Source: an uncultured Pseudomonadales bacterium
GTDB lineage: Bacteria; Patescibacteriota; Microgenomatia; UBA1400; PJMF01
Length of the DNA: 64,000 bases
Assembly: GCA_964574595.1 (NCBI GenBank)
Contig: CAZNOF010000001.1
Span: forward strand, 142,721 to 206,720
Direction: 5' to 3'
In this document: positions 1 through 64,000 of the stretch, one piece after another
How positions within the stretch are numbered: position 1 is the first letter of the stretch
Layout of the letters: every line of letters begins with the position of its first letter
Position numbers and translations under genes: made by a program
The notes under the pieces: model-generated
Databases searched by the model: none
What the model was told of the DNA's origin: nothing
Seen by the model: the letters and a program-made list of their open reading frames with translations, nothing else

Positions 1-946
1 TGCCTTTGACAAAACACGCACGCTCACTAAAGGGGAGCCTGTTGTTTCAGACGTTATCCCTTTGAATGGGTACTCTAAAGAAGAGTTGCTCGCTTGTGTG
101 GCTGGCGCTGAAGCTTTTTCCGAACACCCAATAGCCAAAAGCATTATAGAAAGTTCAAAGAAGTTTCCGGAAAAAGACCATGAGTATAAGAATTTTAAAG
201 CGATCATGGGTAAAGGCATCAGTGGCGAATGTTTAGTCTGTGTCGATAAACACCACTGCATTGGCACACTCCAGTTTGTCATGGAAGAACATGCTGTTGA
301 TAAACATGTCGTCGACATCGTTGAGAGATTTGAAAAAGAGGGAAAAACAGCAATCGTTATCAGCGATGATAAGAAGGTAAAAGGTGTAGTAGGAGTTATG
401 GATGAGGTTCGACCCGACAGCAAGCTGGCTGTCCATAGACTCCATCAATTGGGCATAAAAACCGTGATGCTGACTGGAGACAATACCTCGGCAGCTTCCT
501 ACGTCGCCAAAGATATTAGTATCGACGAAGTACATGCCAAACTGTTGCCCGATGAAAAAGTCATCCAGTTATCAAATTTGATGAAGACATATACGCATGT
601 TGCCATGGTTGGTGACGGAGTTAATGACGCTCCGTCCCTAAGTGCCTCGTCGGTGGGAATTGCTATGGGAGCCATAGGTTCAGAGGTGGCCGTGGAAAAC
701 GCCGATATCTCTCTCATGAACAACAATCTAGGACTTATCCCATTTCTCGTATCATTGGGGCGCACAACAAGCACAACGATTAAGATAAATGTGATTGGCA
801 CAATAGGAGTTAAAGTGATTTTTCTCGCACTCGCTGTACTAGGGAAAAGTAACCTAGCCCTGGCAATTTTTGCTGATGTGGGTATGACAATCTTAGTGGT
901 TGCAAATGGGTTAAAACTCTTCGCTTTTGAGGCAGATCGAAAATAA
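1..946 (+). CDS. Heavy-metal translocating P-type ATPase, C-terminal part (5' end lies outside window)
   Basis: The reading frame is open from nt 2 (AFDKTRTLTKGEP = DKTGT phosphorylation motif). The HAD-domain hinge motif MVGDGVNDAPSL is present, followed by C-terminal TM helices. The ORF-track start at 62 (TTG) is internal. Confidence 0.85.
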   Translation, partial: AFDKTRTLTKGEPVVSDVIPLNGYSKEELLACVAGAEAFSEHPIAKSIIESSKKFPEKDHEYKNFKAIMGKGISGECLVCVDKHHCIGTLQFVMEEHAVDKHVVDIVERFEKEGKTAIVISDDKKVKGVVGVMDEVRPDSKLAVHRLHQLGIKTVMLTGDNTSAASYVAKDISIDEVHAKLLPDEKVIQLSNLMKTYTHVAMVGDGVNDAPSLSASSVGIAMGAIGSEVAVENADISLMNNNLGLIPFLVSLGRTTSTTIKINVIGTIGVKVIFLALAVLGKSNLALAIFADVGMTILVVANGLKLFAFEADRK

Positions 947-990
947 GCAGCTTGCCTTCAGTTTATCTCATCTGAGTATCTGAGTAACTC

Positions 991-1215
991 TTAATGGTTG
1001 TTCCCTCCACTTCTCATCATCCACACGTGCATCAGTGGACACGCAAGAAGAATCCCCGTATACACTACGGTATTTACAGGAACTTTAAAAACAGTTATTG
1101 CTAACAGTGCGAGAACAACCAAACCGACACAAAGCCCAAGCCATTTGAGTGATGATCCTTGAGGTTTCGCAGCGGGGAGTCTGTCCGTATGATCGTTGTG
1201 ATGTTCCATATGCAA
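991..1215 (-). CDS. Small His-rich membrane protein, DUF2933-like (MHMEHH... CPLMHVWMM)
   Basis: 74 aa with one TM helix, an N-terminal His cluster and a C-terminal CPLMHxxMM motif. This family typically neighbours metal P-type ATPases. It lies downstream of the TCS on the same strand. Confidence 0.55.
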   Translation of the reverse strand: MHMEHHNDHTDRLPAAKPQGSSLKWLGLCVGLVVLALLAITVFKVPVNTVVYTGILLACPLMHVWMMRSGGNNH

Positions 1216-1232
1216 CCTCCTTTGTATACTTA

Positions 1233-1244
1233 ACTGACGTCAGT
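1233..1244. promoter_or_regulatory. Perfect 12-bp palindrome ACTGACGTCAGT between the HK stop and the DUF2933-like start (possible operator)
   Basis: Read directly from the sequence (ACTGAC|GTCAGT). It sits about 18 nt upstream of the minus-strand small gene start and has no loop, so it fits a protein-binding site better than a terminator. Confidence 0.3.
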
Positions 1245-1270
1245 ATAGAAAACAGGAGATGAGGAAATCG

Positions 1271-2686
1271 TTAGGAAGAGATGACTTGTTGATACAACGG
1301 AAACGTGACGAGCATTGTCGTTCCTTTGCCAACTTTACTTTTGACTTGAATATTTCCACGATGTGCGGTGATAATACCTTGCGTAATCGCCAGTCCCAGT
1401 CCGGATCCAAGACTCTTTGTTGCTTTTGAGCCTCTGTAAAAGCGCTTGAAGATATGTTCCACTTCATCTTCAGGAATCCCGATCCCTGTATCTTTCACCT
1501 CAATGACGGCATTTCCTGCCCTCTCGCGAAGTGACAACGACACAGATCCGCCAACAGGTGTGTACTTTATTGCATTATCGAGCAGATTAAGCACCGCTCT
1601 CGCAATCTTATCCTCTGCGCCACTGATCAGAATGCCTGACTTAATATCACTTGTAAAGGTAATATGCTTTTGAGTCGATAGTTTCTGGGCAATCTCCTGC
1701 AGTTCCATAAGCGCCGAAGAGAGGTCAACCGATGCATCACTTAAATTCGGAGTTTGAGCACCAATCCAAGCAAGGTCCAAAATGTTCTTAATTGTTGATG
1801 ATATCCGATTGGTATCTATCAGTGTTTCTTCAAGTGCTTTTTTGTATTCATCTTTTGTCCTCTCCTTGGACATGGTGACTTCAATCCCACCTTTGAGCGT
1901 CGCTACTGGTGTTTTCAATTCATGAGCCACATCACCGATAAATTGGCGTTCACGAATGAATGCTTGATCCAAATGATCAAGGAGGCCGTTAAACGTCTGC
2001 GAGAGTTCCTCAATCTCGTCGCCCGTTTTAGGGTCAGGGACACGATCTTTCAAATTCTGCGCACTGATTTTTTTAAGTTGTTTTGAAACTTGAGCGATTG
2101 GGAGAAGTGCTGTTCGAGCGGCGAGAATTCCACCCAAAACAGCTAAAATAAGTAATCCGACGTATACCATCATCAAGGTGAGAGTTAATGTATTTAACGA
2201 TTCTTTGATCACATCCATGGGTTGTCCCATTAATACTACTGCTTGGAGCTTGCCGTCGCGCTCTGCGGGGAATACCCCAAATCGTATCGATGTTGCCCCA
2301 ACCGAGCGGTTGACAAAAGTTGGTCGAATAATGCTTGCCGACTTTTCAAGCAGATCAGTCACTGAAGCGTCATTGACTCCAAGTTCTTGAGATTGATAGA
2401 GAATCTTTCCATATGGATCTCCGATAATCAAAAGCATTCCCGGCATTTCACTAAATTGCTGTGCCAGGACATCACTATTTTTGATAAAGGACTGGTTCAT
2501 TCCCGTGTCTGTTTGTGCTATGAGCTCTACAATCTTTTGCGTGTGCGCGGTAATGGTGGTATCCGTGTGAGACAGGAGTGACTGTTGGGTAAGTAGATAA
2601 AAGGCAAAAAAGACCACAGCCATCGCCACAGAAAAGATGAGGGTGTACCACACCGTTAATCGAAATCGGATGCTTTTAATATTCAT
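1271..2686 (-). CDS. Sensor histidine kinase (2 TM helices, HAMP, HisKA, HATPase_c)
   Basis: Contains the H-box HELKTPV, N-box LLDNAIKYT, G1 DTGIGIP and G2 GSGLGLAI. The N-terminus carries TM helices flanking a periplasmic loop. Confidence 0.9.
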   Translation of the reverse strand: MNIKSIRFRLTVWYTLIFSVAMAVVFFAFYLLTQQSLLSHTDTTITAHTQKIVELIAQTDTGMNQSFIKNSDVLAQQFSEMPGMLLIIGDPYGKILYQSQELGVNDASVTDLLEKSASIIRPTFVNRSVGATSIRFGVFPAERDGKLQAVVLMGQPMDVIKESLNTLTLTLMMVYVGLLILAVLGGILAARTALLPIAQVSKQLKKISAQNLKDRVPDPKTGDEIEELSQTFNGLLDHLDQAFIRERQFIGDVAHELKTPVATLKGGIEVTMSKERTKDEYKKALEETLIDTNRISSTIKNILDLAWIGAQTPNLSDASVDLSSALMELQEIAQKLSTQKHITFTSDIKSGILISGAEDKIARAVLNLLDNAIKYTPVGGSVSLSLRERAGNAVIEVKDTGIGIPEDEVEHIFKRFYRGSKATKSLGSGLGLAITQGIITAHRGNIQVKSKVGKGTTMLVTFPLYQQVISS

Positions 2687-2691
2687 AAGAC

Positions 2692-3360
2692 CTAGTCGCC
2701 AATCCTATAGCCGACACCATGAACCGTTTGAATCAGCTTCTTTTTCGCACCCGAATCAATTTTCTTCCGGAGAGCGACGACAAACACGTCCACGACATTA
2801 CTCATCCCATCAAAATTATAGTCCCAGACGTGTTCAATGATCATGGTTCGACTGACAACTTCTCCTTTGTGACGAAGTAATAGCTCCAGAATAGCAAATT
2901 CTTTGGGGGTAAGGTTGATCGCTTTCTCACCACGTTTGACAACGTGTTTTAAGGGATCTACTTCCAGATCTTCCATATGTAAAATTGGTGAGGTTTCCTG
3001 ATGGCTCCGGCGAATGAGTGCGTGCACCCTAGAGCGAAACTCAACAAAGGAGAATGGTTTAGTAATATAGTCATCTGCTCCACTATCCAAACCAGCCACT
3101 TTATCTTCAGTGGTCGATTTGGCCGTGAGCATCAGAATTGGAGTTTTAATGTTCTTTTTTCGGAGTTCGCGACAGAGTTGAAGCCCGTCGACTTTGGGAA
3201 GCATGATGTCCAGCACAATCAAATCGTACTGCTCGTCTTCAGCTAACTCTTGACCTTCTTCACCATCGTAGGCTTGATCAACGGCGAAACCGTCCTCCAC
3301 AAAACCTTTTTTAATGATGTTGGACAATCGACGTTCGTCCTCAACAATTAGAATTCTCAT
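2692..3360 (-). CDS. OmpR-family response regulator (receiver + winged helix)
   Basis: Starts MRILIVEDE and has D..LDIMLP and LMLTAK receiver motifs plus a C-terminal winged-helix motif (GVGYR). The start was moved to the ATG at 3360; the track gives a GTG at 3366. Confidence 0.9.
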   Translation of the reverse strand: MRILIVEDERRLSNIIKKGFVEDGFAVDQAYDGEEGQELAEDEQYDLIVLDIMLPKVDGLQLCRELRKKNIKTPILMLTAKSTTEDKVAGLDSGADDYITKPFSFVEFRSRVHALIRRSHQETSPILHMEDLEVDPLKHVVKRGEKAINLTPKEFAILELLLRHKGEVVSRTMIIEHVWDYNFDGMSNVVDVFVVALRKKIDSGAKKKLIQTVHGVGYRIGD

Positions 3361-3499
3361 AGACACAGTATATTATAAAATCATGAGGAAAACATGAGCA
3401 TGCAAAGACCGGATTAGTCAAGTTAATTATAATCTTTTGCGAGAACACGCTCATGGTCATCCAGTTTCCCTCTGCAGTGACCGAGAGCAGTATCTCCGA

Positions 3500-3697
3500 T
3501 TAATGAATATGCCCTGACTTCTTCTTCCCCGAATGATCTCCATGATCCATAAACAAAAACATTAAAGGACAGAGTAGTAACAGTGGAAAGAAGAACGATC
3601 CAACTCCAAAAGTGGACATGTGCATAAACGTCACCAAAACACTATATAGTGTGACCATTCCTACGGCGTACAAGAGAATTTTTCCAAACGTTTTCAT
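3500..3697 (-). CDS. Second small His-rich membrane protein, DUF2933-like (CPLMFLFMDHGDH)
   Basis: 65 aa with one TM helix, the same CPLM..FM motif and a His-rich tail. It heads the minus-strand transcription unit that contains the TCS. Confidence 0.5.
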   Translation of the reverse strand: MKTFGKILLYAVGMVTLYSVLVTFMHMSTFGVGSFFFPLLLLCPLMFLFMDHGDHSGKKKSGHIH

Positions 3698-3828
3698 ATT
3701 CTTTCACCTCCTTTCAGACCAATAATATCAATTAAGGTATGAGGATTTTGTGAATATTTCATTAGTTTTTAAAACGATTTCAATGGACATTGATATCGTA
3801 CTACATTCTGTAGTACCTTATACCTCTA

Positions 3829-5001
3829 ATGGCTTTTCATTATCGTTCGTTCCTCTCTATTATTCTTATCTTTTTTTTGATGGTGGGTTTTAGCACACTT
3901 GGCTCAAGAACCGTTTTGGCTCAAGAAAAAAATTTAGACTCCTTAAAACAGAAAATTGAAGAACTTAAACGCAAGGTCACTCAAACTCAGGGAGAATCGA
4001 AGACACTGGCATCTGCTCTTACATACCTAACCAACAAAGAAGCTCAGACACAAAAACAAATCGAAAACACCGAATCTGAGATCGCGAGCCTTGAGCAAGA
4101 TGTGGATTCACTTTCAAAATCGATTGTTAAACTTGAATCTTCTCTGAATATTTTGTCCAAACAACTGGTTGCGAGCATTCAAAGATCATACAGGGCTGCA
4201 AAGATTGAGCCCTATCTTGCGCTTCTGGACTCTGATACGTTCTCCGATTTGCTTAAGAAATACAAGTATATTGAAGCCTTTCGAGCGGATACTCAGCAGC
4301 TGATGTTTAAAAGTGAACGTCAAAAACAGGAATACGAGACGCAACGCTCTCAACTTGAGACAAAGCAAGCCCAGGTCAAAAATTTACAGGAACAACTGCA
4401 AAAAACAAAAGAAATGCTTGCTCAACAACAAAAAGATAAAGCCAAATTACTTGAAATTAGCAAAAACAACGAACAGGCATACCAACAAGAGCTCCAAAGA
4501 GCTTTGATAGAGTATGACGCAATTCAACAAGCCATTTCCAGCACAGGCAATGACATGAAAGTTGGAGAAGTGAAACGAGGAGAAAAAATAGCCTCCATTA
4601 TCCCGGGTCCTTCTACATGTTCGACTGGAGGACATCTTCATTTCGAGGTTGTAAAACAAAAGCAAACTGTAAACCCAGCGGGGGTTTTAAAACAAGTTGA
4701 TATTCAGTGGGCAGACGAAAGTTTTTCTTTCTCAGGTAACTGGGATTGGCCTCTAAACAACCCAGCCAAGGTCATGCAAGGATATGGGATGACAAGTTTC
4801 GCTCGAAGTGGATTTTATGGAGGAAGACCACACACAGGCATAGACATCAAAAGTAAGTCTCCAAGTGATTGGTCGGTTTTGGCAGTGGAAAAAGGAACAC
4901 TTTATCGAGGTTCTGTTAAATGCGGAAAAGGTAATTTACAGTACGTACGAGTTGATCATCTCGACAATGTCTCCTCGTATTATTTGCACATTAATTATTA
5001 G
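3829..5001 (+). CDS. Coiled-coil M23/LytM peptidase (EnvC-like murein hydrolase activator)
   Basis: Signal/TM N-terminus, a long Q/E/K-rich coiled coil, and a C-terminal M23 domain (HTGIDI; no HxH second motif found). A second HLHF occurs mid-protein. Confidence 0.75.
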   Translation: MAFHYRSFLSIILIFFLMVGFSTLGSRTVLAQEKNLDSLKQKIEELKRKVTQTQGESKTLASALTYLTNKEAQTQKQIENTESEIASLEQDVDSLSKSIVKLESSLNILSKQLVASIQRSYRAAKIEPYLALLDSDTFSDLLKKYKYIEAFRADTQQLMFKSERQKQEYETQRSQLETKQAQVKNLQEQLQKTKEMLAQQQKDKAKLLEISKNNEQAYQQELQRALIEYDAIQQAISSTGNDMKVGEVKRGEKIASIIPGPSTCSTGGHLHFEVVKQKQTVNPAGVLKQVDIQWADESFSFSGNWDWPLNNPAKVMQGYGMTSFARSGFYGGRPHTGIDIKSKSPSDWSVLAVEKGTLYRGSVKCGKGNLQYVRVDHLDNVSSYYLHINY

Positions 5002-5008
5002 AGTAGTC

Positions 5009-5542
5009 TCATCGCTTATCGCTTCGTATAAAAGTTATGTGCTCCTCTGCGTGGGAATTAAAGTGATCGGCAGTTCCACTAATCATCTGCTCCACACACC
5101 ACTTGGCATATAACCCAGATAAAAGCTGACCCAACCACGCATTCGTCAAAGGAAGTTCGTAATCGATGGACACAGACAGCAGAGAGTTTTCCTCTTCTGG
5201 TGTTATCTCAACTGTCATCTGATATTGCCCAATAATGAGGAGTTTTGGAATGCCGACAGTTTCCCATACTTTGAGCGTCGGTGGTTCCCGCTTTGTGACT
5301 ACTTCATCTAAAAAGATACGTATGCCAAAGACAATTCCATCCATCTTGATGTGTGATCCAACCGCTTGGCCTTTTTTTTCATCGACAACGGTACTCATCT
5401 TCCCACCTCCAAGCATCAATGACGACTCGTTCATGTGCGAGGAAAACTTGCTCGGGTCATCAATGTATGAAAACACGTCAGTTGGTGAGGCGTGTATGAC
5501 CTTATTTTCACCATAGTGATGAAGGGATTCTGAGGTGTTCAT
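5009..5542 (-). CDS. SRPBCC (polyketide-cyclase/AHSA1-like) protein
   Basis: 177 aa lying downstream of ArsR, which is the classic ArsR–SRPBCC pairing. The fold call is based on context and composition. Confidence 0.4.
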   Translation of the reverse strand: MNTSESLHHYGENKVIHASPTDVFSYIDDPSKFSSHMNESSLMLGGGKMSTVVDEKKGQAVGSHIKMDGIVFGIRIFLDEVVTKREPPTLKVWETVGIPKLLIIGQYQMTVEITPEEENSLLSVSIDYELPLTNAWLGQLLSGLYAKWCVEQMISGTADHFNSHAEEHITFIRSDKR

Positions 5543-5543
5543 A

Positions 5544-5849
5544 TTATTTTTGGTGCGTTCTGATGTTGAGTACCATCATAGCAGTATCGTGGATCAGTTG
5601 TGGTGAACGAACGTGATAAAACTTTTTTTGACCTACCTTTTTTACTGCTACGATATTCGCTTTTCGCAGTACCATGAGGTGTTGCGAAATATTTGCTTGC
5701 GGGAGATGGGTTTTTTGGATAATCTCTCCAACACATAATGGATGGTCTCGTAATGCGTCGAGAATTTCCAATCGTTTCGGATTGGCCAATGCCTTAAAAA
5801 AAGCTGCTTCCTGTTCAATGACATCCATAATTCTCTCTAAATTCCACAA
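5544..5849 (-). CDS. ArsR/SmtB-family transcriptional regulator
   Basis: Has the LANPKRLEILDAL...CVGEI helix-turn-helix motif and is about 100 aa long. Confidence 0.8.
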   Translation of the reverse strand: MWNLERIMDVIEQEAAFFKALANPKRLEILDALRDHPLCVGEIIQKTHLPQANISQHLMVLRKANIVAVKKVGQKKFYHVRSPQLIHDTAMMVLNIRTHQK

Positions 5850-6775
5850 CCTCCACCTTGTTTTGGAGGCTGTTGTACCAGACCTTTTTCAATCAGCCAC
5901 TGTTTGACACTTTGCGCCCCAGAAGCCGATGAATACTCTTTACTCAATAGCGTTTTTGCATCAATATCTTGATATGATTGTCCCTCTTTATTCTTAAAGT
6001 ATAATGCAAGATCGTAATAGTTTCCTGGGAACCAATAGGCATTAAAGTACTTTCCAGCGTCATACATCTGCTTCTCACTGGCTCCACTACTGGCCATGAG
6101 TTGAAGGACTCCTAGGAGTGCCATCCCATGATTGCAGTCTGGGAAAGCCGTGGAGTTATTGCAACATGGTCTATAGATGTTTGAGGCAACGAGAGCCACT
6201 CTGTCTTCTTGTTCCTTTGTCATTGGAATCAGTGTCGATTTCGAGTAGTAATTCATCGCATCAGTTTTGGCGAGTGTCCACCCTCCAGTAGAGGCAAAAT
6301 TGCCCGCTCCTTGCTTCCCACCATACTTCATCATGTCACCATCAGTAAGGATGGTTGACTTGTTTGCCAGTCCAACCGCCCAAAAGTAGTTTAATAAGAA
6401 ATATGAATTCTCCCGAGTAATCTTGATCTTCTGCGTCGATCCTTTTAATAGAATATCCTCTTGTTCAGGGCTCAACGATTGGCCCGATTTTTCATACACA
6501 CTCCTGAATTTATCTGCATCGATGACTCCCATTGCCACCATTTTTGGTCCCAAATTCCCGTACGATGCTTCAATTTCAAATCCGGAAACGGGGTTCACTT
6601 CATCAAACACATTATCCTGGCTGGTAGGCGACGCCTGAATGAGTGGAGACTTTATCGGAGACACTAATCTCCCCGCTCGTAATTTCGCAACTTGTGGGGA
6701 GAGATACAGTCCCACCAGCACAGCGTTGATAGCCACACTCATAAGGAGGATAGAAAAGAGTTTGTTATTTTTCAT
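5837..6775 (-). CDS. Membrane-anchored secreted Cys-rich protein of unknown function
   Basis: N-terminal TM helix, a PCCNNSTAFPDCNHGM cluster and a C-terminal GGGCGI. The start was moved to the ATG at 6775, which has a GAGG spaced about 10 nt upstream. Confidence 0.5.
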   Translation of the reverse strand: MKNNKLFSILLMSVAINAVLVGLYLSPQVAKLRAGRLVSPIKSPLIQASPTSQDNVFDEVNPVSGFEIEASYGNLGPKMVAMGVIDADKFRSVYEKSGQSLSPEQEDILLKGSTQKIKITRENSYFLLNYFWAVGLANKSTILTDGDMMKYGGKQGAGNFASTGGWTLAKTDAMNYYSKSTLIPMTKEQEDRVALVASNIYRPCCNNSTAFPDCNHGMALLGVLQLMASSGASEKQMYDAGKYFNAYWFPGNYYDLALYFKNKEGQSYQDIDAKTLLSKEYSSASGAQSVKQWLIEKGLVQQPPKQGGGCGI

Positions 6776-7586
6776 AGCTTGCATGCCTCAATAACTTATA
6801 GAACACGAAGAGAATCACTCCAAACACAAGTAAGTCTACGATTGGGTTTTGGAAATACTTTGCTACCTCAAACACAATCATGCGGATTTGCTGACCATAT
6901 CCTTCCATTTGATTCATCTGAATCTTTCCCATGTAATTAAAGATCGCGATCAGAATACCGGTCAAAAAGAAGATTGCCGCCCCCAGATACTTGAGAACTG
7001 AATAAATTTTCAATCGGTTTGGTCCGGCTAGCTTTACTGAAGCCTTCTCATAAAACATAGACATCACAAAGAGTGGCATCACAATTCCAACTACATATGA
7101 GAGCGACACGATGAGGGCTTGGAATAGCGATGGAGACAGAGAGGTTAACGTCACGGCTGCAAACAGGACTGGAGCGCAACATGCGGAGGTGAGCCCAGAC
7201 ATCAATCCCAAGCCGAACACACTTGCAGTACTGATTTTTTTGTTTTGTGGACCAGAGACGTGAAAGATCTGAGGCAGATGAAAGATTGGCTTTAATGTCA
7301 TGATTCCCATCAAGATCATGATGAACGCTCCAAGATAGTAGATTGGTGCATGATACGCATCTAAGAAAAAGATTGCAGATCTGATCCCTAGTGCAATGGG
7401 AACTAGCACAAACGCCAATCCAAGTGCAAAAATGAGCGTGTAATACATTACGCGTCCACGTTCCTTAAAAATAGTTCCTAAATATGAAGGGAACAAAAAA
7501 GTAATGCAACACGGTGCAAAGAGTGCAAGAACTCCTGCTAAGAAGGATGCCGTGAGTGATATGCCGAATAAGAAGTTTGTATCCAT
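6765..7586 (-). CDS. DsbD_2/CcdA-like polytopic membrane protein with two CC motifs
   Basis: At least six TM helices. FAPCC sits in the first helix and TSACCAP in a later helix, which is typical of transmembrane thiol-disulfide or metal-handling DsbD-like proteins. Confidence 0.5.
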   Translation of the reverse strand: MDTNFLFGISLTASFLAGVLALFAPCCITFLFPSYLGTIFKERGRVMYYTLIFALGLAFVLVPIALGIRSAIFFLDAYHAPIYYLGAFIMILMGIMTLKPIFHLPQIFHVSGPQNKKISTASVFGLGLMSGLTSACCAPVLFAAVTLTSLSPSLFQALIVSLSYVVGIVMPLFVMSMFYEKASVKLAGPNRLKIYSVLKYLGAAIFFLTGILIAIFNYMGKIQMNQMEGYGQQIRMIVFEVAKYFQNPIVDLLVFGVILFVFYKLLRHASYEK

Positions 7587-7587
7587 A

Positions 7588-8100
7588 TTACTGTACGTTC
7601 GCCTTGATGCTAAATATTATTTTTTGGTTTGCAGGATCATTCGTGGTTACATACACCTCTCTCGTGACAATTCCATACACTGGCATAGTTGCAGGTCGGT
7701 ACGTCAACCGCACAATCGCAGAATCTCCAGGAGCAATTTCCGTCACAAACCCGCTTTGGGAATGCATGCTATATTCCTTGCTCGTCGTCCCGTTATAGAT
7801 AATCTGTCCAGCCGTACACCCACAGCTTGAGTTCACATTGAGAATCTGCAAAGGCTTCGTTCCCACATTCTTCAAGGTAAAGTCTTGCAGTTTCACATCT
7901 GATACCTTGATGACTCCCATATCAAAGAATGTTTGGGTGGTCTCAGCTTTTGGACGCTCTGTATCTTGTGTTGAAAAGGCAGCCGCACCAGGTTGAGGCA
8001 TCTGGGTAGACGAGAACAAAAACGCCATTCCTACGACGGCAACAACAAATACTAGTAAACCGATGATGATAACTTTTGGTGACATGTACAAATCGTACAA
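7588..8100 (-). CDS. Secreted DUF1573-like protein (SCGCT motif)
   Basis: N-terminal TM/signal, a beta-rich domain and an NVNSSCGCTAG motif. It is tightly coupled to the DsbD_2-like gene (2-nt gap). Confidence 0.4.
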   Translation of the reverse strand: MYDLYMSPKVIIIGLLVFVVAVVGMAFLFSSTQMPQPGAAAFSTQDTERPKAETTQTFFDMGVIKVSDVKLQDFTLKNVGTKPLQILNVNSSCGCTAGQIIYNGTTSKEYSMHSQSGFVTEIAPGDSAIVRLTYRPATMPVYGIVTREVYVTTNDPANQKIIFSIKANVQ

Positions 8101-8242
8101 CCGCAGAGATTAAGATTTTGTGAAGAATTGTGCACGAATCCGATAAACCTAAAGCATGAAATGTCGTAATTGAAAATATATAATAATTTCCTATTTAACC
8201 AGTATTTCCCATCTTGTTCCCACTTCCGAGTATTACTATTGG

Positions 8243-8986
8243 GTGATGAATCACACAGCTATCATCGAAACGCATGGATTATCAAAAAAATACAAGGACT
8301 TTTCTGCATTGCTTGAACTTGACTTGAAAGTATTTAAGGGTGAGGTTTTTGGCTTTTTGGGACACAATGGAGCTGGAAAAACAACCACTGTCAGCATCCT
8401 GACGACGTTACTACAGCCAACTGGAGGTTCTGCAACAGTTTGCGGTTTCGATGTTGTTAACAAAAGCATTGAAGTGAGGAAGAATATTGGATATTTGCCA
8501 GAAAACGTGAAGTTTTATGATAATTTGACTGCATATGAAAACTTAGAATATCTGGCAAACCTCTCTGGTATCCGAAAGCCAAAGGAAAGAATAACTGACG
8601 TTTTAGAGTTTCTCGATTTTACGGGTATTGAGAAGAAAAAATTAGGAGAGTTTTCTAAAGGCATGCGACAACGTATAGGTATAGCTCAGGCTATATTACA
8701 CGAACCAAAAGTTTTGTTTCTCGATGAACCAACATCGGGACTTGATCCAATGGGTATTAAGAAGCTTCGAGAAACGATTATCAAACTCAACAAAGAAAAA
8801 GACATGACAATTTTCATGAATACGCACCTTCTCTCTGAGGTGGCAAAAACGTGTACGTCTATCGGAGTACTTAATCATGGGAAACTTATATATAAAGATA
8901 CATTAGAAAATACACTAAAACGATTTCGTGATGAAACATCTCTTGAAGAGATATATTTCTCTATGGAAGAAAAAAAAGCAGTATGA
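8243..8986 (+). CDS. ABC transporter ATP-binding protein
   Basis: Walker A GHNGAGKTT, signature FSKGMRQR, Walker B LFLDEPTSGLD, H-loop NTHLL. Confidence 0.9.
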   Translation: MMNHTAIIETHGLSKKYKDFSALLELDLKVFKGEVFGFLGHNGAGKTTTVSILTTLLQPTGGSATVCGFDVVNKSIEVRKNIGYLPENVKFYDNLTAYENLEYLANLSGIRKPKERITDVLEFLDFTGIEKKKLGEFSKGMRQRIGIAQAILHEPKVLFLDEPTSGLDPMGIKKLRETIIKLNKEKDMTIFMNTHLLSEVAKTCTSIGVLNHGKLIYKDTLENTLKRFRDETSLEEIYFSMEEKKAV

Positions 8987-9930
8987 ATGCCCTTTTGACA
9001 ATAGCGGCTTTGGAAGTTAAAACGCTGTTTAAAGAGCGAATATTCTTTCTTCTCCTTTCTGTTTTCGTCTGCATGACAGTAGTCTCCACGTTTATTGGTT
9101 GGTCCACACTTACCACTACACACGCCATTTATAACGCGTCTGTCATTTTTCTCCATCAACAGGGAGTTACACAAATTCCATTAAACCCTGTCTCATCATT
9201 TCCCGCGTTATCAAGTTTTAGAAATATTATCGTTTATATGTTCCTCATTGGCAGTTTGATGGCGATTGTTGTTGGAAATAGAAGTTTTATTCGAGAACGA
9301 AAGTCAGGGACATTACAACTTCTCTTGACGCGACCAATTTCACGATCGACGCTCCTTATTGGGAAGGTTTTTGGTCTTTGTTTTGCACTCTTAAGCATTA
9401 TCACCGTAACGGCAATTATCAGTATCGCAACTTCTTACATCTTGCCACTAAAACATCTAGACGTACAAGATATTACTCGATTGTCAGTATTTTATATTTA
9501 TTCGTTCTTTTATATCTTTCTCTTTTCCCTATTGGGACTTCTTTCTGCAATTATCGCCAGAAGTGAGTCTCTAGCATTATTTATCCCGGTCTGCATTTGG
9601 GTGGGAATTAGTTTTGTAATGCCAGAGTTAGTCTCGGGTCAGACGCCAACCGCATTACTGAATCCTGTGACTATATCAACTGTTGCTGCTCAGGGTAGTT
9701 TCTTTTCCATATCACAACAAATACTTACGCCCATCTCAATCGGCTGGCACTATACCTCATTAGGAAGCCAGTTATTAAATGCTACTGCAGATACACAATC
9801 TTTATTTTACATTTTACAGCTAAACAAAAACAATATTGTTCTCCTCATTATTTTACTTTTGAGCACATACTTACTCTGTTCTATGGCCATAGAAAAATTT
9901 AATGTTGTAAGTGATATGGTGGATGACTAA
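8983..9930 (+). CDS. ABC-2 family permease
   Basis: Six TM helices. Its start overlaps the ATPase stop (ATGA). Confidence 0.7.
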   Translation: MNALLTIAALEVKTLFKERIFFLLLSVFVCMTVVSTFIGWSTLTTTHAIYNASVIFLHQQGVTQIPLNPVSSFPALSSFRNIIVYMFLIGSLMAIVVGNRSFIRERKSGTLQLLLTRPISRSTLLIGKVFGLCFALLSIITVTAIISIATSYILPLKHLDVQDITRLSVFYIYSFFYIFLFSLLGLLSAIIARSESLALFIPVCIWVGISFVMPELVSGQTPTALLNPVTISTVAAQGSFFSISQQILTPISIGWHYTSLGSQLLNATADTQSLFYILQLNKNNIVLLIILLLSTYLLCSMAIEKFNVVSDMVDD

Positions 9931-10909
9931 TATGTTTAAAATTCTAACGATAGCTAAAAAAGAATTTACTGATGCCTTGAAGAATAAAGTCTTTCTTACT
10001 TTTTTATTGTTTCTCGTCGGCCTCACTATTATTTCCATTTTTGTTGGAGCTCTTGATTTTCAAAGTAAGGTTTCTGCGTACCAAAATGCATATCAGCAAC
10101 TTATTCAAGGAGGACAGTCAGCAGAGACTCTTACGAAACCTGAGTTTTATCCACTTCAACTGTTACGGGGATCTATAGAGTATTTAGAAATTATTGGTGC
10201 AGTATTAGCAATTTCACTTGGCTATCTAAGTATTGCCAAAGAGAGAGGAAATAATACTCTCCGGCTTATTTTTACTCGCCCCATAAGTAAATCATCATTT
10301 ATGTTCGGAAAATTAGTTGGAAATGCGCTCTTACTATTGTTTATTTCTATTGTTGTTTTTTTTAGTATTTATATTGTTATTACGTTCGTAGGAGGCGTTC
10401 AGCCATCACTCTCAGAGACTTTGAAAATCTGTTCATCCCTTCTGTTTACGTGGATTTATTTATTGATTTTCTTTTTGATATCTGCAACGTTATCTCTTTT
10501 ATTTAAATCACTCCCAAATGCTCTAATTTTAGGTTTTGTCTTATGGATATTGTTTGTGCTTATCATTCCTCAAATCGGAGATACCATGGATACTGACAAC
10601 CAAGTTCCTGGTGGGTTTTTTAAAGCAATACACGTTGACAACCCCCAGTCGAAAATTATCTTACAACAATTTTCTGGATATGAAACGGCGCGTAACGCAC
10701 TAGAAGAAGCTTCTATCACCAAGCATTACGAGAGACTCTTGTTTGCTACGTTGGGAATAAAGGATATATATAATGGAAAATCCATACCATTTATTCTTCA
10801 AGACAAATTAAACGAATCAATTTGGCTACTCTGTTATCTGCTGTTCTTTGGGACGACCATTTTGTTCGTTTTTACGAAGAAACAACTGATTTTGGGGAAC
10901 GATGAATAA
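9911..10909 (+). CDS. ABC-2 family permease (second)
   Basis: Polytopic, with an N-terminus (FKILTIAKKEF) typical of ABC-2 permeases. Confidence 0.65.
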   Translation: MIWWMTNMFKILTIAKKEFTDALKNKVFLTFLLFLVGLTIISIFVGALDFQSKVSAYQNAYQQLIQGGQSAETLTKPEFYPLQLLRGSIEYLEIIGAVLAISLGYLSIAKERGNNTLRLIFTRPISKSSFMFGKLVGNALLLLFISIVVFFSIYIVITFVGGVQPSLSETLKICSSLLFTWIYLLIFFLISATLSLLFKSLPNALILGFVLWILFVLIIPQIGDTMDTDNQVPGGFFKAIHVDNPQSKIILQQFSGYETARNALEEASITKHYERLLFATLGIKDIYNGKSIPFILQDKLNESIWLLCYLLFFGTTILFVFTKKQLILGNDE

Positions 10910-10933
10910 ATTTTCATCTTATTACCATACTGA

Positions 10934-11560
10934 ATGGATATACTAAGTTCTATGAATAATAAAATAACGTACGTAATTGGCGGTGGCGCAATTGTAGTCC
11001 TAGTTCTTTTTTTGGCAGTAAATGCACAAAGCGGCAGTAAGGTCTCAAAACAATCGAATACCGCATTACTCCAACCCACACAGAACCCTCAGCCTACAGT
11101 CTCAAGCCAAAACCCACAAGACATTGTTCCTGGACTGTACAGTAATCCTATTCAAAATGCGTCCACGACTGAAGGGTTTGTACTATCACAAGCAGTCGTC
11201 GAAAATAACGTAGACGGGTCAGGTAAACCAGTAGATGATCATCTAGAATTGTCACTTAAAAACACCTCTGGAAAAGACTTAACAAATTTTGAAGTGTATT
11301 ACACAATCACAGATACGACGAACAATAAAAAAGAAGGATACTACAAAAAGCTTACTGGCTTTGTTCTGAAATCTGGACAAACCAAATCCATACATTTTAA
11401 TAACCAGCAAGGTGACGACGATTTCCCGGTCAATAAAAATGGTCTGTATTACACTTCCTCAAATAAATTGTTATTTGATGTTGAGGTAAGTACGCCAGGC
11501 TACAAAATCCAAACACAGCAAATAGAGAAAGCTGCTGGTGGCGCAGAAACACAGGACTAA
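10934..11560 (+). CDS. Membrane-anchored secreted protein, unknown function
   Basis: TM helix near the N-terminus, a Q/P/S-rich linker and a beta-rich C-terminal domain. It is the last gene of the ABC cluster. Confidence 0.5.
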   Translation: MDILSSMNNKITYVIGGGAIVVLVLFLAVNAQSGSKVSKQSNTALLQPTQNPQPTVSSQNPQDIVPGLYSNPIQNASTTEGFVLSQAVVENNVDGSGKPVDDHLELSLKNTSGKDLTNFEVYYTITDTTNNKKEGYYKKLTGFVLKSGQTKSIHFNNQQGDDDFPVNKNGLYYTSSNKLLFDVEVSTPGYKIQTQQIEKAAGGAETQD

Positions 11561-12021
11561 CGATCATACGTAAACAGAAATCTCGAACTTATTGCCACTG
11601 TAGTCGTAGCGATAGCGACGCTCCCAATGATATCCAGCGTGTGATGCACTCCTGCCAGAACTCTCGCACTCCCTATAATCAACGCAAGAACGAAGAGTAT
11701 CAGCCCAAGTCTCTTGCTATACAAATATGTCACAGCTGCAATTGCCATTGCCAAAAGCATGTGATCTGAAGGAAAGCCGTTATCAAGTGCCGAATCAATC
11801 ATTGGTTTCGTGCCTGAAACGAGAAACGGTCTGGGGTCCGATATGACAAGCGAAAGTATCTTGGCGAAAAGATATGTACATACAAACGAGATGATGCTGA
11901 GGATAATAAAACTTCTAAATCTTTTCTTTTCTGTCTGAAAGAGAAAAAGCGTAAAAACAACGTAAGAAAGCCCACTCACAATGAGGAGATATTTTGCTGC
12001 GAAGATAATGAATATGTTCAT
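11557..12021 (-). CDS. PAP2-family membrane phosphatase
   Basis: Contains the PSDH, SR and AGVHHTLD PAP2 motifs across five TM helices. Confidence 0.7.
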   Translation of the reverse strand: MNIFIIFAAKYLLIVSGLSYVVFTLFLFQTEKKRFRSFIILSIISFVCTYLFAKILSLVISDPRPFLVSGTKPMIDSALDNGFPSDHMLLAMAIAAVTYLYSKRLGLILFVLALIIGSARVLAGVHHTLDIIGSVAIATTTVAISSRFLFTYDR

Positions 12022-12031
12022 AGGATAGCTT

Positions 12032-13069
12032 CTATTTTTTTAGGAAAAAATCTGAGAGATCTTGTGTCGACGGATCAGCAGCTCCTCCCAACAGTGGAGA
12101 AACATCAAATATTTCTTGGATTGTTTTTAGATACGACGTATGGGAATACTCTGTCTGATTGGTGTATCCAGGCTTAATAAATGGTGAGAGCATAATCATG
12201 CCGATTGGGTTATTGTCGTCACTACCAGACCGACCTTCGTCCCATGTTACAAACAACGCCCCATCAGTTTGAAATGTTTTTGAGCTGGTAATCATAGGTA
12301 CTACATCAGAAAGCCACTTGTCTGCTTGCGCAATAGATCCATCATGCATATCGTGATCTAAGTTCGGAGTAATGAACACATAGTTTGGGACTGTTCCATT
12401 CTGCAAGTCTGCCTGTAGCTCTGTGAATGGTCGATTGTGCTCTCTACAATACGTATTTGTGTCCGAAGGTGGATTCCCTGCTAGATCCTGAAAGAACACC
12501 ATTGGATTGTGCTTGGCTGCGTATTTATTGGTATTGGCAACAGGACAGTTGGTACCAGGAATGTCCTCTTGGTATGATTTCCAAGTTAATCCACGTTTTT
12601 CGAGTAACCGTACGAAATGATCTTGAGAGGATGTAGAGTTTTTGGCTGTAGGAACATCATTAGTAGTGAAGATGTGGTCAGCAAAAGCAATCTCTCCTGC
12701 TTCCATAAGAATGTAGTTTGGCTCACTTGGATGTAAGGCAGGTAACTTTTTGGGAACATTGTAGTATTGACTCGCGTATGCCCCTTGCGTAAGAAGTGTG
12801 CCATTCATAAATGGCGCGTTTGTATTGTTTTTTATTTGGCTCCAATCGTGATTTTCCTCCACAATCACGAAGACATGCTGAATCTGTCTGAGCGATTGCT
12901 GTGAAGTGACCGCTACTTGAGCTTGAATCGTAGGTGTGAGGAGCTGCGCTGCGATGTCGTGGTCAGTAAAGCGACGATACACAAGAAATAGAACAGAGAC
13001 TAACCCAAGTGAAAAAATCACTATCAAGGCTAAAAAAGGATGTCGATGTATCGACTTCATATGATTCAT
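12032..13069 (-). CDS. Phosphoesterase-family protein (phospholipase C / AcpA-like), membrane anchored
   Basis: N-terminal TM helix, VIVEENHDW and ITPNLDHDMHDG motifs resembling PLC/acid-phosphatase phosphoesterases. Confidence 0.45.
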   Translation of the reverse strand: MNHMKSIHRHPFLALIVIFSLGLVSVLFLVYRRFTDHDIAAQLLTPTIQAQVAVTSQQSLRQIQHVFVIVEENHDWSQIKNNTNAPFMNGTLLTQGAYASQYYNVPKKLPALHPSEPNYILMEAGEIAFADHIFTTNDVPTAKNSTSSQDHFVRLLEKRGLTWKSYQEDIPGTNCPVANTNKYAAKHNPMVFFQDLAGNPPSDTNTYCREHNRPFTELQADLQNGTVPNYVFITPNLDHDMHDGSIAQADKWLSDVVPMITSSKTFQTDGALFVTWDEGRSGSDDNNPIGMIMLSPFIKPGYTNQTEYSHTSYLKTIQEIFDVSPLLGGAADPSTQDLSDFFLKK

Positions 13070-13198
13070 TGTGCAATTATACTAGCCTGAATATGGGAGA
13101 AACATGAGAATTGAGTGTGACAAAATTACTCATCACTACTACAGTTGTCGTCATTGATGGAGTTGCCGCATCTATAAATCTATAGAGTGTTTGAAATT

Positions 13199-13756
13199 CT
13201 ATGAAAGCTTCCATATGCCAACAGTCGCAACTCTCTTCTCCTGTAAAGTAATAACTACTGTCCAACGTACTGGTCGGAATCTCAGCAGAGAAAGCTCTGC
13301 TTTAATGCCATCTTTGTAAATAGGAAAACACATATAATCATTTGCCAATAAAAACTTGCCAAGCGATTGGATTTTATCGAGGGCCTTTTTCTTGTCTAAC
13401 ATATAGTAAAAAACTTCAGAACAGATTACTAAGTCGAACTTTTTTTCAAACTTTAACTCTTCAATCGCACCAACCCTAAAATCTACACCTTTCACTCTTT
13501 TTCTAGCACGTTCAATTGCCAATGGAGTGACGTCTATTGCGGTAATATCCGTACATATGCCTTGCAACATTTGCGTAAAATGTCCCTCTGCACAACCGAT
13601 CTCTAAAATTGAAGCATGTGGAACGGAATTCGCATATTCGAGTAGTTTCTTAAATCGTTTCTTTTCGTGTGGCGATGTCTCAAAATGCCAATGGTCTTCA
13701 CCTTTAACATCGAAATCTTTCGCAAGTTGTTGGTACACTTTTATTTGTTTTTCCAT
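13199..13756 (-). CDS. Class I SAM-dependent methyltransferase
   Basis: Motif I ILEIGCAEGHFT and motif II DLVICSEV. Confidence 0.75.
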   Translation of the reverse strand: MEKQIKVYQQLAKDFDVKGEDHWHFETSPHEKKRFKKLLEYANSVPHASILEIGCAEGHFTQMLQGICTDITAIDVTPLAIERARKRVKGVDFRVGAIEELKFEKKFDLVICSEVFYYMLDKKKALDKIQSLGKFLLANDYMCFPIYKDGIKAELSLLRFRPVRWTVVITLQEKRVATVGIWKLS

Positions 13757-13885
13757 AATAGGTCCTTATACACTGCTGTTTTGACGGATTCACGTTCTGG
13801 TACTTTATGTCCTGATGATGGGAATAGGATGGGAACATCTTATTTTCATCCTATTCCCATACTTGCCGATTTATACTTTGGGCAT

Positions 13886-14674
13886 ATGTCATCAGAATCA
13901 TCTCCAACATCCGTCGAAAATCACTTGTGGAACAAAGTTCCGGAAATTACCCTCTTTTTCTGGATCATTAAAGTTTTGTGTACGACAGTCGGTGAAACTG
14001 CTGCGGATTTTCTCAATACCAGTCTTCACTTAGGCCTCAATGGAACGACAATCGTAATGGGAACACTTCTGGCAATTGTTCTATTCTTTCAATTAAAAGC
14101 AAAGAGGTACATTCCCGGGCTCTATTGGCTGGCAGTGGTACTCATTAGTGTGTTTGGAACACTGATTACAGATAATCTTACGGACAATTTGGGAGTAAAT
14201 TTATTGACCTCTACGGCAGTTTTCAGTGTTGCCTTAGTAGCAGTGTTTGGAATATGGTATGCGTTTGAAAAAACTCTTTCCATGCACAGTATATTTACTT
14301 TACGAAGGGAATCGTTCTACTGGCTGACTGTCCTCTGTACCTTTGCGTTAGGAACCGCTGCAGGCGATTTGGTTGCTGAGCAGTTTGATCTTGGATACGC
14401 ACTTTCAGCACTCCTCTTTGCCGGGATTATTGCGGCAATTACTATTGCTCATAAAAAATTCAAACTCAATGCAATCGTCGCCTTTTGGGGTGCTTATATT
14501 TTGACTCGACCACTAGGGGCATCGATCGGAGACTATTTATCTCAGCCAAGTGAAAATGGAGGTCTTGGGCTAGGAACCGTTGTAACAAGTATCATCTTCC
14601 TCACTGCAATTTTAGGTACCGTTATCTATCTGGCAGTTACGAAGAAAGATGTTTCAAAACATCTCACAGCCTAA
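13886..14674 (+). CDS. Polytopic membrane protein with three internal repeats (LCTTVGETAADFL / LCTFALGTAAGDL / LTRPLGASIGDYL)
   Basis: The track ORF starts at 13667, but that stretch overlaps the antisense methyltransferase, so the start was moved to the ATG at 13886. Three repeats of helix–G-x-x-x-D–helix are visible in the translation. Confidence 0.45.
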   Translation: MSSESSPTSVENHLWNKVPEITLFFWIIKVLCTTVGETAADFLNTSLHLGLNGTTIVMGTLLAIVLFFQLKAKRYIPGLYWLAVVLISVFGTLITDNLTDNLGVNLLTSTAVFSVALVAVFGIWYAFEKTLSMHSIFTLRRESFYWLTVLCTFALGTAAGDLVAEQFDLGYALSALLFAGIIAAITIAHKKFKLNAIVAFWGAYILTRPLGASIGDYLSQPSENGGLGLGTVVTSIIFLTAILGTVIYLAVTKKDVSKHLTA

Positions 14675-14719
14675 GTTTCTCTCATCTTGCTCTCATCTCC
14701 CTACCAGTATAATAGCCCT

Positions 14720-15394
14720 ATGCAAATACTCATTGTAGAAGACGAGCTTAAGATAGCTCACTTTCTCAAACGTGGACTTTCCGAGGAAGGATATGTTATC
14801 GACCTTGCCCATGATGGCGAACAAGGACTGGAAAAATTTGAAATAAATTCCTACGACCTTATCATTTTGGATATCATGATTCCCAAAATTAATGGCGTAG
14901 CGGTCTGTAAAACTATACGGGAGAAGGATACGAATATTCCCATTTTAATGTTGACCGCAAAAGCTGCCATCGATGACAAAATTGCCGGGCTTGATGCTGG
15001 GGCAGACGACTACATGATTAAGCCATTTTCATTTGCCGAACTTTCAGCACGGATACGAGCATTACTTCGTCGAGGAAAAAAAGCTGACCCCACCATATTC
15101 ACTATAAATAACTTAGAGCTCAATCCTGCGACGAGAACTGCTAGTCGAGCAGGAAAACTTATTACCCTGACGACCAGAGAATACGCACTCCTGGAATATT
15201 TCATGCGTAACCCCAACATCGTCCTTACAAAAACACAAATACTTGAGCATGTCTGGGACTACAATTACGACGGGCTCTCAAATATTGTGGAAACATACGT
15301 AAAATACCTTCGTAAAAAATTACTGACTAGTAGATCAGAAAAAGAGCTCATTCATACCCTTCGCGGTTCCGGGTACATTCTAAAAATTGCGTAA
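14720..15394 (+). CDS. OmpR-family response regulator
   Basis: Starts MQILIVEDE, has LMLTAK and a winged helix (RGSGY). Start taken at the ATG at 14720. Confidence 0.9.
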   Translation: MQILIVEDELKIAHFLKRGLSEEGYVIDLAHDGEQGLEKFEINSYDLIILDIMIPKINGVAVCKTIREKDTNIPILMLTAKAAIDDKIAGLDAGADDYMIKPFSFAELSARIRALLRRGKKADPTIFTINNLELNPATRTASRAGKLITLTTREYALLEYFMRNPNIVLTKTQILEHVWDYNYDGLSNIVETYVKYLRKKLLTSRSEKELIHTLRGSGYILKIA

Positions 15395-15395
15395 T

Positions 15396-16412
15396 ATGTT
15401 TACCAAAGCCCAAGTACAGCTAACCATTCTCTATTCCATCTTTTTCTTAGGTTTGTTTTGGATTTTCAGTTTTGGACTGTATACATGGATGAATAGTTCT
15501 TTTGGCGAGGGATATATTAGTCAAGTTCAATATCGTCAGGGAGAAAAAATAGTTGATGAGGATTCCATAAAACCAGGAAGTAACAACGAAAAGATAGTCA
15601 CGATCGCTGGAGACGTGGCATTGGATCAGTTACTGCGTATTTTAATTGTCCTCAATGGAGTATTCCTGTTTGTCATTCCTGCAGTATCTTGGTATTTAGC
15701 CAAACGAACCCTCAAACCTGTACAAAAAGTACACGAGCGTCAAAGACAGTTTGTTTCTGATGCTTCACATGAGTTGTGCACTCCGCTGTCCATTATGAGT
15801 GGAGAGATGGAAGTCATCCTCAAAAAAGACAGAAGTGCCCATGAGTATAAGAAAACGATTATCAGTACCAAGGAAGAAGTCGAGCGACTCAATACTCTGG
15901 TAGAGAATCTTTTGTTTCTCGCTCGTGAAGATCAACACAAACATTCCCTTCATATAGAGTCCGTAGATATCACGGACGTTGTACATTCAGCTGTCGCATC
16001 CCTGCATCCAAATGCAAGGAGAAAACAAGTTGAGATAAATTTTGTTCCGCCACAGGAGAGCGTTACAACCAAAGGAAACGCTGCGATGCTCCAGCAACTA
16101 TTTGTCAACCTCATCGATAATGCAATCAAATATACGCCTACAAATGGACATATACGTATCTCCATTACTCCAAAAAAAGATGGGGTGGAGATCATCGTAC
16201 AAGATACAGGAATCGGGATTAGTGATGAACAGAAAGCAAAGATTTTCGACAGATTTTATCGAGTTGATTCTGCACGATCGGAAACCAAAGGATATGGATT
16301 GGGATTAGCCATCAGTAAATCAATTATTGATCGACACCATGGGTCTTTAACTGTAACTTCAATAGTTGGAAAAGGCTCGATGTTTCTTGTAAAGCTTCCC
16401 TACTCAGGATAA
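15396..16412 (+). CDS. Sensor histidine kinase
   Basis: H-box HELCTPLS, N-box LIDNAIKYT, G1 DTGIGIS, G2 GYGLGLAI, with two TM helices. Start taken at the ATG at 15396, just after the response-regulator stop. Confidence 0.85.
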   Translation: MFTKAQVQLTILYSIFFLGLFWIFSFGLYTWMNSSFGEGYISQVQYRQGEKIVDEDSIKPGSNNEKIVTIAGDVALDQLLRILIVLNGVFLFVIPAVSWYLAKRTLKPVQKVHERQRQFVSDASHELCTPLSIMSGEMEVILKKDRSAHEYKKTIISTKEEVERLNTLVENLLFLAREDQHKHSLHIESVDITDVVHSAVASLHPNARRKQVEINFVPPQESVTTKGNAAMLQQLFVNLIDNAIKYTPTNGHIRISITPKKDGVEIIVQDTGIGISDEQKAKIFDRFYRVDSARSETKGYGLGLAISKSIIDRHHGSLTVTSIVGKGSMFLVKLPYSG

Positions 16413-16491
16413 GTCTTCCTATTTTCGATTCATCTTCTTCCCACCATTCCCTCTGTATAGTTGGCTATAGAAAGGGGGTGAACAAAATCAT

Positions 16492-16971
16492 ATGAATAAA
16501 TTAACACTACCAGTTCTCGCCTTAGCGATCATTGGAGTTGGTGGAAGTGTCTACACGATCGCAAATAATCGTGCAAATACCGTCCACGCTCAAACAGCTG
16601 CAGTATCAACGCAATCAGCGACAGATATACCTGAGGTTAACGACACACCGGATGTTCAGGAGCCAAAACAAGCTTCTATTACTTCTGGTGTGACCGTTCC
16701 TGAGTCGGCTACGGAGATGGACGATACTGCTGAAAACTCGAAACTCACTACATTGGCAAAAATTAGTGAAGCCCAAGCGAAAGCAGCAGCCGAGAAAAGC
16801 GTTGGTGGTACTGCAAGCTCAGTGAAGCTTGAAGAAGAAAACGGCAACGTGGTCTATACCGTCACAATTGGTGACAAAGAGGTAAAGATCGATGCTGGAA
16901 ACGGCTCAGTACTTCGTACTGAAGCTGCCGATAGCACAGAAACTCATGATCAGACTGATAAGGCTGACTAA
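16492..16971 (+). CDS. Secreted PepSY-domain protein
   Basis: Signal peptide and a C-terminal PepSY-like segment (AKAAAEKSVGGTASSVKLEEENGNVVYTVTIGDKEVKIDAGNGSVL). There is a good GGGGTG RBS upstream. Confidence 0.6.
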   Translation: MNKLTLPVLALAIIGVGGSVYTIANNRANTVHAQTAAVSTQSATDIPEVNDTPDVQEPKQASITSGVTVPESATEMDDTAENSKLTTLAKISEAQAKAAAEKSVGGTASSVKLEEENGNVVYTVTIGDKEVKIDAGNGSVLRTEAADSTETHDQTDKAD

Positions 16972-16990
16972 TGAGACCAGACACAAAGAC

Positions 16991-17018
16991 GGGAGATCGT
17001 AAAGGTCTCCTGTTTTTG
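16991..17018 (+). terminator. Rho-independent terminator after the PepSY gene
   Basis: GGGAGAtcgtaaaggTCTCC hairpin followed by TGTTTTTG. Confidence 0.45.
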
Positions 17019-17132
17019 TAGTACTACTTTTACTGGATGAGAACTAAAGCAAATACTAAAGTGTGTATTTCTCTCTTTATAAAGAGAGTGTTGGAGTGCG
17101 CATAGTAAAGCTGAACTTTCAATTTCTTAATT

Positions 17133-17678
17133 CTACGGCATGAACAAGTAGTGATATTCGTCAAAGGCAAAATAACTTGGGTGGTTGAGTAGCTGATCTG
17201 CTATTTCCCATGCAGTCATATCCTCGGAGATTCGATAAGAAGCATATATATCGACAGTATTATTTCCTACCCTCAAAGCATCTGTCCTCCCAGGCAATTT
17301 ATCTACAGAGTGCTCTAAGGCATACTTCAATGCTTTCTCATCTCGCACAAATCCGTAATACTCTAAATTGCTCAGTAGAGCTGAGAGTGTTGTACCTTGC
17401 GTCAGGCGCAAAGTAATCTTGCCATCACTTCCTTTAGAAGAGCGAGCTTCTTTTGCTTCCGCGGGTGTCATATGCAAACGTTCCAAATAGTAATCCTCAA
17501 CTTTCTTAGGTGAATTCCAATTTTTCCCTGGTGCTTGAAAACTTTCTTCACTTGGTTTTGTCAAACTGATCTGCATTGGTGAATTCGGTTGTTTAATCAC
17601 AAGGGCAACAGACGCCAATATGATGGATAGTAGAATCAAAAGCAAAAGTCGGTTTTTTGTGAACAGTTTTTTTATCAT
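17133..17678 (-). CDS. Membrane-anchored protein, weak resemblance to the N-terminal (non-catalytic) YceG/MltG-like region
   Basis: N-terminal TM helix and a short ITLRLTQGTTLSALL..GFV segment. It is too short to carry a catalytic domain. Confidence 0.3.
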   Translation of the reverse strand: MIKKLFTKNRLLLLILLSIILASVALVIKQPNSPMQISLTKPSEESFQAPGKNWNSPKKVEDYYLERLHMTPAEAKEARSSKGSDGKITLRLTQGTTLSALLSNLEYYGFVRDEKALKYALEHSVDKLPGRTDALRVGNNTVDIYASYRISEDMTAWEIADQLLNHPSYFAFDEYHYLFMP

Positions 17679-17733
17679 CGCTATTTTATTATACGTCTCT
17701 TTGGCAACTCATTTCTCTCTCGAGGTTAATCTG

Positions 17734-17761
17734 TTGACATTTGTCACGATCTAGATATACT
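17734..17761 (+). promoter_or_regulatory. Sigma70-like promoter of the T4SS-like operon (TTGACA-16-TATACT)
   Basis: TTGACA at 17734-17739 and TATACT at 17756-17761 with a 16-nt spacer, about 50 nt upstream of the pilin start. Confidence 0.45.
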
Positions 17762-17811
17762 TTGAGACAATAACAACCATTAGCTGCCCTAATGTATAGA
17801 ATGGGCGGCTT

Positions 17812-18138
17812 ATGAAAAAAATAATTGTTTTCCAATTTTTCGTTTTCTCTTTTTTACTCCTCGCCTCTCCTGTCTTTGCTCAAGCTACCGATATTGCGAA
17901 GGTTCAGAACTTTATTACCAGTATCATCCAATCACTAGTACTCCTCGCAGGAGCATTAGCCTCTGCTTTCTTTGTCTGGGGTGGGATCAGCTATATCACC
18001 AGCTCAGGAAATCCAGAGTCACTTGAAAACGCTAAAAAAACTATTAAGTATTCAGCGATAGGTCTCACTATTTGCTTAGCCGCATTTGTTATTACAAATA
18101 TCGTCACTCAGTTGGCACAGAAAGCATTTGGTCAATGA
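17812..18138 (+). CDS. VirB2/TrbC-like T4SS pilin
   Basis: 108 aa: a signal peptide (SPVFA|QA) followed by two hydrophobic helices separated by a short polar loop, which is the VirB2 topology. Confidence 0.55.
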   Translation: MKKIIVFQFFVFSFLLLASPVFAQATDIAKVQNFITSIIQSLVLLAGALASAFFVWGGISYITSSGNPESLENAKKTIKYSAIGLTICLAAFVITNIVTQLAQKAFGQ

Positions 18139-18154
18139 GTAGAGAACATGAAGC

Positions 18155-19453
18155 ATGCGTCACACCACCGTATTCATCATTTTCATTTTGCTTGCTATAT
18201 TCCTACCGTCGCCTGTTTTTGCTGTTTCCAATAACCTAGAAGTTACACAATTCACCTCATCAACACTCAACACTCTCACTATTCTTGCCTCTTTGGTAGC
18301 CACCTTTTTTCTACTCCAGGGAGGATATCTCTATATCACCTCAGCAGGAAAGCCTGATGCGCTGCAAGCAGCAAAGAAAACAATTCGGAATGCATCGATC
18401 GGATTAGTGTTGGTTCTCTCCGCAAACACAATTACTTCTCTACTCACTGGAGCATTTACGACTCCAAGTATCCCGATAGATGGAAATTCCCTCGCTTTAA
18501 CGCCAATCGAACCCGTGGCTCCAAGTAGCGGGTTGGCTCAAGTGTTAACTGATTCCATCGCCTCTCTACTTCAGAATATTATCCAAAGTGCTACCAAACC
18601 CATTACGGATGCGATTCTTAGCTTTCTCACCATTACCCCCACTCTGGCAACAAACTCCGTAATTTTTAACTTCTGGCTCATTATCGTAGGTATAACCGAC
18701 TCACTCTTTGCACTTCTGATTGCAGTCTTAGGCTTTCAATTTATGAGTGCGTCAACATTTGGATTTGAAGAACTTGAGCTCAAACAATTATTGCCTCGCA
18801 TTGGTCTGGCCTTTTTAGGAGCAAACACATCCATTTTTATCATTGACTGGATTGTGAAGTTGCTCAATGTTCTCGTGTCTGCAATTCTTCATGCCACGGG
18901 AGGACTCAATCAAGTATGGCTTGCCAACGCGTTTAACCCCGCATCACTGTCTACAGATCAAATTGCACTCATCACACTGATCTTTATGATTCTCTTTCTT
19001 ATCCTGGCAGTCGTTCTGCTACTTTTCTATATCACACGCTTAATCGTGATTGCGCTGGGAGCGGTACTTTCTCCATTACTGTTTTTGCTTTGGTCAGTAC
19101 CAAAGTTTGCTGATTTTGCAGAAATCTCAGCCAAGTCGTATCTGGTAACCGTTTTCTCTATCTTCATACACGTTGTCATCATTCAATTGGCTGCTTCATT
19201 TTTAACACTTCCGGGACAGGTGGGAACAAATTCACTGATCTCAATTCTCGTTGGTGTAGGACTCCTTATGACACTCCTGAAAACTCAATCATTTATGATT
19301 CAACTCATGTTTTACAACTCCGGTCGTTCGATGATCAAACGCATTGGTGGGCAGTTGATGAATGTGATGAGTAGTAAGCAATCGGAATCGACTGCGACGC
19401 CATATTTTGCCGATAAATCTATAAAAACTGCGAGAAAGGTTGTGAACGCATGA
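18155..19453 (+). CDS. Pilin-like N-terminal module fused to a VirB6/TrbL-like polytopic membrane domain
   Basis: The first ~100 aa are paralogous to the upstream pilin (SPVFA cleavage site, LAS/LVA helix, YITS[SA]G[NK]P[ED][SA]L..AKKTI). The remaining ~330 aa contain at least five TM helices. Confidence 0.55.
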   Translation: MRHTTVFIIFILLAIFLPSPVFAVSNNLEVTQFTSSTLNTLTILASLVATFFLLQGGYLYITSAGKPDALQAAKKTIRNASIGLVLVLSANTITSLLTGAFTTPSIPIDGNSLALTPIEPVAPSSGLAQVLTDSIASLLQNIIQSATKPITDAILSFLTITPTLATNSVIFNFWLIIVGITDSLFALLIAVLGFQFMSASTFGFEELELKQLLPRIGLAFLGANTSIFIIDWIVKLLNVLVSAILHATGGLNQVWLANAFNPASLSTDQIALITLIFMILFLILAVVLLLFYITRLIVIALGAVLSPLLFLLWSVPKFADFAEISAKSYLVTVFSIFIHVVIIQLAASFLTLPGQVGTNSLISILVGVGLLMTLLKTQSFMIQLMFYNSGRSMIKRIGGQLMNVMSSKQSESTATPYFADKSIKTARKVVNA

Positions 19454-19935
19454 GAACCACTATTATTCCTGCTCAAATTACATCAGTTGAAGATACCATT
19501 GCAGGGAATTTAAACCTGCAACAAATTGTGTTGTTTATTCTTTCCCTTTTTATCAATACCTTTTTGTATGCGCTTCTTCCTATGCGCCTTGCGTTTACGT
19601 TCTACAAAATTCCAATCATGATCGCGGTCTTCGTAGTATGCATTGGTCTATCGCTTCGAATTAAGCAACGGATCGTTCTCGATTGGCTGGTTGTCTTTGT
19701 TCGATATGCCATTCGTCCACATCTGTATTTCTTTAATAAGAATTCGGAAGTTTTCCGATCCATCGTCGTTGAAAAAGTAATTCTCAAACAATCATTCAAA
19801 CAAACTCCTATTCTCGATTACAAGCTAGATCGTCCCAATTCATCCGCCTTCGACTATACATCCCTTTTACGTAATCCATCGCTAAACATCCAGTTCAAAC
19901 GCAATCGTGTTCAGGTAATCAAAAACTATGAGTAG
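19450..19935 (+). CDS. VirB3/PrgI-like small membrane protein
   Basis: 161 aa with two TM helices, immediately upstream of VirB4 and overlapping the previous gene by ATGA. Confidence 0.4.
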   Translation: MRTTIIPAQITSVEDTIAGNLNLQQIVLFILSLFINTFLYALLPMRLAFTFYKIPIMIAVFVVCIGLSLRIKQRIVLDWLVVFVRYAIRPHLYFFNKNSEVFRSIVVEKVILKQSFKQTPILDYKLDRPNSSAFDYTSLLRNPSLNIQFKRNRVQVIKNYE

Positions 19936-20542
19936 ACTCAACAAAGCAGCATCGTCTCGGTCACAGATCAACATCAAAGAAGTCAAAGATGGTGTTCTGG
20001 TTTTGCCTGGAAAAAAGTACCGCATGATTGTTGAGACATCAGCAGTGAACTTTGAATTGAAAAGTGAAGAAGAACAAGATCAAATCATCGACATGTTCCA
20101 AAATTTCTTAAATTCTCTTCCTTGCCCTGTACAAATACTTATACGAACCAGAGAAGTGGATATCGATGGCTATCTTGAGGAGTTTATGCAGCACAAATCT
20201 CAAGAGAAAGAAGTAGTCTACAAGGAACAGATTGATGAATACGCTTTGTTTATTAAGAAACTCATCTCAGGAAACAAAATTCTTTCTCGAAAGTTTTTTA
20301 TCGTCATCCCATATACCTCAGAAAATGGAAAACACGACTTCTCTCTCATTAAAGAACAACTTCAAGTAAGTGTAGATATTATTTCAAAAGGGCTTGAGCG
20401 AATGGGGATGAAGACACGGACACTCGGAAATTTGGAAACGCTCGACCTTTTCTATAGTTTTTATAACCCTGCTCATACAAAATCTCAGCCATTAACTAAA
20501 AAGGCTGTCCAAGCATTACTAGCGGAATCCTATGGAATTTAA
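19928..20542 (+). CDS. VirB4 N-terminal domain as a separate ORF
   Basis: 204 aa. Together with the next ORF (597 aa) the length matches a canonical ~800-aa VirB4/TrsE. The junction is ATGGAATTTAA, i.e. translational coupling in a different frame. Confidence 0.45.
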   Translation: MSRLNKAASSRSQINIKEVKDGVLVLPGKKYRMIVETSAVNFELKSEEEQDQIIDMFQNFLNSLPCPVQILIRTREVDIDGYLEEFMQHKSQEKEVVYKEQIDEYALFIKKLISGNKILSRKFFIVIPYTSENGKHDFSLIKEQLQVSVDIISKGLERMGMKTRTLGNLETLDLFYSFYNPAHTKSQPLTKKAVQALLAESYGI

Positions 20543-22325
20543 ACCAGTTACATATCTGACGAAAAGAATAAAAGCATTTCAAAAGCGAAAAAAAACGCAA
20601 GACAAAGCACGTCAATTTGAATTTGGAACACAAGATCAAGTCGATCTGATTTCCTATGCCAGCTTGAAAGAAACGTCAAACTATATTGAACTCGATGGGA
20701 AAGTCATGCGAACACTTTTTATATCAGGCTACCCGTATGTTGCAACGACTGGCTGGCTCTCAATGCTTACCAACTTCAATCATAACGTCGATATCTCGTA
20801 TCACATTGAACTGGTTGATCCCTTGATTGCACTCCCTAAACTCACTCGAAAAATCACTGAACTTGAATCAACCCGGCGATCCATGCTCACCGAAGGGAAA
20901 ATTATTAGCTCAGAGATCCTTGATCCACTTGAGTCCGCCATGAAACTCAAAGATAGAATTCTACGAGGACAAGAAAAACTTTTCCAGGTCTCCATTTATG
21001 TCACATTGATTGCTGACACGCTTTTGGATCTCAATAAGACGACTACTCTTTTGGAAACCACTCTTGCCACAAAACTGTTCTATACAAAAATTGCCGGATT
21101 CCAGCAGCTTGAAGCATTGCAGTCAATTCTGCCTAGAGGAGAAAATCTATTGGCACAGAAAAGAAACTTAGATAGTTCTTCTGCTGCCCTTACTTTCCCA
21201 TTCACATCCTCGGAACTCGTGCAGGAATCAGGAATTTTGTATGGAATCAACAAATCCAATAATTCCCTTGTCATCATCGATCGATTTTCACTTCACAATG
21301 CGAACAGTATTATCTTTGCCCAATCTGGAAGTGGAAAAAGTTATTCTGCAAAAGTAGAAATTTTACGTCAACTGATGCAGAAGACAAAAGTGATTGTAAT
21401 CGATCCGGAGCGTGAATATAAACAACTGTGCGAATCTCTCAACGGTACATATATCAAATTATCCGTTAATTCCAAAGAAAAGATCAATCCGTTTGATTTC
21501 TCTCTCAATGCCTCTGGTTCGGAAAATAGCCTCGCCGAACATATTCAGGACCTCACCGAGGTAATTTCACTTATGGTTGAGGGTCTTACGGCTCAAGAAA
21601 AAGCAATTCTCGACCGTGCCATCATCCAGACATATAAGGAAGCTGGGTTTTCGCTTCGAGCAGTTCAAAAATCTCGAGGTAAACATGTCTATCCACTCTT
21701 GAAACACTTATATAAAAACCTAAAAGCTGAGGGAGAAAAAGGTTTGACAGCCAGACTAGAAAAATTTGTAACAGGTTCGCTTGCGACCGTGTTTGATAGT
21801 CAGACAAACATTAAACTCGATAATCGCCTGGTTATTTTTGACATAAAAGATCTTCCTGAATCAATTCGAAAGATTATGCTCGTGATCGTGGCAAACTTTG
21901 TCTACAACCAAGTGAAAATAGAGCCTCAAAAACGTTTACTCATAATTGATGAAGGCTGGTTACTCCTGGAACACCAAGAAAGTGCCAGATTTGTGGCTGG
22001 GTTAGCGCGTCGAGCCAGAAAATATTATCTCGGTGTAAGTATCATTACCCAACAAGCCAATGACTTTTTAAACAATGAATATGGTCGAGCGATTGCCTCA
22101 CAGGCCTCTTTGAGGATTCTGATGCGTCAGGACACCACCACCATCGCAGGAGTAGCTCGAGAATTCAAACTCAGTGAATACGAAGAAAAATTCCTACTCA
22201 CCTGTGATCGAGGTGAAGCCATTATCATTGCAGATCAGAATCATGTGGCGATAAAAGTAGTGGCTTCCGAGAAAGAACATCCTTTAATAACCACAGATCC
22301 CAAAGAACTTTTCCAAACCCCATGA
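20532..22325 (+). CDS. VirB4/TraC/TrsE-family T4SS ATPase (C-terminal ATPase portion)
   Basis: Walker A AQSGSGKSY, Walker B LLIIDEGW, plus AGLARRARKY and ITQQ motifs. Confidence 0.8.
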   Translation: MEFKPVTYLTKRIKAFQKRKKTQDKARQFEFGTQDQVDLISYASLKETSNYIELDGKVMRTLFISGYPYVATTGWLSMLTNFNHNVDISYHIELVDPLIALPKLTRKITELESTRRSMLTEGKIISSEILDPLESAMKLKDRILRGQEKLFQVSIYVTLIADTLLDLNKTTTLLETTLATKLFYTKIAGFQQLEALQSILPRGENLLAQKRNLDSSSAALTFPFTSSELVQESGILYGINKSNNSLVIIDRFSLHNANSIIFAQSGSGKSYSAKVEILRQLMQKTKVIVIDPEREYKQLCESLNGTYIKLSVNSKEKINPFDFSLNASGSENSLAEHIQDLTEVISLMVEGLTAQEKAILDRAIIQTYKEAGFSLRAVQKSRGKHVYPLLKHLYKNLKAEGEKGLTARLEKFVTGSLATVFDSQTNIKLDNRLVIFDIKDLPESIRKIMLVIVANFVYNQVKIEPQKRLLIIDEGWLLLEHQESARFVAGLARRARKYYLGVSIITQQANDFLNNEYGRAIASQASLRILMRQDTTTIAGVAREFKLSEYEEKFLLTCDRGEAIIIADQNHVAIKVVASEKEHPLITTDPKELFQTP

Positions 22326-22921
22326 ATCCATTCTTACTCTGGAACATTTTTTCCTTTCGTCATGAAATTAAATATGTTGCCTTAGCTTTCATTCTCATCC
22401 TCTGTTTGCCGTTCATTGCTGTGATCGCCCTCACCCATACAGGAACAGATGTTGTTTCTGATCAATTGGTCAATAGTACACAAAATGAGTCAGTCGAAAT
22501 TAAAAACCCTCTGAATGGAACAATTCTCAAGAAAATAGATGGACCATTCATCTGGCCAATACATGGAAGAATTACTCTTGAATTTGGAGAGTCTGATTTG
22601 CCCTACCAGCCATTTCATACGGGGATAGATATTGCCGGAAAACCTGGAGATCCTGTGATCTCATTTCTTAAAGGTACAGTGATCTATGCTGGAGAACTGT
22701 CTTGGGGATATGGAAAACACATCATCGTTGATAACGGAAACAATGTGACGTCACTCTACGGCCACTTAAGTAAGATTTCAGTCAAAAAAGGGGATGTAGT
22801 CCCTCAAGGACAAATAATTGGATTGAGAGGAAGTACAGGATGGTCAACTGGAGCACACCTTCATTTTGAAACGAGAGTATTTGGAATCCCAGTCAATCCA
22901 AGGGTATTTTTAGGAAAATAG
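22322..22921 (+). CDS. Membrane-anchored M23/LytM peptidase (T4SS-associated wall hydrolase)
   Basis: N-terminal TM helix, HTGIDIAG and HLHFE motifs. Overlaps the VirB4 stop by ATGA. Confidence 0.8.
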   Translation: MNPFLLWNIFSFRHEIKYVALAFILILCLPFIAVIALTHTGTDVVSDQLVNSTQNESVEIKNPLNGTILKKIDGPFIWPIHGRITLEFGESDLPYQPFHTGIDIAGKPGDPVISFLKGTVIYAGELSWGYGKHIIVDNGNNVTSLYGHLSKISVKKGDVVPQGQIIGLRGSTGWSTGAHLHFETRVFGIPVNPRVFLGK

Positions 22922-22927
22922 ATAATC

Positions 22928-24331
22928 CTAATATTTCATATCAACGTAGTAGCCAGTCCTTCCATAGCACGGGTACCCACTTTTAGTTTTATGCGGATTG
23001 AGGCTCCCACTATGTGTAGTTTTCGTAAACCGCTTGCCGCAGGCAGTACATTGATAAATGTATCTTGGTCCAACTGAAACGCTTCTTCTCGTTCTTCCAA
23101 ATCTTGTTCTAGGCGCACTTAATGGTTTGTTTGGATCAAACAGGTGAGGATCTTCTGGCGTTTCTCCTGCCTTAGATAGTTCTATAATAAAACCCTCCCT
23201 GGGTTTGAATTTTTCTTCAGTGTTCTCTATAGATTGAAAGTTCTCCGATACAAAACACCGAACCCCAGGAGCACTTTGTCCACCAGAACAGTTGTATACG
23301 TAAAAATATTCTCGTTCTTGTCCATCTCTTTTTTGGAGGTATTTCAATGAATAAGGCTCGATCATTCGATTTTCTCCTTTATAGCAGACCTTCAAAAGAG
23401 TTTGAGTTCGAGCGGCGTGCATAATTGGATTTCTTAACTCAGGTCCAAAGTATGCAAACTGCGAATACCCATTATCTGGATATACACTGAAGAGTGTCTC
23501 CAAATCTCCTAAGAATGTGGCAATTGCCTCGTCTACACCAAACACAAATTGTTGTGCACACACCAGAGTTTTATCCCAGTATTCTCTAAAGTAATCAAAT
23601 GAAGTTTTGAGTAGGATATTTTTCAATACGTGAGGGTTTTTATCAAATATCGTTTTACGTATTAGCGTTTGGACGACTTCTTCTTTGTTGAGTTGTCCTC
23701 CCAACATTTTTATAGAGTAAGCGTAGTCAAACAGGTCGGGAGCGTGTTGTCGTTGAAGCAAACACTTAAGTTTAGTTGCAATAATCTCTTCTAGCTTCAT
23801 ACATCGTATGTCTGTAGTGAGCTCGCCTGCATCAGAATATGGGTGAATCAATTTTACAGTTTGGATTGGCAAAAGTACTTTATCAAAACGGGTAATATCC
23901 ATTGAAATTCGTATCCTGAAATGCTCAGCATTTCCATAAAAGTCACGAAAGTAGACTCGTGCTTCGTACACTTTCAGTCCGGGGATCGGAGCTTCACTCG
24001 CAGAAAATTTCTCTTCAACTTTATTATCCTCCTTAATAAAAGAGACATGTGCTTTCTCTTGAATAAAATCACAAACATTATTGATCTCTTTTAGCAATAT
24101 TTCCTGTGATATGTCTCCTGGAATACCAAAGTCTAAATCTGCTGAAAAGCGAGTGTTTTCGAAGTAGCCTTTACGGAGAGCGTTGCCTCCTTTTAGAAAA
24201 AGCTCATCTTTGAGGCCACTCACCGTGAAAAAGCCGTGAATTAGCCAGCCAAAAACATAATCCCTCTCCACATTTGACCGATGGATTTCAAATTCGACAG
24301 CTTTGGCATCAATTTCTTCTTTTTTGATCAT
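22928..24331 (-). CDS. AbiEii/DUF1814-like Pol-beta nucleotidyltransferase fused to a WYL-like domain and a C-terminal zinc-finger-like tail
   Basis: NTase motif FLKGGNALRKGYFENTRFSADLDF (hG[GS]...DhD). WYL-like segment RMIEPYSLKYLQKRDGQEREYFYVYN..GVRCFVSENFQSIE. C-terminal YQCTACGKRFTKTTHSGSLNPH (C-x2-C...H...H). Start set at M34 (24331) to avoid overlapping the divergent XRE gene. Confidence 0.55.
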   Translation of the reverse strand: MIKKEEIDAKAVEFEIHRSNVERDYVFGWLIHGFFTVSGLKDELFLKGGNALRKGYFENTRFSADLDFGIPGDISQEILLKEINNVCDFIQEKAHVSFIKEDNKVEEKFSASEAPIPGLKVYEARVYFRDFYGNAEHFRIRISMDITRFDKVLLPIQTVKLIHPYSDAGELTTDIRCMKLEEIIATKLKCLLQRQHAPDLFDYAYSIKMLGGQLNKEEVVQTLIRKTIFDKNPHVLKNILLKTSFDYFREYWDKTLVCAQQFVFGVDEAIATFLGDLETLFSVYPDNGYSQFAYFGPELRNPIMHAARTQTLLKVCYKGENRMIEPYSLKYLQKRDGQEREYFYVYNCSGGQSAPGVRCFVSENFQSIENTEEKFKPREGFIIELSKAGETPEDPHLFDPNKPLSAPRTRFGRTRRSVSVGPRYIYQCTACGKRFTKTTHSGSLNPHKTKSGYPCYGRTGYYVDMKY

Positions 24332-24422
24332 ATCTCGAGTGCAATATCTTTTGGATTGTAGTCCTCTTCCGTAAAAATCTCCAGTGCGCGGAATCTTTCT
24401 TGAATATAGTATAATTTCGAGT

Positions 24423-24632
24423 ATGGCCACTAAGAAAACAGATCAGAACGCTTTTGGAGTGCTTCTGAAAGAAGCGAGAGTAAAACTCGAGCTCACCCAG
24501 ACTCAAGTCGCCGAAAAAGCAGACATGACTAGTACTTACTATGCAATGATCGAACGAGGAGAAGTAAATCCTTCTCTTGAAAAGCTCAAGAGCCTGGCTA
24601 AAGTGCTTAAGATCAAATTGACAATCTCTTAA
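24423..24632 (+). CDS. XRE-family (Cro/CI-type) HTH transcriptional regulator
   Basis: LLKEARVKLELTQTQVAEKADMTSTYYAMIERGEVNPSLEKLKSLAKVL. It is divergent from the NTase-WYL gene. Start taken at the ATG at 24423. Confidence 0.75.
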   Translation: MATKKTDQNAFGVLLKEARVKLELTQTQVAEKADMTSTYYAMIERGEVNPSLEKLKSLAKVLKIKLTIS

Positions 24633-24931
24633 TCTAATTTTCTCTCGGCCAATACTCTTAAAGCAAATTCTCTCATAACGTCTGCCACTTTGATCGCCTG
24701 CTCTATGTTCGCATGATCTGGATCAGTTGTTTCTAGGCACTTCAGTGCGGATTCAATCAATATTTCACGATTGCTTTCACGCATGGCGAACAGTAGTGTT
24801 TCCTCTGAAATAGAATTGTACTTCTCTCCAAAGCGAGCAGATTTCGACAGTTCTAGGATTTCTGTCCAAGGTAACAAGCTCAGGTTAGAGATGCTGTCAT
24901 TTTTAGATTTCATCCCTCGTATTATAGCCAC
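24629..24931 (-). CDS. Small protein of unknown function downstream of the PLD nuclease (possible cognate inhibitor/immunity)
   Basis: 100 aa, 9 nt downstream of the PLD gene on the same strand. No recognisable motifs. Confidence 0.35.
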   Translation of the reverse strand: MAIIRGMKSKNDSISNLSLLPWTEILELSKSARFGEKYNSISEETLLFAMRESNREILIESALKCLETTDPDHANIEQAIKVADVMREFALRVLAERKLD

Positions 24932-24940
24932 TTTCTCAAG

Positions 24941-25381
24941 TTAGAGGAATTTGGAGTATTGGAGAAATTCAAACATCTCATTTGCCTCTTCTTTGTCTTC
25001 AATTCGCATCATGATTTCTCGGCTTTTGCTCTGAGATAGGATATTTAAACTTCCCTCCCAGAGGATCTCCCTGTCGAGAAGAGCTAACTTCCGATGGTGA
25101 TTTCCTGTACACAGAAGTACTTGCACTCCAAGCCTCTCAAACCGTTGGATTTCAGCTTCCGATTGTGGCTCCATTGTTTCTGTATGTTCTCGAGGATCTC
25201 GAGTAAATATATAGACTTTTACGTCTTTCTCAATAAGTAGCTTAAAATAAGGGAAAAGTGTCCTCATTCGTTCGCTTGTAATGAATGGACTTTCAACAAC
25301 GACTTCGCTAGTACAGCGAAGTAAATCTTTCTTGAATTGTTGGTAAAACGTCGTTTCGTCAAACAAAGAGGAGTTATTCAT
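24941..25381 (-). CDS. Single-HKD phospholipase-D-family nuclease (Nuc-like)
   Basis: Perfect HxKx4Dx6GSxN signature: HHRKLALLDREILWEGSLNI. At 146 aa with no signal peptide it matches dimeric single-HKD nucleases. Confidence 0.75.
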   Translation of the reverse strand: MNNSSLFDETTFYQQFKKDLLRCTSEVVVESPFITSERMRTLFPYFKLLIEKDVKVYIFTRDPREHTETMEPQSEAEIQRFERLGVQVLLCTGNHHRKLALLDREILWEGSLNILSQSKSREIMMRIEDKEEANEMFEFLQYSKFL

Positions 25382-25489
25382 GGACTTTCTCCTCTGACAG
25401 AGATTGATACGACAGCATTAACTTGTTAAAATAGCCAAGTAGGGATTCGAGCTGGGGTTCAAAATAATTTGCGTCTCCCGCTCAGCAAT

Positions 25490-26347
25490 TTATTCAAACC
25501 TGAAGCTTTTCATCATTTTTTCATCCAAACAGCCACTATCTAGACCATATTCATTTTCATTCGTAAAGGAACAAGCCTGGTCTAAGTTCCAGAAAGCAAA
25601 TTTTTGTTTTGAGGGCGAGTATTTTGCGGCGATACTATAGTTAATCGGACAGCCAGTTTCTGGGTACACTTTCCCATCGCCCAGGATCTCAATATCGAAG
25701 ATGCCCGGCACAGTGCTTTCCTTTTTACTACCAAGTCGGCAGGTTTTCCCATAGTTTGCTTTGATAATCGAATCTAGCTCAGCATCTGTGCTTGCTTTAT
25801 GCACTGATATTTTCCAACTGAGGACCATGTATTTGTGTTTGCCTTCTAAGGCTGAGAGAGTGATTGCTTTTTTGGAGCAAGTGAAATAGTTAACTGGATA
25901 CCCATCTCCAAATTCGGGATTCGGTTCCTCGCCGCCTAGCTCAAAAAAATACTTGGGTACGATGTAGAGTGCGTTCTTGGTAGTAATCGTTGTCATAGGC
26001 ACGATTCCTTCAACTGAGTCGTACGATTTGTTTTTTACATTCCATGTGCAACCTGCAAAGTATTGTTTTGTCTGTTTTGGCATGAAGATTGAGATGCCCA
26101 GTGACTTACTAACAATTTTCGTTGAACCAAACTTCATCTCCTCTGCCGCTGCTTCTTCAGGATTATAGTTAGGGCTGTAGTGCTCAGTCGGCACGTAACT
26201 AGGAACCGGAGTTGCTGATGGTTGCAAGCTCAGTGATGGTTGTTTGAAGTAACTGTGAAGCGCCAGCGATGTAAATACGATTGCTAACACAGTTCCTAGA
26301 ATGAGGATGGGAATTATCGAGGGTTTTAAGAATTTAGAGCGAGTCAT
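25490..26347 (-). CDS. Membrane-anchored secreted protein, unknown function
   Basis: N-terminal TM helix and a Cys-containing beta-rich domain. Confidence 0.45.
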   Translation of the reverse strand: MTRSKFLKPSIIPILILGTVLAIVFTSLALHSYFKQPSLSLQPSATPVPSYVPTEHYSPNYNPEEAAAEEMKFGSTKIVSKSLGISIFMPKQTKQYFAGCTWNVKNKSYDSVEGIVPMTTITTKNALYIVPKYFFELGGEEPNPEFGDGYPVNYFTCSKKAITLSALEGKHKYMVLSWKISVHKASTDAELDSIIKANYGKTCRLGSKKESTVPGIFDIEILGDGKVYPETGCPINYSIAAKYSPSKQKFAFWNLDQACSFTNENEYGLDSGCLDEKMMKSFRFE

Positions 26348-26392
26348 GCTGCTATTGTAGTATTCAGCTCAGCAATTTGCTACGATTGGTGA

Positions 26393-27139
26393 ATGACTGA
26401 AATCCAAATGTCTCAAATAAATAATCCTTCAGAGAAATCTGCGGTTGTGACTGATGTACCCAAGTCGTCTTCACCACAAAGCACTCTTCCAATTGTTGTG
26501 GCTATAATTTTGTCTGGGTTCGTTTTTGGAGGGTTAGGATATTTAGCTGGTAAAACAGCTGTCTCCTCTAAAAAAGAAATTGTTGAAAGTAATCTAGTTC
26601 AAGCAACACCTTCAACGGTTCCGACCCAAAATCCAACCGCCACAAGCTCTCCGATTGTTTTGGCCACGCCCAGCCTGCTACCTGCTCAATCCCTCATGCC
26701 CGGGTGGACTTTACATAAGAGTCGGGCGGGTATTTATGAGGTTCAGGTACCAGTAGGATGGAGAATTATTGGCTCTGAAGGTTTGGATGAAGGATTTGGT
26801 CCAAAAGAAGTTCAAGAGGATACTCTCTGGGGAATCGGCGTCTATTCGAAATCAAGCAACACTCTGGCAAAAATAGCGGCACCTATCGGAGATCAATTTG
26901 AAGATAGAAATCAAACAAGTGAGCCAATTACCGTGAACGGCTACTCTGCTACTAAAATCGTGACCACAACTGGCAAGTATGATGGGTGGTATTCTGAAAC
27001 AATTGTTTTCGACGCTGGAGATTCCTACATTGCTTTCTCCAATGGAGCAATGTCTGACGAAACCTTCCATAAAGTTAAGGGTGTTAAGCCAGGAGTCACT
27101 TTTGAGAAATTTTATCAGTCATTCCGTTTGCTGAAATAG
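26393..27139 (+). CDS. Membrane-anchored secreted protein, unknown function
   Basis: TM helix at about residues 33-53 and an S/T/P-rich linker. Confidence 0.45.
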   Translation: MTEIQMSQINNPSEKSAVVTDVPKSSSPQSTLPIVVAIILSGFVFGGLGYLAGKTAVSSKKEIVESNLVQATPSTVPTQNPTATSSPIVLATPSLLPAQSLMPGWTLHKSRAGIYEVQVPVGWRIIGSEGLDEGFGPKEVQEDTLWGIGVYSKSSNTLAKIAAPIGDQFEDRNQTSEPITVNGYSATKIVTTTGKYDGWYSETIVFDAGDSYIAFSNGAMSDETFHKVKGVKPGVTFEKFYQSFRLLK

Positions 27140-27142
27140 CTT

Positions 27143-28066
27143 CTACTCATCTGCCTGCATTTTGTGTAAAAAGTATTTTTCTAAAATGCCCATGTCTTCC
27201 AAGACACTTAGCAGGTGGCGATTGATTTCGGCAAGAGACATTTTGTCTCCACCCTCAACTCCTTCACGTATTTGATTTTGCATGTCTAGCACGTCAAGAT
27301 CATCTACGCTGGCGATTTCAGCTATTAAAGTTGCTAGTTGCTGGTCATTTTGCTGAGTGACTTCGTCATACTCTTGCTGTGTCCAACCTCCTGGGGCGTT
27401 GCTCATCAGAGGCATGAACCTTACTGGCTCAATGTTGATGACACCAAAAGTTCCACCATTTCTAGTTACCTGCATTAGTGTGCAGTGCGCATAATTATCT
27501 CCCATAGGCAGGACCATTTTTCCTCCATTTGGATCAAGTTGTTTCAAGAGCTCAATCGGCATAGAACGAGCGGCCGCCGTGACGATAATTCTTTGAAATG
27601 GGGCGTGGTCAGGCAACCCAACCACTCCATCGCCAACATGAAAGTGAATTGAATCGTTTCCTTGCGTCCGGACAATTGTTTCTGCTCGACGGACAAGCTC
27701 GTCAGAGATATCAGTAGTGTGAACTGTTTCTGCACAATCGGCTAACAAAAGTGCCAGCCAGCCCGAGCCAGTTCCCACCTCAAAAACAGATCCAGTTCCA
27801 TCCAATTCTAAGAAGTCCATCATTCTGGCCACCAGCGAGGGCTGACTCATGGTGGCACCATTGATAGGAATAATGGCATCGGTCCAAATGTGGTCAAGGT
27901 ACTTATCTTCAACAAAAGGTGCACGGCTGCGTCGAGCAATTGCCTGACGGATGAGCTGATTATCAGTATATGGATGGATACTTTTTTCGAGGAAACCTTG
28001 TATCTTCCCTTCCGACTGACGCTCCGCTGTGTTCTGATGGGCTGGTTCTTGTTCTGCTTTTAGCAT
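27143..28066 (-). CDS. Protein-L-isoaspartate O-methyltransferase-like (PIMT) with N- and C-terminal extensions
   Basis: SAM motif VFEVGTGSGWLALLLA and a PIMT-like core. At 307 aa it is about 100 aa longer than canonical Pcm. Confidence 0.6.
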   Translation of the reverse strand: MLKAEQEPAHQNTAERQSEGKIQGFLEKSIHPYTDNQLIRQAIARRSRAPFVEDKYLDHIWTDAIIPINGATMSQPSLVARMMDFLELDGTGSVFEVGTGSGWLALLLADCAETVHTTDISDELVRRAETIVRTQGNDSIHFHVGDGVVGLPDHAPFQRIIVTAAARSMPIELLKQLDPNGGKMVLPMGDNYAHCTLMQVTRNGGTFGVINIEPVRFMPLMSNAPGGWTQQEYDEVTQQNDQQLATLIAEIASVDDLDVLDMQNQIREGVEGGDKMSLAEINRHLLSVLEDMGILEKYFLHKMQADE

Positions 28067-28075
28067 ATCAGCCGA

Positions 28076-30280
28076 TTATATCTCAATGTCATAATCCCAG
28101 TCCCCGCCTTGGTATTTAATCAAATCCTGTCTGAAAAGTGATGGGAACATCGACCAAATAACTGTCAAGTGTTTACGGACATGCTCATCTGGGTCACTGA
28201 TAGCTTGTCTGAGTTCATTTTGGAATTTCTCGGGATCCGAAGCCCAGGTATCAATGATGGTCGCTCGGACCATGACACTTTCCTCTTTTGCGTAGAGATC
28301 TTGCAGTTCCTGTTTGAAATGGGTTGGCAATGATTTCCAGGCTCTGACAACGTTATTGCGAACTAAATCATCTTTATCTTGGACAGCTTCATTCAAAAAG
28401 TCTTTGAAGAAGACAGGATCTCTGACCACCATCTCACTAATCTGATCACGATCTGTTTCATTATTGGTCTCTTTTGCTTTGCGGTACATGTAGATAAGTT
28501 CATCTTTATAGGTATGGATATCTTTTCTAATAATTTCGATAATCGAGTCCTTTTGAAAATTCCCAGAAATTTGCGTCATTAAGCTATTCAGGACATTCTT
28601 TTGGCTTAAATTAGAATAGCTCTGTTGAATCGCCTCAGGGTTGATTGCTCGTAACATCAAGGGATGCTGAAGTGCCTTCAAGGCTGCTAGACGACCCTCT
28701 GGAGTGTGAAGATATTGAACAATGTGGCCAAAGGTGAGCTGATCCAAAGGAATTTGCTGATTTGCTCCCGTGTATACGAGTGCCCCGGGATTTGCAGGGT
28801 TATTGGCGGCTTCGATGTACATGACAATGGCATTGGTAACTGCCTCTGCTGACAGACGATTCTGTGTATCTCCAACCTCAGATGGCACAATTAAGCCGCG
28901 GACCTCCCAGGTCTTAAACCAAATGGATTTCTTAATAGTCTCTTCCTCATTTCCCAGAACCTCACCGATTAATGGTCGAAAGGGATGCTTGGAGAGATCG
29001 AGATGTATGTGCATGCTGGAGAGATGTTCGGCATTATCTCTAAACCAATGAGCTAACTGATTCAGTGATTTAATATACTCAGCGTTAAAATCTAATGCTT
29101 TGGATGATCGTCTCATCTCGGGAATGTCTTCTTTTTGGGTAAGTGGGTTGATATCAAACCCGTCGTCCCATACTTCTGGGATTTCTGTGATTGGAACGTC
29201 TTTTGAGTACTCAAATTCCAGGCCAATCTTCCCAGTAATAGGGGTCAGGGGATCAGTCGGCATGACGACTTGTTTGCTCATTCTTCTCAATTCTGGGTAA
29301 CTGTCAAAAAGTGTTTGGGCATCTTGTTCCATTGCCTTACGAAGTTCGCTATATCTGGCTTGTTGGTCAATCAGCCAAGAAGACTCTGCGGCTTGCGGAT
29401 GAATCATGATTTGACTGGTGAGTTGGAAGGCAAGTGGATGCGAGAGATCTTTCTGTTCATCCATTTTCCAGAGAATATCTTCGTGCTTAGAAGTGGGAAT
29501 CGTGATTTGCTCTAAACAATCATAAATCATGTAACGCAGCTTCTTGTTCAAGTGAGCGTTGTCGATAGCCTTCAGAAGACTGTCAACCAGATCTGGTAAC
29601 TCTGGCAAAAATTCGGTCGGTTTTTTCGTTTCTAATCGATATTTGTGTAAGGCATTTTTGAGGAGCGTGGTTAATGTTTCAGCGCCTTTTGTATCACCTA
29701 GCCCGTCTCTGATGTCTGGATCGGCGGCTGCCTCGGCAATTCTGATGGCGACTGTTTCAAAGGGACCTGGCACGGTGTAAGGATATCCGTCTTTTCCCTG
29801 AAATCTGACATGCTCTTCCCGAAGCAACGCCCGGCGGGATACCTGTTTTTCGTGTTCCGGCTTAATTGTGGCCAGTACGCGGCTAACTTCCTCAGGAATC
29901 TCTTTCACACTATTCGCGCCATAAAATCGCATGACTTCTTGTGCGATAAACGTATTGGGATTGTTGCTGAGAATCAGAATCTCCTGAAGCGGCCGTTTCG
30001 GCTGTTGGGTCTCAAGTTGTTGATTCGCTAATTTTTTCACCATCTCTTCATCTGGAGTCAGAACTCGATTTTCCATGTTGGCTGATTCCGGAACGAACAA
30101 ACCTCGTTGTGCACGGGCAATTTGATCACGACGGGAACTTGGAATAAGTAGACCAGTCTCGGTTTGAGTCAGATCCTCTTGATGAATCTGACCGCGTAGC
30201 TCACTGGGGATTTCTAATTGTGGCTTTTCAATACCTAGGTGTGCTGGTGTGAGGGGTTGTCTATCAATTGACGTATGCAA
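28076..30280 (-). CDS. Large paralog B: conserved GLEFEY...SMHIHLD core plus C-terminal HEAT/PBS-lyase-like repeats
   Basis: 734 aa. Shares N-terminal, central (YTVPGP, IYDCLEQI, GKIGLEFE, PEMRRS, WFRDNAEHLSSMHIHLD) and C-terminal repeat (D..VR...) blocks with the adjacent 777-aa gene. Confidence 0.6.
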   Translation of the reverse strand: MHTSIDRQPLTPAHLGIEKPQLEIPSELRGQIHQEDLTQTETGLLIPSSRRDQIARAQRGLFVPESANMENRVLTPDEEMVKKLANQQLETQQPKRPLQEILILSNNPNTFIAQEVMRFYGANSVKEIPEEVSRVLATIKPEHEKQVSRRALLREEHVRFQGKDGYPYTVPGPFETVAIRIAEAAADPDIRDGLGDTKGAETLTTLLKNALHKYRLETKKPTEFLPELPDLVDSLLKAIDNAHLNKKLRYMIYDCLEQITIPTSKHEDILWKMDEQKDLSHPLAFQLTSQIMIHPQAAESSWLIDQQARYSELRKAMEQDAQTLFDSYPELRRMSKQVVMPTDPLTPITGKIGLEFEYSKDVPITEIPEVWDDGFDINPLTQKEDIPEMRRSSKALDFNAEYIKSLNQLAHWFRDNAEHLSSMHIHLDLSKHPFRPLIGEVLGNEEETIKKSIWFKTWEVRGLIVPSEVGDTQNRLSAEAVTNAIVMYIEAANNPANPGALVYTGANQQIPLDQLTFGHIVQYLHTPEGRLAALKALQHPLMLRAINPEAIQQSYSNLSQKNVLNSLMTQISGNFQKDSIIEIIRKDIHTYKDELIYMYRKAKETNNETDRDQISEMVVRDPVFFKDFLNEAVQDKDDLVRNNVVRAWKSLPTHFKQELQDLYAKEESVMVRATIIDTWASDPEKFQNELRQAISDPDEHVRKHLTVIWSMFPSLFRQDLIKYQGGDWDYDIEI

Positions 30281-30294
30281 AAAGCATACCAGCC

Positions 30295-32628
30295 TTAGTT
30301 ACTTGCTGCCACTGCTCTTTCTGCACGTTCTCTAATGTCTTGATCAGAATCCTGAGAAGCTAATTTTAGCTCATCTTTATAACTTCTTGGTCTCATGGCC
30401 CAAAAATCGACAATGACATTCCGAATTGAATCACCTTGATTTTTGTAGGCATTTAAAATATCGTCCCTGAAAAGGTTTGGTTTCTCCAGCCAAGCTTTCA
30501 CCACCAGCTTTCTAATGTAGGGATCTTTGTCTTGCATGATCTCTTTGAGTTTGTTTTGATTTTTACCAAGATCTTTTACCCAGCCATTTACCACTTCCGC
30601 TCTTACCCGCCAACTGGGATCTGATGCATAGATGTTTTCAAGTTTTTCTCGGTATTTACTCGGATCTGTAGCCCAAAATTTTGCCACAGCGGCTCGGACA
30701 TAGTGATCTTGAAAAGTAGCAAGCTGATCGATAGTCTCGGTAAATTCTGTTGGCTGACTGGTGATGGCTCGCACTAGGTACTCTTTTTCCGACTGCTCAT
30801 TTTCACCTTGCAGATACTCGATGATATTGGGCAGGAAAATGCCTGGTGCTTCATACATCGCTCGTACAAGTGCGAGTTTCTGATAGTTTCCCTCAGCAGA
30901 TTTCTCAAGCGTTTTTAGGGCAATTGGTTTGCTGGCATCATCGAATCCCTGGATCAAAGAGTAGGGATCAATACTTTTAAACATCAACGGATGCTCTAAA
31001 ACCTTTAATAAGGCTAGTCGACCTTCAAGACCATCAAGGTGAGCAGAAACATAAGCAAACGTGAGCTGATCCCAAGTATAATCCCGATCTGATTCAAGGT
31101 GAATTTCTGGTCTGAAATGCTCATCTTCGCGGGCAGCTGCAATGTAGAGTTCAATAGCGCTGACGACGGCCGCTCCGTCAAGACGATTCCGTTGCCGCGT
31201 GTCAAACGGAACCAATAAGCCTCTTATTTCCATCGTGTTGTAATTAATGCCATTTCGGTAGGTCCGATTTGAGTTTCCCAAAATGCCACCTAAATCAGGT
31301 CGAACAGGATGTGTCGTTTTATCAAGATGAATGTGCATGCTTGATAAATGCTGAGCATTATCTCTGAACCAGTCCGACAAATGGCTCACAGAACGAATGT
31401 ACTCAGCATTGTAATGAAGTGCATTAATACTTCTTCTCATTTCAGGAGCGTTTGTACCTTCAGGATTTGATTGAGGGTTGTCCACACCTTCTTCCCAGAC
31501 GTCGCTGATTGGTTGCTCTAGAGGATCTTCTGGTTTGGAGAACTCAAATTCAAGTCCAATCTTCCCTTCTGTGGGATGAAAAACATCACTCGAGACAACA
31601 ATTCGTTTGGCTAGACGCTTGAGCTCAGAATAATGATGCACTAAAGTTGTCGGGTCGTTATTCAAGAGTCCCAGTAACTCAATTCGTCGCTCTTCTTGAG
31701 CTTTCAACCAGGTGGATTCGGCTGCCTGAGGATGGGTCATTATTTCCGTGGTTAACTGAAATGAAAGCGGGTGACTTAAATCTCGATTCGAATCCATTCG
31801 CCATAAGACATCTTCAAGAGTTGATGTGGGAATGTCAATTTGCTCAAGACAGTCATAAATCATAAATCGTAATTTTCGATTCAAGCTTGCCATATCCAGC
31901 GCGGTAATTAACTGATTCACCAGGTCAGGCATTTCGGGTAGGAACTCAACTTTTTCAGGGGTCTTTAATCGATACTTCTTCAATAGCTCCTTGAGAATCA
32001 GCGTTAGCTGTTCAGCTCCTTTGCTATCACCCAGTGCCTCTCTGATAGCTGGGTCTGCAACTGCCTCAGTTATTTTCATTCCCACGTACTCAAGTGGCCC
32101 GGGGACGGTATAGGTATATCCATCTCTACCTTGATACTTCGTGCGTTCTTCTCTTTGAGTAGCTGAAAATGAGGGTTCACCCTTTTCTTCCGGATCGAGG
32201 TCAATTAAGACTTCGCCCACAACTGATGGAAGTTCTTTTGCCGTGTGAACGCCATAATCTTTCAATACTTCTTGAATAACAAATGCTCTTGGGTTGCTCC
32301 CGAGGACAAGGATTTCTCGGATTGGTCGCTGAGGTTTTTCTTCTTCAGTAGACTGCGTGCCAAACTGTTGAATTGCCTCATCATCTGGAGTTAGGATCCT
32401 GTTTCGGTCCATCCGAGCTGATTCTGGAACAAGTACCTGTCGAGAAGCTGACACGAGCTGATCTCGCCGGGATCCTGGCACGAGCAGCCCAGTATTTGTT
32501 TCGGTGAGGTCGTTAGGATTGACTTGGCCGCGCAGCTCATTTGGAATTTCCAATTGAGGTCTTTCTAAGCCGAGATTCGCTGGAAGGATAGGTTCTCTGT
32601 TTGTTGGCGTATGCAAAAAGCATATCAT
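30295..32628 (-). CDS. Large paralog A: same architecture, longer HEAT-repeat tail
   Basis: 777 aa. The C-terminus carries at least five D-x-x-[VI]R-helix repeats (DHYVRAAV, DPSWRVRAEV, DPYIRKLV, GDSIRNVI, DQDIRERA). Confidence 0.6.
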   Translation of the reverse strand: MICFLHTPTNREPILPANLGLERPQLEIPNELRGQVNPNDLTETNTGLLVPGSRRDQLVSASRQVLVPESARMDRNRILTPDDEAIQQFGTQSTEEEKPQRPIREILVLGSNPRAFVIQEVLKDYGVHTAKELPSVVGEVLIDLDPEEKGEPSFSATQREERTKYQGRDGYTYTVPGPLEYVGMKITEAVADPAIREALGDSKGAEQLTLILKELLKKYRLKTPEKVEFLPEMPDLVNQLITALDMASLNRKLRFMIYDCLEQIDIPTSTLEDVLWRMDSNRDLSHPLSFQLTTEIMTHPQAAESTWLKAQEERRIELLGLLNNDPTTLVHHYSELKRLAKRIVVSSDVFHPTEGKIGLEFEFSKPEDPLEQPISDVWEEGVDNPQSNPEGTNAPEMRRSINALHYNAEYIRSVSHLSDWFRDNAQHLSSMHIHLDKTTHPVRPDLGGILGNSNRTYRNGINYNTMEIRGLLVPFDTRQRNRLDGAAVVSAIELYIAAAREDEHFRPEIHLESDRDYTWDQLTFAYVSAHLDGLEGRLALLKVLEHPLMFKSIDPYSLIQGFDDASKPIALKTLEKSAEGNYQKLALVRAMYEAPGIFLPNIIEYLQGENEQSEKEYLVRAITSQPTEFTETIDQLATFQDHYVRAAVAKFWATDPSKYREKLENIYASDPSWRVRAEVVNGWVKDLGKNQNKLKEIMQDKDPYIRKLVVKAWLEKPNLFRDDILNAYKNQGDSIRNVIVDFWAMRPRSYKDELKLASQDSDQDIRERAERAVAASN

Positions 32629-32708
32629 TTTTTGAAAGCTCGTGCTTAGAGACCTTAGCTCATTGCCCCTGGCGATAATTTCGTTATAATTTGTCCAGGC
32701 AAGAAGTT

Positions 32709-32781
32709 GCCGGGATAGCTCAGTTGGTAGAGCGGCGGTATCGTAAACCGTAGGTCGTGGGTCCGATTCCCACTCCCGGCT
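32709..32781 (+). tRNA. tRNA-Thr (anticodon CGT)
   Basis: Folded by hand: acceptor GCCGGGA/TCCCGGC, D-arm GCTC-AGTTGGTA-GAGC, anticodon stem GCGGT/ACCGT with loop ATCGTAA (U33, CGT, A37), T-arm GTGGG-TCCGATT-CCCAC. No CCA is encoded. Confidence 0.85.
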
Positions 32782-32785
32782 CTCT

Positions 32786-33091
32786 ATGGATATTCAAAAA
32801 ATTACAGACGAAGTCGAAAAAACTTCTTTGCTTTACACCAAAAAATTTGAAATTGAGAGAACGCCTGATTGGTTTATTTTGAAGCTTCAAGAAGAGTTGG
32901 GCGAGCTGATTCAGAGTTACTTAATGATGAACGGCCAAGCAAGGAGAAAAGAAAAATCAACTGCAGAGCTAGAGCAAGAGTTCAAGCAAGAAGTTGCTGA
33001 TGTTTTTGCCCACGTTCTTCTCTTGGCTAAACACAATGATATCGATTTAGAAAAAGAAGTAAAAGCCAAGTGGTTAGTTTGGAATAAGTAG
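32786..33091 (+). CDS. MazG-like nucleotide pyrophosphohydrolase (small, all-alpha)
   Basis: EELGELIQ...EVADVFAHVLLLA (EExxE...ExxD pattern). Confidence 0.55.
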   Translation: MDIQKITDEVEKTSLLYTKKFEIERTPDWFILKLQEELGELIQSYLMMNGQARRKEKSTAELEQEFKQEVADVFAHVLLLAKHNDIDLEKEVKAKWLVWNK

Positions 33092-33154
33092 CTATCCAAG
33101 TTATCTAATCGAGTGTGCATGAAGAAAATTCGCGTGCTAAAATGAAGTTCACTC

Positions 33155-33928
33155 ATGCCAAATACTCAATACTCCAAATACACCCAAACAGATTATCCAG
33201 GACGACCTATGCCAAATTCCACGAGAATTACCTCAAGAAGAGCCAAAGTAATTGAAAATAATTTGCTTTCACAGACGATTTTGTTCGGGGTAATTACCAT
33301 CGGCCTAATCGTTTTATTTGCCACAATTGTCATTCCTAATGCGATTAAAGTGTTGGGTGGATCGGCCGGAAGCCAAGCCATCACTCAAGGTGATACAGTT
33401 CCCCCACAAATTCCTACCATCGCCTCCCCTGTGGAAGCAACAAATAGCGCCAAACTCACTTTAAGCGGCTACAGCGAAAAAGGGAATCAAGTTGTGGTAC
33501 TGGATAATAGTCAGGAAGTGAAGCGTACGGATGCGAAAGAAGATGGTAGTTTTAGCGTGGATATTGACCTGCAAAATGGCGACAACTCGCTCACTTCTTA
33601 CGCGATCAAAACATCCAATCAGCTCCAGTCATCGGTGTCTCAAGCATATCTGGTGAAATTCGATAACGAGCCACCTAAACTTGATATTGATGAACCACAG
33701 GACAACCAGACGATAAACGGAAATAAGAATCAACAACTTTCAATTAAAGGCATTACTGATGTCGGCTCCCGTGTCTCCCTGAATGACCGGCTCGTGATCG
33801 TGAAGAGCGATGGCAGTTTCATCACGAGCTTTCAACTGAATGCTGGAGACAATACGTTGGATCTCAAATCCACTGATCCTGCTGGTAACTTAACCGAGAA
33901 GAAGTTAACTATTCATTTCGCACCGTAA
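33155..33928 (+). CDS. Membrane-anchored surface protein with two Ig-like (Big-like) repeats
   Basis: TM helix followed by two ~90-aa repeats (..GYSEKGNQVVV..DGSFSV.. and ..KGITDVGSRVSL..DGSFITSF..). Confidence 0.5.
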   Translation: MPNTQYSKYTQTDYPGRPMPNSTRITSRRAKVIENNLLSQTILFGVITIGLIVLFATIVIPNAIKVLGGSAGSQAITQGDTVPPQIPTIASPVEATNSAKLTLSGYSEKGNQVVVLDNSQEVKRTDAKEDGSFSVDIDLQNGDNSLTSYAIKTSNQLQSSVSQAYLVKFDNEPPKLDIDEPQDNQTINGNKNQQLSIKGITDVGSRVSLNDRLVIVKSDGSFITSFQLNAGDNTLDLKSTDPAGNLTEKKLTIHFAP

Positions 33929-35132
33929 TTGATGTTTTTGGTAAAGCTAAGAAGCCGAGCCATAAAAGTACGAACGGGTAAATGAGACTGGCATTGAATA
34001 AGCCATGGATCAGAACCGCGCCAATTCCTGCCCACAGCCAAGGGTGTTTCAATCCTGTTTTCAAAAGTTGCTGGGTTAAGATAAACAAAAATAAGACTGT
34101 TCCGACTACGCCAGTTCCACTCAGTAACATTACTAACCAGTTGTCTGGGACACGGTTATGTCCGGCATCAGGATTGAGCAACTGGTTTTCAGCACTCACA
34201 AAGAGTCCTTTGCCCGTCAACCATTGCCATGAGTGAAGTTGCGTCAGCTCATTTTGAGCCGAGGTAGATCTAGAAACAATTGTAGATGTTCTCTCTAATT
34301 TCACTCCTTCACCATCTGGTCTTGGGAGTAGCGGAATCGAAATAGCCAACAAGCAGATGCAACCTAGGAGTAAGTAGCTGATTTTTCTCCGGTTTTGTGA
34401 GAAGAAATATCCGGCGGTGAGTAGACCACTCATGCCAAAAGCTAGGTACGTAGCTCGAGAATATGTCAGACTGATGCCGATCGTTAGGGTGGTCAGCAGG
34501 AGTCCTAGGATGGCTTGTGTGAACTGCCGGGAAACTTGGATTTTAATGAGCTGGCGCTGAAACCAGGTTTGCATCAGTAAGAACATATTCAGAATAAAGA
34601 TGATGCCAGTAAATCCCGGATCAAGAATCGTTGAGATCAGTCTGAAGTAGTGGTCATCCCAGCCAATCAGCGATAAAAAGCGGGTATCTGGAAGGACTAC
34701 ATATTGCAGCAAGCCAAAGTATAAAATGTAAAAACCTGAGGTGATCATCCCAATTTTTAACGTCTTGGATCGAAGGGTATTGTTTTTACTCAGACGCCAT
34801 AATGCGTATAAGAAAGTCAGGTAAAACAGTATTCTGGTGGAGTATAAAACTGGGTTGATGAGATTGCCGTTTGTTACAGCTGCTGCTAGCCAACCAACAA
34901 TCGTCCAAATAATAAACAGCTTGATGGGTAATCCTATTTTACTCAACGAACTTATGATTTCTCTAAGGATTTTGGGTTCGGAAAATCCCATTAAAATCAG
35001 GAAAACAGCCATCAGGATTTCGTGCAAGTAGATACTAATTGATGAGTAAATGGTGAATTTCTCTAATTGACCAAAACTGACAGTGGCAAAGAAAAGGAGT
35101 AACAGTAGTGGCATCCAAATTTTCTGCTTCAT
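33909..35132 (-). CDS. O-antigen ligase/polymerase-like (Wzy_C-type) polytopic membrane protein
   Basis: At least 10 TM helices and a large loop near the C-terminal third. Start moved to 35132 (MKQKIW) to give an ATGA overlap with the GT2 gene. Confidence 0.4.
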   Translation of the reverse strand: MKQKIWMPLLLLLFFATVSFGQLEKFTIYSSISIYLHEILMAVFLILMGFSEPKILREIISSLSKIGLPIKLFIIWTIVGWLAAAVTNGNLINPVLYSTRILFYLTFLYALWRLSKNNTLRSKTLKIGMITSGFYILYFGLLQYVVLPDTRFLSLIGWDDHYFRLISTILDPGFTGIIFILNMFLLMQTWFQRQLIKIQVSRQFTQAILGLLLTTLTIGISLTYSRATYLAFGMSGLLTAGYFFSQNRRKISYLLLGCICLLAISIPLLPRPDGEGVKLERTSTIVSRSTSAQNELTQLHSWQWLTGKGLFVSAENQLLNPDAGHNRVPDNWLVMLLSGTGVVGTVLFLFILTQQLLKTGLKHPWLWAGIGAVLIHGLFNASLIYPFVLLWLGFLALPKTSITVRNE

Positions 35133-35872
35133 TGTTCCTCGTAGAGAGTGGCTCTCAAACCAAAAGAATGGAGGCTCATGGTGACAGCGTAAATCAGGCC
35201 TCGCCACCCATCTAGTAGGCCAAGCTTGAGAAAGTAGTTATAGAGAAACTTGCCCACCGGCCAAGCAAAAAGTGAAAGGAAAGAGACATGCTGTCGATCT
35301 TTCTTTCGTAAGGCAACCTCTAGCTGAATGTATTTCAAAACTGAGCCGATAAACTCCGAGAAATCTCTGTGAGCATAATGCTTGAGGACAACTTGTGTGT
35401 GAATAACGTTTCCATCAACTCTGGCCTTTTCGTGTACTGGTCTTTCATATCGAAAGTAACCCTGGCGAAAAATTCGAAGTATATGGACATTTCTTACCTC
35501 TCCCCAATTCAGTTCTTTGCCATGAAACACATCTTTCCGATGAATGTAAGCGCCCTGCCAATCTTCTCGATCTAAGAGAGCAGCCAAAACAGTTGGTGCT
35601 GCTGCATCTACAACCTCATCGCTGTCAACAAAGAAAAGAATTTCCTCTTTGGCATGTTTGGCTGCCTCGTTCCGATATGCAGAAAAATCACTTTGATTGA
35701 TTGAAGTATGTACAATAGTGAATCCGGTTTTCTCAATCCAAGATGGAACGTGATCAGCTCCGGTCCAGTAAATAATTCGATCACTTGCCCATTCAGTAGA
35801 TTCAACCACTTGTTTTAAAATAGCTTGATCCTGATGTGCCAAAATGATGAGTGAGATGGGAAGTTTTGTCAT
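35129..35872 (-). CDS. Family-2 glycosyltransferase
   Basis: ISLIILAHQDQ N-terminus and a DSDE (DxD) motif. Confidence 0.65.
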   Translation of the reverse strand: MTKLPISLIILAHQDQAILKQVVESTEWASDRIIYWTGADHVPSWIEKTGFTIVHTSINQSDFSAYRNEAAKHAKEEILFFVDSDEVVDAAAPTVLAALLDREDWQGAYIHRKDVFHGKELNWGEVRNVHILRIFRQGYFRYERPVHEKARVDGNVIHTQVVLKHYAHRDFSEFIGSVLKYIQLEVALRKKDRQHVSFLSLFAWPVGKFLYNYFLKLGLLDGWRGLIYAVTMSLHSFGLRATLYEEQ

Positions 35873-35876
35873 AGTG

Positions 35877-37106
35877 CTACTCTTTAGCAGTAAATGTATT
35901 CCAGAGACCTAGCGAAGCGACACCAAACGTAATTAATCTTGAGACGATCACAGCGTTCACCGCTCCAGCCAGACCGCCGGTTGGCGCCCATAAAAAGATG
36001 AGGAGAATTAAAGTGGTGACGTTGACGAACAGGCTCAGATTGAGCCAAAAATATTGCTTTACAGATGTAAATAAATTTTGAGTTAAAAGCACAAAACTTT
36101 GAATAAGGCCAGCTACGGCCAATAAAGGTAAAATTGGCTCAACACCAAGCCATTTTCCTCCACCTAAGATGATCTCAACGATAAACTTTGGAAAGACAAT
36201 CAGCGGCAACGAAATCAAAGCAAACGCCCCAACGGAGGTCAAAGTTGATTTCCAAAATGCTTTTCTTAATCGATCTGAATCACGGAAGATGCGGACGTAG
36301 ACTGGGAATGTGGCATGTTGCACAGATTTAGCTAGTTCTAAATTGAATTTATGACTTAATGAATAGCCCTGAGCATAAATGCCTAAGGCAGTTGTGTTCA
36401 CAACCTTTCCGATCATCAAGTTATCAACATTTTGAACCGCGTACCCCAGAGCGGCTGACAGATTCAAGCTCTTGGCATTATGGAAGATTTCTTTTGCTCG
36501 AGAGGAAATATACGCAAAGCGAGGTCTCTCTTTAAAGAAGAGGAACGTAATTAAAACTTCAAAAAGCGCTGAACAGATCATGCCAAGAATGAAGGCCATT
36601 GAGGACTTGATAATGAAGGCAAATATGATGGCCGCAATGACATCAATAATGACTAAAGATAATCGATAAATGGAGTCTCTAAAGAAGAACAAGTTTTTGT
36701 GCAAACCCACCACGGCCGGATTGATAAAGCCTCGGATAGCAGGGACAAAAGCAGCTACTGCCGCTAACGTCAGCAAGACATCTTCATGATAGATGCTTCG
36801 CATCGCGATACCCATTAGAACGATCAAAATCGCAATTGCAAATCCTCTAAAAATAGAAATGACCCAGGCGGTGTCCAGAAAATAGCTGACGCTCCGCTCA
36901 GACTGAACGATGGTGGTGTTAATACCCGTTTCAGTAAATGACTCCATCGTGCCAAGCAGGACAGCCACAAGTGAAAAAAGTCCAAAGTCATGTGGTGACA
37001 AAAGTCTTGCTAAAAAGAAGATTTTGATTGCGGCTGCTAATGCCGTTGCAAAGGTGACAACGCCACCTAAACTAAAACCGCTAAAAACTTGTCGTCGGTA
37101 TCCCAT
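35877..37106 (-). CDS. Polysaccharide/oligosaccharide flippase (Wzx/MOP superfamily)
   Basis: 409 aa with about 12 TM helices, in a glycan operon. Confidence 0.5.
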   Translation of the reverse strand: MGYRRQVFSGFSLGGVVTFATALAAAIKIFFLARLLSPHDFGLFSLVAVLLGTMESFTETGINTTIVQSERSVSYFLDTAWVISIFRGFAIAILIVLMGIAMRSIYHEDVLLTLAAVAAFVPAIRGFINPAVVGLHKNLFFFRDSIYRLSLVIIDVIAAIIFAFIIKSSMAFILGMICSALFEVLITFLFFKERPRFAYISSRAKEIFHNAKSLNLSAALGYAVQNVDNLMIGKVVNTTALGIYAQGYSLSHKFNLELAKSVQHATFPVYVRIFRDSDRLRKAFWKSTLTSVGAFALISLPLIVFPKFIVEIILGGGKWLGVEPILPLLAVAGLIQSFVLLTQNLFTSVKQYFWLNLSLFVNVTTLILLIFLWAPTGGLAGAVNAVIVSRLITFGVASLGLWNTFTAKE

Positions 37107-37170
37107 GAGATTTATTGTAACAGGTTTTCCTCATTGAATCTGTGACCTTGTCCAAGCATAATAATCTCCT

Positions 37171-37752
37171 ATGAACGGAATCGTTAACTCTATTGGTAGT
37201 TTCTTTTTGGACATTATTGAGACGGTCGTTATTGCCCTGTCTATTTTCTTAATTATCTATTTATTTGTTGCTTCGCCACATCAAGTGAATGGCCAGTCCA
37301 TGGTCCCAAACTTTCAGAGTGGTGACTATGTTTTGTCTGATAAAGTGAGTTATCGAATTGGTCAACCTAAACGAGGTGACGTGATCGTTTTTCACGCACC
37401 AGAAGCTGCAAACTGTCCTAAAGGAACAGGCTGTGACTTCATTAAACGCGTGCTTGGTTTACCAGGTGAAACGATGACGGTTCATGACAATCACGTGTAT
37501 GTGAATGGTCAGCCGATTGAAGAGCCATACATTCCAAGTGATTTTGATACTTTGCCGGGTCCAGCAACCAAGGACAAATCAATTACGTTAGGCCCTGACG
37601 AGTACTTTGTGTGTGGAGATAACCGGCCTTATTCAAGTGACTCTCGAAGTTGGGGACCAATTACCAAAAACGAAATTGTAGGCAAAGCCTTCTTCCGCTA
37701 CTGGCCGTTGCAATCTGCCGGCAAGATTGAACATGCTAGCTATGCATTTTAA
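37171..37752 (+). CDS. lepB: Signal peptidase I
   Basis: GQSMVPNF (catalytic Ser box), KRVLGLPGE (Lys box), GDNRPYSSDSR (S26 box E). Confidence 0.85.
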   Translation: MNGIVNSIGSFFLDIIETVVIALSIFLIIYLFVASPHQVNGQSMVPNFQSGDYVLSDKVSYRIGQPKRGDVIVFHAPEAANCPKGTGCDFIKRVLGLPGETMTVHDNHVYVNGQPIEEPYIPSDFDTLPGPATKDKSITLGPDEYFVCGDNRPYSSDSRSWGPITKNEIVGKAFFRYWPLQSAGKIEHASYAF

Positions 37753-37796
37753 GTGAGTTGTGTTATACATAAATCGAAAAGAGACAGCTGAGCGCT

Positions 37797-38645
37797 ATGA
37801 CAACACCGCATCCTCAAATATTACCTGTGAATCAACTTCAACCTAACCCTCTCCAACCCAGAGGAAAGGTGATGGCTGAACAGCTAGATGAACTCGTTCA
37901 ATCTGTGAAGCAGTATGGGATTTTAGAGCCGATTATCGTGGCTCACACTCCTGCTGGCTATCAAATTATTGCTGGTGAACGCCGATGGCGTGCTGCCAAA
38001 CAAGCTGGTCTGAAAGAAGTGCCAGTGCTGGTGAAAGTAACGACTCCCAAAGGCATGTTGGAGATGGCGATTATTGAAAACGTGCAGCGGGTTGACCTAT
38101 CTGCCATGGAGCGCGCCCAGGCATTTCAGCAGTTAATTCGTGATTTTCATTTTTCTCAAAGTCAAATTGCTGAAAAAATCGGTAAATCTATTGCTTATGT
38201 GACGAACACCTTGAGACTCCTGAACCTGCCGGATGCTATCAAAGATGGAATGGCTGGTTCATTAATTACGGAAGGTCATGCACGCGCTTTAGCCGGACTG
38301 GATGACGAACGAGCCCAAGTGGAAGTTTATAAGATTTTGCTGCGAGAGAATGCCTCTGTTCGCCGAGCTGAAGAGCTCGTCCGCCGAGTGAAACATCAAC
38401 TGCCGGTGAATGCCGACTCTCAGCCTCATCAAAAGCCTAATCGATTAAAAGATATGCCAAGTAACTTGTCACCTCACTTGGATGTCTGGCAAGCCCAACT
38501 CCAAGGTCTTTTTAATCCAAAGTACTCAAACGTGAAGTTAACGCAGTCAAACAGACAGACCAAGGTAACCTTTATTTTTAAAGGGAATCCAGATGTCATT
38601 GAAGACCAACTCAAAGTTATCTTAGAGAAAATGAAAAACGATTAA
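37797..38645 (+). CDS. parB: ParB/Spo0J partition protein
   Basis: GERRWRAAKQAGL ParB box and an HTH. No parA is adjacent in the window. Confidence 0.8.
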   Translation: MTTPHPQILPVNQLQPNPLQPRGKVMAEQLDELVQSVKQYGILEPIIVAHTPAGYQIIAGERRWRAAKQAGLKEVPVLVKVTTPKGMLEMAIIENVQRVDLSAMERAQAFQQLIRDFHFSQSQIAEKIGKSIAYVTNTLRLLNLPDAIKDGMAGSLITEGHARALAGLDDERAQVEVYKILLRENASVRRAEELVRRVKHQLPVNADSQPHQKPNRLKDMPSNLSPHLDVWQAQLQGLFNPKYSNVKLTQSNRQTKVTFIFKGNPDVIEDQLKVILEKMKND

Positions 38646-38652
38646 CCGTTAT

Positions 38653-38901
38653 TTATTTAATAACGTTAACGACAGTTCTACCCAATCGTTTTGAGAAAGT
38701 GACTGCTCCATCAAGCATGGAGAAGATAGTGTAGTCATGACCCATAGCTACACCTTTACCAGGCTTGTAGAGGGCACCGTGTTGGCGAACGATGATGTTA
38801 CCGACTTCGACTTTTTCACCACCAAATTTTTTAACACCTAAGCGTTTACCGCGTCGTTGATGATGTTGTCTAACCGCTCCACCAGCTTTAACATGAGACA
38901 T
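38653..38901 (-). CDS. rpmA: 50S ribosomal protein L27
   Basis: KRLGVKKFGGEKVEVGNIIVRQHG. Confidence 0.85.
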   Translation of the reverse strand: MSHVKAGGAVRQHHQRRGKRLGVKKFGGEKVEVGNIIVRQHGALYKPGKGVAMGHDYTIFSMLDGAVTFSKRLGRTVVNVIK

Positions 38902-38905
38902 ATAT

Positions 38906-40081
38906 TTACCTCGAGTTTACTTTTTTATGAAATACAAATTGCCAAACTTGTCTTTGCACAATTGCCTGTGGGCGATGGTACATGATCGGTTCGGAAACAG
39001 GAGTATAGCCAAGAACTGCTAACTTGTCAATCAGTTTCTCGAGAGAATAGACGGTTTTACCATCTACCACGTATGGGAAAATGATAACTAAGGCAGCTTT
39101 GTCGTTTAAAATTTTGGTCCATTGTCTAAATGCGCCCCAGTACATCTTCTCTAAACCTTTGAAAATGTTTGGTAATTGAATGGCTTGTGGGTTTGGTTTA
39201 CCCAAGAATGGCTCAGTTACCATCAAATCAACTGGTTTTTGGAGTTGCTCAGGGGTAACTAAAGTGGCATCACTGTAAAATACAAAGCCGTCAACTTCTC
39301 GTTGATAGGTTTTGCCAAACCACTCAAGATTTGCTTGAGTGCCGAAAACAGAGTCTTTATCCAAATCAGAGCCAGCAACTGACAACTGAAGCACTAGTGC
39401 CTCGAGTAAAACAGTCCCTGATCCACAAAATGGGTCGTATAAAAATGGTGTTCTCGTTTCAGCGTCAGTTCCCTGCTCTTTTTTCCAATTTCCTCGAGCC
39501 AAGTTGGTCATCATTCTAGCTAATTTAGGAGGTAACATACCCTTTTTTCGGTCAGCATATGGCTTAACGCGATCTCTGACTGTCCAGTCATCGATGTCTT
39601 GGGTGGCCAAAGTGTGTGTGAAAATTGTATCTTCATCAACTCGAATCACTGATAACTCGATTAAATCTTGATGGGTCAAGACGGCAGCCGTTAAGCCACC
39701 TCGAGAACCCTCAATGAATCGAGAAGGAATATTTCGAGCTTTTAATCTGTTTTTGATGAACTGGTTTTGAATTTTTGGAATGTTGTCGCGATTTAACTCG
39801 GCAATGGCAAAAGTTGGTTTGGGAAATTGAGCTAAGTAAGCCGCAATGTAATCAAGCAAAGTCTCTTCATCAACTTGATTGAAGACACCAACTTGCTTCA
39901 TAACTTTGAGTGAACCACCAAGCTGATTAAAGAGGGCAATTGCTTGCTCATCGCTCTCTAATTCTGCCTGCACAAGATCAGCCGTTAAGTTAATAACGTT
40001 TGGATCTGGTAAAACAGCTTTCAATTCCTGAATGGAAAGATCTGGTGTTCGGCCAATGAGAAAAAAGTAGGTATTTAACAT
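38906..40081 (-). CDS. THUMP-domain RNA (guanine-N2/adenine-N6-type) methyltransferase, UPF0020-like
   Basis: DPFCGSGTVLLEA (DPFxGSG motif I) and PFLGKPNP (NPPY-like motif IV). Confidence 0.6.
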   Translation of the reverse strand: MLNTYFFLIGRTPDLSIQELKAVLPDPNVINLTADLVQAELESDEQAIALFNQLGGSLKVMKQVGVFNQVDEETLLDYIAAYLAQFPKPTFAIAELNRDNIPKIQNQFIKNRLKARNIPSRFIEGSRGGLTAAVLTHQDLIELSVIRVDEDTIFTHTLATQDIDDWTVRDRVKPYADRKKGMLPPKLARMMTNLARGNWKKEQGTDAETRTPFLYDPFCGSGTVLLEALVLQLSVAGSDLDKDSVFGTQANLEWFGKTYQREVDGFVFYSDATLVTPEQLQKPVDLMVTEPFLGKPNPQAIQLPNIFKGLEKMYWGAFRQWTKILNDKAALVIIFPYVVDGKTVYSLEKLIDKLAVLGYTPVSEPIMYHRPQAIVQRQVWQFVFHKKVNSR

Positions 40082-40115
40082 GATGGGCAGTTCTCTTCTT
40101 CTCGAGCCAAGCGAA

Positions 40116-40427
40116 TTAGGCGATCTTGACTACTTCTAAAGTCGTTTCTGAGGCTCGGAAACCTTTGACGCGTCGGTAACGAGATTTGGCTCGGTACTTG
40201 GCGACACGAATTTTTTCGCCTTTATCGTGACCAACTACTTTTAAGGTCACTAATGCTTTATCTACTAATGGTGCACCAATTTTAACAGTTTCGCCATCAA
40301 CAGACATTAAGACATCAGAGATTTTAAGCTCGTCGCCTTCCTTGTTTTCCAGGCGTGTAACTGTAATTTGTTCACCTTCGGCAACTTTAAGTTGCTTACC
40401 GGCTAACTGAATGACTGCGTATTTCAT
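40116..40427 (-). CDS. rplU: 50S ribosomal protein L21
   Basis: Starts MKYAVIQLAGKQLKVAEGE and is 103 aa. Confidence 0.85.
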   Translation of the reverse strand: MKYAVIQLAGKQLKVAEGEQITVTRLENKEGDELKISDVLMSVDGETVKIGAPLVDKALVTLKVVGHDKGEKIRVAKYRAKSRYRRVKGFRASETTLEVVKIA

Positions 40428-40481
40428 AAAACTCCATAACTACTAAGTTTGTGTCAAGAGAAGGAATTATATCACGAAATC

Positions 40482-41549
40482 TTATCGGATATGTAGGGAA
40501 GGCTGCTTTTTGAACTCTTTGATCATTGATTGGACACATCCATACTGAAAACAAAGGGTTAAGACAGAACTTCCGCCATAGGAAATCAGAGGTAAAGTGA
40601 TGCCGGTAATTGGCAAAAGGCCAATATTCATACCGATATTAATTGAGGCTTGCACCGCCAACATGGTAGCGGTGATGAAGCAGAAGTACTTTTCAGCTGG
40701 ATGGCTGGCTAAATAACCCATCAAGATGAAGAAAAAAGTTAACGAGGTGTACAGACCAACCACGAGGGCGGAGCCGATTAAGCCCGTCTCTTCTGCAAAA
40801 GAAGCAAAGACAAAGTCGGTTTGCCGCTCTGGGAGAAACCTTAAATGGGACTGAATGCCTTGACCCAGTCCCCTGCCGAGTACTTGACCGGATCCAACGG
40901 CTATCACTGACTGAATGGCATTATAACTGGCTGAACTAGCATGATCTGAAACGTTAATAAAAGAAGTTACCCGCTGCTTTTGATACGGCAGAAGCAGAAA
41001 GTTCCAGGCTACAAAGATAGTGATTACTGCTAATCCGGCAATTCCCAAGATGTACTTCACCTTAGTCTGAGACAGAAAGAATAAACTGGCCATCGCCATC
41101 ACATAAATCACCGTAGAACCTAAATCAGGCTGAAGGAAGATTAATACGGCAGGTAAGCCTGCTAAAAAGCCAAAAGTAAGCAATGAGCGAATGTTTTGCA
41201 GTGGATGTTTGGTGACATAGTGCGAAAGGAGTAAACCTACCGACACCACCGCCAACTGAGATGGTTCCACATGGATCGGTCCAACAGGAATCCAACTAAC
41301 TGCGCCGCGAGTGACTTTACCAATGACTTGCGTCAACAGCAGTAGAAAAATCAGTAACGCGTATAAGTATGGGGAAACCTTTAACCATTGGCTGAAACTG
41401 ATTTTCGAGGCCGCAATAAAGATGCCTGCACCCATTAGGAAAAATATGATTTGTTTGGAAAGCAAGGTAGGTGCCACACTTCGGAGAACAAGAATACTTA
41501 TCGCCGAGAGACAGAGCATGAAAAACGGCAGTAACCAATAACGTAGCAT
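40482..41549 (-). CDS. rodA: SEDS-family peptidoglycan glycosyltransferase (RodA-like)
   Basis: Ten TM helices. It is a second SEDS copy besides the dcw-cluster ftsW. Confidence 0.6.
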   Translation of the reverse strand: MLRYWLLPFFMLCLSAISILVLRSVAPTLLSKQIIFFLMGAGIFIAASKISFSQWLKVSPYLYALLIFLLLLTQVIGKVTRGAVSWIPVGPIHVEPSQLAVVSVGLLLSHYVTKHPLQNIRSLLTFGFLAGLPAVLIFLQPDLGSTVIYVMAMASLFFLSQTKVKYILGIAGLAVITIFVAWNFLLLPYQKQRVTSFINVSDHASSASYNAIQSVIAVGSGQVLGRGLGQGIQSHLRFLPERQTDFVFASFAEETGLIGSALVVGLYTSLTFFFILMGYLASHPAEKYFCFITATMLAVQASINIGMNIGLLPITGITLPLISYGGSSVLTLCFQYGCVQSMIKEFKKQPSLHIR

Positions 41550-41593
41550 ACTCTGCTAGAGTAACGAGTTTCTCGAGCTGAGTCTAGAGCTGA

Positions 41594-44500
41594 TTACGCT
41601 ACAATCTTGGCAACTTCGCCCTTGGACAAAGTACTCTTTGTCTTGGTTTGGATCTGCTCAGTCCAGTCTGTTGGCCAATCAGGCAACTCGACTTTGACTT
41701 GATCATGGACGCCCACTCCAGCATCTTTTCTGAGCTGCTGAATTTGACGCATGGCGTCTCGAGCTTTTCCTTCTGCAATCAGTTCCGGAGTGAGTTCTGT
41801 GTTGAGTTCGACTGCAAAATGACCATCGGTATTTTTTGACCACTCAATTTTTTTGACATTGATTTCCGCCAAGATTAACTCTGCTACGTCTTTATCTGGC
41901 AACTCTTGAGAAGTTGAGACTTTAACGCTGGCGAGCGGTTGGCGAAGCTTAAATCCTTTGACTTGTCTTTCCTTATGAGCTGCTGTCACTAAGTTCATGG
42001 CTACTTGCATGTCTGCAGCCAGTTTTTCTTGGTACCACTCAGCTTTGCCTTTTGGCCAGTCAGTTAAGTGAACAGACTTCTCTTCTCCAGTCAGCTGCTG
42101 ATAACTCATGTCACTGAAAAATGGTGCTAATGGTGCGAAAAGTTGGGCTAAAGTAACCAGAACATAGCCAAATACCTGAGCTGACTCTTGTCCTTGTTGA
42201 TCTGTTTGTTTGAGTCGTTCGCGACTTTGTCTCAAGTACCAGGTTGAAAGTTCATTCACGAACTCGATTAAAGAACGGCTAGATTTGACTACGTCATAAT
42301 TGTCCATATCGGCCGTTACGTCACGGATGACGACTTGCAGATGAGAAAGGAGCCATCTGTCCATCACGTGATTGACCTTTCCAGGAGCTTGCGTGACGTC
42401 TAATTTAGGAGTAGTGAGATTGCTTTCTACAAATTGCTTGTAGAAGGACAACAGATTCCACCAGATGACGAAGACTTTTTTACGTAACTCACTGACTTCT
42501 TTTTCACTAAAGTTCAGATTATCTGCTTTCATCACCACTGAGCTCATCAAATAAAGTCGCAAACTATCTACGCCATATTTATCGATGACCAGTTTTGGAT
42601 CAGGATAATTTTTCTTTGACTTACTCATCTTGGTGCCGTCTTCAGCTAAGATGGTGCCGGTTGTTAAGGCATTCTGGAAAGAAGGCTTATCAAACAGGCC
42701 GACTGACAAGACGTGCATACAGTAGAACCAGGCTCTCGTCTGGGCGATGTACTCTGAAATAAATTGAGCTGGGTAGTTTTTTTCAAACCAATCCTTGTTC
42801 TCAAAAGGATAATGTTGGGCGGCAAAAGGCATGCTGGCACTCTCAACCCAGCAGTCAAACACCTCTGGAATTCGGCGGCCTTTTACCGTCTTAGCATCAT
42901 CAATCCACAGTTCAATATCATCGATGAATTGCCGATGAATGTCAGTTAAATTCTCAACTTGCTTTGGATCGACTGCCCATTGTTTCAACTCGGCGATTGA
43001 ACCCACTACTCGATACTGAGGCACTTTACCAGCGCTCTTCCAGATTGGCATTGGATTTCCCCAATACCTAGATCGCGAGATGTTCCAATCTGGGGCAGTC
43101 TCTAACCCTTTGCCAAATCGGCCATACTTCAGATGATCTGGGAACCAGTTGATACTTTCGTTTGCCTCAACCAGCTTGGATTTTAGTTTTTGAACATTGA
43201 AGAACCAGGCTGGAACTGCGTTGTAGAACAACGGCGTTGAACAGCGGTAACAGAATGGGTAGGAGTGCTTATATTTTTCAGCCAAAAACAGTAATTCTCG
43301 GCTGGTTAAGTCATCAATGACCCATTGCTCAGCTTTCTTGTAGAAGACACCTTTCAGTGGTTCTACGAAGTCTAAGAATCGACCTTGATCATCGAGTGTT
43401 GGGACGCATGGCAAGTCAACCTTTTGTGCCAAAGCGTAGTCATCTTCACCAAAAATTGCAGCGGTGTGGACAATGCCTGTTCCCTCACTCAAACTGACGA
43501 ATGGAGCTGATGTCACGTAGTAGGCTTTCTTATCGCCAACTGGCATGTAGGTGTACAGTGGCTCATATTCAAGACCCATCAAGCATTCACCGGTCACTGT
43601 TTGAAGGACTTCTGGGTGATGCACATCTTGCAACTTCATTAACTCAGTCACTTTGTCTTTCGCCATCCATAATAATTCCCCGTTGAACTCCACTTGGCTA
43701 TACTCTGCATCGGGCAAGACAGCTAAAGCCACGTTTCCAGGCAATGTCCAAGGGGTAGTCGTCCAGGCTAACAGGTACTCTTCCCTCTTAGCGTGCTCGG
43801 CGTGATCTTTAGCAAATTTCTCTAACTGTTGATTACGAGGAGTATTTTTCTTGACCTTAAACTTCACATAGACTGAATTGTCTTCTACATCTTTGTAGGA
43901 GTTATCCATGGCAATTTCAAAGTTGGAAAGTGGTGTGGCACAGCGTGGGCAGTATAAAACGACTTTTCTGCCTTCATAGACATTGCCGCGTTTGTACATT
44001 TCTGAGAAGCCCCACCAGATAGATTCCATGTAACTGGTATCCATCGTTTTGTAAGACTCCTTAAAGTTGACCCATCGGCCGATTCTATCGATGATGACTT
44101 CCCATTCTTTATCAAACCGGAAAATAGCGGCTCGGCAAGCATCATTAAAATTGCCAATGCCGTACTCTTCAATGCCTTTTTTACCACCTTTAAGATCTAG
44201 TTCTTTTTCGATGATGTTCTCGATTGGCACGCCATGACAATCCCAACCCCATCGTCGAGCTACCTGGTATCCTTTCATCGTCCAGTATCTTGGGATGACA
44301 TCTTTGATGGTTGATGCCAAGATATGCCCATAATGTGGTAACCCAGTTGCAAATGGAGGCCCGTCATAGAAGACATATGAATGGTCTGCGGGTCTTGAGT
44401 CTACTGACTTCTCAAACGTCTTATCTGCTTTCCAAAAAGCTAACTGCTCTTCTTCAAGTTTTGGAAAATCTGGTGTTTTACTAAAATCAATTTTTTTCAT
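41594..44500 (-). CDS. ileS: Isoleucyl-tRNA synthetase
   Basis: HIGH box (PHYGHIL), WTTTPWTLPGN, KMSKS. Confidence 0.9.
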   Translation of the reverse strand: MKKIDFSKTPDFPKLEEEQLAFWKADKTFEKSVDSRPADHSYVFYDGPPFATGLPHYGHILASTIKDVIPRYWTMKGYQVARRWGWDCHGVPIENIIEKELDLKGGKKGIEEYGIGNFNDACRAAIFRFDKEWEVIIDRIGRWVNFKESYKTMDTSYMESIWWGFSEMYKRGNVYEGRKVVLYCPRCATPLSNFEIAMDNSYKDVEDNSVYVKFKVKKNTPRNQQLEKFAKDHAEHAKREEYLLAWTTTPWTLPGNVALAVLPDAEYSQVEFNGELLWMAKDKVTELMKLQDVHHPEVLQTVTGECLMGLEYEPLYTYMPVGDKKAYYVTSAPFVSLSEGTGIVHTAAIFGEDDYALAQKVDLPCVPTLDDQGRFLDFVEPLKGVFYKKAEQWVIDDLTSRELLFLAEKYKHSYPFCYRCSTPLFYNAVPAWFFNVQKLKSKLVEANESINWFPDHLKYGRFGKGLETAPDWNISRSRYWGNPMPIWKSAGKVPQYRVVGSIAELKQWAVDPKQVENLTDIHRQFIDDIELWIDDAKTVKGRRIPEVFDCWVESASMPFAAQHYPFENKDWFEKNYPAQFISEYIAQTRAWFYCMHVLSVGLFDKPSFQNALTTGTILAEDGTKMSKSKKNYPDPKLVIDKYGVDSLRLYLMSSVVMKADNLNFSEKEVSELRKKVFVIWWNLLSFYKQFVESNLTTPKLDVTQAPGKVNHVMDRWLLSHLQVVIRDVTADMDNYDVVKSSRSLIEFVNELSTWYLRQSRERLKQTDQQGQESAQVFGYVLVTLAQLFAPLAPFFSDMSYQQLTGEEKSVHLTDWPKGKAEWYQEKLAADMQVAMNLVTAAHKERQVKGFKLRQPLASVKVSTSQELPDKDVAELILAEINVKKIEWSKNTDGHFAVELNTELTPELIAEGKARDAMRQIQQLRKDAGVGVHDQVKVELPDWPTDWTEQIQTKTKSTLSKGEVAKIVA

Positions 44501-44518
44501 CTTCTCTCCTTAATATAC

Positions 44519-44567
44519 AAAAAAAGCCTCCATCACCCAAAAATAGTTTTGAGCAATGAAGGCTTCC
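44519..44567 (-). terminator. Leader terminator/attenuator immediately upstream of the ileS RBS
   Basis: On the minus strand: AAGCCUUCAU...AUGGAGGCUU (10 bp with one G·U pair) followed by UUUUUUU, about 20 nt before the AGGAGAG RBS. Confidence 0.5.
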
Positions 44568-44870
44568 CGAATTTTCGGAAAAGGTACCAACCTCATGTTA
44601 CTTAGTTCCTGCGATTACGGGCTTACCCGGAAAGATCTACTTTGCGACTTCTTAGAGAACTCGCATTTCTGCTCTCACCTCGTCCATTGATGATGAACTC
44701 AAACGGTTTAGCAGAATTATACACAATTTCGAGGTATAATGTCCAACGAGTATTTTTGCTGGAACGATAGCATCAATTTGAGCGAAAATATTCAGATCCT
44801 TAATAGCTTATATTTCAAGAACCGTTAACGCTCGTTCAATCTCGGACGTAGCACCACATAGAATTGGAGA
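44568..44870 (-). promoter_or_regulatory. ileS 5' leader, possibly a T-box riboswitch
   Basis: A T-box-like GAGGUUGGUACC element sits just 5' of the terminator (consensus AGGGUGGUACC). Neither Stem I nor a specifier codon could be verified by eye. Confidence 0.3.
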
Positions 44871-44876
44871 AGAAAA

Positions 44877-45638
44877 GTGAAAACGTATCGTACTGTGACT
44901 CTTAAAGCAGGTGCAGTAACATGGGGCATTCAAGCTCATCGTAACCCCTACCTGAGTACCCAACCTGATATTGCCTATGTTATCTTCGGCCAAATTGGTC
45001 TAGCTAATTCCTTGGCAGTTGTCCCGGTTAAGGTAACCGAGCGTCAGCAAGAGACTCTCATCTCTAATGGAAGCGTGCTTGTTGAGTACGCAGCTATTTC
45101 GGCCACACCTGAAGGTTTGCCGATCTTAATCTCGGCCTCTGGTGAAAGTGGTGACGGGCTGATTACCCTGTTTGAGACGCCGATCGGTACCAAAGGCAAT
45201 GACCTGACTGGTGATTGGAATCCTCAAACCTTTCCTACTGAGGAGCAGTTGGCACGAGCAACAGTGACTGTCATACAACCATTTTTGCCATTTCCGGGCC
45301 AAGAGATTGCCAAAGGTCAGTTCGGCCAGATCGGTGACACCGGTTTGTTCATGGCCTCGCACGTGTTGGCCCTCATGCCATCTGCTGTCTGGTTCAGCGA
45401 TGTAGTACGAAATGACGATGTTGAAAAATCGATCAGAAACTTCTACTACTGGGATCAGGTTTCGCTGAAGTCGATGACTTGGGAAGAGCGGGTGCGGCGA
45501 GGTTTTATTTCGCCGAATCAAATGCGAGTCGTACTCAATCAGAAGGTAACGATTCCGGCAGAGCTTTTTTGGCAACTTGTGGAAGCTTGTCCGAACTCGG
45601 CGCTGGTTACCGCCGCAAAGAAGGCTCTTGAAAGTTAA
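44877..45638 (+). CDS. Hypothetical protein (GTG start)
   Basis: 253-aa ORF with no recognisable motifs. Confidence 0.4.
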   Translation: MKTYRTVTLKAGAVTWGIQAHRNPYLSTQPDIAYVIFGQIGLANSLAVVPVKVTERQQETLISNGSVLVEYAAISATPEGLPILISASGESGDGLITLFETPIGTKGNDLTGDWNPQTFPTEEQLARATVTVIQPFLPFPGQEIAKGQFGQIGDTGLFMASHVLALMPSAVWFSDVVRNDDVEKSIRNFYYWDQVSLKSMTWEERVRRGFISPNQMRVVLNQKVTIPAELFWQLVEACPNSALVTAAKKALES

Positions 45639-45688
45639 GTATTAATCTTAGAACCCGTGTGCTTGGACAGCCGCGGGTTTTTTATTGG

Positions 45689-47071
45689 TTATTTTTTATT
45701 TCGCAGAAATGCTGGGATATCAAACTCGTCTTCAAACTCGTTGGCACCGCCAACTTGAGAAACTGGCAATGAGTTGTCATTTGTATCAGCTGTCTCATCC
45801 TGTGTTTGTTGTAACATTGGATTGATAGGTGGTGGCGAGACTTGTTGAGTTGATTGTTGAGCTGGTTGAGCAGAACGATTGAAACCCAGCAAATCACCAA
45901 ATGAGTGCTGTTTGACTACTGGTTGCTGCTGACTCATTAAGACGTCAGATTTAAGGATTGGCTGAGTAAATGAGGTTGGAGCTCTGTCAATTTTTGGTTC
46001 TTCTCGAGTTTCCGGTTGAACTGGTGCTGGAGCAGCCATTCGAGAAAGCCGGGTGTTTGATTCTCTACTGAATGAACCGAACATCGTCTTCTGAGACGAA
46101 GCGTAGCCGAGTTGTCGTTCATCAAAGCCGGTAGCAATGACACTGATTTTAATGGTTGAGCCAAGCTGTTCGTCAATTGTGGCACCGAAGATGATGTTAG
46201 CATCTGGAGCAGCGGCACTAGCGATGATGGTTGAAGCATCAGAAACTTCACTCATGGCCATATCTGGGCCACCAATGATGTTGTACAAAATACCTTTCGC
46301 GCCATCAATTGAAACTTCTAAGAGTGGAGATGAAATAGCCATCCTGGCGGCTGCTGCAGCGCGGTTTTCACCACTAGCCTGCCCAATACCCATCAAAGCA
46401 GAACCTGAGTCTGACATAATTGTTTTGACGTCAGCAAAGTCCACGTTAATAAGTCCAGGAACAGTGATTAAATCGGAAATACCCTGCACACCTTGACCTA
46501 AGACATTGTCCGCTAAGCGGAAAGCATCAAGGAGGGTCATTTTTTTATCAATTACATCCATTAAACGTTGGTTTGGAATGACAATGAGCGTATCAACATT
46601 TTCTTTGAGGTTTTCAATTCCCTCTTCAGCAGATTGCATTCGGCGAATACCTTCAAAGGCAAATGGTTTCGTAACGACGGCAACGGTTAAGGCGCCGGAT
46701 TCTTTGGCAATCTCAGCAATAATGGCTGAAGCCCCTGTTCCAGTACCACCACCCATACCGGCGGTGATAAATACCATATCAGAATCGTATAAAAGGTCTT
46801 TTAGCTTCTCGCGACTTTCCTCGGCTGCAGCTCGGCCCACCTCTGGATCTGCGCCAGAACCTAACCCTTTAGTAAAGTTACTACCGATTTGAACTTTTGT
46901 TTCAGCTTTTGAGGAAAGAAGGGCTTGAGCATCAGTATTTACCGTGATGAACTCAACGCCTTGAATCTGATTTGAAGAGATCATGGAGTTGACGGCATTA
47001 CCGCCGCCACCACCTACACCAATGACTTTGATTTTAGCGAAAGTTGTATTTGTCGGTTTAACCAAACCCAT
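45689..47071 (-). CDS. ftsZ: Cell division GTPase FtsZ
   Basis: [11 protein letters not shown] and GGGTGTG tubulin signatures, with a long disordered tail ending in [13 protein letters not shown]. Confidence 0.95.
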
Positions 47072-47168
47072 GCGACTCCTTTACGATGTGGTGGTAGTGT
47101 ATCATTTTTCTTTGAGCTGTGAGGGGGAAAATACGAAACAAGTTTCGGTTTCTCGCCTCGTTAAAAAA

Positions 47169-48479
47169 CTATGGAATGATTGACTTAATTAACTGCACAA
47201 TTTTGTTGGAAATTTGATCAAGTTTTACATTCTTCATCATGTCGCTGATCCGAACAATCTTTTGTGGAGGTTGTGAAATGTTGCGGCGTGATGCGTAAAC
47301 AAGCAGCCCAATACTGGCGGCAAATGAAGGCTTCTGGATATCATCAATCAAGCCCTTGAGCTCGGTTGGTTTGCCTACTCTGGCTGGCAAGTTCAGGGTT
47401 CTTTTGGCAATCTCGACAATACCTACTGTTTCCGCTCCACCACCAGCTAAGACAAGTCCGGCTGGAACGAGTGGAAGTAAGTTGTGTTTTTGGAGTTCCT
47501 TGGCAATGAGAGCAAACATTTCCTTCATTCGTGGCATCATAATACCCTCAACGATTGTTCGTTTGGAAAGATCGTCTTGATTCTCGCTCAAGCCGAGCTC
47601 TTCAAGGTTGAGCTGGTCTTCTTCTTTTTGTCGTTTTTTGAAATCTTCTTTTGATTCACCGACGTGTGGTTTCATGGTGAAAAATTGATCATGAGTCAAG
47701 GCAAGTTTAATTTTTTCTGCTGCATCCAAGCTTAATCGGCAACCTAAAGCAATGTCCTGAGTGATGTGTCTGGCGCCAATTGGCAATACTCCAGAATACG
47801 TTAAAGCTCCTTCAACATACGCGCAGACAGAGGTTGATCCAGCGCCAATATCGACAAGTACCACACCCAACTCTTTTTCTGTTTCAGTCAAAACAACTTC
47901 AGCAGAGGCGAGACCTGCAAAGACGAAGCCATCTAACTCGAGACCTAAGTCTTGAACGAGTTTGGCTAAGTTTCTGAGGGACGTTGATTGGGCGGTGATA
48001 ATATGTGCTTCTGCTTCCAGTCGAACACCGGTCATTCCAACAGGATCCTTAATGCCAGCTTGTGAATCCACGGCAAAATCTCGAGGCACAACGTGGACAA
48101 TTTCTCGAGCTGATGGTAACGAGACGGCCCGTGCTGCTTCAAGCACTCGGGAAACATCTTCTTGAGTAATTTCTTGAGTTGGAGCTGAAACTGCTACGAC
48201 ACCCTTAGAATTTTGAGAGGCAATATGTGTACCAGAGATAGAAACAGAAACTGAGTGAACTTCAACTCCAGCCATTCTTTCTGCAGCATCAACACTTTCA
48301 GTCATGGAACCAAGCACATCTTCCAGATCTACGATCTGACTCTTTCGCATGCCACGAGTAGGAACTGCAGAGACACCTAACACTTGAATTTCTCGAGTGT
48401 CTGGCTGAGTGGTGGCAATTAACGTCACGCACTTGTCTGTGCCCACGTCAATGACGGCTATATTTTGTCCTCGCTGCAT
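47169..48479 (-). CDS. ftsA: Cell division protein FtsA
   Basis: Actin-like ATPase with IAVIDVGTDK and DIGAGST motifs. Confidence 0.9.
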   Translation of the reverse strand: MQRGQNIAVIDVGTDKCVTLIATTQPDTREIQVLGVSAVPTRGMRKSQIVDLEDVLGSMTESVDAAERMAGVEVHSVSVSISGTHIASQNSKGVVAVSAPTQEITQEDVSRVLEAARAVSLPSAREIVHVVPRDFAVDSQAGIKDPVGMTGVRLEAEAHIITAQSTSLRNLAKLVQDLGLELDGFVFAGLASAEVVLTETEKELGVVLVDIGAGSTSVCAYVEGALTYSGVLPIGARHITQDIALGCRLSLDAAEKIKLALTHDQFFTMKPHVGESKEDFKKRQKEEDQLNLEELGLSENQDDLSKRTIVEGIMMPRMKEMFALIAKELQKHNLLPLVPAGLVLAGGGAETVGIVEIAKRTLNLPARVGKPTELKGLIDDIQKPSFAASIGLLVYASRRNISQPPQKIVRISDMMKNVKLDQISNKIVQLIKSIIP

Positions 48480-48530
48480 ATCTCTTAGAATAACAAAGAT
48501 TCTCCTGATTGTGTGGAGCGGTTTTCAACT

Positions 48531-49259
48531 TCAAGTTTTTAAAACAGGATATTTGAATCGTAAATCAATTGTTTTAATGGGTTGTTTCACCATCTTCACG
48601 TTTATATTCTCTACGATATACGCGAGTTTATCAACTTGTGCTGCCACTCCTTGAACGCTTAATTGTGCAACTTTTTGGTCAGGTAATTCAAGTGCGATTT
48701 CATCATTGTTTATCAAACTGATTTTCTGAACTTGGAGATGTTTGGTCTCAATTTGACTGATCATGCTAGAAAGTGCTTGATGAATATCTGGATCAAGGTT
48801 CGATCGAAGATTTAAGCTTTGATACATTTCATCTGGTATCTGAATAATTGGCAGTGTGGACTGGTTTGTCTGATTGATGACAGTGCCTGTTTCATCAACC
48901 AAGTAAAGGTTCTCTTGAGTAGCAGCTTTGACAGCATAAAGCTCTGATGCTGGTAAAAAGTTCACTACAATCGTATCTGGCAACTGTTGTTTGAACTGAT
49001 ATCGATGAAGAGATGGTTGATATCGGCTAATTTTCTGAAGCTGAGCATCAATATCTACTTGAAACAGCGATTTGCCTAAGTCCTTATTGAGTTCTGCTTG
49101 TAAGTAATCTGGGCAGTTTTCTACGCCATCGATCGTACAGGTGATTTTTTTAATCCCAAAAGTATGATTCAGCTGAATAAATATGAGGGAGAAAACCGTC
49201 AGAAAACACAAGATTCCAGTCACCAGGAGTTGTTTACTTCTCATGTCCAACTTTTTCAA
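48531..49259 (-). CDS. ftsQ: FtsQ/DivIB-like cell division protein
   Basis: Bitopic with POTRA-like architecture, located between murG and ftsA. Confidence 0.65.
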   Translation of the reverse strand: MKKLDMRSKQLLVTGILCFLTVFSLIFIQLNHTFGIKKITCTIDGVENCPDYLQAELNKDLGKSLFQVDIDAQLQKISRYQPSLHRYQFKQQLPDTIVVNFLPASELYAVKAATQENLYLVDETGTVINQTNQSTLPIIQIPDEMYQSLNLRSNLDPDIHQALSSMISQIETKHLQVQKISLINNDEIALELPDQKVAQLSVQGVAAQVDKLAYIVENINVKMVKQPIKTIDLRFKYPVLKT

Positions 49260-50358
49260 TTACTTGATACAAAAGTTCGTCTGCATTACTGATTTGCGCT
49301 GATTTGATACTTTGTAATTTTGCCTTAAGTGCTTCATGGTTTTTCTTTAGCTCATTAAGAGCGGTTAAAAGGTGAGGTTCATCAAGTTCTCTTTGAGCCA
49401 GATAAATTGCTCCTCCACGCTGGACCAATGACAGGGCATTTTTACTCTGTTCATCATTTCGGGCATGAGCCAGTGGAATAAAAATGGTAGGAACCTGCGC
49501 AAAAATAACTTCTTGAACGGTGTTCGCTCCGGCTCTGGAAATCATTCCCCAGACGTGCTGATATACCCAGCCCAGTTCCTCTTCGGTAATCCACTCACGT
49601 ACCACATATTGAGTTGCCAGTTCTTTGACTGATTTAGCGGCTGCCAGTTCCAGTTCTTGTTTGTAATTGTTCGTGGTGGTGGAGTTGCCACATTGGTGCA
49701 GCACGTCCCACTCCTTCAATAACTCGGGTAAGATGAGTTGAATAGTGTGATTAATCGATTGTGAGCCTTGGCTACCTCCGGCGATATACAACAGTGGTCG
49801 TTGAGAAGGCGGCATTGCCCAGTCCGGTTTTGCTTTCTTTTGCCAAAGACCTTGTCGAATTGGGTTACCGGTTAAGACAACTTTATTCTTTGGAAATGAT
49901 GAGGCGGTTTCTGGAAATGAAATGGCAATTTTGGTGGCAAAGTGAGCAATGAATCTATTTGCGGTACCCGGTGCGGCAGTTTGTTCATGAGTTACTACTG
50001 GAATTCCTCGTAGCCAGGCTGCCAGGGCAAATGGAACTGCCAGGTATCCTCCAAATGACAAAAACAAATCAGGCTGCTCCTTTTTAAGGATAGTTGATGC
50101 TCTCAGAAAAGAACCAATGAATTTAAAAAACTGAAGTGGCAATAGAAGTGGTTGAGTTAGGTCAACTTTCCCCGAGTCAAACTCCAGGAAAGGTATGCCT
50201 CGTTTCTCAACCTCTTCTTTTTCTACACTTCTCTGTTGCAATGTCGTTTGACTGAATTTTCTACCTACAAAAAGAATAGAATCTTTTTTTTGTGAAAGCA
50301 CGTAGTCAATCGCTGACAAAGCTGGAGTTAAATGTCCTCCCGTAATCAGAATTTTCAT
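49234..50358 (-). CDS. murG: UDP-GlcNAc:lipid I GlcNAc transferase MurG
   Basis: MKILITGGHLTPALS N-terminus and a GT28 C-terminal domain. Confidence 0.85.
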   Translation of the reverse strand: MKILITGGHLTPALSAIDYVLSQKKDSILFVGRKFSQTTLQQRSVEKEEVEKRGIPFLEFDSGKVDLTQPLLLPLQFFKFIGSFLRASTILKKEQPDLFLSFGGYLAVPFALAAWLRGIPVVTHEQTAAPGTANRFIAHFATKIAISFPETASSFPKNKVVLTGNPIRQGLWQKKAKPDWAMPPSQRPLLYIAGGSQGSQSINHTIQLILPELLKEWDVLHQCGNSTTTNNYKQELELAAAKSVKELATQYVVREWITEEELGWVYQHVWGMISRAGANTVQEVIFAQVPTIFIPLAHARNDEQSKNALSLVQRGGAIYLAQRELDEPHLLTALNELKKNHEALKAKLQSIKSAQISNADELLYQVIEKVGHEK

Positions 50359-51440
50359 GCCTCACCTTTTCGACCCAATTGAATCAATATACCTATCACA
50401 AATAATACCATCATCAATGAGGTCCCCCCATATGAGAAAAATGGTAATGGAATCCCAGTCAATGGCACTAGCGCCACAATTGCAGACAAGTTTAAGACAA
50501 TCTGCATACCAACCCAAATTAGCAGTCCCATTGAAAACAGATACTCATAGGTGCCAGGTTTTGTTTTTTTCGTGATTTGGTGAATCGTGCGAATGAAAAA
50601 TGCAAATAAGGCAATCAAGACAACCGACCCCAGAAAGCCAATTTCCTCAGCCACGATAGCAAATATTGAGTCGGTACTTGCTTCAGGAATATAAGAAAAC
50701 TTCTGTCTTGATTTGCCAATTCCTTCACCCATTAATCCTCCATTGCCCAGGGCAAGGGTGATTTGATGAATGTGGAAGCTGGCGCCTAAAGGATCGGCCT
50801 CAGGATTCAAGAATGTGGTCACTCTTTGTAGCCGATATGGCGAGAAATAAATGATCAGGATGAGTAATACTGCTCCTAACCCACCGATCATCGTGAATGT
50901 TTTGAGTGGTGCGCCTGCTAAAAAGTACATTCCGAATGCAATTGCCAGTACAATTAAAGCAGAGCCCATATCGGGTTGTTTGAGCAACAGAGCACTGGGT
51001 AGCAAAGTTAAGAACAAGAAAGGCCCCAACTTCTGATGCTCAGTCATCCATTTTGCAAAAAAAGAAACGATGGCAAACTTTAAGACTTCAACTGGCTGTA
51101 AACTGAAGCCAGGAAGATAGAGCCAGCGCCTTGCTCCATTTACCTCACGGCCGATTACTGGGAGAAAGGTGGCAATTAATAAGAGAATTGAGAGACCATA
51201 TAAAGCAGGTGAGATTTTTTTCCAAAACGGAATTGGAATGAGCGAGCCGGCAATAAGTCCAGCCATGCCAATGCCCAGCCACATTGCCTGTTGTCTTACA
51301 AAATAAAACGGATTGCCAAACGTTGAGTATGCTTCTGCAACAGATGCTTCAAAAACAAAAAGTAAGCCTAACGCACAGAGGATGAGCGTTAAGATGAAAA
51401 GTACTTTCTGTGGGGCAGCAACAGATTTCTTAATATTCAT
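50355..51440 (-). CDS. ftsW: SEDS-family FtsW
   Basis: Polytopic. Start taken at 51440 (MNIKKS), forming an ATGA overlap with the murD stop. Confidence 0.8.
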   Translation of the reverse strand: MNIKKSVAAPQKVLFILTLILCALGLLFVFEASVAEAYSTFGNPFYFVRQQAMWLGIGMAGLIAGSLIPIPFWKKISPALYGLSILLLIATFLPVIGREVNGARRWLYLPGFSLQPVEVLKFAIVSFFAKWMTEHQKLGPFLFLTLLPSALLLKQPDMGSALIVLAIAFGMYFLAGAPLKTFTMIGGLGAVLLILIIYFSPYRLQRVTTFLNPEADPLGASFHIHQITLALGNGGLMGEGIGKSRQKFSYIPEASTDSIFAIVAEEIGFLGSVVLIALFAFFIRTIHQITKKTKPGTYEYLFSMGLLIWVGMQIVLNLSAIVALVPLTGIPLPFFSYGGTSLMMVLFVIGILIQLGRKGEA

Positions 51441-52783
51441 GGCTGATCTAACTCTTGTATCCAATGTCGGAATTGAGCCGCTTTATCTTGATAATCATGG
51501 AACTGTCCAAAGCTGGGAGAAGCTGGTGAAAGAAGCACGACGTCGCCTCTCTTGGTTTTTTCAAATGAAATTCTGACAGCCTGCTCCATGGTATCGACCA
51601 AATGCATCTCTGGGAATTGGTCAGGAGAGTATGTAGCTTCGATGAGCTGCTTCATTTTCTCTCCAGATGGTTTGAAAAATATAACCACTGGAATTTTTTT
51701 CTTCACAACTTCCTCAACAATTAATGAGTACTCAATCCCCCGATCAAATCCACCGAGCATGACCACTTTGGCTTGAGGGTACGCTTGAATTGCTGCAATG
51801 GCCGCCTCTGGAATTGTGGCGAGCGTATCATCGATAAAGGTGACTCCACTTTTGGTTGTAATAGGCTCTAAACGATGGGACAAAGGTTGAAAGGTTTGAA
51901 TAGTTTGAACAACACTTGCATTGTCAATCGAAGTCACTTCAGCGAATTGAAGTGCAGCTGGTAAATCTTGAGTTAAGAAAACGTCACTCAGCGATGTCTG
52001 CACATTTTCTAAAAGGGCTATCTCATCCCGACCTGCGTAAGGTTGAAATGGTTTCTTTATACCTTTGCTCTGGGTGGCAAACTTTTTGATGAGTGGCTCA
52101 TTTTCGTTATAAATGCTGTAGTCACTTTCACCTTGAAATTTCAGAATATTTGCTTTAGCTAGCACGTACTCATCAATAGTTCCGTGATAATTTAAGTGTT
52201 CAGAAAAGATATTCAATAGAATTGCCCAGTGCGGACTAAAGGTGACCGCTTGGAGTTGATAACTGGACATCTCCATAGCCACAACTGTCTCATCGGTGAT
52301 TTGACTAACAATTTCAAATGGTGGGATGCCAATGTTTCCGGCCAACAGGGCAACCTTATTAGCTGCTAAAAGTAGTTGATAAATAAATGTGGTCGTCGTG
52401 CTCTTGCCCTTTGTTCCTGTAATGCCTACCGTTTGATTTCGATACACTCTCAAGAATTCGTTCAACTGTGATGTAATTATTCCGTCATGCTTTATAAACT
52501 CTTGTAATTGTGGCTCCGTCAAAGGGATGCTTGGTGTTTTAAAAATAACATCATATCTTTCAAGACCGAGAAGATACTCTGATTTACCAAGAATAAGATT
52601 GACGTTCTCCTGATCTACTTCACTTAATTGAAGTGTTTCAGCTTGATCCATAACATTTAATATTTTCCCTGGGAAAAGTTGCTTGAGCTGTTCTAAGGTA
52701 CTAATGCCTTCTTTTCCTAATCCTAAAACGAGAAGTTCTTTGTTTTGATAAAGATGTGCGAGGGATGTAGTCAGTTTATTCAT
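51437..52783 (-). CDS. murD: UDP-MurNAc-L-Ala:D-Glu ligase MurD
   Basis: LVLGLGKEG N-terminus, GITGTKGKSTTTTF P-loop, MEMSSYQL. Confidence 0.85.
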   Translation of the reverse strand: MNKLTTSLAHLYQNKELLVLGLGKEGISTLEQLKQLFPGKILNVMDQAETLQLSEVDQENVNLILGKSEYLLGLERYDVIFKTPSIPLTEPQLQEFIKHDGIITSQLNEFLRVYRNQTVGITGTKGKSTTTTFIYQLLLAANKVALLAGNIGIPPFEIVSQITDETVVAMEMSSYQLQAVTFSPHWAILLNIFSEHLNYHGTIDEYVLAKANILKFQGESDYSIYNENEPLIKKFATQSKGIKKPFQPYAGRDEIALLENVQTSLSDVFLTQDLPAALQFAEVTSIDNASVVQTIQTFQPLSHRLEPITTKSGVTFIDDTLATIPEAAIAAIQAYPQAKVVMLGGFDRGIEYSLIVEEVVKKKIPVVIFFKPSGEKMKQLIEATYSPDQFPEMHLVDTMEQAVRISFEKTKRGDVVLLSPASPSFGQFHDYQDKAAQFRHWIQELDQP

Positions 52784-54155
52784 AAATGCCTAAGGCAGCT
52801 TTTAAAATTGATTTGAATTCTGTGGGCAGATGAGAATCATTTTGGTAACCCTTCAAAAATTGTCGTGCGTCATCAGCAGTCTGTTTGACGTCTCCCACAA
52901 TTTCTTTGGCGGTTTTCCAGAGCAGACTCATCTGAGCATCCTCATTCCGCTCTAAGGCTAATGCCAAAGCGTAAATACTTTCTTGCCTGGTTCCAACACA
53001 TTCGAGTGATTTGACCTCAATTTGACCAGTCAGTTCTTGGAGGATTGGTTTCAGATTTGGTTTAGCAAATAAATCTTGACCCCAAATGGCTTGCACTTCA
53101 AATTGATCTAAAAATGCCGATAGAAGAATGAACACAAACATACACTTTGGACACTCGCCACACCACTTGCCAGATTTTTGTCCTCTGTTACAACTTAAGA
53201 AAATTGGAAAGTACTGTGGTACGCGACTAAATAGCTCAGCGATTTGAATTTCATGGAGTGGCCTCAACCAACTAAAGTACTGAACTTCGGCAATAAGGTA
53301 CTTCTGAAAGTAGGAATCAAATGCTTCTTCAAACTCAAAGGTTTTGGAGTATTGATGATTGATTGTTTGGCCTAAGAAAACGGTGTTTCCTTCATTGGCA
53401 CTCCACTCATTTGATAGAGCAATATATTTATAATCATACAGAATGGCAGCAGTTGCGGAAACAAATGCCAGTAAGGCAGAAAATGGTGTGTGACCATTTA
53501 AATACCCACTTCTGTTCAATTCAATGAGTTGTGGGTCAATAAATCGCTGCACGTTTCTGTTATCAGAAATACCACTCACGGTCAGGAGCTGACGAATTTG
53601 GTCATTACTGTTGAGGGTCAAGGAAGTTACTGGGAATGGTAATTCTTTTGCCAATTCAAGGCTTACAGCGGAGTCCTTGCCACCCCCAACTGGAATAAGT
53701 ACTTGTTGACTGAGTGAGATTGCTTGCCAATCATGTTTTACAGGTAAATGAGTCACCTCAATATCAAGAAAGTCCTTGTGCCAACCATCTATTTGGTTGA
53801 CGAAGAAGAATTCACTTAGTCCTTTTTCAAGTAACTGTTTCCAAAATACCATTTGCTCAGCATTGAGATATCCAGCTTCGATGGTAATGTGCGGACTGCA
53901 GGCGCTTTTCCAATATGACAGAAGTTCGACCATGCCTACTTGAAACGCTAACTCTTGCAAAAAACCAGCTTGAAAGGATTCGATTCGTTTAGCTGAGACC
54001 AAAGGGAAAAAAAGTGAAGGTTTAAAAGTAGGACCATTCTCTAACACAAACTCATACGAAAAAGTGACTCCATCTTCCTGAACAGTAACATCAACCCTTT
54101 GATAACTGAATCTAGGGTGCTTATCTCGTAACACTTGGAAATCAATATGTTGCAT
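52776..54155 (-). CDS. PP-loop (PAPS-reductase-like, GGGKDS) ATP pyrophosphatase-family protein with a C-terminal Cys cluster; function unknown
   Basis: PVGGGKDSAVS at about residue 155 and C-x9-WCGECPKC near residue 330. There is no glutaminase domain. It is inserted between mraY and murD. Confidence 0.5.
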   Translation of the reverse strand: MQHIDFQVLRDKHPRFSYQRVDVTVQEDGVTFSYEFVLENGPTFKPSLFFPLVSAKRIESFQAGFLQELAFQVGMVELLSYWKSACSPHITIEAGYLNAEQMVFWKQLLEKGLSEFFFVNQIDGWHKDFLDIEVTHLPVKHDWQAISLSQQVLIPVGGGKDSAVSLELAKELPFPVTSLTLNSNDQIRQLLTVSGISDNRNVQRFIDPQLIELNRSGYLNGHTPFSALLAFVSATAAILYDYKYIALSNEWSANEGNTVFLGQTINHQYSKTFEFEEAFDSYFQKYLIAEVQYFSWLRPLHEIQIAELFSRVPQYFPIFLSCNRGQKSGKWCGECPKCMFVFILLSAFLDQFEVQAIWGQDLFAKPNLKPILQELTGQIEVKSLECVGTRQESIYALALALERNEDAQMSLLWKTAKEIVGDVKQTADDARQFLKGYQNDSHLPTEFKSILKAALGIYE

Positions 54156-54170
54156 ATTTCTGTTTACACT

Positions 54171-55214
54171 CTACAGCATTGCCAACCAAACACCAAATAG
54201 AGTCAGCATAATTTGCACGAGCCAAGCTCTTTGAACGATTTTCGGCTCTTCCCAACCATGATACTGTAGCCATAAGTGTAGCGGAGAGACTGGAAAGACT
54301 TTTTTCTTGCGGAATCGCTTGGATAAGAGTTGGATGGTCGATGAAGAGATTTCTAAGACAAATAAAGAGCCGATAATTAAGACTGCAATAATTTTTCCCA
54401 ACAACAAGCCAACAACCGCCAATGTCGCCCCAAAAGCCAGTGCCCCAACGTCGCCCATAAAAATACGTGCTGGGAAAATATTAAAGTACATAAATGAGAT
54501 CAGCGCTCCAAGCCATAGTGCAATAAACATTGAGAGCGGCACATCTAAGATGGCTGAAGAGAGATACCATAATCCAAATAACGAAATCATCAGGATACCA
54601 GAGGCCAAGCCATCTAATCCGTCAGTAATATTGACGGCATTGGTAAAAGAGACAATCACAAACATGGCAAAAGGAATATAGAGGGCGCCCATTTCGATTG
54701 TTTTATTGAAGAACGGAATATAGACAAAAGAAATATGAAGCTGGAAGTACAACATGAACGCAACGATAGCGCTTAAAATAAGTTGGAGAATGAATTTATG
54801 CTTCATTCTCAAGCCAAAAAACTGTTTTTTCTCTATCTTAAAAAATTTCTTGACGTCATCGTACATTCCAAGCATACCAAAGGAAAGAAACGTGAAGAAC
54901 AAAATATTAATTTCTTTAGGAATATCGTAGACACCAGTGATATGAATTCCGAAAAACTTGACGATGGGAAAAATGATCGCAAATAAACTGGCGACGACCA
55001 TAATTACTAGTAAGCCACCCCCAACAGGCACACCGGCCTTACTGTTATGAAAGGTGTCAAAAATCGGAGTGCTTTGGCCAAATGCGTCAACAGTTTTTTG
55101 TTTGGCTCGCTGAAATTTTAATCGATAGAGGGTGTTAATAAACGGAACAATTAAAATGCTCGTAATCACAAACGAGAAAAGAAGCAATCCAAGAATAAAA
55201 AGGAGTGAATTCAT
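54171..55214 (-). CDS. mraY: Phospho-MurNAc-pentapeptide translocase MraY
   Basis: NAVNITDGLDGLA and KAGVPVGGG motifs. Confidence 0.9.
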   Translation of the reverse strand: MNSLLFILGLLLFSFVITSILIVPFINTLYRLKFQRAKQKTVDAFGQSTPIFDTFHNSKAGVPVGGGLLVIMVVASLFAIIFPIVKFFGIHITGVYDIPKEINILFFTFLSFGMLGMYDDVKKFFKIEKKQFFGLRMKHKFILQLILSAIVAFMLYFQLHISFVYIPFFNKTIEMGALYIPFAMFVIVSFTNAVNITDGLDGLASGILMISLFGLWYLSSAILDVPLSMFIALWLGALISFMYFNIFPARIFMGDVGALAFGATLAVVGLLLGKIIAVLIIGSLFVLEISSSTIQLLSKRFRKKKVFPVSPLHLWLQYHGWEEPKIVQRAWLVQIMLTLFGVWLAML

Positions 55215-55224
55215 ATGGCTCTAA

Positions 55225-56541
55225 TTAGTATCTTTCAATTCTAGCTCCCATTGAACAAAGACGCTCGTCCAGTTTTTCATATCCACGATTAATCTGTTCT
55301 TCAGGATCATGTAAGTTGGTTATTCCGTGAGCGATTAAACCAGCTACCATCAAGGTAGCACCATGGCGAAGGTCTTTGACGGTGAACTCACCGGCTTTTA
55401 AGGTGGCAGGTCCAGTGATTCTGGCTGCGTGAAATTGATTTGGTTTGGCATCATCTAGGTTGAAGTTATACACTTGGTCTGGATTACTGACTTCAGGATT
55501 AAATAGCTCGATATCAGCTCCCATTTGTTTCAGCGAATCGATATAGCCAAAACGACTTTCATAAACCGTCTCGTGCAGCGTACTAACTCCTTTTGCTTGA
55601 GTCATCATTGTCACCCAAAGAGGCTGCCAGTCGGTCTTAAAGCCTGGATGTACTTCCGTGGTAACATCGATCGCTTTTAATTTTTGTTTGTAGTAGAAAC
55701 GAATTCCGTAATGTCCAACTTCGTAGCCCGCACCTGCTTGTTCCAGCTTCTCCAAAAAGGCTTTTAGATCATGAGCATTTGCATCTTCAACGATCACGTC
55801 ACCTTTGGTAGCTAAAGCAGCACAGGCAAAAGAAACGGCTTGATTTTGATCAGGCATAATTTTATGAACTGAGCCATTTAGCTTGGTAACACCATCAATT
55901 TCAATTACTGAACCAGGATATCGACGAATTCTAGCTCCCATTGAGTTTAAGAACTGAATCAAGTCATCAATTTCTGTTTCCTCGGCGGCATTTTCCAGTA
56001 CAGTCTTCCCTTTTGCCTTGACTGCGGCCATGATCAGAGTTTCGGTTCCGGTATGAGACTTTTTCTTGAAACGGTACAAATTGCCTTTCAGTTCTCCTTT
56101 GACCTCAATTCGGTCACCGTTCGTTGAAACGTGTGCTCCCAAAGCTTCAAGCCCATCAAAATGTCGATCGAGTGGTCTGTTACCAATCTTATCCCCGCCT
56201 GGAAAAGGCACAGAAGCCTTGCCAAATTTCGCTAGTAAAGCTGGGATGAATAGAGTCGCTGCTCTGGAAACTTCACCGTTCTCAGAAGAGATTTCCCAGG
56301 AGCTAAGTTCTTGAGGATCAATTTTGTACGCACGATCGCCCACTAATTCAGCTTTGCCGCCGAGTGAGTTAATGACTCTGGCTACGAGTTCAACGTCACC
56401 AATATGACTAAAATTCAGAAGTCTGGAAGGCGTGTCTGCTAAAAGTGAGGCAATCATCAGTTTGTAGGAAGCGTTTTTTGCTCCACCTATTCTGACACTG
56501 CCGTATAAAGGAAAACCGCCGGTTATTTTAAAGTTAGACAT
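55225..56541 (-). CDS. murA: UDP-GlcNAc enolpyruvyl transferase MurA (active-site Asp variant)
   Basis: GGAKNA and PGGDKIGNRPLDRH motifs. The catalytic Cys115 position is Asp. Confidence 0.85.
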   Translation of the reverse strand: MSNFKITGGFPLYGSVRIGGAKNASYKLMIASLLADTPSRLLNFSHIGDVELVARVINSLGGKAELVGDRAYKIDPQELSSWEISSENGEVSRAATLFIPALLAKFGKASVPFPGGDKIGNRPLDRHFDGLEALGAHVSTNGDRIEVKGELKGNLYRFKKKSHTGTETLIMAAVKAKGKTVLENAAEETEIDDLIQFLNSMGARIRRYPGSVIEIDGVTKLNGSVHKIMPDQNQAVSFACAALATKGDVIVEDANAHDLKAFLEKLEQAGAGYEVGHYGIRFYYKQKLKAIDVTTEVHPGFKTDWQPLWVTMMTQAKGVSTLHETVYESRFGYIDSLKQMGADIELFNPEVSNPDQVYNFNLDDAKPNQFHAARITGPATLKAGEFTVKDLRHGATLMVAGLIAHGITNLHDPEEQINRGYEKLDERLCSMGARIERY

Positions 56542-56543
56542 AA

Positions 56544-57503
56544 TTACTCTAGAAAGAAAACTTCCTCATGGAGATCAACTCCATAAAGTTCTTTCACTTT
56601 CTGTTTGACTATACTTGCTAACTGTTTTACTTCATCACTCGTGCCATTACCAGTATTGACAAAAAAAGCCGCATGTTTCTCACTTACCTCAATTCCGCCA
56701 ACTCGAGTTTTCTTGAGTCCTGCTCGGTCAATGAGGAAGGCAGATGGAAACTCAGTTTTTTCAGCAAATTGAGGAAATTCTTGTCTTAACTGAGGAGTAT
56801 TTGGTACATTTTGGAAGTAGCAGCCTGAGCTGGGCTCGCCAAGTGGCTGAGTAGTTGCTCGTCGAATAGTCGCTTCCTTGACCAATTCAAGGGATTTTTC
56901 TTTATAGCCCATCGGCAGTAAAAACTCGATTTGCAGGATGATTTCATGCGTCTGTTGGAATCTGGAAAAGTCATATCTGAATTCACATTCTTCTTGTGTC
57001 AGCCACTTTACTTCACCATTCAGATCGACTACCTCAACTCGTTTGACATACTCGCCAATCAGATGCGCGTCGTAGTGGGCATTATTGTAGATAGCACCGC
57101 CAATTTTTCCTGGTACACCCAAGTAATATTCGAGACCAGCTAATCCGTCGTCTATAGTCTGGCGAACCAAGAGCGCTGTTTTATAACCCGATCCAACTCT
57201 AATTAAGGTTTTACTTTCCTGACGTTCAAGAATTTGATACGCATCGTACGTTAAAGAAATGGTTACTCCCTTGAGTCCTGCAGACGAAATGACTACGTTG
57301 CTGGCTCCAGCTAGGATCCGGAACGAGATTTTTTCTTGGGAACAAAATTTGACGACCTCAATGATTTTCTCTCGAGTGTCGGCGACAATAAATACTTCGG
57401 CTGGGCCACCAATTTTAAAATAGCTCATGGGAGCCAAAGGCACATCAAACTGGGGATGTAGTTGTGAAAGTCTATCCTGAACTAACTGTTGTAGGGTAGT
57501 CAT
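56544..57503 (-). CDS. murB: UDP-N-acetylenolpyruvoylglucosamine reductase MurB
   Basis: FKIGGPAEVF FAD-binding N-terminus. Confidence 0.85.
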   Translation of the reverse strand: MTTLQQLVQDRLSQLHPQFDVPLAPMSYFKIGGPAEVFIVADTREKIIEVVKFCSQEKISFRILAGASNVVISSAGLKGVTISLTYDAYQILERQESKTLIRVGSGYKTALLVRQTIDDGLAGLEYYLGVPGKIGGAIYNNAHYDAHLIGEYVKRVEVVDLNGEVKWLTQEECEFRYDFSRFQQTHEIILQIEFLLPMGYKEKSLELVKEATIRRATTQPLGEPSSGCYFQNVPNTPQLRQEFPQFAEKTEFPSAFLIDRAGLKKTRVGGIEVSEKHAAFFVNTGNGTSDEVKQLASIVKQKVKELYGVDLHEEVFFLE

Positions 57504-57539
57504 TGATCCATTATACCCATTTTTGTCACATTTTGCGCA

Positions 57540-57974
57540 TTATTTCACATTTTGGAGATTATTATTCAAAATAGTCGGCTTCATCCCCATTATTTCATCA
57601 TACCCATTCACTCGTTTATCTGGAGAATGAAGTAAAAACAAGGTTTTTTTCAGATACAGAGCGACTGCCATTTCCATCAGGACATTTGGGCCAATATACC
57701 CTGCCAAATCATGTTTGGGTTCATTCACGACCAGAATTGCATCTGCTTTTCGAATATTGGGAAAGTGACTGAGAATGGCCTGGTGTTTTTGTTCAATATT
57801 GCCGTCATCAAATCGATCAGAGTAATGGTCAAAGTTGAAGTCTCGATTCTGTTCCATTTCGAGTGCTAACTCAGGAACAATTACTTGATAGCCTGCTTTT
57901 TCTAGCGCATGCATTACTTTAATCACTGATTCATACGCGGAGCAGCTGGCACAGAGTGTAATGGTCTTGATCAT
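57540..57974 (-). CDS. Small Rossmann-like protein, nucleoside 2-deoxyribosyltransferase-like fold (tentative)
   Basis: 144 aa. GYIGPNVLMEMAVALYLKKTLFLL resembles the NDT-family catalytic-Glu region. It overlaps murC by ATGA. Confidence 0.3.
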   Translation of the reverse strand: MIKTITLCASCSAYESVIKVMHALEKAGYQVIVPELALEMEQNRDFNFDHYSDRFDDGNIEQKHQAILSHFPNIRKADAILVVNEPKHDLAGYIGPNVLMEMAVALYLKKTLFLLHSPDKRVNGYDEIMGMKPTILNNNLQNVK

Positions 57975-59437
57975 CGTATCAACTCATGAATTTGATAAAT
58001 ATCACCAGCTCCAACACTCACGCAAACATCACCTTTTTTTAATTGCGATTGTAAAAAGTTTGCCAGTTCTGGGACTGTTTTCAGATTTTTCGCGATGATG
58101 TCAGGGAATGAGGTTTGTATCTGTTCGCAGAGCAGGTCACTCGAAATACTGCTATCAAATTGCTCTCTGGCTGAAGAGAAAATATCAATCATATAGACTT
58201 CATCTGCTTCAGCAAATGCGGCGACAAAATCCTTAAAAAGCGCCTTGGTTCTAGTAAAAGTGTGTGATTGAAAGGCAATTACTATCTTTTGATCTGGATA
58301 CCACTCACGAAATGCATGAATAACTTTGGAAATTTCATCTGGATGGTGAGCGTAATCATCGTAATAAATGACCCCATTTTTCTCACCAATAAACTCGGCT
58401 CTTCTTAAGGTTGAGCGAAAGTCAGCCAGATACTGAGCTGCATCATTCATGGGTACGCCCGCCTCTTGTACCGCCAAAAGGGCTGCCATCGCGTTCATGA
58501 CGTTGTACTCACCGGGAATTCTTAACTGGAGGAGGATCTTCTCATCAGCTACCTTGTTGTAAAGCATAGATTCGGTTACCCCGGGTTGGGTTTGATAGGA
58601 CAGTAACTGTAGATCAGCTTTAATACTTGTTCCAAATGTGAGTAGTTGTCTGTTATGTGTTTGAGAGTTCTGTGCCTCGATGATCACTGTTTGAGCTAGC
58701 TCGTGAAGGTCAGGATTATCAACATTCACGATTAAACTGCCGCCATCTTTAATAGAGTTGAAGAAAGTACCATACACTGCTTTCGTATGCTCAAAATCTT
58801 TATAAACATCTGGGTGGTCAAATTCTAAATTAGTACAGACCGTAATGTATGGTTGTAAGAATGAAAAGCGAGGCGTGATCTCTTCTCCTCGGCTGGGTGC
58901 AGAAGGATCTGTCACATACTCATCAGCTTCCGCTACGAAGTACTCACTTTTGCGGCTCCATTGGCCAGTTTTCTCGAGTCCGGGAATATTTCCCACGCCA
59001 ACGGCGAAAGACACTTCTCTGTCTGGATCTGCCTGATGAACCCGATTCAGAATCCAGGAAATCATGGCAGAAGTTGTGGATTTTCCCCCCACACCACAAA
59101 CGGCAATTCCCTTTTTGGCATTAAATAATTCTGCTAATGCCACGGCATGAGGAATGGTTTCAATCTCCCGCTTCTGTGCCGCCAGAACTTGAGGATTCTG
59201 TTGCGCATGATGAGCGGCTGTAAAAACCACGCAGTCGCAGTCACGAGGAATCTCCGCTGAGAATGAATTGTCGATAGAAATGCCTAACTTTTCTAAAATG
59301 TGCTGAGTGACAAAATGTTCCGGCACATCTGAGCCACGGACTTTCTTCCCGGCGTCAACCAAGCATTGAGCCAGGGCAGTCATTGCTACGCCTTTGATGC
59401 CGACTAAATAGAATGACTGATATGACAAAAGGTTCAT
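57971..59437 (-). CDS. murC: UDP-MurNAc:L-Ala ligase MurC
   Basis: VGIKGVAMTALAQCL, CGVGGKSTTSAM. Confidence 0.85.
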   Translation of the reverse strand: MNLLSYQSFYLVGIKGVAMTALAQCLVDAGKKVRGSDVPEHFVTQHILEKLGISIDNSFSAEIPRDCDCVVFTAAHHAQQNPQVLAAQKREIETIPHAVALAELFNAKKGIAVCGVGGKSTTSAMISWILNRVHQADPDREVSFAVGVGNIPGLEKTGQWSRKSEYFVAEADEYVTDPSAPSRGEEITPRFSFLQPYITVCTNLEFDHPDVYKDFEHTKAVYGTFFNSIKDGGSLIVNVDNPDLHELAQTVIIEAQNSQTHNRQLLTFGTSIKADLQLLSYQTQPGVTESMLYNKVADEKILLQLRIPGEYNVMNAMAALLAVQEAGVPMNDAAQYLADFRSTLRRAEFIGEKNGVIYYDDYAHHPDEISKVIHAFREWYPDQKIVIAFQSHTFTRTKALFKDFVAAFAEADEVYMIDIFSSAREQFDSSISSDLLCEQIQTSFPDIIAKNLKTVPELANFLQSQLKKGDVCVSVGAGDIYQIHELIR

Positions 59438-60414
59438 ATTTCGCTAAGTCCAATTAACAGATTGCCAATCTTTTGGGCATCGTGCCTCAATAATGATCGA
59501 TGAGCTGTGTCATAGGCAACTGCTGCTGCTAATTTTTCACTCAAAATATCTGCTCGAACTACTCTTGGATCACCGTCCAAATCATCAACAACCGGAAACT
59601 CTTTTTCAGCGGCATAGAGATCTAAAATTGCTTGAGGGATTTCCGTTGAGTTCACGACAATTACATCGACTTGTCTGCCAATGGCCTCTTCAATGCCTTT
59701 GACGTGGTCTAGCGCGGTCATATCAGGAGTTTGGGTAAAGCGAGTCATCAAGTTCAGAATGTAGACAACTTTGGCACGGCTGTGCTGTAAAGTTTCTTTG
59801 ACTTTATCTGGGACCAGTGTGGCCATCAAACTTGCGTAGTAGTCACCTGGACCAATGATAATCATGTCTGCTTCTTTAAGTGCTTCCTCAGCAGAAGGAT
59901 TAATTGTGGCATGAGGAACTAACTGAATTTGGGCAATTTTACGGAGTTTTTCTTGTTTCTCATCAAGTGTGTGTTCACCAACTTCTACACTGCCATCTGC
60001 ATACTGGATTTGGAGGTTTACATTATCTTTAGTGACCGGAATGACTCTTCCTTCAAGACGAAAAACTTTTTCGGCAATTTCTAACGATTCAGTGGTGTCA
60101 CCAGTCATGTCCTGAAGAGCGGTCAGAATGAGGTTCCCTAAGTTATGTCCTTGCAGCCCAGTCCCTTTATCAAAACGATAGAGCAAAATCTTGCGAATCC
60201 ACTCTTCTCCTTCACTTTCTGCCAGAGCAGCCAATGCCTGTCTCAAGTCACCGACTGGTTGAAAACCAAATTCATCACGAATTTTGCCGGTTGAACCACC
60301 TGAGTCAGAAACGGCAATAATACTAGAGATTTCAAAGTCAGTGCAGCGTTTCAAACCACTCACCACTGGAAAAGTGCCGGTACCACCACCGAGCACGACT
60401 ATTTTTTTCGTCAT
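59434..60414 (-). CDS. yvcK: YvcK/CofD-like (UPF0052) protein
   Basis: IVVLGGGTGTF N-terminus, about 326 aa. Confidence 0.75.
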   Translation of the reverse strand: MTKKIVVLGGGTGTFPVVSGLKRCTDFEISSIIAVSDSGGSTGKIRDEFGFQPVGDLRQALAALAESEGEEWIRKILLYRFDKGTGLQGHNLGNLILTALQDMTGDTTESLEIAEKVFRLEGRVIPVTKDNVNLQIQYADGSVEVGEHTLDEKQEKLRKIAQIQLVPHATINPSAEEALKEADMIIIGPGDYYASLMATLVPDKVKETLQHSRAKVVYILNLMTRFTQTPDMTALDHVKGIEEAIGRQVDVIVVNSTEIPQAILDLYAAEKEFPVVDDLDGDPRVVRADILSEKLAAAVAYDTAHRSLLRHDAQKIGNLLIGLSEI

Positions 60415-61667
60415 ATTTTGTCCTTCGTTTTCTTATTCATAATTGCCCGAACTGCCGCTTGATCACTCCAAGGGTATTCGGTGGTGCCAAATGCCATGCT
60501 CTTTTCATGGCCTTTCCCAAAAATGGCAATAATATTGTGAGGCTGAGCATAGTGAGACATGGCGTAAGCAATAGCCTCACCCCGATCAGCAATCGTCATT
60601 ACTTTACCATGATACTCGCCTAAATTTGACTTCATTTGTCGGATAATCGCCCAAACTTCTTCTGTCCGAGGGTCTTCTGCCGTAAAAATAGCGATATCTG
60701 CCAGCTCTGCGCCAAGCCGTCCCATCAGGGGTCGTTTCTTTTTATCACGCAGTCCCGCGCAGCCAAAAATGGCGATCAATTTACCCCTGCGCCTATTCCC
60801 TTTCATTTTGTCTTGAAGAGCTAGCAGAGCTGACTCCAAAGCCTTGGGAGTGTGTGCGAAATCCACAATGATTTCCGCACCTTGATAGTTGCCTACTGTT
60901 TCCATCCGTCCAGGGACACCCTTAAATTTTTTTAGGCCAGCAATGTAATCGTTGTCTGAGACCGCTAGTTCTTGAGCCATTGTATAGACGAGACGAGCGT
61001 TCATTTGGTTATATGGTTCTTCAAACCGATCGGCAATAACCTTTTTCACCATTTTGGGAACTGGATCATCAGCCGAGTATGTAACCACTCTAGCTCGACC
61101 ATTTCTGAGCTCTTTCTTGAGTTTCCCAAAAGACATCTCATCATCAGCATTGATAATCGCTACCTCTGCTCTCTTTGCCAGAGCGGCCTTTGCCTCAACA
61201 TAGAGGTCATAAGTGAGATGATAATCCAAGTGCTCTAAGGAAATATTGGTGATTCCGACAATTTTCGGATGAACACCCCATAAACGGTATTGATAGATAC
61301 CGTGGGAGGTAGCTTCCATAACCAAGTATTCAAAGCCCTCGTCCACCATTTTTCGCATGAATGCTTGAATTTGTTTTGGGTCTGGGGTGGTGACGTGAAA
61401 GCCGGTATCAATTTCTTCATCGCCAATGTACGCGGCGACCGTACTTAATAAGGCAACCTTCTTGCCAGCAGCTTTCAGGACAGAATACAGCAGCGTGCTC
61501 GATGTGGTTTTTCCGTCTGTACCAGTGATGCAAATAACTTGGAGTTGTTTATTCGGGAAGTGATACTTTATTTGAGCAGGAAGGCCAGAAAGAAGGCCAG
61601 TTTTTAAGAAGTGATACGGCTTTTTGATTTGGTAAGCGAGTAAATCAAACATGCATGCTCCAGTCAA
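60411..61667 (-). CDS. murE: Mur-ligase-family enzyme, MurE-like but lacking the usual N-terminal domain
   Basis: P-loop ICITGTDGKTTSS at residue ~47, MEATSHG, and C-terminal TAEDPRTE (DNPR-like) and FGKGHE motifs. Only 418 aa. Confidence 0.5.
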   Translation of the reverse strand: MTGACMFDLLAYQIKKPYHFLKTGLLSGLPAQIKYHFPNKQLQVICITGTDGKTTSSTLLYSVLKAAGKKVALLSTVAAYIGDEEIDTGFHVTTPDPKQIQAFMRKMVDEGFEYLVMEATSHGIYQYRLWGVHPKIVGITNISLEHLDYHLTYDLYVEAKAALAKRAEVAIINADDEMSFGKLKKELRNGRARVVTYSADDPVPKMVKKVIADRFEEPYNQMNARLVYTMAQELAVSDNDYIAGLKKFKGVPGRMETVGNYQGAEIIVDFAHTPKALESALLALQDKMKGNRRRGKLIAIFGCAGLRDKKKRPLMGRLGAELADIAIFTAEDPRTEEVWAIIRQMKSNLGEYHGKVMTIADRGEAIAYAMSHYAQPHNIIAIFGKGHEKSMAFGTTEYPWSDQAAVRAIMNKKTKDKI

Positions 61668-61672
61668 GTTGA

Positions 61673-62152
61673 CTATTTTGATTGTAAGTACTCATCAGCT
61701 TGGGTCAAGAGTTGTTTGCCAGCCTCAAAAGTGATCAACTGTTTACCCTCTGCCAGCGTCACCCATTTGTAGTCTTCAATTTCTAGCTGTTGAACTTGGA
61801 TGTCAGTTGAATTTGTTTCAGCCAGCCAAAAAGTCACGACTTTATCAACCTTTTTTCCCCAGACTTTGAATGAGTACTTTTCTAGAAATGTCACATTTTT
61901 CTCTGGTTTCAAATGACTTAATCCAACTTCTTCTTCAACTTCCCTAATAGCTGCTTCTAAAGGTTTCTCATTACCTTCAGCGTGACCTTTGGGGAAGTCC
62001 CAGTGACCCTGTTGATGTTTAATTGTTAAAAAGTGAGGTTTGCTCTCTTTCCACTGATAAATAATCATGCCATACGAGGCATCAATGCCTGATCGGTACA
62101 AATCTAGGTTTCGACGAAAATGGTGAAGTGACGGTAAATGCAATCTTTTCAC
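61673..62152 (-). CDS. Nudix hydrolase
   Basis: Nudix box GHAEGNEKPLEAAIREVEEEVGL. Confidence 0.85.
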   Translation of the reverse strand: MKRLHLPSLHHFRRNLDLYRSGIDASYGMIIYQWKESKPHFLTIKHQQGHWDFPKGHAEGNEKPLEAAIREVEEEVGLSHLKPEKNVTFLEKYSFKVWGKKVDKVVTFWLAETNSTDIQVQQLEIEDYKWVTLAEGKQLITFEAGKQLLTQADEYLQSK

Positions 62153-62176
62153 ACAGTTATCGTATCATGAGCTGAT

Positions 62177-63991
62177 TTACTTATCCGGAGGGATATTCAT
62201 GAGTAAGAACAGTTTATCGGCAATGCGATACCAAAGCGGTGCCGCGGTTTCTGCTGCCCAGGGAGAACTCTGCGGTGCGGTTAACTTGACCAGCATCACA
62301 AATTGAGGATTGTCTGGTGGCGCAAATCCAATATAACTGGCAATTGTTTGCTTGGGATCGTAATGGCCGTCAATGGGAATTTGAGCAGTTCCAGTTTTAG
62401 CCGCGGTATTGTGCGTTTTTGAAGCTGCCCATTTTGATTCTCCCTCGGTGGCAGCGGTGACCATCATTTTAGTGACAGCAGCAGCTGTTTCTGGTGAGAT
62501 TGGTTGACCAACTACCACTGGTTGTACTGGAATATCGTTCCCCGTGTTGGTATCGGTCACATGATCAATAATCTCTGGTTGCATTAAGATGCCCTTGTTT
62601 GCCACAGCTCCAATTGCCTTAACCATCTGCATCCCGGTTGTAACAATTCCCTGTCCAAAAGAACTTGTTGCCAAATCAATAACTTTCCAATCTTTTCTGA
62701 TTGGAGTACTAGTATCTTCTTGAAGCTCCAACTTCGTTTGATCACCAATACCAAATTTCTTAATGTACGTCAAAAAACGATCTTGACCAAGCAACTCGGC
62801 TACATAAACCATAGCTGTATTGTCTGACTTAGTTAAAGCTTCGGTCATATTAATATCTGGAGTGTACTCATCATTCCAAGTTTTAATCGTGTATTGGCCA
62901 ATTTTGCGAGCTGTAGCACACACCGGACAAGCCGTCTCAGGATTAATGACGCCTGCATCGATACCAGCTGATACCGTCAAAACTTTGAAGATAGAGCCAG
63001 GTTCAAACGACTCAACTAGGGACGGATTTTTGTACAGTTGGGCTGGAAAGTCATAAAAGTGAGATGGGTCGTAGTTGGGATAGTCTGCCATGGCTAAAAT
63101 TTTGCCCGTTTTGGGGTCCATGACGATTACTTCGCCAGCACTGGCTTGGTACTTAGTAATACCTTCCTTCAACATCTGTTCAACGGTGAACTGAATATCT
63201 CGGCGAATTGTTAAGTGAACATCTCGGCCATCAAATTGAGTATCTTCGGGTTTGTTGCCAAAGAGCAAAGAAAATCCCAGTGCATCCTTCAAAAATGTCT
63301 TCTTTTCAACATGTCCACGTAACTCGCGGTCAAGAGCGCCCTCAATTCCAAAATAGCCTTGATCGTTGCCGTCTTTGTCTTTACCGACCAGTCCAACCAC
63401 ATGAGCAGCCATTGAAGCTTCTGGATAATCGCGGATTTCGAAACTCTCAAAACCCACACCTTTGATCTTCATCTGCTCGATCTGCTGTTTGGTGGACTCG
63501 TTAATTCTTGATTTTAATACTGTCCAACGGCTGTTTGAGTCACTCAGTTTATTGAGAAGAGTGGCCTTCACCTGATCTACTGTTTGCGGAGGAACCTGGG
63601 CACTTGGTGAAGCATTTGGGTCTACGGGATCAATTAAGAGTGGTGCCAACTGCGCAGCAACAGTCTTGGGTTCAGTACTCATGATGTATGGCTGAGCATA
63701 GAGTTTGTAAACGGTCGCGTTTCCTACAAGTAAGTAGTTGTCGGCAGTGAAGATACGGCCACGTTTCCCTGAGACTGGGACAACCCGCGTGTACTGGCCT
63801 TGTGCTTCCGCTTGAAGAACTGCACTGTGGATGACCTGCCAGTAAAACAGTCGTAGCGTAATGACGAACAACAAAAGGTAGATGACACCTAATAGAACTC
63901 TTGTTCTGGGCGGGGCAGCAACACGAGGTTGTTTGGGATGGGTCGGATGAGAAGTCTTGTGACTAGACTGGAGTTCGTGTTTGACCGGCAT
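62177..63991 (-). CDS. ftsI: Class B penicillin-binding protein (FtsI-type transpeptidase)
   Basis: SIFK (SxxK), KSDN (SxN), KTGTA. N-terminal TM helix. Confidence 0.85.
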   Translation of the reverse strand: MPVKHELQSSHKTSHPTHPKQPRVAAPPRTRVLLGVIYLLLFVITLRLFYWQVIHSAVLQAEAQGQYTRVVPVSGKRGRIFTADNYLLVGNATVYKLYAQPYIMSTEPKTVAAQLAPLLIDPVDPNASPSAQVPPQTVDQVKATLLNKLSDSNSRWTVLKSRINESTKQQIEQMKIKGVGFESFEIRDYPEASMAAHVVGLVGKDKDGNDQGYFGIEGALDRELRGHVEKKTFLKDALGFSLLFGNKPEDTQFDGRDVHLTIRRDIQFTVEQMLKEGITKYQASAGEVIVMDPKTGKILAMADYPNYDPSHFYDFPAQLYKNPSLVESFEPGSIFKVLTVSAGIDAGVINPETACPVCATARKIGQYTIKTWNDEYTPDINMTEALTKSDNTAMVYVAELLGQDRFLTYIKKFGIGDQTKLELQEDTSTPIRKDWKVIDLATSSFGQGIVTTGMQMVKAIGAVANKGILMQPEIIDHVTDTNTGNDIPVQPVVVGQPISPETAAAVTKMMVTAATEGESKWAASKTHNTAAKTGTAQIPIDGHYDPKQTIASYIGFAPPDNPQFVMLVKLTAPQSSPWAAETAAPLWYRIADKLFLLMNIPPDK

Positions 63992-64000
63992 AGATCCAGT

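Follow-up and report, generated by a model that had tools for sequence, protein, structure and literature searches.

Four neighbouring genes in this stretch encode an AbiEii-like nucleotidyltransferase (NTase), an XRE regulator, a PLD-family protein and a 100-aa protein, and they raise the question of whether they form one defence system or independent units. The initial annotation had read them as a single sensor/effector system. An ORF check of the window (the whole 64,000-nucleotide stretch that was analysed) confirmed the four ORFs, together with the 91-bp gap between the NTase and XRE genes, as that annotation had described them. The features are as follows, the slot being the M23-to-XRE interval considered below.

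18155..22921, plus strand: T4SS-like operon with pilin/TrbC-like, TraC-like, VirB4 and M23 peptidase genes; one conserved flank of the slot
20532..22325, plus strand: VirB4, within the T4SS-like operon
22322..22921, plus strand: M23 peptidase, final gene of the T4SS-like operon
22928..24331, minus strand: NTase-WYL-zinc gene, 467 aa; long-form AbiEii/MenT-type; cargo gene of the slot
23462..24331, minus strand: NTase domain, aa 1-290; Pfam and PADLOC AbiEii matches, four AbiEii motifs
23138..23443, minus strand: WYL domain, aa 297-398; one helix, five-stranded barrel, near-invariant tail
23069..23137, minus strand: basic linker, aa 399-421; variable length in the alignment, predicted disordered
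22931..23068, minus strand: C-terminal zinc module, aa 422-467; ligands C428, C431, H447, C455
24332..24422, no strand: intergenic region between the divergent NTase and XRE genes, 91 bp
24423..24632, plus strand: XRE/Cro-type HTH regulator, 69 aa; HTH_3; the other conserved slot flank, convergent with the small ORF and PLD
24629..24931, minus strand: small helical ORF, 100 aa, between PLD and XRE; no family assigned
24941..25381, minus strand: single-HKD PLD-family nuclease-like protein, 146 aa; PLDc_2; without evident signal peptide

The ATG start of the NTase gene at 24331 is backed by 37 full-length homologues, all of which begin MIxK, and at the nucleotide level conservation drops to background precisely where its start and stop codons lie. 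The 91-bp intergenic region presumably holds the promoters of both the NTase and the XRE gene. A weak sigma-70-like match on the minus strand (24383..24355) is a putative NTase-side promoter, and TATAAT at 24410-24415, upstream of XRE, is a putative promoter element.

The N-terminal domain is of the AbiEii/DUF1814 type, as had been proposed. Residues 36-232 match Pfam AbiEii PF08843 (E 4.9e-22, 79.5 bits against a cut-off of 22.5) and residues 1-257 match PADLOC AbiEii (E 1.8e-47). The AbiEii motifs I-IV (hG[GS]-x15-DhD, the motif II Arg, KLxxLxxR and +DxxD) were defined by mutagenesis, and the same study is the precedent for GTP binding (PMC3985639). All four are present in the NTase (G48G49-x15-D65xD67, R61, K187..R194, D199xxD202), and G48, G49, R61, D65, D67, K187, R194, D199 and D202 are invariant in an alignment of 38 sequences. 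The DUF1814 core and the equivalent spacing of motifs I-IV are shared with AbiE of Lactococcus and Streptococcus agalactiae. The window NTase differs from these in that it has no AbiEi gene and hence is not bicistronic, in carrying a further 180 aa of WYL domain and zinc module, which characterised AbiEii lacks, and in the very high identity of its family across phyla. The family has 1595 homologues, the best 120 of which are all 459-490 aa long and 66-80% identical, and mean column identity in the alignment is 73% across phyla, with the full length conserved.

Structural comparison of the AlphaFold2 (AF2) model of the whole NTase-WYL-zinc protein (mean pLDDT 77.5) pointed to the MenAT toxins of Mycobacterium tuberculosis (MenT3/TglT Rv1045, MenT4, MenT1) as the best matches for residues 1 to ~300. 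The top Foldseek matches in the PDB were MenT3/TglT and MenT4 (7c46, 6j7r, 6y5u, 6y56), with E values of 7e-8 to 4e-7 and a probability of 1.00 for a MenT/TglT-like fold. Motif I/II of MenT4 aligns with the window NTase as FKGGTSLRK..RFSTDLDF. As in MenT3, a serine lies two residues before the first catalytic aspartate; this residue, S63, would occupy the MenT phospho-acceptor position, the site of MenT3 auto-phosphorylation, as judged from its inferred position. Modification of tRNA by MenT and its control by auto-phosphorylation have been described (PMC11375011); PMC7450476 and PMC10435456 are listed on the same subject. MenT proteins differ from the window NTase in being ~290 aa long, without a WYL or zinc module, and always paired with MenA, and they are ~17% identical to it.

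Beyond the NTase domain, the initial annotation had described a WYL-like beta-barrel. The window protein and its C-terminal fragments gave no Pfam WYL PF13280 match at E <= 10, but distant members of the family do score above the cut-off. A profile of the window clade (alignment A2) finds five such proteins at E ~1e-17 to 1e-23, and against the Pfam WYL cut-off of 21.8 they score 28.6 (P0355), 30.2 (P0388), 34.4 (P0383), 23.7 (P0325) and 24.3 bits (P0319). P0355 and P0388 carry AbiEii besides WYL; no AbiEii match was found in P0383. In the model, the segment is predicted to form an Sm-like five-stranded barrel with an N-terminal helix that is closest to solved WYL domains, and the fold matches include ssDNA-bound DriD and CapW structures. 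The WYL assignment thus stands by way of the distant members and the fold, not by the window protein's own score. The tail of the domain, IELSKAGExPExPYLFDP, is nearly invariant. The WYL regulators DriD, PafBC, CapW, BrxR and WYL1 are either transcription factors of the HTH-WYL(-WCX) type or accessory proteins of Cas13d, whereas the window WYL domain has no HTH, is fused to an enzyme and is followed by the zinc module.

The basic tail and zinc finger of the earlier description were recovered as a basic linker, with pLDDT < 50 at residues 399-417 of the AF2 model, and a zinc module, but the ligands are C2HC (C428, C431, H447, C455) and not C-x2-C..H..H. These four are invariant in alignment A1 and are kept in a Rhizobium homologue at 27% overall identity; the extra histidine in the window protein's module is not conserved among homologues. 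Family matches to the module are weak, both to Zn_ribbon_8 (below the Pfam cut-off) and to C2H2-type fingers (E 2.6e-4 when repeats are summed, no single stretch reaching significance), and one homologue carries zf-BED. The AF2 model of the module is all-beta, like a zinc ribbon, at pLDDT ~90. The combination of domains had been taken for undescribed. However, Makarova et al. 2014 (PMC4012209) already list a fusion of WYL to an AbiGII-like NTase (DUF1814); the function given to it here is a prediction.

NTase loci occur in 59 genomes out of ~185,000 species representatives, at 45-77% identity. The hosts are Patescibacteria, Omnitrophota, Bdellovibrionales, Gamma-, Alpha- and Deltaproteobacteria, Bacteroidota, Planctomycetota, Verrucomicrobiota, Acidobacteriota and one archaeal bin (Methanosarcinales), many of the source genomes being metagenome bins in which some taxonomy, such as that of the archaeal bin, may reflect binning error. 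The gene is found in variable slots, near recombinases and inside type I R-M operons (between HsdM and HsdR in L049 and L051), and elsewhere it adjoins Shedu or MADS genes. No neighbour is conserved beside it across the 59 loci, with no family reaching more than 3 of the 102 nearest neighbours. We regard the NTase as a horizontally spread, stand-alone gene, and it has no conserved partner. The family was absent from IMG/VR and from INPHARED phages, which is neutral for a defence role and gives no positive phage link.

The absence of an AbiEi antitoxin next to the NTase, noted from the start, held up in profile and HMM searches. The gene upstream of the NTase in the window is the divergent XRE gene. 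No AbiEi was found among the 102 nearest neighbours, AbiEi profiles were negative on nine tightly coupled upstream genes, and an HMM built from three cognate AbiEi proteins gave no match at E <= 10, whether among 1438 neighbour ORFs or among those of the window. As a positive control, the AbiEi of L141 matched AbiEi_1 and AbiEi_4. Long-form AbiEii proteins of identical NTase-WYL-zinc architecture are encoded on plasmids of Rhizobium sp. CB3171 (pCB3171_2), Ca. Thiodictyon (pTs417) and R. sullae. They have a near-identical zinc module (YxYQCxxCxKKF...L.PHK...GYPCxGRxGY; hhalign probability 99.5%, E 2e-22) and are only 26-28% identical to the window NTase. Two of the three plasmids have an annotated AbiEi immediately upstream: in Rhizobium CB3171 it overlaps the NTase gene, and in Thiodictyon 9 bp separate the two; the overlapping upstream gene of R. 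sullae is annotated only as hypothetical. The window clade has lost, or never had, its AbiEi partner. The initial annotation had the WYL module standing in for AbiEi. There is indeed no adjacent AbiEi here, but AbiEi-paired homologues of 26-27% identity keep the same WYL and zinc segments, so carrying the module does not in itself make the antitoxin dispensable, nor does it account for how the orphan clade escapes self-intoxication.

On the other side of the 91-bp gap, the XRE protein matches Pfam HTH_3 (E 2.8e-16, 59.7 bits against a cut-off of 23) and the PLD protein matches PLDc_2 (E 1.4e-10, 41.5 bits against a cut-off of 27). The perfect single HKD motif reported for the latter is present (H96-x-K98-x4-D103-x6-G110-S111-x-N113) and is invariant in 31 homologues. 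There are 4621 PLD homologues, the best 120 at 66-88% identity, and the nearest solved relative by sequence is Zucchini/MitoPLD (E 0.004). Like Nuc (pKM101/IncN) and Zucchini/MitoPLD, the protein has ~150 aa and one HKD motif, which would imply a homodimeric active site; it differs from them in having no evident signal peptide and in its partners, a small helical ORF and a convergent XRE gene. The position of the window PLD beside a T4SS locus has a parallel in nuc of IncN plasmids. Mokosh was considered as a candidate system and rejected: the match is confined to the PLD domain of MkoC or MkoB, and the cassette has no helicase gene.

The 100-aa ORF belongs to no Pfam, NCBIfam or PADLOC family, as the initial annotation had expected. 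It is the long version of a fast-evolving family of 56-121 aa encoded between PLD and XRE, in which 44 positional homologues share the core L..LK...PE.AT.E.AI..L. A convergent XRE gene follows PLD in 50 of the 62 loci with room for it, and XRE is kept with PLD regardless of the NTase. The PLD gene, the small ORF and XRE are their own, separately conserved cassette. Our best guess is that its PLD would be a nuclease of the Nuc/Zucchini kind and the small ORF a modulator that it can do without, with XRE as a repressor acting over them or alongside.

The cassette is frequently found a short way past the Patescibacterial T4SS-like operon (VirB4, M23 peptidase), and the interval from M23 to XRE is a polymorphic slot whose cargo in the window is the NTase. 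Of the PLD loci, 12 have a VirB4 orthologue following M23, at 70-82% identity, and the flanks are orthologous. Both flanks are present in 19 loci, a small sample, with gaps of 58 bp to 4.2 kb. The slot is empty in L060, L083, L090, L111 and L122 (gaps of 58-112 bp), and elsewhere it holds Shedu SduA (L113, E 1.3e-143), PDC-S14 (L120, E 1.8e-88), PDC-S53 (L130, E 0), a CBASS cyclase with TRIP13 (L069, E about 1e-114) or an OLD/AriA-like ATPase (L134). The cargo is not exclusively defence: genes resembling an aminotransferase (L088) and a cupin (L073) also occur there, and several others lack annotation. The accessory, defence-like neighbourhood that had been suspected was borne out, with defence cargo in the slot of sister genomes. 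By raw counts over these 19 loci, the slot combines conserved flanks, mutually exclusive cargo with defence genes, and empty sites. It resembles hotspot 5 of SXT ICEs and the P2/P4 prophage hotspots in its conserved flanks and mutually exclusive cargo; it differs in lying at a core Patescibacterial T4SS-like operon and not in an evident ICE or prophage, and, over the 19 loci, in that some of its cargo is non-defence.

Does the region then work as one system? The genes for the NTase-WYL-zinc protein (as sensor or toxin), XRE, PLD (as effector) and the 100-aa ORF lie side by side in the window as well as in L001, L058, L059, L064 and L085, XRE and the NTase share the 91-bp divergent promoter region, and the PLD protein matches the PLD domain of Mokosh MkoC (PADLOC E 1.2e-10). 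However, PLD, small ORF and XRE stand beside the NTase in only 3 of the 59 NTase loci, all of them window-like and Patescibacterial, and of 80 PLD-anchored loci only 2 contain the NTase, so that the co-occurrence expected by the initial annotation failed in substance and a single multi-gene defence system appears extremely unlikely. Dozens of genomes have the NTase without the three other genes, and the PLD/XRE cassette persists where the slot is empty or filled with unrelated cargo, which argues that the two are separate; the few co-occurrences are accounted for by the shared insertion slot. The same counts bear on the NTase as the toxin of a non-canonical toxin-antitoxin pair, with XRE or a variable upstream gene as antitoxin or repressor. 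XRE antitoxins are common, the window XRE has weak NCBIfam matches to HipB/Y4mF and MqsA-type antitoxins, and in many loci a same-strand upstream gene abuts or overlaps the NTase start. Yet just 3 of the 102 immediate neighbours are XRE genes, XRE stays with PLD whether or not the NTase is there, and the upstream genes are mutually unrelated (a vitamin-uptake transporter, Hypoth_Ymh, DUF4145, HsdM and others), which leaves this pairing very improbable. The cassette could itself be a defence or addiction module of nuclease toxin, inhibitor and regulator, with the NTase as incidental cargo. Its three genes are strongly conserved as a group, the small ORF changes rapidly in the manner common among immunity and inhibitor proteins, the XRE protein is similar to regulators of the R-M controller and CapH types (PADLOC E ~1e-9 to 1e-13), and a large serine recombinase lies directly upstream of PLD in three loci. 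We consider such a module possible but doubtful: the small ORF is missing in 11 of 56 loci with a convergent XRE while PLD stays intact, so it cannot be an obligatory antitoxin, PLD is highly conserved in its best 120 homologues, and its frequent synteny with a core T4SS-like operon would suit a Nuc-like accessory role as well. On balance we favour two independent units, an orphan NTase-WYL-zinc cargo gene in a defence slot and a separate PLD cassette.

For the orphan NTase, we infer from homology and position a function of the following kind. Like MenT and AbiEii, the core would transfer nucleotides to tRNA 3' ends, or to another universally conserved RNA, and would thereby stall translation. 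The WYL domain and zinc module may bind single-stranded nucleic acid, and could either recruit the substrate or gate the enzyme on a nucleic-acid signal of infection or damage. Since the window clade has no AbiEi, control must act in cis or at the level of expression; in cis it might consist of gating by the WYL/zinc module, perhaps with auto-phosphorylation at S63. We tentatively suggest, with the doubts outweighing our confidence, that the orphan protein is a complete one-protein abortive-infection system, in which the WYL/zinc module senses single-stranded nucleic acid of infection and frees an auto-inhibited MenT-like tRNA NTase, and that the slot is an unrecognised Patescibacterial defence hotspot. 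The mean identity of 73% across phyla is unusual for an arms-race gene, and a conserved cellular role would also fit. The NTase could then be no immune or toxin gene at all, but a conserved nucleic-acid processor, for example a stress- or damage-related RNA/tRNA 3'-tailing or repair factor whose WYL/zinc module binds substrate. Its exceptional conservation over the whole length, the lack of an antitoxin, the retention of the zinc module in the distant Rhizobium homologue, and the roles of the ssDNA-binding WYL proteins DriD and PafBC in DNA-damage responses are consistent with this. We nevertheless think it rather unlikely, given the patchy distribution, the variable slots, type I R-M operons and recombinases around the gene, closest characterised relatives that are growth-arresting toxins, and related long forms in classical AbiEi-AbiEii operons.

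To our knowledge, PADLOC and DefenseFinder call AbiE only when AbiEi and AbiEii are paired. The PADLOC AbiEii models match the NTase protein, yet under that rule no system would be called for the antitoxin-less form, which is widespread at 60-80% identity across phyla. It is a test case for control of MenT/AbiEii-type toxins without an antitoxin, and for the role of a WYL domain whose fusion partner is an enzyme and not an HTH. The PLD and small-ORF pair is conserved and abundant in these genomes, and its function is a prediction. The slot, with the T4SS-like operon on one side and the XRE/PLD cassette on the other, is an alignable site at which Patescibacterial immune cargo can be catalogued; if the proposal is true, it would give a defence hotspot to a group that is considered to have few immune systems. 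A universal sensor and target would, if true, let the NTase-WYL-zinc protein work unchanged across bacterial phyla and archaea, and would thus account for its extreme conservation and wide horizontal spread.

The four ORFs that the initial annotation read as a single sensor/effector defence system were all found where it had placed them:

22928..24331, minus strand: nucleotidyltransferase (NTase), 467 aa, AbiEii
24423..24632, plus strand: XRE regulator, 69 aa, HTH_3
24629..24931, minus strand: small ORF, 100 aa
24941..25381, minus strand: PLD nuclease-like protein, 146 aa, PLDc_2

The NTase start was assigned to the ATG at 24331, since 37 of 37 full-length homologues have an MIxK N-terminus at that position, which lends no support to the longer GTG-initiated readings in the ORF list. 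The 467-aa and 69-aa products were also called independently on an identical contig, and the latter matches HTH_3 with E 2.8e-16 (Pfam). Upstream lies a T4SS-like operon encoding a pilin/TrbC-like protein, a TraC-like protein, VirB4 (DUF87, AAA_10 and TraG P-loop) and an M23 peptidase. The VirB4/TraC-like ATPase (19928..22325) is apparently split into a 204-aa N-terminal ORF, with a weak TraC_F_IV match, and a 597-aa ATPase ORF, which overlap by 11 nt. Just upstream of the operon (13667..16412) are a DUF347-repeat membrane protein, then an OmpR-type response regulator and a histidine kinase. An Rfam search of the window identified a tRNA at 32709..32781 and no further known RNA element.

The NTase and the PLD/small ORF/XRE cassette rarely occur together. 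We compared 59 NTase loci (a scan with one genome per species, 45-77% identity) and 80 metagenomic loci fetched around PLD homologues. The three cassette genes lie beside the NTase in 3/59 NTase loci, the NTase lies beside PLD in 2/80 PLD loci, and all co-occurrences fall in one slot, the interval between the M23 peptidase and XRE. Run across other genomes, the check for NTase-PLD co-occurrence thus gave in substance the result that counts against a single four-gene system, and the association appears, from gene neighbourhoods, to be positional and not functional.

An M23 peptidase gene is found beyond XRE, on the XRE strand, in 19 PLD loci, and is then followed by a VirB4 orthologue (70-82% identity) in 12 of the 19; these are the same locus as in the window. 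The Patescibacterial T4SS and, in Southlakia, an essential peptidase encoded downstream of virB4 have been described (bioRxiv 10.1101/2025.01.22.634366), which accounts for the conservation of the T4SS flank. The distance between M23 and XRE varies from 58 bp to 4.2 kb. In the window (22922..24422) it holds the NTase ORF plus 91 bp and nothing else.

Contents of the M23-XRE slot (L-numbers denote loci fetched around NTase or PLD homologues)
Empty: L111, 58 bp; L122, 79 bp; L083, 85 bp; L090, 85 bp; L060, 112 bp
L113: Shedu SduA (PADLOC, 1.3e-143)
L120: PDC-S14 (1.8e-88)
L130: PDC-S53 (E 0)
L069: CBASS cyclase and TRIP13 beside a LexA-like gene (~1e-114 each)
L134: OLD/AriA-like ATPase
L112: weak SduA_C-like gene and probable HNH gene
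Window, L085, L001: NTase

Besides the defence genes listed above, known or candidate, cargo that is not obviously defensive was also seen, aminotransferase-like in L088, cupin-like in L073, together with several unannotated genes. The L069 slot (L069:5936-10053), where a membrane protein accompanies the LexA-like gene, the cyclase and the TRIP13 ATPase, resembles a type III-like CBASS, here in a locus of Patescibacteria type.

PLD (PLDc_2, Pfam, E 1.4e-10) carries the perfect single HKD motif that had been noticed initially, H96-x-K98-x4-D103-x6-G110-S111-x-N113, and the motif is invariant across 31 homologues. There are 4621 PLD homologues, the best 120 of which are 143-166 aa long and 66-88% identical; the closest solved relative by sequence is Zucchini/MitoPLD. 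A convergent XRE gene lies within 1.5 kb of PLD in 50 of the 62 loci with at least 600 bp downstream. Among the 56 loci with a convergent XRE, the distance between the PLD and XRE stops is bimodal: in 11 the two stops are practically adjacent and the small ORF is missing, and about 40 have 196-320 bp holding an ORF of 56-103 aa. These small ORFs are homologous, with the core L..LK...PE.AT.E.AI..L (~22% mean column identity), and the 100-aa ORF in the window has an N-terminal extension present in a subset of them. Neither it nor 43 positional homologues match Pfam, and it is likewise unmatched in NCBIfam and PADLOC. Being dispensable, as its absence from 11/56 convergent-XRE loci indicates, the small ORF cannot be an obligatory PLD antitoxin. 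A second copy of the family (L102:1906-2190:+, core ..EQARKLLEKNYPNDLIEETIEAVADEIQMIAKMIW) sits inside slot cargo, away from PLD, so the small protein is not strictly tied to PLD. No conserved gene was found on the far side of PLD (best, 3/29 loci). A 14-nt exact direct repeat, AATCTTTCTTGAAT, occurs just upstream of the XRE start (24392..24405) and within the 5' part of the PLD gene (25324..25337). The chance expectation for such matches in 2.6 kb is ~0.01-0.05, and the repeat might be an operator, or might be coincidental.

Residues 36-232 of the NTase match AbiEii (Pfam, E 4.9e-22), and PADLOC AbiEii models span residues 1-257 (E 1.8e-47). An AlphaFold2 model built on a 38-sequence alignment (mean pLDDT 77.5) consists of four parts: the NTase domain to about residue 290, a helix and barrel, a linker, and a zinc module. 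A Foldseek search of the PDB with this model ranked MenT3/TglT and MenT4 at the top (E 7e-8 to 4e-7), followed by PafBC, DriD and CapW. The invariant residues of the alignment (G48, G49, R61, D65, D67, K187, R194, D199 and D202) correspond to AbiEii motifs I-IV, mutation of which abolishes AbiEii toxicity and GTP binding (PMC3985639); the catalytic core is intact. MenT4 can be aligned with the NTase across motif I/II. We infer that S63, two residues N-terminal of D65, is equivalent to S78, the auto-phosphorylation position of MenT3, for which a mechanism has been reported (PMC11375011).

In the model, a helix (297-309) leads into a five-stranded barrel (311-374; pLDDT 85-95), followed by a disordered basic linker (399-417) and a small, all-beta zinc module (423-466). 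Pfam WYL did not match the window NTase or isolated fragments of it even at E <= 10, and the direct assignment was dropped in favour of fold comparison and transitive profile evidence. A profile of the C-terminal half matched 616 proteins in 1.84 billion representatives, the more distant of which score 23.7-34.4 bits on Pfam WYL (cut-off 21.8 bits). The N-terminal AbiEii domain is also present in the distant homologues P0355, P0388 and P0325, and not in P0383 or P0319. Since fold and transitive homology agree, the beta-barrel segment is rightly called a WYL domain. The C-terminal finger stands as a zinc site, with the ligands C428, C431, H447 and C455 in place of the two Cys and two His of the initial annotation; it weakly resembles C2H2/BED fingers in sequence and looks like a zinc ribbon in the model.

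Between the barrel and the basic linker, the segment IELSKAGExPExPYLFDP (23138..23182, aa 383-398) hardly varies within the orphan clade, the branch lacking AbiEi, and has no regular secondary structure in the model (pLDDT 63-75). It may serve in docking or auto-regulation. An orphan-clade-specific cis-antitoxin was considered for this segment and rejected because the contrast is not clean: E384, L385 and G389, and only these, are shared with AbiEi-paired homologues. A 412-aa family member on a plasmid of Streptomyces sp. NBC_01455 (L146:2501-3739) has NTase and WYL domains, ends in the basic linker without a zinc module, and sits downstream of another nucleotidyltransferase gene.

On PLSDB plasmids, stand-alone full-length homologues of 40% identity are found in Sinorhizobium and Sphingomonas, and other full-length homologues, of 26-28% identity, have AbiEi immediately upstream. 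The AbiEi and NTase genes overlap by 11 nt in Rhizobium sp. CB3171; an AbiEi upstream of the NTase is also present in Ca. Thiodictyon and, probably, R. sullae. At 474 aa, the CB3171 protein shares the WYL segment of the window NTase and has an almost identical zinc module (hhalign probability 99.5%, E 2e-22). The WYL domain and zinc module thus define a long-form AbiEii subfamily, with the window clade as its orphan branch. Their coexistence with AbiEi in one branch weakens the idea, put forward initially, that WYL replaced AbiEi, and favours a role intrinsic to NTase action, in substrate recruitment or signal gating.

The absence of a cognate AbiEi beside the NTase was borne out. None was detected among nine tightly coupled upstream genes, with a control AbiEi positive on AbiEi_1 and AbiEi_4, and an HMM from three cognate AbiEi proteins gave zero matches at E <= 10 among 1438 neighbour ORFs and the window ORFs. 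No other conserved partner emerged from de novo clustering of 1438 neighbour ORFs, which turned up nothing beyond generic XRE genes, at scattered positions in 17 loci, and, in 8 loci, large serine recombinases, or from Pfam and PADLOC on the 102 nearest neighbours (commonest family, 3/102). The recombinases (~440-520 aa) directly adjoin the NTase in these 8/59 loci (L053, L054 and six others) and lie directly upstream of PLD in three (L082 and two others), which hints that both units are sometimes carried on recombinase-borne elements. Shedu occurs near the NTase in two loci and MADS genes in two or three. A 50% identical homologue is nested between HsdM and HsdR of type I R-M systems in two phyla, in a gammaproteobacterial bin (L049:2616-9231) and a Portnoybacteria bin (L051:73-6729); the genes are 12-14 nt apart or overlap by 9 nt.

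The database contains 1595 NTase homologues; the best 120 all fall within 459-490 aa and share 66-80% identity with the query. The 59 loci come from Patescibacteria, Omnitrophota, Bdellovibrionales, Gamma-, Alpha- and Deltaproteobacteria, Bacteroidota, Planctomycetota, Verrucomicrobiota, Acidobacteriota, an actinobacterial bin and a Methanosarcinales bin. In L085, from a close relative of the window organism (VirB4 82% identical), the NTase is only 72% identical, and the copies in Gammaproteobacteria and in the archaeal bin are at least as similar, a pattern indicating horizontal spread under strong constraint. At the nucleotide level, conservation extends precisely from start to stop codon and is at background outside. 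The idea of a mobile cassette was rejected for lack of signatures: the NTase has no flanking terminal inverted or direct repeats, and neither its 5' nor its 3' flank is conserved, with no conserved leader or small ORF upstream. A phage origin was likewise dismissed, as IMG/VR and INPHARED phages contain no relatives.

The architecture is not an undescribed combination, as first supposed: a WYL fusion to an AbiGII-like NTase (DUF1814) is listed by Makarova et al. 2014 (PMC4012209), and beyond this one-line catalogue entry we found no functional study of an AbiEii-WYL fusion in the literature. Four elements appear to be new: the lack of AbiEi in this branch, the zinc module, conservation across phyla, and a slot next to the Patescibacterial T4SS.

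The NTase has an intact AbiEii/MenT core together with a WYL domain and an invariant zinc site, lacks a conserved partner and lies among defence genes. We propose that it would nucleotidylate tRNA or RNA 3' ends and so arrest translation in the manner of MenT toxins. Chief among the alternatives is a non-immune role in RNA processing, which the high conservation of the NTase would fit too and which we regard as unlikely. In the proposed toxin-like mechanism, the WYL and zinc modules would bind single-stranded nucleic acid, as a substrate handle or an activating signal, and the orphan clade would rely on restraint in cis, through ligand gating or auto-phosphorylation of S63. If the target were universal, that would account for a single sequence working across phyla.

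What the first reader, a model, noticed from the sequence alone, without database searches (positions are those of the whole stretch)
28076..32628. Tandem pair of large paralogs with a conserved ExE / HxH core and C-terminal HEAT repeats next to tRNA-Thr
Two adjacent minus-strand genes (734 and 777 aa) share blocks throughout their length: PANLG(I/L)E(K/R)PQLEIP, YTVPGP, IYDCLEQI.IPTS, GKIGLEFE(Y/F)SK, PEMRRS, NAEYI(K/R)S, and WFRDNA(E/Q)HLSSMHIHLD. Their tails contain D..VR-type HEAT/PBS-lyase-like repeats, with more copies in the 777-aa gene. The strictly conserved GLEFE and MHIHLD motifs resemble the metal/ATP-binding E-x-E and H-x-H motifs of glutamine-synthetase-like carboxylate-amine ligases (GCS2/amidoligase). 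That points to an enzymatic core fused to a protein-interaction scaffold, but the fold assignment is speculative. The pair abuts a tRNA gene and a PIMT-like repair methyltransferase, and both genes begin with the same ATGCTTTTTGCAT hairpin-like sequence.
Basis: partly seen in the sequence, partly recalled or inferred. Interest (0 to 1): 0.65.

Follow-up and report, generated by a model that had tools for sequence, protein, structure and literature searches.

The report
Tandem amidoligase-like enzymes with HEAT tails
Two neighbouring large genes in what is probably a candidate-phyla-radiation (CPR) bacterium encode an unannotated family whose core is a distant relative of amide-bond-forming (glutamine-synthetase-like) ligases, joined to a helical-repeat tail that probably picks the target; the enzyme fold is well supported, but the substrate is unknown.

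Summary
Window 30295-32628(-) and 28076-30280(-) encode 777- and 734-aa paralogs, 45% identical over their full length. They sit between tRNA-Thr(CGT) and a PIMT-like methyltransferase.

- Its top hit among viral structures is a phage "Amidoligase enzyme".
- A profile-profile comparison with Amidoligase_2 (PF12224) proteins gives 94% probability (P 1.4e-7; reversed controls P 0.12-0.16). It aligns GxExE, E, HxHxD and ExR in order.

These residues are nearly invariant (61-67 of about 67 sequences; all but the Arg at least 65). The tails are 31-residue HEAT-like repeats, 3 copies against 4-5.

The family has about 65 clusters and no Pfam, NCBIfam or PADLOC model. Every named member comes from Patescibacteria. 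Its C-terminal tails are hypervariable and it has no conserved gene neighbourhood. A syntenic relative has tRNA-Thr 72 nt from its PIMT gene and lacks the pair, so the pair is accessory and the PIMT link is incidental.

Most likely function: ATP/Mg-dependent carboxylate-amine ligases with tail-directed, probably macromolecular, substrates. This is a new variant of a known kind, of moderate interest.

The parts
30295..32628 (-). Paralog 1, 777 aa (P0001): low-confidence N-terminal region, helical domain, amidoligase-like core, helical lid, and 4-5 HEAT-like repeats
   Evidence: ORF list; 45% identical to paralog 2; family motifs intact: KIGLEFE / E..RS / HIHLD / TMEIR
28076..30280 (-). Paralog 2, 734 aa (P0002), first in-frame start codon TTG; same architecture with 3 HEAT-like repeats
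   Evidence: AlphaFold2 model m0e71df099371 with pLDDT 88.2 and pTM 0.82
28766..29260 (-). Catalytic alpha/beta core of paralog 2 (about residues 341-505). It carries the near-invariant G353, E355, E357, E388, H424, H426, D428, T457, E459 and R461.
31093..31593 (-). Catalytic core of paralog 1 (about residues 346-512), boundaries mapped from the pairwise alignment
29261..29995 (-). Family-specific helical domain of paralog 2 (about residues 96-340) with conserved PGPxE, YR, PEMPDL, YD..Q and DLxHPLA motifs; no known counterpart was found
29996..30280 (-). N-terminal region of paralog 2 (about 95 aa), predicted with low confidence. It contains the family-wide motif [ST]-G-[LI]-x-[VI]-P (residues about 42-47) and is the segment best conserved between the two paralogs (pN 0.27).
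28109..28561 (-). HEAT / PBS-lyase-like helical-repeat tail of paralog 2 (residues about 574-724; three 31-residue D..VR repeats)
30298..30885 (-). HEAT-like tail of paralog 1 (residues about 582-777; four repeats plus a partial fifth)
   Evidence: Pfam HEAT_2 E 3.6e-5; repeat register
32608..32624 (-). Copy 1 of the 17-nt sequence TATGCTTTTTGCATACG, at the 5' end of paralog 1 and inside the ORF
30272..30288 (-). Copy 2 of the same 17-nt sequence. It spans the TTG start of paralog 2 and can form a 6-bp hairpin.
32709..32782 (+). tRNA-Thr(CGT), divergent from the pair; it marks one edge of the accessory segment
   Evidence: the same tRNA lies 72 nt from the PCMT gene in the syntenic relative L010
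27143..28066 (-). PIMT-like methyltransferase, 9 nt downstream of paralog 2. It is probably co-transcribed with the pair, but it is not a conserved partner.
   Evidence: PF01135 E 3e-40; present without the pair in L010; absent from the other family loci

Best explanation
The two genes are lineage-specific tandem duplicates from an undescribed protein family found, wherever the source is named, in Patescibacteria (CPR).

Architecture: each protein has a conserved but probably disordered N-terminal region with a short [ST]GLx[VI]P motif, then a family-specific helical domain, then a strongly diverged glutamine-synthetase-like / Amidoligase_2-type catalytic domain, then a helical lid, and finally a variable C-terminal module. 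In these two proteins that module is made of PBS-lyase-type HEAT repeats.

Shown: the fold, the homology to amidoligases, the near-invariance of the catalytic-type residues, the HEAT-like tails, the variability of the tails across the family, and the accessory status of the pair.

Inferred mechanism: the ExE, E, HxHxD and ExR residues are assumed to do what their counterparts do in GS, gamma-glutamylcysteine ligase, YbdK and PafA. They would bind Mg2+/ATP, phosphorylate a substrate carboxylate to an acyl-phosphate, and let an amine attack it, giving an amide or isopeptide bond.

Inferred substrate: the catalytic core is constant while the C-terminal solenoid is hypervariable, so the tail most likely selects a macromolecular substrate (a protein, peptide or surface polymer). 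The two paralogs probably have different targets.
For: - Paralogy: 45% identity over the full length. The two are each other's closest relatives; nothing else exceeds 34%.
- Family: an exhaustive HMMER search found 70 representative clusters at E <= 1e-3. About 65 of them share query residues ~160-570.
- Conservation: G353 67/67, E355 66/67, E357 67/67, E388 65/66, H424, H426 and D428 66/67 each, T457 and E459 65/68 each, R461 61/68.
- Viral library: BFVD rank 1 is 'Amidoligase enzyme', probability 1.00, with 253 of 265 target residues aligned.
- Profile-profile: against 52 Amidoligase_2 proteins, 94.0% probability, P 1.4e-7, score 58. GKVGxExE aligns with vGIEVELE, W..g.D with W..k.D, E with E, SlHiHLD with StHIHLD, and gTwEvRg with GSVEFRg. 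Reversed controls give P 0.12-0.16.
- Accessory status: the syntenic locus L010 has the tRNA-Thr 72 nt from PCMT and no family member. Another member is bracketed by rve transposase fragments.
Against: - No biochemical data exist for this family, or (to my knowledge) for Amidoligase_2 itself.
- No Pfam GS-like model detects the core, even at E <= 10.
- Foldseek against the PDB returned only weak helical-repeat hits.
- The BFVD E-value is only 0.045.
- The hhalign comparison with a single YbdK sequence is not significant (P 0.04).
- ATP binding and the direction of the reaction (ligation or hydrolysis) cannot be read from sequence.
- There is no conserved neighbour to suggest a substrate.
- A macromolecular substrate is inferred from architecture alone.
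Confidence: 0.6

Rival explanations
1. The core works in the hydrolytic direction, as a deamidase or isopeptidase. Dop does this relative to PafA, using the same fold and the same nucleotide-dependent active site.
For: PafA (a ligase) and Dop (a hydrolase) share the carboxylate-amine-ligase fold and mechanism, and differ by few substitutions (PMC7947786, found). The residues conserved here do not distinguish the two directions.
Against: The closest sequence relatives are Amidoligase_2 proteins, and the closest solved fold is YbdK, which has a reported ligase activity (my own knowledge). No member hits the Pup_ligase Pfam model.
Confidence: 0.12
2. They are small-molecule ligases, for example gamma-glutamyl-type or other amino-acid/amine conjugation for a metabolite. 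In that case the helical domains serve only for oligomerisation or regulation.
For: The best structural match, YbdK/GCS2, acts on small molecules (activity from my own knowledge). No protein partner or substrate gene is conserved next to the family.
Against: The proteins are 557-1841 aa long, with hypervariable C-terminal solenoids behind an invariant core. That is not what a fixed metabolic enzyme would be expected to look like. The gene is accessory: it is absent from a syntenic relative and is scattered among unrelated housekeeping genes in other loci.
Confidence: 0.18
3. They are secreted effectors. They would be exported through the T4SS-like apparatus encoded about 5 kb away and would modify proteins of the host cell on which the CPR bacterium lives. 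This concerns where the enzyme acts and is compatible with the main explanation.
For: A T4SS-like cluster lies at 17812-22921. The proteins are large, modular and accessory, with eukaryote-like HEAT repeats, hypervariable tails and a conserved low-confidence N-terminal motif. The pair is missing from a close relative.
Against: There is no Sec signal or transmembrane segment, as read directly from the sequences. None of about 10 other family loci has T4SS genes adjacent. No secretion-signal predictor was available.
Confidence: 0.1
4. The three co-oriented genes (777 aa, 734 aa, PIMT-like) form one pathway that acts on Asp/Glu carboxylates of a protein or RiPP-like peptide, combining ligation with O-methylation or aspartimide chemistry.
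For: The gaps between the genes are 14 and 9 nt. The methyltransferase also scores against RiPP-associated PIMT subfamilies TIGR04188 and TIGR04364, although far below their cut-offs. It has unusual extensions and only one full-length relative.
Against: That one relative sits in the same syntenic position, 72 nt from tRNA-Thr, without the pair. None of the other family loci has a PCMT neighbour. No precursor-peptide candidate was seen.
Confidence: 0.05

Closest known systems
Amidoligase_2 (Pfam PF12224), the 'putative amidoligase' of phages and conflict systems, e.g. Pseudomonas phage UFV-P2 ORF23
   Same: The ordered motif set is the same: GxExE, W..x.D, E, S-x-H-x-H-L-D, G-(T/S)-x-E-x-R. hhalign gives 94% probability, P 1.4e-7. 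The top BFVD structural hit is a phage amidoligase.
   Different: The Pfam model does not detect any member. The segment between HxHxD and ExR is much shorter here: about 30 residues against roughly 90 in UFV-P2 ORF23. The domain is embedded in 557-1841-aa proteins, with a family-specific N-terminal helical domain and variable C-terminal solenoids, rather than being a stand-alone protein of about 300-400 aa. It is not linked to the GATase, ATP-grasp or COOH-NH2_lig genes seen in phages (one search compared). Amidoligase_2 itself has no solved structure detectable by sequence.
YbdK / GCS2 carboxylate-amine ligase (PF04107; PDB 1r8g, 1tt4)
   Different: Identity is 16%. Sequence-level similarity is not significant (P 0.04). 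YbdK is a 372-aa single-domain enzyme acting on small molecules, with no helical-repeat extensions.
PafA/Dop (Pup ligase and depupylase) and other glutamine-synthetase-fold enzymes that modify proteins
   Same: This is a functional analogy only: a GS-like carboxylate-amine-ligase fold used on protein substrates (established knowledge; PMC3511204, PMC7947786).
   Different: No member hits the Pup_ligase Pfam model. No Pup-like gene or proteasome context is present. Homology was not tested beyond that.
PBS-lyase-type HEAT-repeat proteins (CpcE/F, YibA, deoxyhypusine hydroxylase)
   Different: Here the repeats are an appendage to an enzyme. Pfam HEAT_2 scores fall below the gathering threshold (21.6 and 24.4 against 27.7).

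Membership tests
Amidoligase_2 (PF12224) | Match to the Pfam HMM at or above its gathering score | tested here: not met
   There is no hit for either paralog, for excised cores at E <= 10, or for 49 + 2 other members. The reference phage protein passes only narrowly (22.1 against 22 bits).
Amidoligase_2 (PF12224) | Remote homology by profile-profile comparison, with the conserved motifs aligned colinearly | tested here: met
   hhalign gives 94.0% probability, P 1.4e-7 for the catalytic region and 91.6%, P 8.2e-7 for the whole core. Reversed controls give 0.4-0.5%.
GS-like carboxylate-amine ligase superfamily (GS, GCL, GCS2, Amidoligase_2, Pup ligase) | The characteristic alpha/beta fold of the catalytic domain | tested here: met
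GS-like carboxylate-amine ligase superfamily | Acidic/His metal ligands and the catalytic Arg on successive strands (ExE ... E ... H(xH) ... ExR) | tested here: met
   E355, E357, E388, H424, H426, D428 and E459 are present in at least 65 of 66-68 sequences and R461 in 61 of 68. All are present in both window paralogs.
GS-like carboxylate-amine ligase superfamily | ATP- and Mg2+-dependent formation of an acyl-phosphate followed by an amide bond | not testable with these tools
   This needs an enzyme assay.
GCS2 / YbdK (PF04107) | Pfam HMM match or significant sequence similarity to YbdK | tested here: not met
   There is no Pfam hit. The family profile against YbdK gives P 0.04. The paralog and two family profiles found no GS-like chain among PDB sequences.
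Pup ligase / depupylase (PafA, Dop) | Pup_ligase Pfam domain together with a Pup or proteasome context | tested here: not met
   No Pup_ligase hit in any member. No such neighbours.
HEAT / PBS-lyase HEAT-like repeats | Tandem helix-turn-helix repeats of about 30-40 residues forming an alpha-solenoid | tested here: met
HEAT / PBS-lyase HEAT-like repeats | Pfam HEAT_2 or HEAT match at the gathering score | tested here: not met
   21.6 and 24.4 bits against a cut-off of 27.7. Other family members do pass strongly (best E 1.9e-47).
Protein-L-isoaspartate O-methyltransferase (the neighbouring gene) | PCMT domain; NCBIfam equivalog score | tested here: inconclusive
   PF01135 gives E 3.2e-40, above its gathering score. 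NF001453 scores 164.4 against a cut-off of 188, and TIGR00080 scores 131.9 against 159. It is a divergent PIMT with extensions.

The most novel reading that the evidence does not exclude
The family could be a CPR-specific protein-conjugation system. In this reading, a GS-fold ligase writes amide or isopeptide marks (amino-acid, polyamine or peptide additions) onto proteins, and its hypervariable C-terminal solenoid chooses the target. The two window paralogs would be a diversified pair aimed at different targets, possibly host proteins reached through the nearby T4SS-like apparatus. The conserved N-terminal [ST]GLx[VI]P motif would act as a docking or export signal.
Probability: 0.12. Interest if true: 0.8.

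Novelty: new variant of a known kind. Interest (0 to 1): 0.5.

Why it matters
CPR/Patescibacteria genomes are typically small (general knowledge; the source contig here is at least 230 kb), and most of their large proteins have no assigned function. This work gives one such family (about 65 clusters, all called 'hypothetical protein' where named) a testable enzymatic hypothesis.

The family has a fully conserved amide-ligase-type active site attached to interchangeable binding modules. It also extends the little-studied Amidoligase_2 branch of the glutamine-synthetase superfamily into a new architecture.

If the substrates are proteins, this would be a new bacterial post-translational modification system. 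It might also be a tool of the epibiotic lifestyle. If the substrates are small molecules, it is a more ordinary addition to CPR metabolism.

Tried and rejected
- Direct library searches gave nothing on the core: Pfam, NCBIfam, PHROGs and PADLOC scans of both paralogs, excised cores and relatives.
- PDB sequence searches with one paralog (phmmer) and with two family profiles found nothing on the core.
- The first AlphaFold run, with a 4-sequence alignment, was too poor to use (pLDDT 58).
- Foldseek against the PDB with the full-length model returned only weak helical-repeat hits. The afdb50 library was not available.
- hhalign against single sequences of YbdK and of the phage COOH-NH2_lig protein was not significant.
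- No solved Amidoligase_2 structure could be found by sequence.
- dN/dS between the paralogs is uninformative overall, because synonymous sites are saturated (pS 0.79). dN is 0.51, and the estimable segments give rough ratios of 0.24-0.48.
- The promoter/terminator scan did not exceed the shuffled controls.
- No flanking repeats were seen at the junctions of the inserted segment.
- A conserved partner was rejected: neighbours were clustered across about 10 independent loci and none recurs. tRNA adjacency was seen clearly in only one other locus.
- The 845-aa neighbour in L006 is not a paralog.
- Exact-sequence look-ups of the window's own proteins found no record, so the organism's name was not recovered.
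- The ATP-grasp 'amidoligase' CfmP paper is unrelated.

Full report
**1. The observation**

The window has two adjacent minus-strand ORFs: 30295-32628 (777 aa, ATG start) and 28076-30280 (734 aa, first in-frame start TTG), separated by 14 nt. BLASTP between them gives 333/734 identities (45%), 662 bits and E = 0.0, colinear from residue 1 into the tails. The only slip is PAHLG in the 734-aa protein where PANLG was written. A tRNA-Thr(CGT) lies at 32709-32782(+), divergent from the pair. A PCMT-domain methyltransferase (PF01135, E 3e-40) starts 9 nt after the second gene.

The tails carry 31-residue D..(V/I)R..v...W repeats: three in the 734-aa protein, and four plus a partial fifth in the 777-aa protein.

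The shared ATGCTTTTTGCAT is real, but its ATG is out of frame in both genes. The identical stretch is 17 nt (TATGCTTTTTGCATACG). It reads C-F-L-H-T in frame, contains the TTG start of the second gene, and is the longest identical run between the two genes (17 nt against 12 for the next). It can form a 5-6 bp hairpin (-4.4 and -8.1 kcal/mol). I treat it as a minor, unexplained detail.

**2. A rare, unannotated family**

Neither protein matches any Pfam, NCBIfam, PHROGs or PADLOC model in its core. The only hits are sub-threshold HEAT_2 matches in the tails. PDB sequence searches also found nothing on the core.

A word-indexed search of 5.8 billion clusters found only the two window proteins and two relatives. 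An exhaustive HMMER search of 1.84 billion representatives found 70 clusters at E <= 1e-3, 31 of them at E <= 1e-30, with lengths of 338-1841 aa. About 65 share query residues ~160-570, and three match only the HEAT tail. Of the 20 clusters looked up, 18 are singletons, and where a name exists it is 'hypothetical protein'. The named sources are Candidatus Levybacteria and a 'Patescibacteria group bacterium'.

In a 69-sequence alignment the near-invariant positions are G353, E355, E357, E388, H424, H426, D428, T457 and E459, with R461 close behind. They form the pattern K-x-G-x-E-x-E ... E-x-R/K ... H-x-H-x-D-x3-H ... T-W-E-x-R. Both window paralogs keep all of them.

**3. Fold**

A 4-sequence AlphaFold2 model was poor (pLDDT 58). 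With the 69-sequence alignment, the 734-aa protein was modelled at pLDDT 88.2 and pTM 0.82, with core blocks at 94-98. The model shows these regions:
- residues 1-95: low confidence
- residues 96-340: a helical domain
- residues ~341-505: an alpha/beta core, in which ExE, E388, HxHxD and ExR lie on successive strands
- residues ~506-573: a helical lid
- residues 574-724: paired-helix repeats

Foldseek against the PDB gave only weak repeat hits. Foldseek against BFVD put 'Amidoligase enzyme [uncultured Caudovirales phage]' first, at probability 1.00 with 253 of 265 target residues aligned, but with E only 0.045.

**4. Sequence-level test**

I took a published Amidoligase_2 protein, phage UFV-P2 ORF23 (PMC3890496). 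I collected its homologues, many of which carry PF12224, and ran hhalign locally. The family's catalytic region against 52 amidoligases gives 94.0% probability, P 1.4e-7 and score 58. The whole core gives 91.6% and P 8.2e-7.

The aligned blocks are:
- GKVGxExE with vGIEVELE
- W..g.D with W..k.D
- E388 with the amidoligase E
- SlHiHLD with StHIHLD
- with greedy extension, gTwEvRg with GSVEFRg

Reversed-profile controls give P 0.12-0.16. YbdK as a single sequence is too distant for significance (P 0.04), and the amidoligase profile against YbdK reaches only P 0.006. Its lGIELE, HVHV and GTVEVR motifs still fall opposite the same family motifs in the same order.

The core is therefore a divergent member of the GS-like carboxylate-amine-ligase superfamily. 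It is closest to Amidoligase_2, but it is not a member of that Pfam family as the family is defined.

**5. Architecture and genomic behaviour**

Behind the constant core, the C-terminal tails fall into 8 small clusters and about 30 singletons. HEAT-type repeats occur in 8 of 49 scanned members. Nearly all members share a short N-terminal motif, [ST]-G-[LI]-x-[VI]-P. Between the two window paralogs this N-terminal segment is the most conserved part (pN 0.27).

Gene neighbourhoods from about 10 independent loci share no recurring neighbour family, and only the window has a tandem pair.

The PIMT-like neighbour has a single full-length relative (59% identity). That relative's contig is syntenic with the window: polysaccharide-synthesis gene, GT2, Wzy_C, Ig-like gene, tRNA-Thr(CGT), PCMT. 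There, however, the tRNA lies 72 nt from the PCMT start, against 4,643 nt in the window, and no family member occurs in the 20.9 kb examined. The pair is therefore an accessory segment, and its adjacency to PIMT is incidental. Another member is bracketed by rve transposase fragments.

The two paralogs are each other's closest relatives (45%, against at most 34% to any other member). Synonymous sites are saturated (pS 0.79) and dN is 0.51, so this is an old, lineage-specific duplication in which both copies have been maintained.

**6. Mechanism**

Shown: the fold, the homology, the conserved catalytic-type residues, the HEAT-like tails, the modular variability and the accessory status.

Inferred from established knowledge of GS, gamma-GCS, YbdK and PafA: the ExE, E, H and ExR residues bind Mg2+/ATP and stabilise an acyl-phosphate formed on a substrate carboxylate, which an amine then attacks to give an amide bond.

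Inferred from architecture: the variable solenoid selects a macromolecular substrate, and the two paralogs have diverged in target.

Rivals are listed with their tests in the Rival explanations section:
- a Dop-like hydrolytic direction (PMC7947786)
- a small-molecule ligase like YbdK
- export through the T4SS-like system encoded at 17812-22921
- a joint pathway with the PIMT-like enzyme, which the synteny largely refutes

**7. Novelty and verdict**

No library model or paper found here describes this family. It is a new variant of a known kind: a known catalytic superfamily in a new, CPR-restricted, multi-domain architecture.

Interest is moderate (0.5). The enzymatic hypothesis is concrete and testable, but the substrate and the biological role remain open.

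Noticed in passing
window 17812-22921 (+): A T4SS-like gene cluster: two VirB2/TrbC-type pilin genes, a PrgI-like gene, a split TraC/VirB4-type ATPase (19928-20542 and 20532-22325), and an M23 peptidase.
   Followed up: partly
window 22928-25381 (-): An AbiEii-type nucleotidyltransferase toxin gene (PADLOC AbiEii, E 2e-47), with a 100-aa ORF beside it, at the end where the toxin gene starts (24629-24931). Next to these lies a small PLD-like nuclease gene at 24941-25381. This may be a small defence or toxin-antitoxin islet.
   Followed up: partly
window 32786-33091 (+): A 101-aa ORF between tRNA-Thr and the Ig-like gene has no Pfam or PADLOC hit. It is absent from the syntenic relative, where the tRNA and the Ig-like gene are only 39 nt apart. 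So both sides of the tRNA carry lineage-specific insertions.
   Followed up: partly
window 27143-28066 (-): The PIMT-like methyltransferase has N- and C-terminal extensions; the PCMT core covers about residues 34-223 of 307. It falls below the NCBIfam equivalog cut-offs and has only one full-length relative among 5.8 billion clusters.
   Followed up: partly
window 30272-30288 and 32608-32624 (-): An identical 17-nt stretch, TATGCTTTTTGCATACG, occurs at the 5' ends of both paralogs. It is the longest identical run between them and can form a hairpin around the TTG start of the second gene. It could reflect gene conversion or a translation-initiation element.
   Followed up: partly
family alignment A2 (P0039, P0044, P0046, P0047): Four family members have Trp in place of the otherwise conserved Arg of the ExR motif (E-V-W). 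They may have altered or lost activity.
   Followed up: no
L019 7249-12103: Family member P0039 (1203 aa, strong HEAT_2 hits) is flanked on both sides by rve / rve_2 transposase fragments.
   Followed up: no
L010 1-1519: A 1675-aa alpha-2-macroglobulin-like protein in the syntenic relative also carries Hint/intein-type Pfam hits.
   Followed up: no
L005 7970-9026: In the Levybacteria locus, DsbA-like thioredoxin and MsrB genes lie just downstream of the family gene. Together with the PIMT gene in the window this hints at a protein-repair theme, but it does not recur in other loci.
   Followed up: partly

Follow-up and report, generated by a model that had tools for sequence, protein, structure and literature searches.

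The window, the whole 64-kb stretch of DNA that was analysed, carries a dcw cluster on its minus strand. According to NCBIfam and Pfam, the genes are ordered ftsI, Nudix, murE, yvcK, murC, orf144, murB, murA, mraY, murL, murD, ftsW, murG, ftsQ, ftsA, and ftsZ, where orf144 is an unassigned 144-aa open reading frame between murC and murB. The original prediction had read the same order from the sequence, overlooking only the small Nudix gene that separates ftsI from murE. The gene under study lies between mraY and murD. It is referred to here as murL, and the main features of the locus are as follows.

62177-63991, minus strand: ftsI (NCBIfam/Pfam)
54171..55214, minus strand: mraY, directly upstream of murL in the same operon (TIGR00445, E = 7.6e-54)
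52776..54155, minus strand: murL, predicted MurL ortholog of 459 aa with an ATG start (NF041275 match, AlphaFold model)
53670..53687, minus strand: PP-loop GGGKDS, aa 157-162 of murL, an ATP pyrophosphatase-type nucleotide-binding motif (conserved, aligns with QueC SGGQDS)
53142..53192, minus strand: Cys4 cluster C322-x9-C332-x2-C335-x2-C338 of murL, a QueC-type metal site, probably for Zn (conservation, QueC register)
52998..53000, minus strand: C386 of murL, a fifth invariant Cys in the motif K-S-L/F-E-C-V-G-T and a candidate catalytic residue (conservation)
51437..52783, minus strand: murD, of predicted MurD2 type (TIGR01087, 298.9 bits)

The murL open reading frame is intact and starts 15 nt downstream of the stop codon of mraY. 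At its other end, its TAA and the murD ATG overlap (ATGAATAA), and the two genes are translationally coupled. The PP-loop and the Cys cluster that had been noted in the 459-aa product were both located, the latter reading ...FLSCNRGQKSGKWCGECPKC..., and C86 and C386 are its further cysteines. Pfam gives no significant domain in the N-terminal region, in agreement with the earlier statement that a glutaminase or known tRNA-modifying N-terminus is missing; Pfam and NCBIfam likewise reveal no glutaminase domain in the murL product and no glutaminase partner in the operon.

Identity of the protein encoded between mraY and murD

The NCBIfam profile NF041275 (MurL_Xanthmoales; UDP-N-acetyl-alpha-D-muramoyl-L-alanyl-L-glutamate epimerase) matches the window protein with E = 1.6e-76 and 257.6 bits. 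The match runs from end to end, covering query residues 11-453 on profile positions 5-445 of 447. All 70 of the relatives in the alignment built around the protein also match this profile (best E = 3.2e-89), and several homologs with 45-62% identity have been named UDP-N-acetyl-alpha-D-muramoyl-L-alanyl-L-glutamate epimerase (MurL) by NCBI or JGI. The score of the window protein is below the equivalog cut-off of the profile (700 bits), but the model is, by its name, restricted to Xanthomonadales; the low score therefore reflects phylogenetic distance and is no argument for a different function. Since the cut-off is tuned to Xanthomonadales, the predicted MurL orthology rests on context, and not on the curated threshold.

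The homolog search covered a database of 5.8 billion proteins at E<=1e-5. A chance open reading frame was rejected as an explanation for murL, since the matches at this threshold number more than 6,500 and one NCBI protein (P0001), encoded on a 229,805-bp contig, is 100% identical. P0001 carries the precomputed Pfam pair PF26298 and PF26299, which is found on all 120 of the matches listed. Other matches are weak. The Pfam QueC family (PF06508) matches locally (E = 0.004, aa 304-339), under the gathering threshold and with partial coverage of the domain, and DUF6395 is a further sub-threshold Pfam match. TtuA matches are confined to the PP-loop and are also sub-threshold (E = 0.045 to 0.74). 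A sequence search of the PDB found no solved MurL, its sole match being a TtuA PP-loop at E~0.7.

The gene between mraY and murD is thus identified, from its sequence and context, as a predicted ortholog of MurL, an enzyme family that has already been characterised. The two share a length class (~450 aa), a full-length profile match, and a gene that adjoins a MurD2-type ligase, whereas the window sequence is distant and scores well under the Xanthomonadales equivalog cut-off. Unlike the characterised enzymes, the window MurL is known from sequence, belongs to a patescibacterial host, and is encoded inside the dcw operon, where its gene lies between mraY and murD and overlaps the latter.

Fold and conserved residues

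According to Ogasawara and Dairi, MurL ‘lacks known conserved domains’ (PMC8788868; PMC5808125). The AlphaFold2 model of the window protein, computed from the 70-sequence alignment, has a mean pLDDT of 95.7 and a pTM of 0.93. Its structural neighbours are PP-loop ATP pyrophosphatases, the best being QueC, and the model shows what defines that superfamily, namely an SGGxDS-type PP-loop at the turn between the first beta-strand and helix of a Rossmann-like fold. No structure matches across the whole protein, and therefore no MurL structure has been solved; a literature search similarly found no paper on one.

Profile alignment to E. coli QueC places GGGKDS on SGGQDS, and C322, C332, C335, and C338 on the QueC pattern C-x8-C-x2-C-x2-C. 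This hhalign comparison with the single E. coli QueC sequence reached E = 0.007 at only 5% probability, and serves only to set the register of the motifs. The model points to a QueC-like adenylating module as the central domain (~148-345), which probably holds a Zn site. On either side lie an N-terminal region (~1-145) and a helical C-terminal region (~350-459), both lacking a close structural relative; some 145 N-terminal and 110 C-terminal residues are without counterpart in QueC. These extra domains distinguish MurL from QueC (7-cyano-7-deazaguanine synthase; PDB 3bl5) and from QueC-like Cap9 (PDB 9nto), to which identity is only ~15%. Substrate and outcome also differ, as MurL catalyses an epimerisation and not the formation of an amide or nitrile.

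Conservation was assessed across 81 sequences from many phyla. The PP-loop, [GSA]GGKDS, is almost invariant, and the four cluster cysteines C322, C332, C335, and C338 are invariant in 81/81. By analogy with QueC, a structural Zn site is the most likely role of the Cys4 cluster. C386 is invariant in both the 70-sequence and the 81-sequence set (70/70 and 81/81), and its conservation makes it a candidate for a catalytic role. Other invariant residues among the 81 sequences are Y81, K83, H222, H267, Q268, K271, E276, and R298.

The neighbouring ligase

In X. oryzae MurD2 (XOO_1320), E197, R358, P433, and F435 replace D182, K348, A414, and L416 of E. coli MurD (PMC8788868). The double substitution E197D/R358K switches X. 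oryzae MurD2 to D-Glu, these two positions being the ones that control stereospecificity, and K319T makes E. coli MurD accept L-Glu (PMC8788868). The comparison made here uses E. coli numbering and this published residue mapping, in which residue numbers are one lower than the translation index.

In the window MurD, E195, L321, R348, P423, and F425 stand where E. coli has D182, K319, K348, A414, and L416. Its E195, R348, P423, and F425 correspond to E197, R358, P433, and F435 of X. oryzae MurD2, and a lysine equivalent to E. coli K319 is absent, with L321 in its place. The canonical enzymes with structures in the PDB compare as follows.

E. coli MurD: D182 position D; K319 position K; K348 position K
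P. aeruginosa MurD: D182 position D; K319 position K; K348 position K
S. agalactiae MurD: D182 position T; K319 position K; K348 position R
T. maritima MurD: D182 position D; K319 position K; K348 position ambiguous in the alignment

The lysine at the K319 position is therefore kept in 4/4 canonical species. Among the murL-linked MurDs, comprising the window protein and those of 67 further loci, all 68 have L, I, or M at the K319 position, the K348 position is R in 68/68, and the D182 position is E in 64/68. Of the window MurD's closest homologs in the database, all 118 show the pattern E/[LI]/R, and several close homologs have been named UDP-N-acetylmuramoyl-L-alanine---L-glutamate ligase by JGI. 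Of the other two positions, the A414 position varies across the family (P/A/S/T), and the L416 position is mostly F or Y.

The window MurD carries the complete MurD2 pattern and is thus predicted to be of the L-Glu-adding MurD2 type. It shares with XOO_1320 the same four residues E, R, P, and F, a likeness read from the published residue mapping, and it adjoins murL. That the neighbouring murD is of this L-Glu-specific type, the other half of the MurL system, had escaped the original prediction.

Linkage and fusion across genomes

One scan of GTDB species genomes recovered at least 596 relatives. The best 80 loci of these were kept, none of them from Xanthomonadales. Among these best 80, murD follows murL on the same strand in 64 of the 68 loci that have at least 1.8 kb of downstream DNA, and is directly adjacent in 54 of the 68; the four loci without murD after murL are L026, L028, L034, and L044. 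A conserved third component between the two genes was considered and rejected, as the DNA that intervenes in L024 and L007 holds unrelated genes, including in L024 an apparent transposase (read from its translation). In the same set, mraY lies directly upstream of murL in 27/78 loci, all of which have the Patescibacteria-type context mraY-murL-murD-ftsW-murG. The mraY-murL-murD junction of the window is thus a recurrent arrangement in Patescibacteria, and one locus (L005) repeats the entire order from ftsI to ftsZ.

The two genes also occur as fusions. One protein of 899 aa (P0242) is a MurL-MurD fusion; the MurD2 motifs are present in its C-terminal half, which shares 46% identity with the window MurD. 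Another (P0259) is fused in the opposite order. Around 34 of the top 150 cluster representatives in the HMMER search are 790-1040 aa long. The occurrence of fusions in either order, the conserved adjacency, and the translational coupling show in combination that MurL and MurD work as a pair.

A probable racemase-independent route to D-glutamate

X. oryzae has neither a glutamate racemase nor a D-amino-acid aminotransferase (Ogasawara and Dairi, PMC8788868; PMC5808125). The work of 2017 described its alternative, in which MurL converts the terminal L-Glu of a UDP-linked dipeptide to D-Glu while ATP is converted to AMP (PMC8788868; PMC5808125). Enzymes from X. oryzae, Micromonospora, and Salinispora are known to have this activity (PMC8788868).

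By analogy with these orthologs, whose published biochemistry supplies the reaction, MurL and MurD2 of the window very probably form a racemase-independent route to the D-Glu of the stem peptide. MurD2 would ligate L-Glu, not D-Glu, onto UDP-MurNAc-L-Ala, MurL would epimerise the L-Glu at the end of the resulting UDP-linked dipeptide to D-Glu, and MurE of the same operon would continue the pathway. Within the 64-kb window, none of the MurI motifs DSGxGG, xCNT[AS], and GCTH[YF] occurs in any of the six frames, and there is no racemase or aminotransferase among the Pfam-scanned open reading frames.

Adenylation of the alpha-carboxylate by MurL was proposed by Ogasawara and Dairi (PMC8788868). 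The QueC-like adenylating core fits the published ATP-to-AMP stoichiometry, and so lends support to a sequence of adenylation, deprotonation and reprotonation at C-alpha, and then hydrolysis. In such a mechanism, the PP-loop domain would bind ATP and adenylate the free alpha-carboxylate of the terminal L-Glu, and the acyl-adenylate would acidify the C-alpha proton. A base of the enzyme would take this proton, and a new proton would be added on the opposite face. The D-acyl-adenylate would then be hydrolysed, releasing the product and AMP and making the reaction irreversible. H222, H267, K271, E250/E255, and C386 are candidate catalytic residues. We infer adenylation at the alpha-carboxylate, the metal, and which residues act as bases from fold and conservation.

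Both this route and that of MurI with a canonical MurD end in D-Glu at position 2 of the stem peptide. However, MurI is a cofactor-independent two-Cys racemase of unrelated fold that acts reversibly on free Glu, whereas MurL uses the UDP-MurNAc-dipeptide, consumes ATP, and runs in one direction only. A different parallel is offered by the lipid II isoglutaminyl synthase MurT/GatD, which depends on ATP to activate the alpha-carboxylate of the stem-peptide Glu, as MurL is predicted to do. Unlike MurL, MurT has a Mur-ligase fold, proceeds through an acyl-phosphate, acts on lipid II with a glutaminase partner, and yields an amide.

Alternative readings

It is very unlikely that the PP-loop enzyme modifies a peptidoglycan precursor in some other way, for example by converting the alpha-carboxylate of Glu to isoglutamine, which is the job of MurT/GatD, or by thiolation. 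Such chemistry would be in keeping with the fold, which is that of the PP-loop enzymes QueC, NAD synthetase, asparagine-synthetase-like proteins, LarE, and TtuA; in these, the adenylated carboxylate or carbonyl usually goes to an N or S nucleophile. The carboxylate presumably adenylated by MurL is also the same one that MurT/GatD amidates in other bacteria. However, full-length homology links the window protein to proven epimerases (PMC8788868), the operon offers no glutaminase, and the L-Glu-specific signature of the partner ligase calls for an epimerase to feed MurE. The original prediction had favoured an amidation, thiolation, or similar modification of a peptidoglycan precursor by an uncharacterised enzyme. 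Its reasoning from motifs and context pointed the right way, in that a PP-loop adenylating-type enzyme tied to the Mur genes, and acting on a soluble peptidoglycan precursor, is what MurL homology and the conserved context suggest. The enzyme, however, was already known, its homologs convert L-Glu to D-Glu with ATP going to AMP, and its UDP-linked dipeptide substrate stands upstream of lipid I/II.

A redundant or accessory MurL homolog, with D-Glu supplied by a MurI encoded elsewhere and used by the adjacent MurD, is most improbable. An active glutamate racemase is reported from at least one Saccharibacterium (Penalver et al. 2024, cited in PMC11974145). The inspection for such genes covered the 64-kb window. 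Nevertheless, the only murD of the dcw cluster has the full MurD2 signature, without a K319-equivalent lysine, and is coupled to murL in translation. Redundant pathways are, moreover, seldom kept in reduced patescibacterial genomes.

Scarcely credible, and in practice refuted, is a QueC-, TtuA-, or TilS-like enzyme of nucleoside or tRNA modification, or a generic Zn or Fe-S protein with no more than a place in the dcw operon (the hitchhiker of the original prediction). The weak local QueC (E = 0.004) and TtuA matches speak for it, as does QueC being the best structural neighbour. However, the sequence matches are all sub-threshold and confined to the PP-loop or the Cys cluster, and the long N- and C-terminal stretches are without counterpart in QueC. 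The protein is thus not a tRNA-modification enzyme of variable genomic context, the finding that would have overturned the original prediction, and hitchhiking leaves unexplained why murL and murD stay linked across phyla and are even fused.

Distribution of the pathway

The MurD2/MurL pathway has been described as occurring in relatively few genera, and was proposed as a narrow-spectrum antibiotic target (PMC8788868; PMC5808125). The hosts listed for MurL are some Xanthomonadales, a few Alphaproteobacteria, and rare actinobacteria, and Patescibacteria are absent from the lists in these reviews (PMC8788868; PMC5808125). A literature search found no paper on MurL in Patescibacteria.

Exhaustive HMMER searching gives 2,470 clusters at 50% identity for the MurL family at E<=1e-3, and 1,168 at E<=1e-30. 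The relatives occur in at least 596 species-level genomes, including Patescibacteria, and the labelled MurL and MurD homologs of the window proteins are patescibacterial. Carriers with other labels include genomes whose size far exceeds that of Patescibacteria, labelled Terriglobia, Binatia, and Bacteroidales, as well as metagenome-assembled genomes (MAGs) labelled Lachnospiraceae. Because some MAG labels are doubtful, the case for the family outside Patescibacteria rests on contigs that are too large for that group. These are a 3.76 Mb contig labelled Terriglobia (L026), a 5.74 Mb contig labelled Binatia (L051), the ~4 Mb contigs of P0094 and P0096, and a 7.0-Mb contig that encodes a MurD2-type protein.

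Doubtful labels among the loci include ‘Vitreimonas’ (L064) and ‘Pseudomonadales’ (L005). For the window itself, the closest labelled FtsZ homologs, at 70-89% identity, come from the soil-metagenome record BH10PAT2, Woesebacteria, the Microgenomates group, and the Patescibacteria group. The window also holds a type IV secretion-like gene set; sets of this kind are described for Patescibacteria (PMC12102498). Together with the labelled MurL and MurD homologs, this makes the window patescibacterial.

This evidence from sequence comparison suggests a far wider spread of the MurD2/MurL route than the reviews state, and that it is part of the dcw operon in many Patescibacteria, often in fused form.

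Implications

The annotation of two dcw genes is hereby settled, with the unknown PP-loop protein assigned as a predicted MurL and the adjacent murD as a predicted L-glutamate ligase (MurD2). What is added to the published picture is modest: a spread of MurD2/MurL that appears wider than the reviews say, and a recognisable adenylating fold in the MurL model. The QueC-like PP-loop/Cys4 core of the model gives structural support to the adenylation mechanism and points to key residues.

Two further ideas concern the family as a whole. It is conceivable, though very improbable, that the adenylate formed by patescibacterial MurL reacts with ammonia or another nucleophile instead of simply being hydrolysed, a single enzyme thereby performing both the epimerisation and the amidation of the stem-peptide Glu. 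If so, MurL would replace MurT/GatD as well as MurI. Better supported is the proposal that MurD2/MurL, as a fixture of the dcw operon, might be the default route to D-Glu in a very large share of bacterial diversity, and not a peculiarity of a few genera. Given so wide a spread of MurL, inhibitors of the pathway would be less selective than has been assumed.

Gene content and flanks of the dcw cluster

Neither murF nor ddl was found within the run of cell-wall and division genes to which murL belongs (45689-63991). The features of the cluster and its flanks are as follows:

40482-41549, second SEDS (FtsW/RodA-family) gene, adjoining the L21 and IleRS genes
44877-45638 (+), putative ORF of 253 aa lying between ileS and ftsZ and read from the opposite strand
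45689-63991 (-), dcw cluster
57540-57974 (-), ORF of 144 aa, between murC and murB
59434-60414, yvcK, within the cluster, flanked by murE and murC
60411-61667 (-), murE, short (418 aa), matching the MurE profile
61673-62152, Nudix hydrolase gene, directly upstream of murE, between ftsI and murE

The match of the window MurE to the MurE profiles begins only at about position 97, and the usual N-terminal domain is therefore missing. A MurE of similar length is encoded at L005, a related murL-bearing locus. The entire dcw gene order is common to L005 and the window, and the murC-murB gap at L005 is only ~140 nt. Consequently, the 144-aa ORF, which has no match in Pfam, NCBIfam or PDB, appears to have entered the dcw operon as a lineage-specific insertion. 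No family match was obtained for the putative 253-aa ORF either.

The taxonomic labels of two of the related loci, L005 (CAYUQY010000009.1, labelled 'uncultured Pseudomonadales') and L064 (DASPLQ010000012.1, labelled 'Vitreimonas sp.'), look wrong. The 'Vitreimonas sp.' assembly includes a 1.41-Mb contig that is apparently the one bearing L064; the FtsZ encoded on it shares 73% identity with the window FtsZ, and its rank falls among the patescibacterial matches to that protein. For L005, the observation is the dcw gene order that it has in common with the window.

Other genes in the window

Further genes outside the dcw cluster are as follows:

17812-22921 (+), type IV secretion-like gene set
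22928-24430 (-), protein of 500 aa carrying an AbiEii nucleotidyltransferase toxin domain, immediately after the secretion-like genes
24941-25381, small PLD-like protein, after the AbiEii-domain protein
27143-28066, protein-L-isoaspartate O-methyltransferase gene, adjoining the following pair
28076-32628 (-), a pair of large, neighbouring proteins of 734 and 777 aa whose only matches are faint ones to HEAT repeats

The secretion-like set encodes a protein of 432 aa bearing a T4SS pilin/TrbC domain, PrgI-like and TraC-like proteins, an ATPase of the TraG/VirB4 type (597 aa), and an M23 peptidase. It resembles the patescibacterial type IV secretion system described in PMC12102498.

Association of MurL with MurD2 and a signature of MurD2

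Natural fusions of MurL with MurD2, the L-Glu-adding type of MurD, exist in both domain orders (database proteins P0242 and P0259). Approximately 34 of the top 150 MurL-family cluster representatives have a fusion-like length (790-1040 aa), with fusion status confirmed by BLASTP for these two and judged by length for the other ~32. In some Parcubacteria-type genomes, murL and murD are 3-3.6 kb apart, with unrelated DNA between them. As read from translation, this intervening DNA appears to carry a transposase at one such locus (L024, 9535-12435) and an HMG-CoA reductase-like gene at another (L007, 9511-12143).

The position equivalent to K319 of E. coli MurD (motif NDSKATN) is Lys in none of 186 MurD2-type sequences, a set comprising the window MurD, those of loci L002-L081, and a MurD alignment (A3). 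These sequences instead have the motif DD[TS]LATIPEA, and L321 occupies the position in the window MurD. The natural lack of Lys agrees with published mutagenesis, in which the K319T and K330T mutants gain acceptance of L-Glu (PMC8788868). The absence of Lys at the K319 position could provide a simple annotation rule for MurD2.
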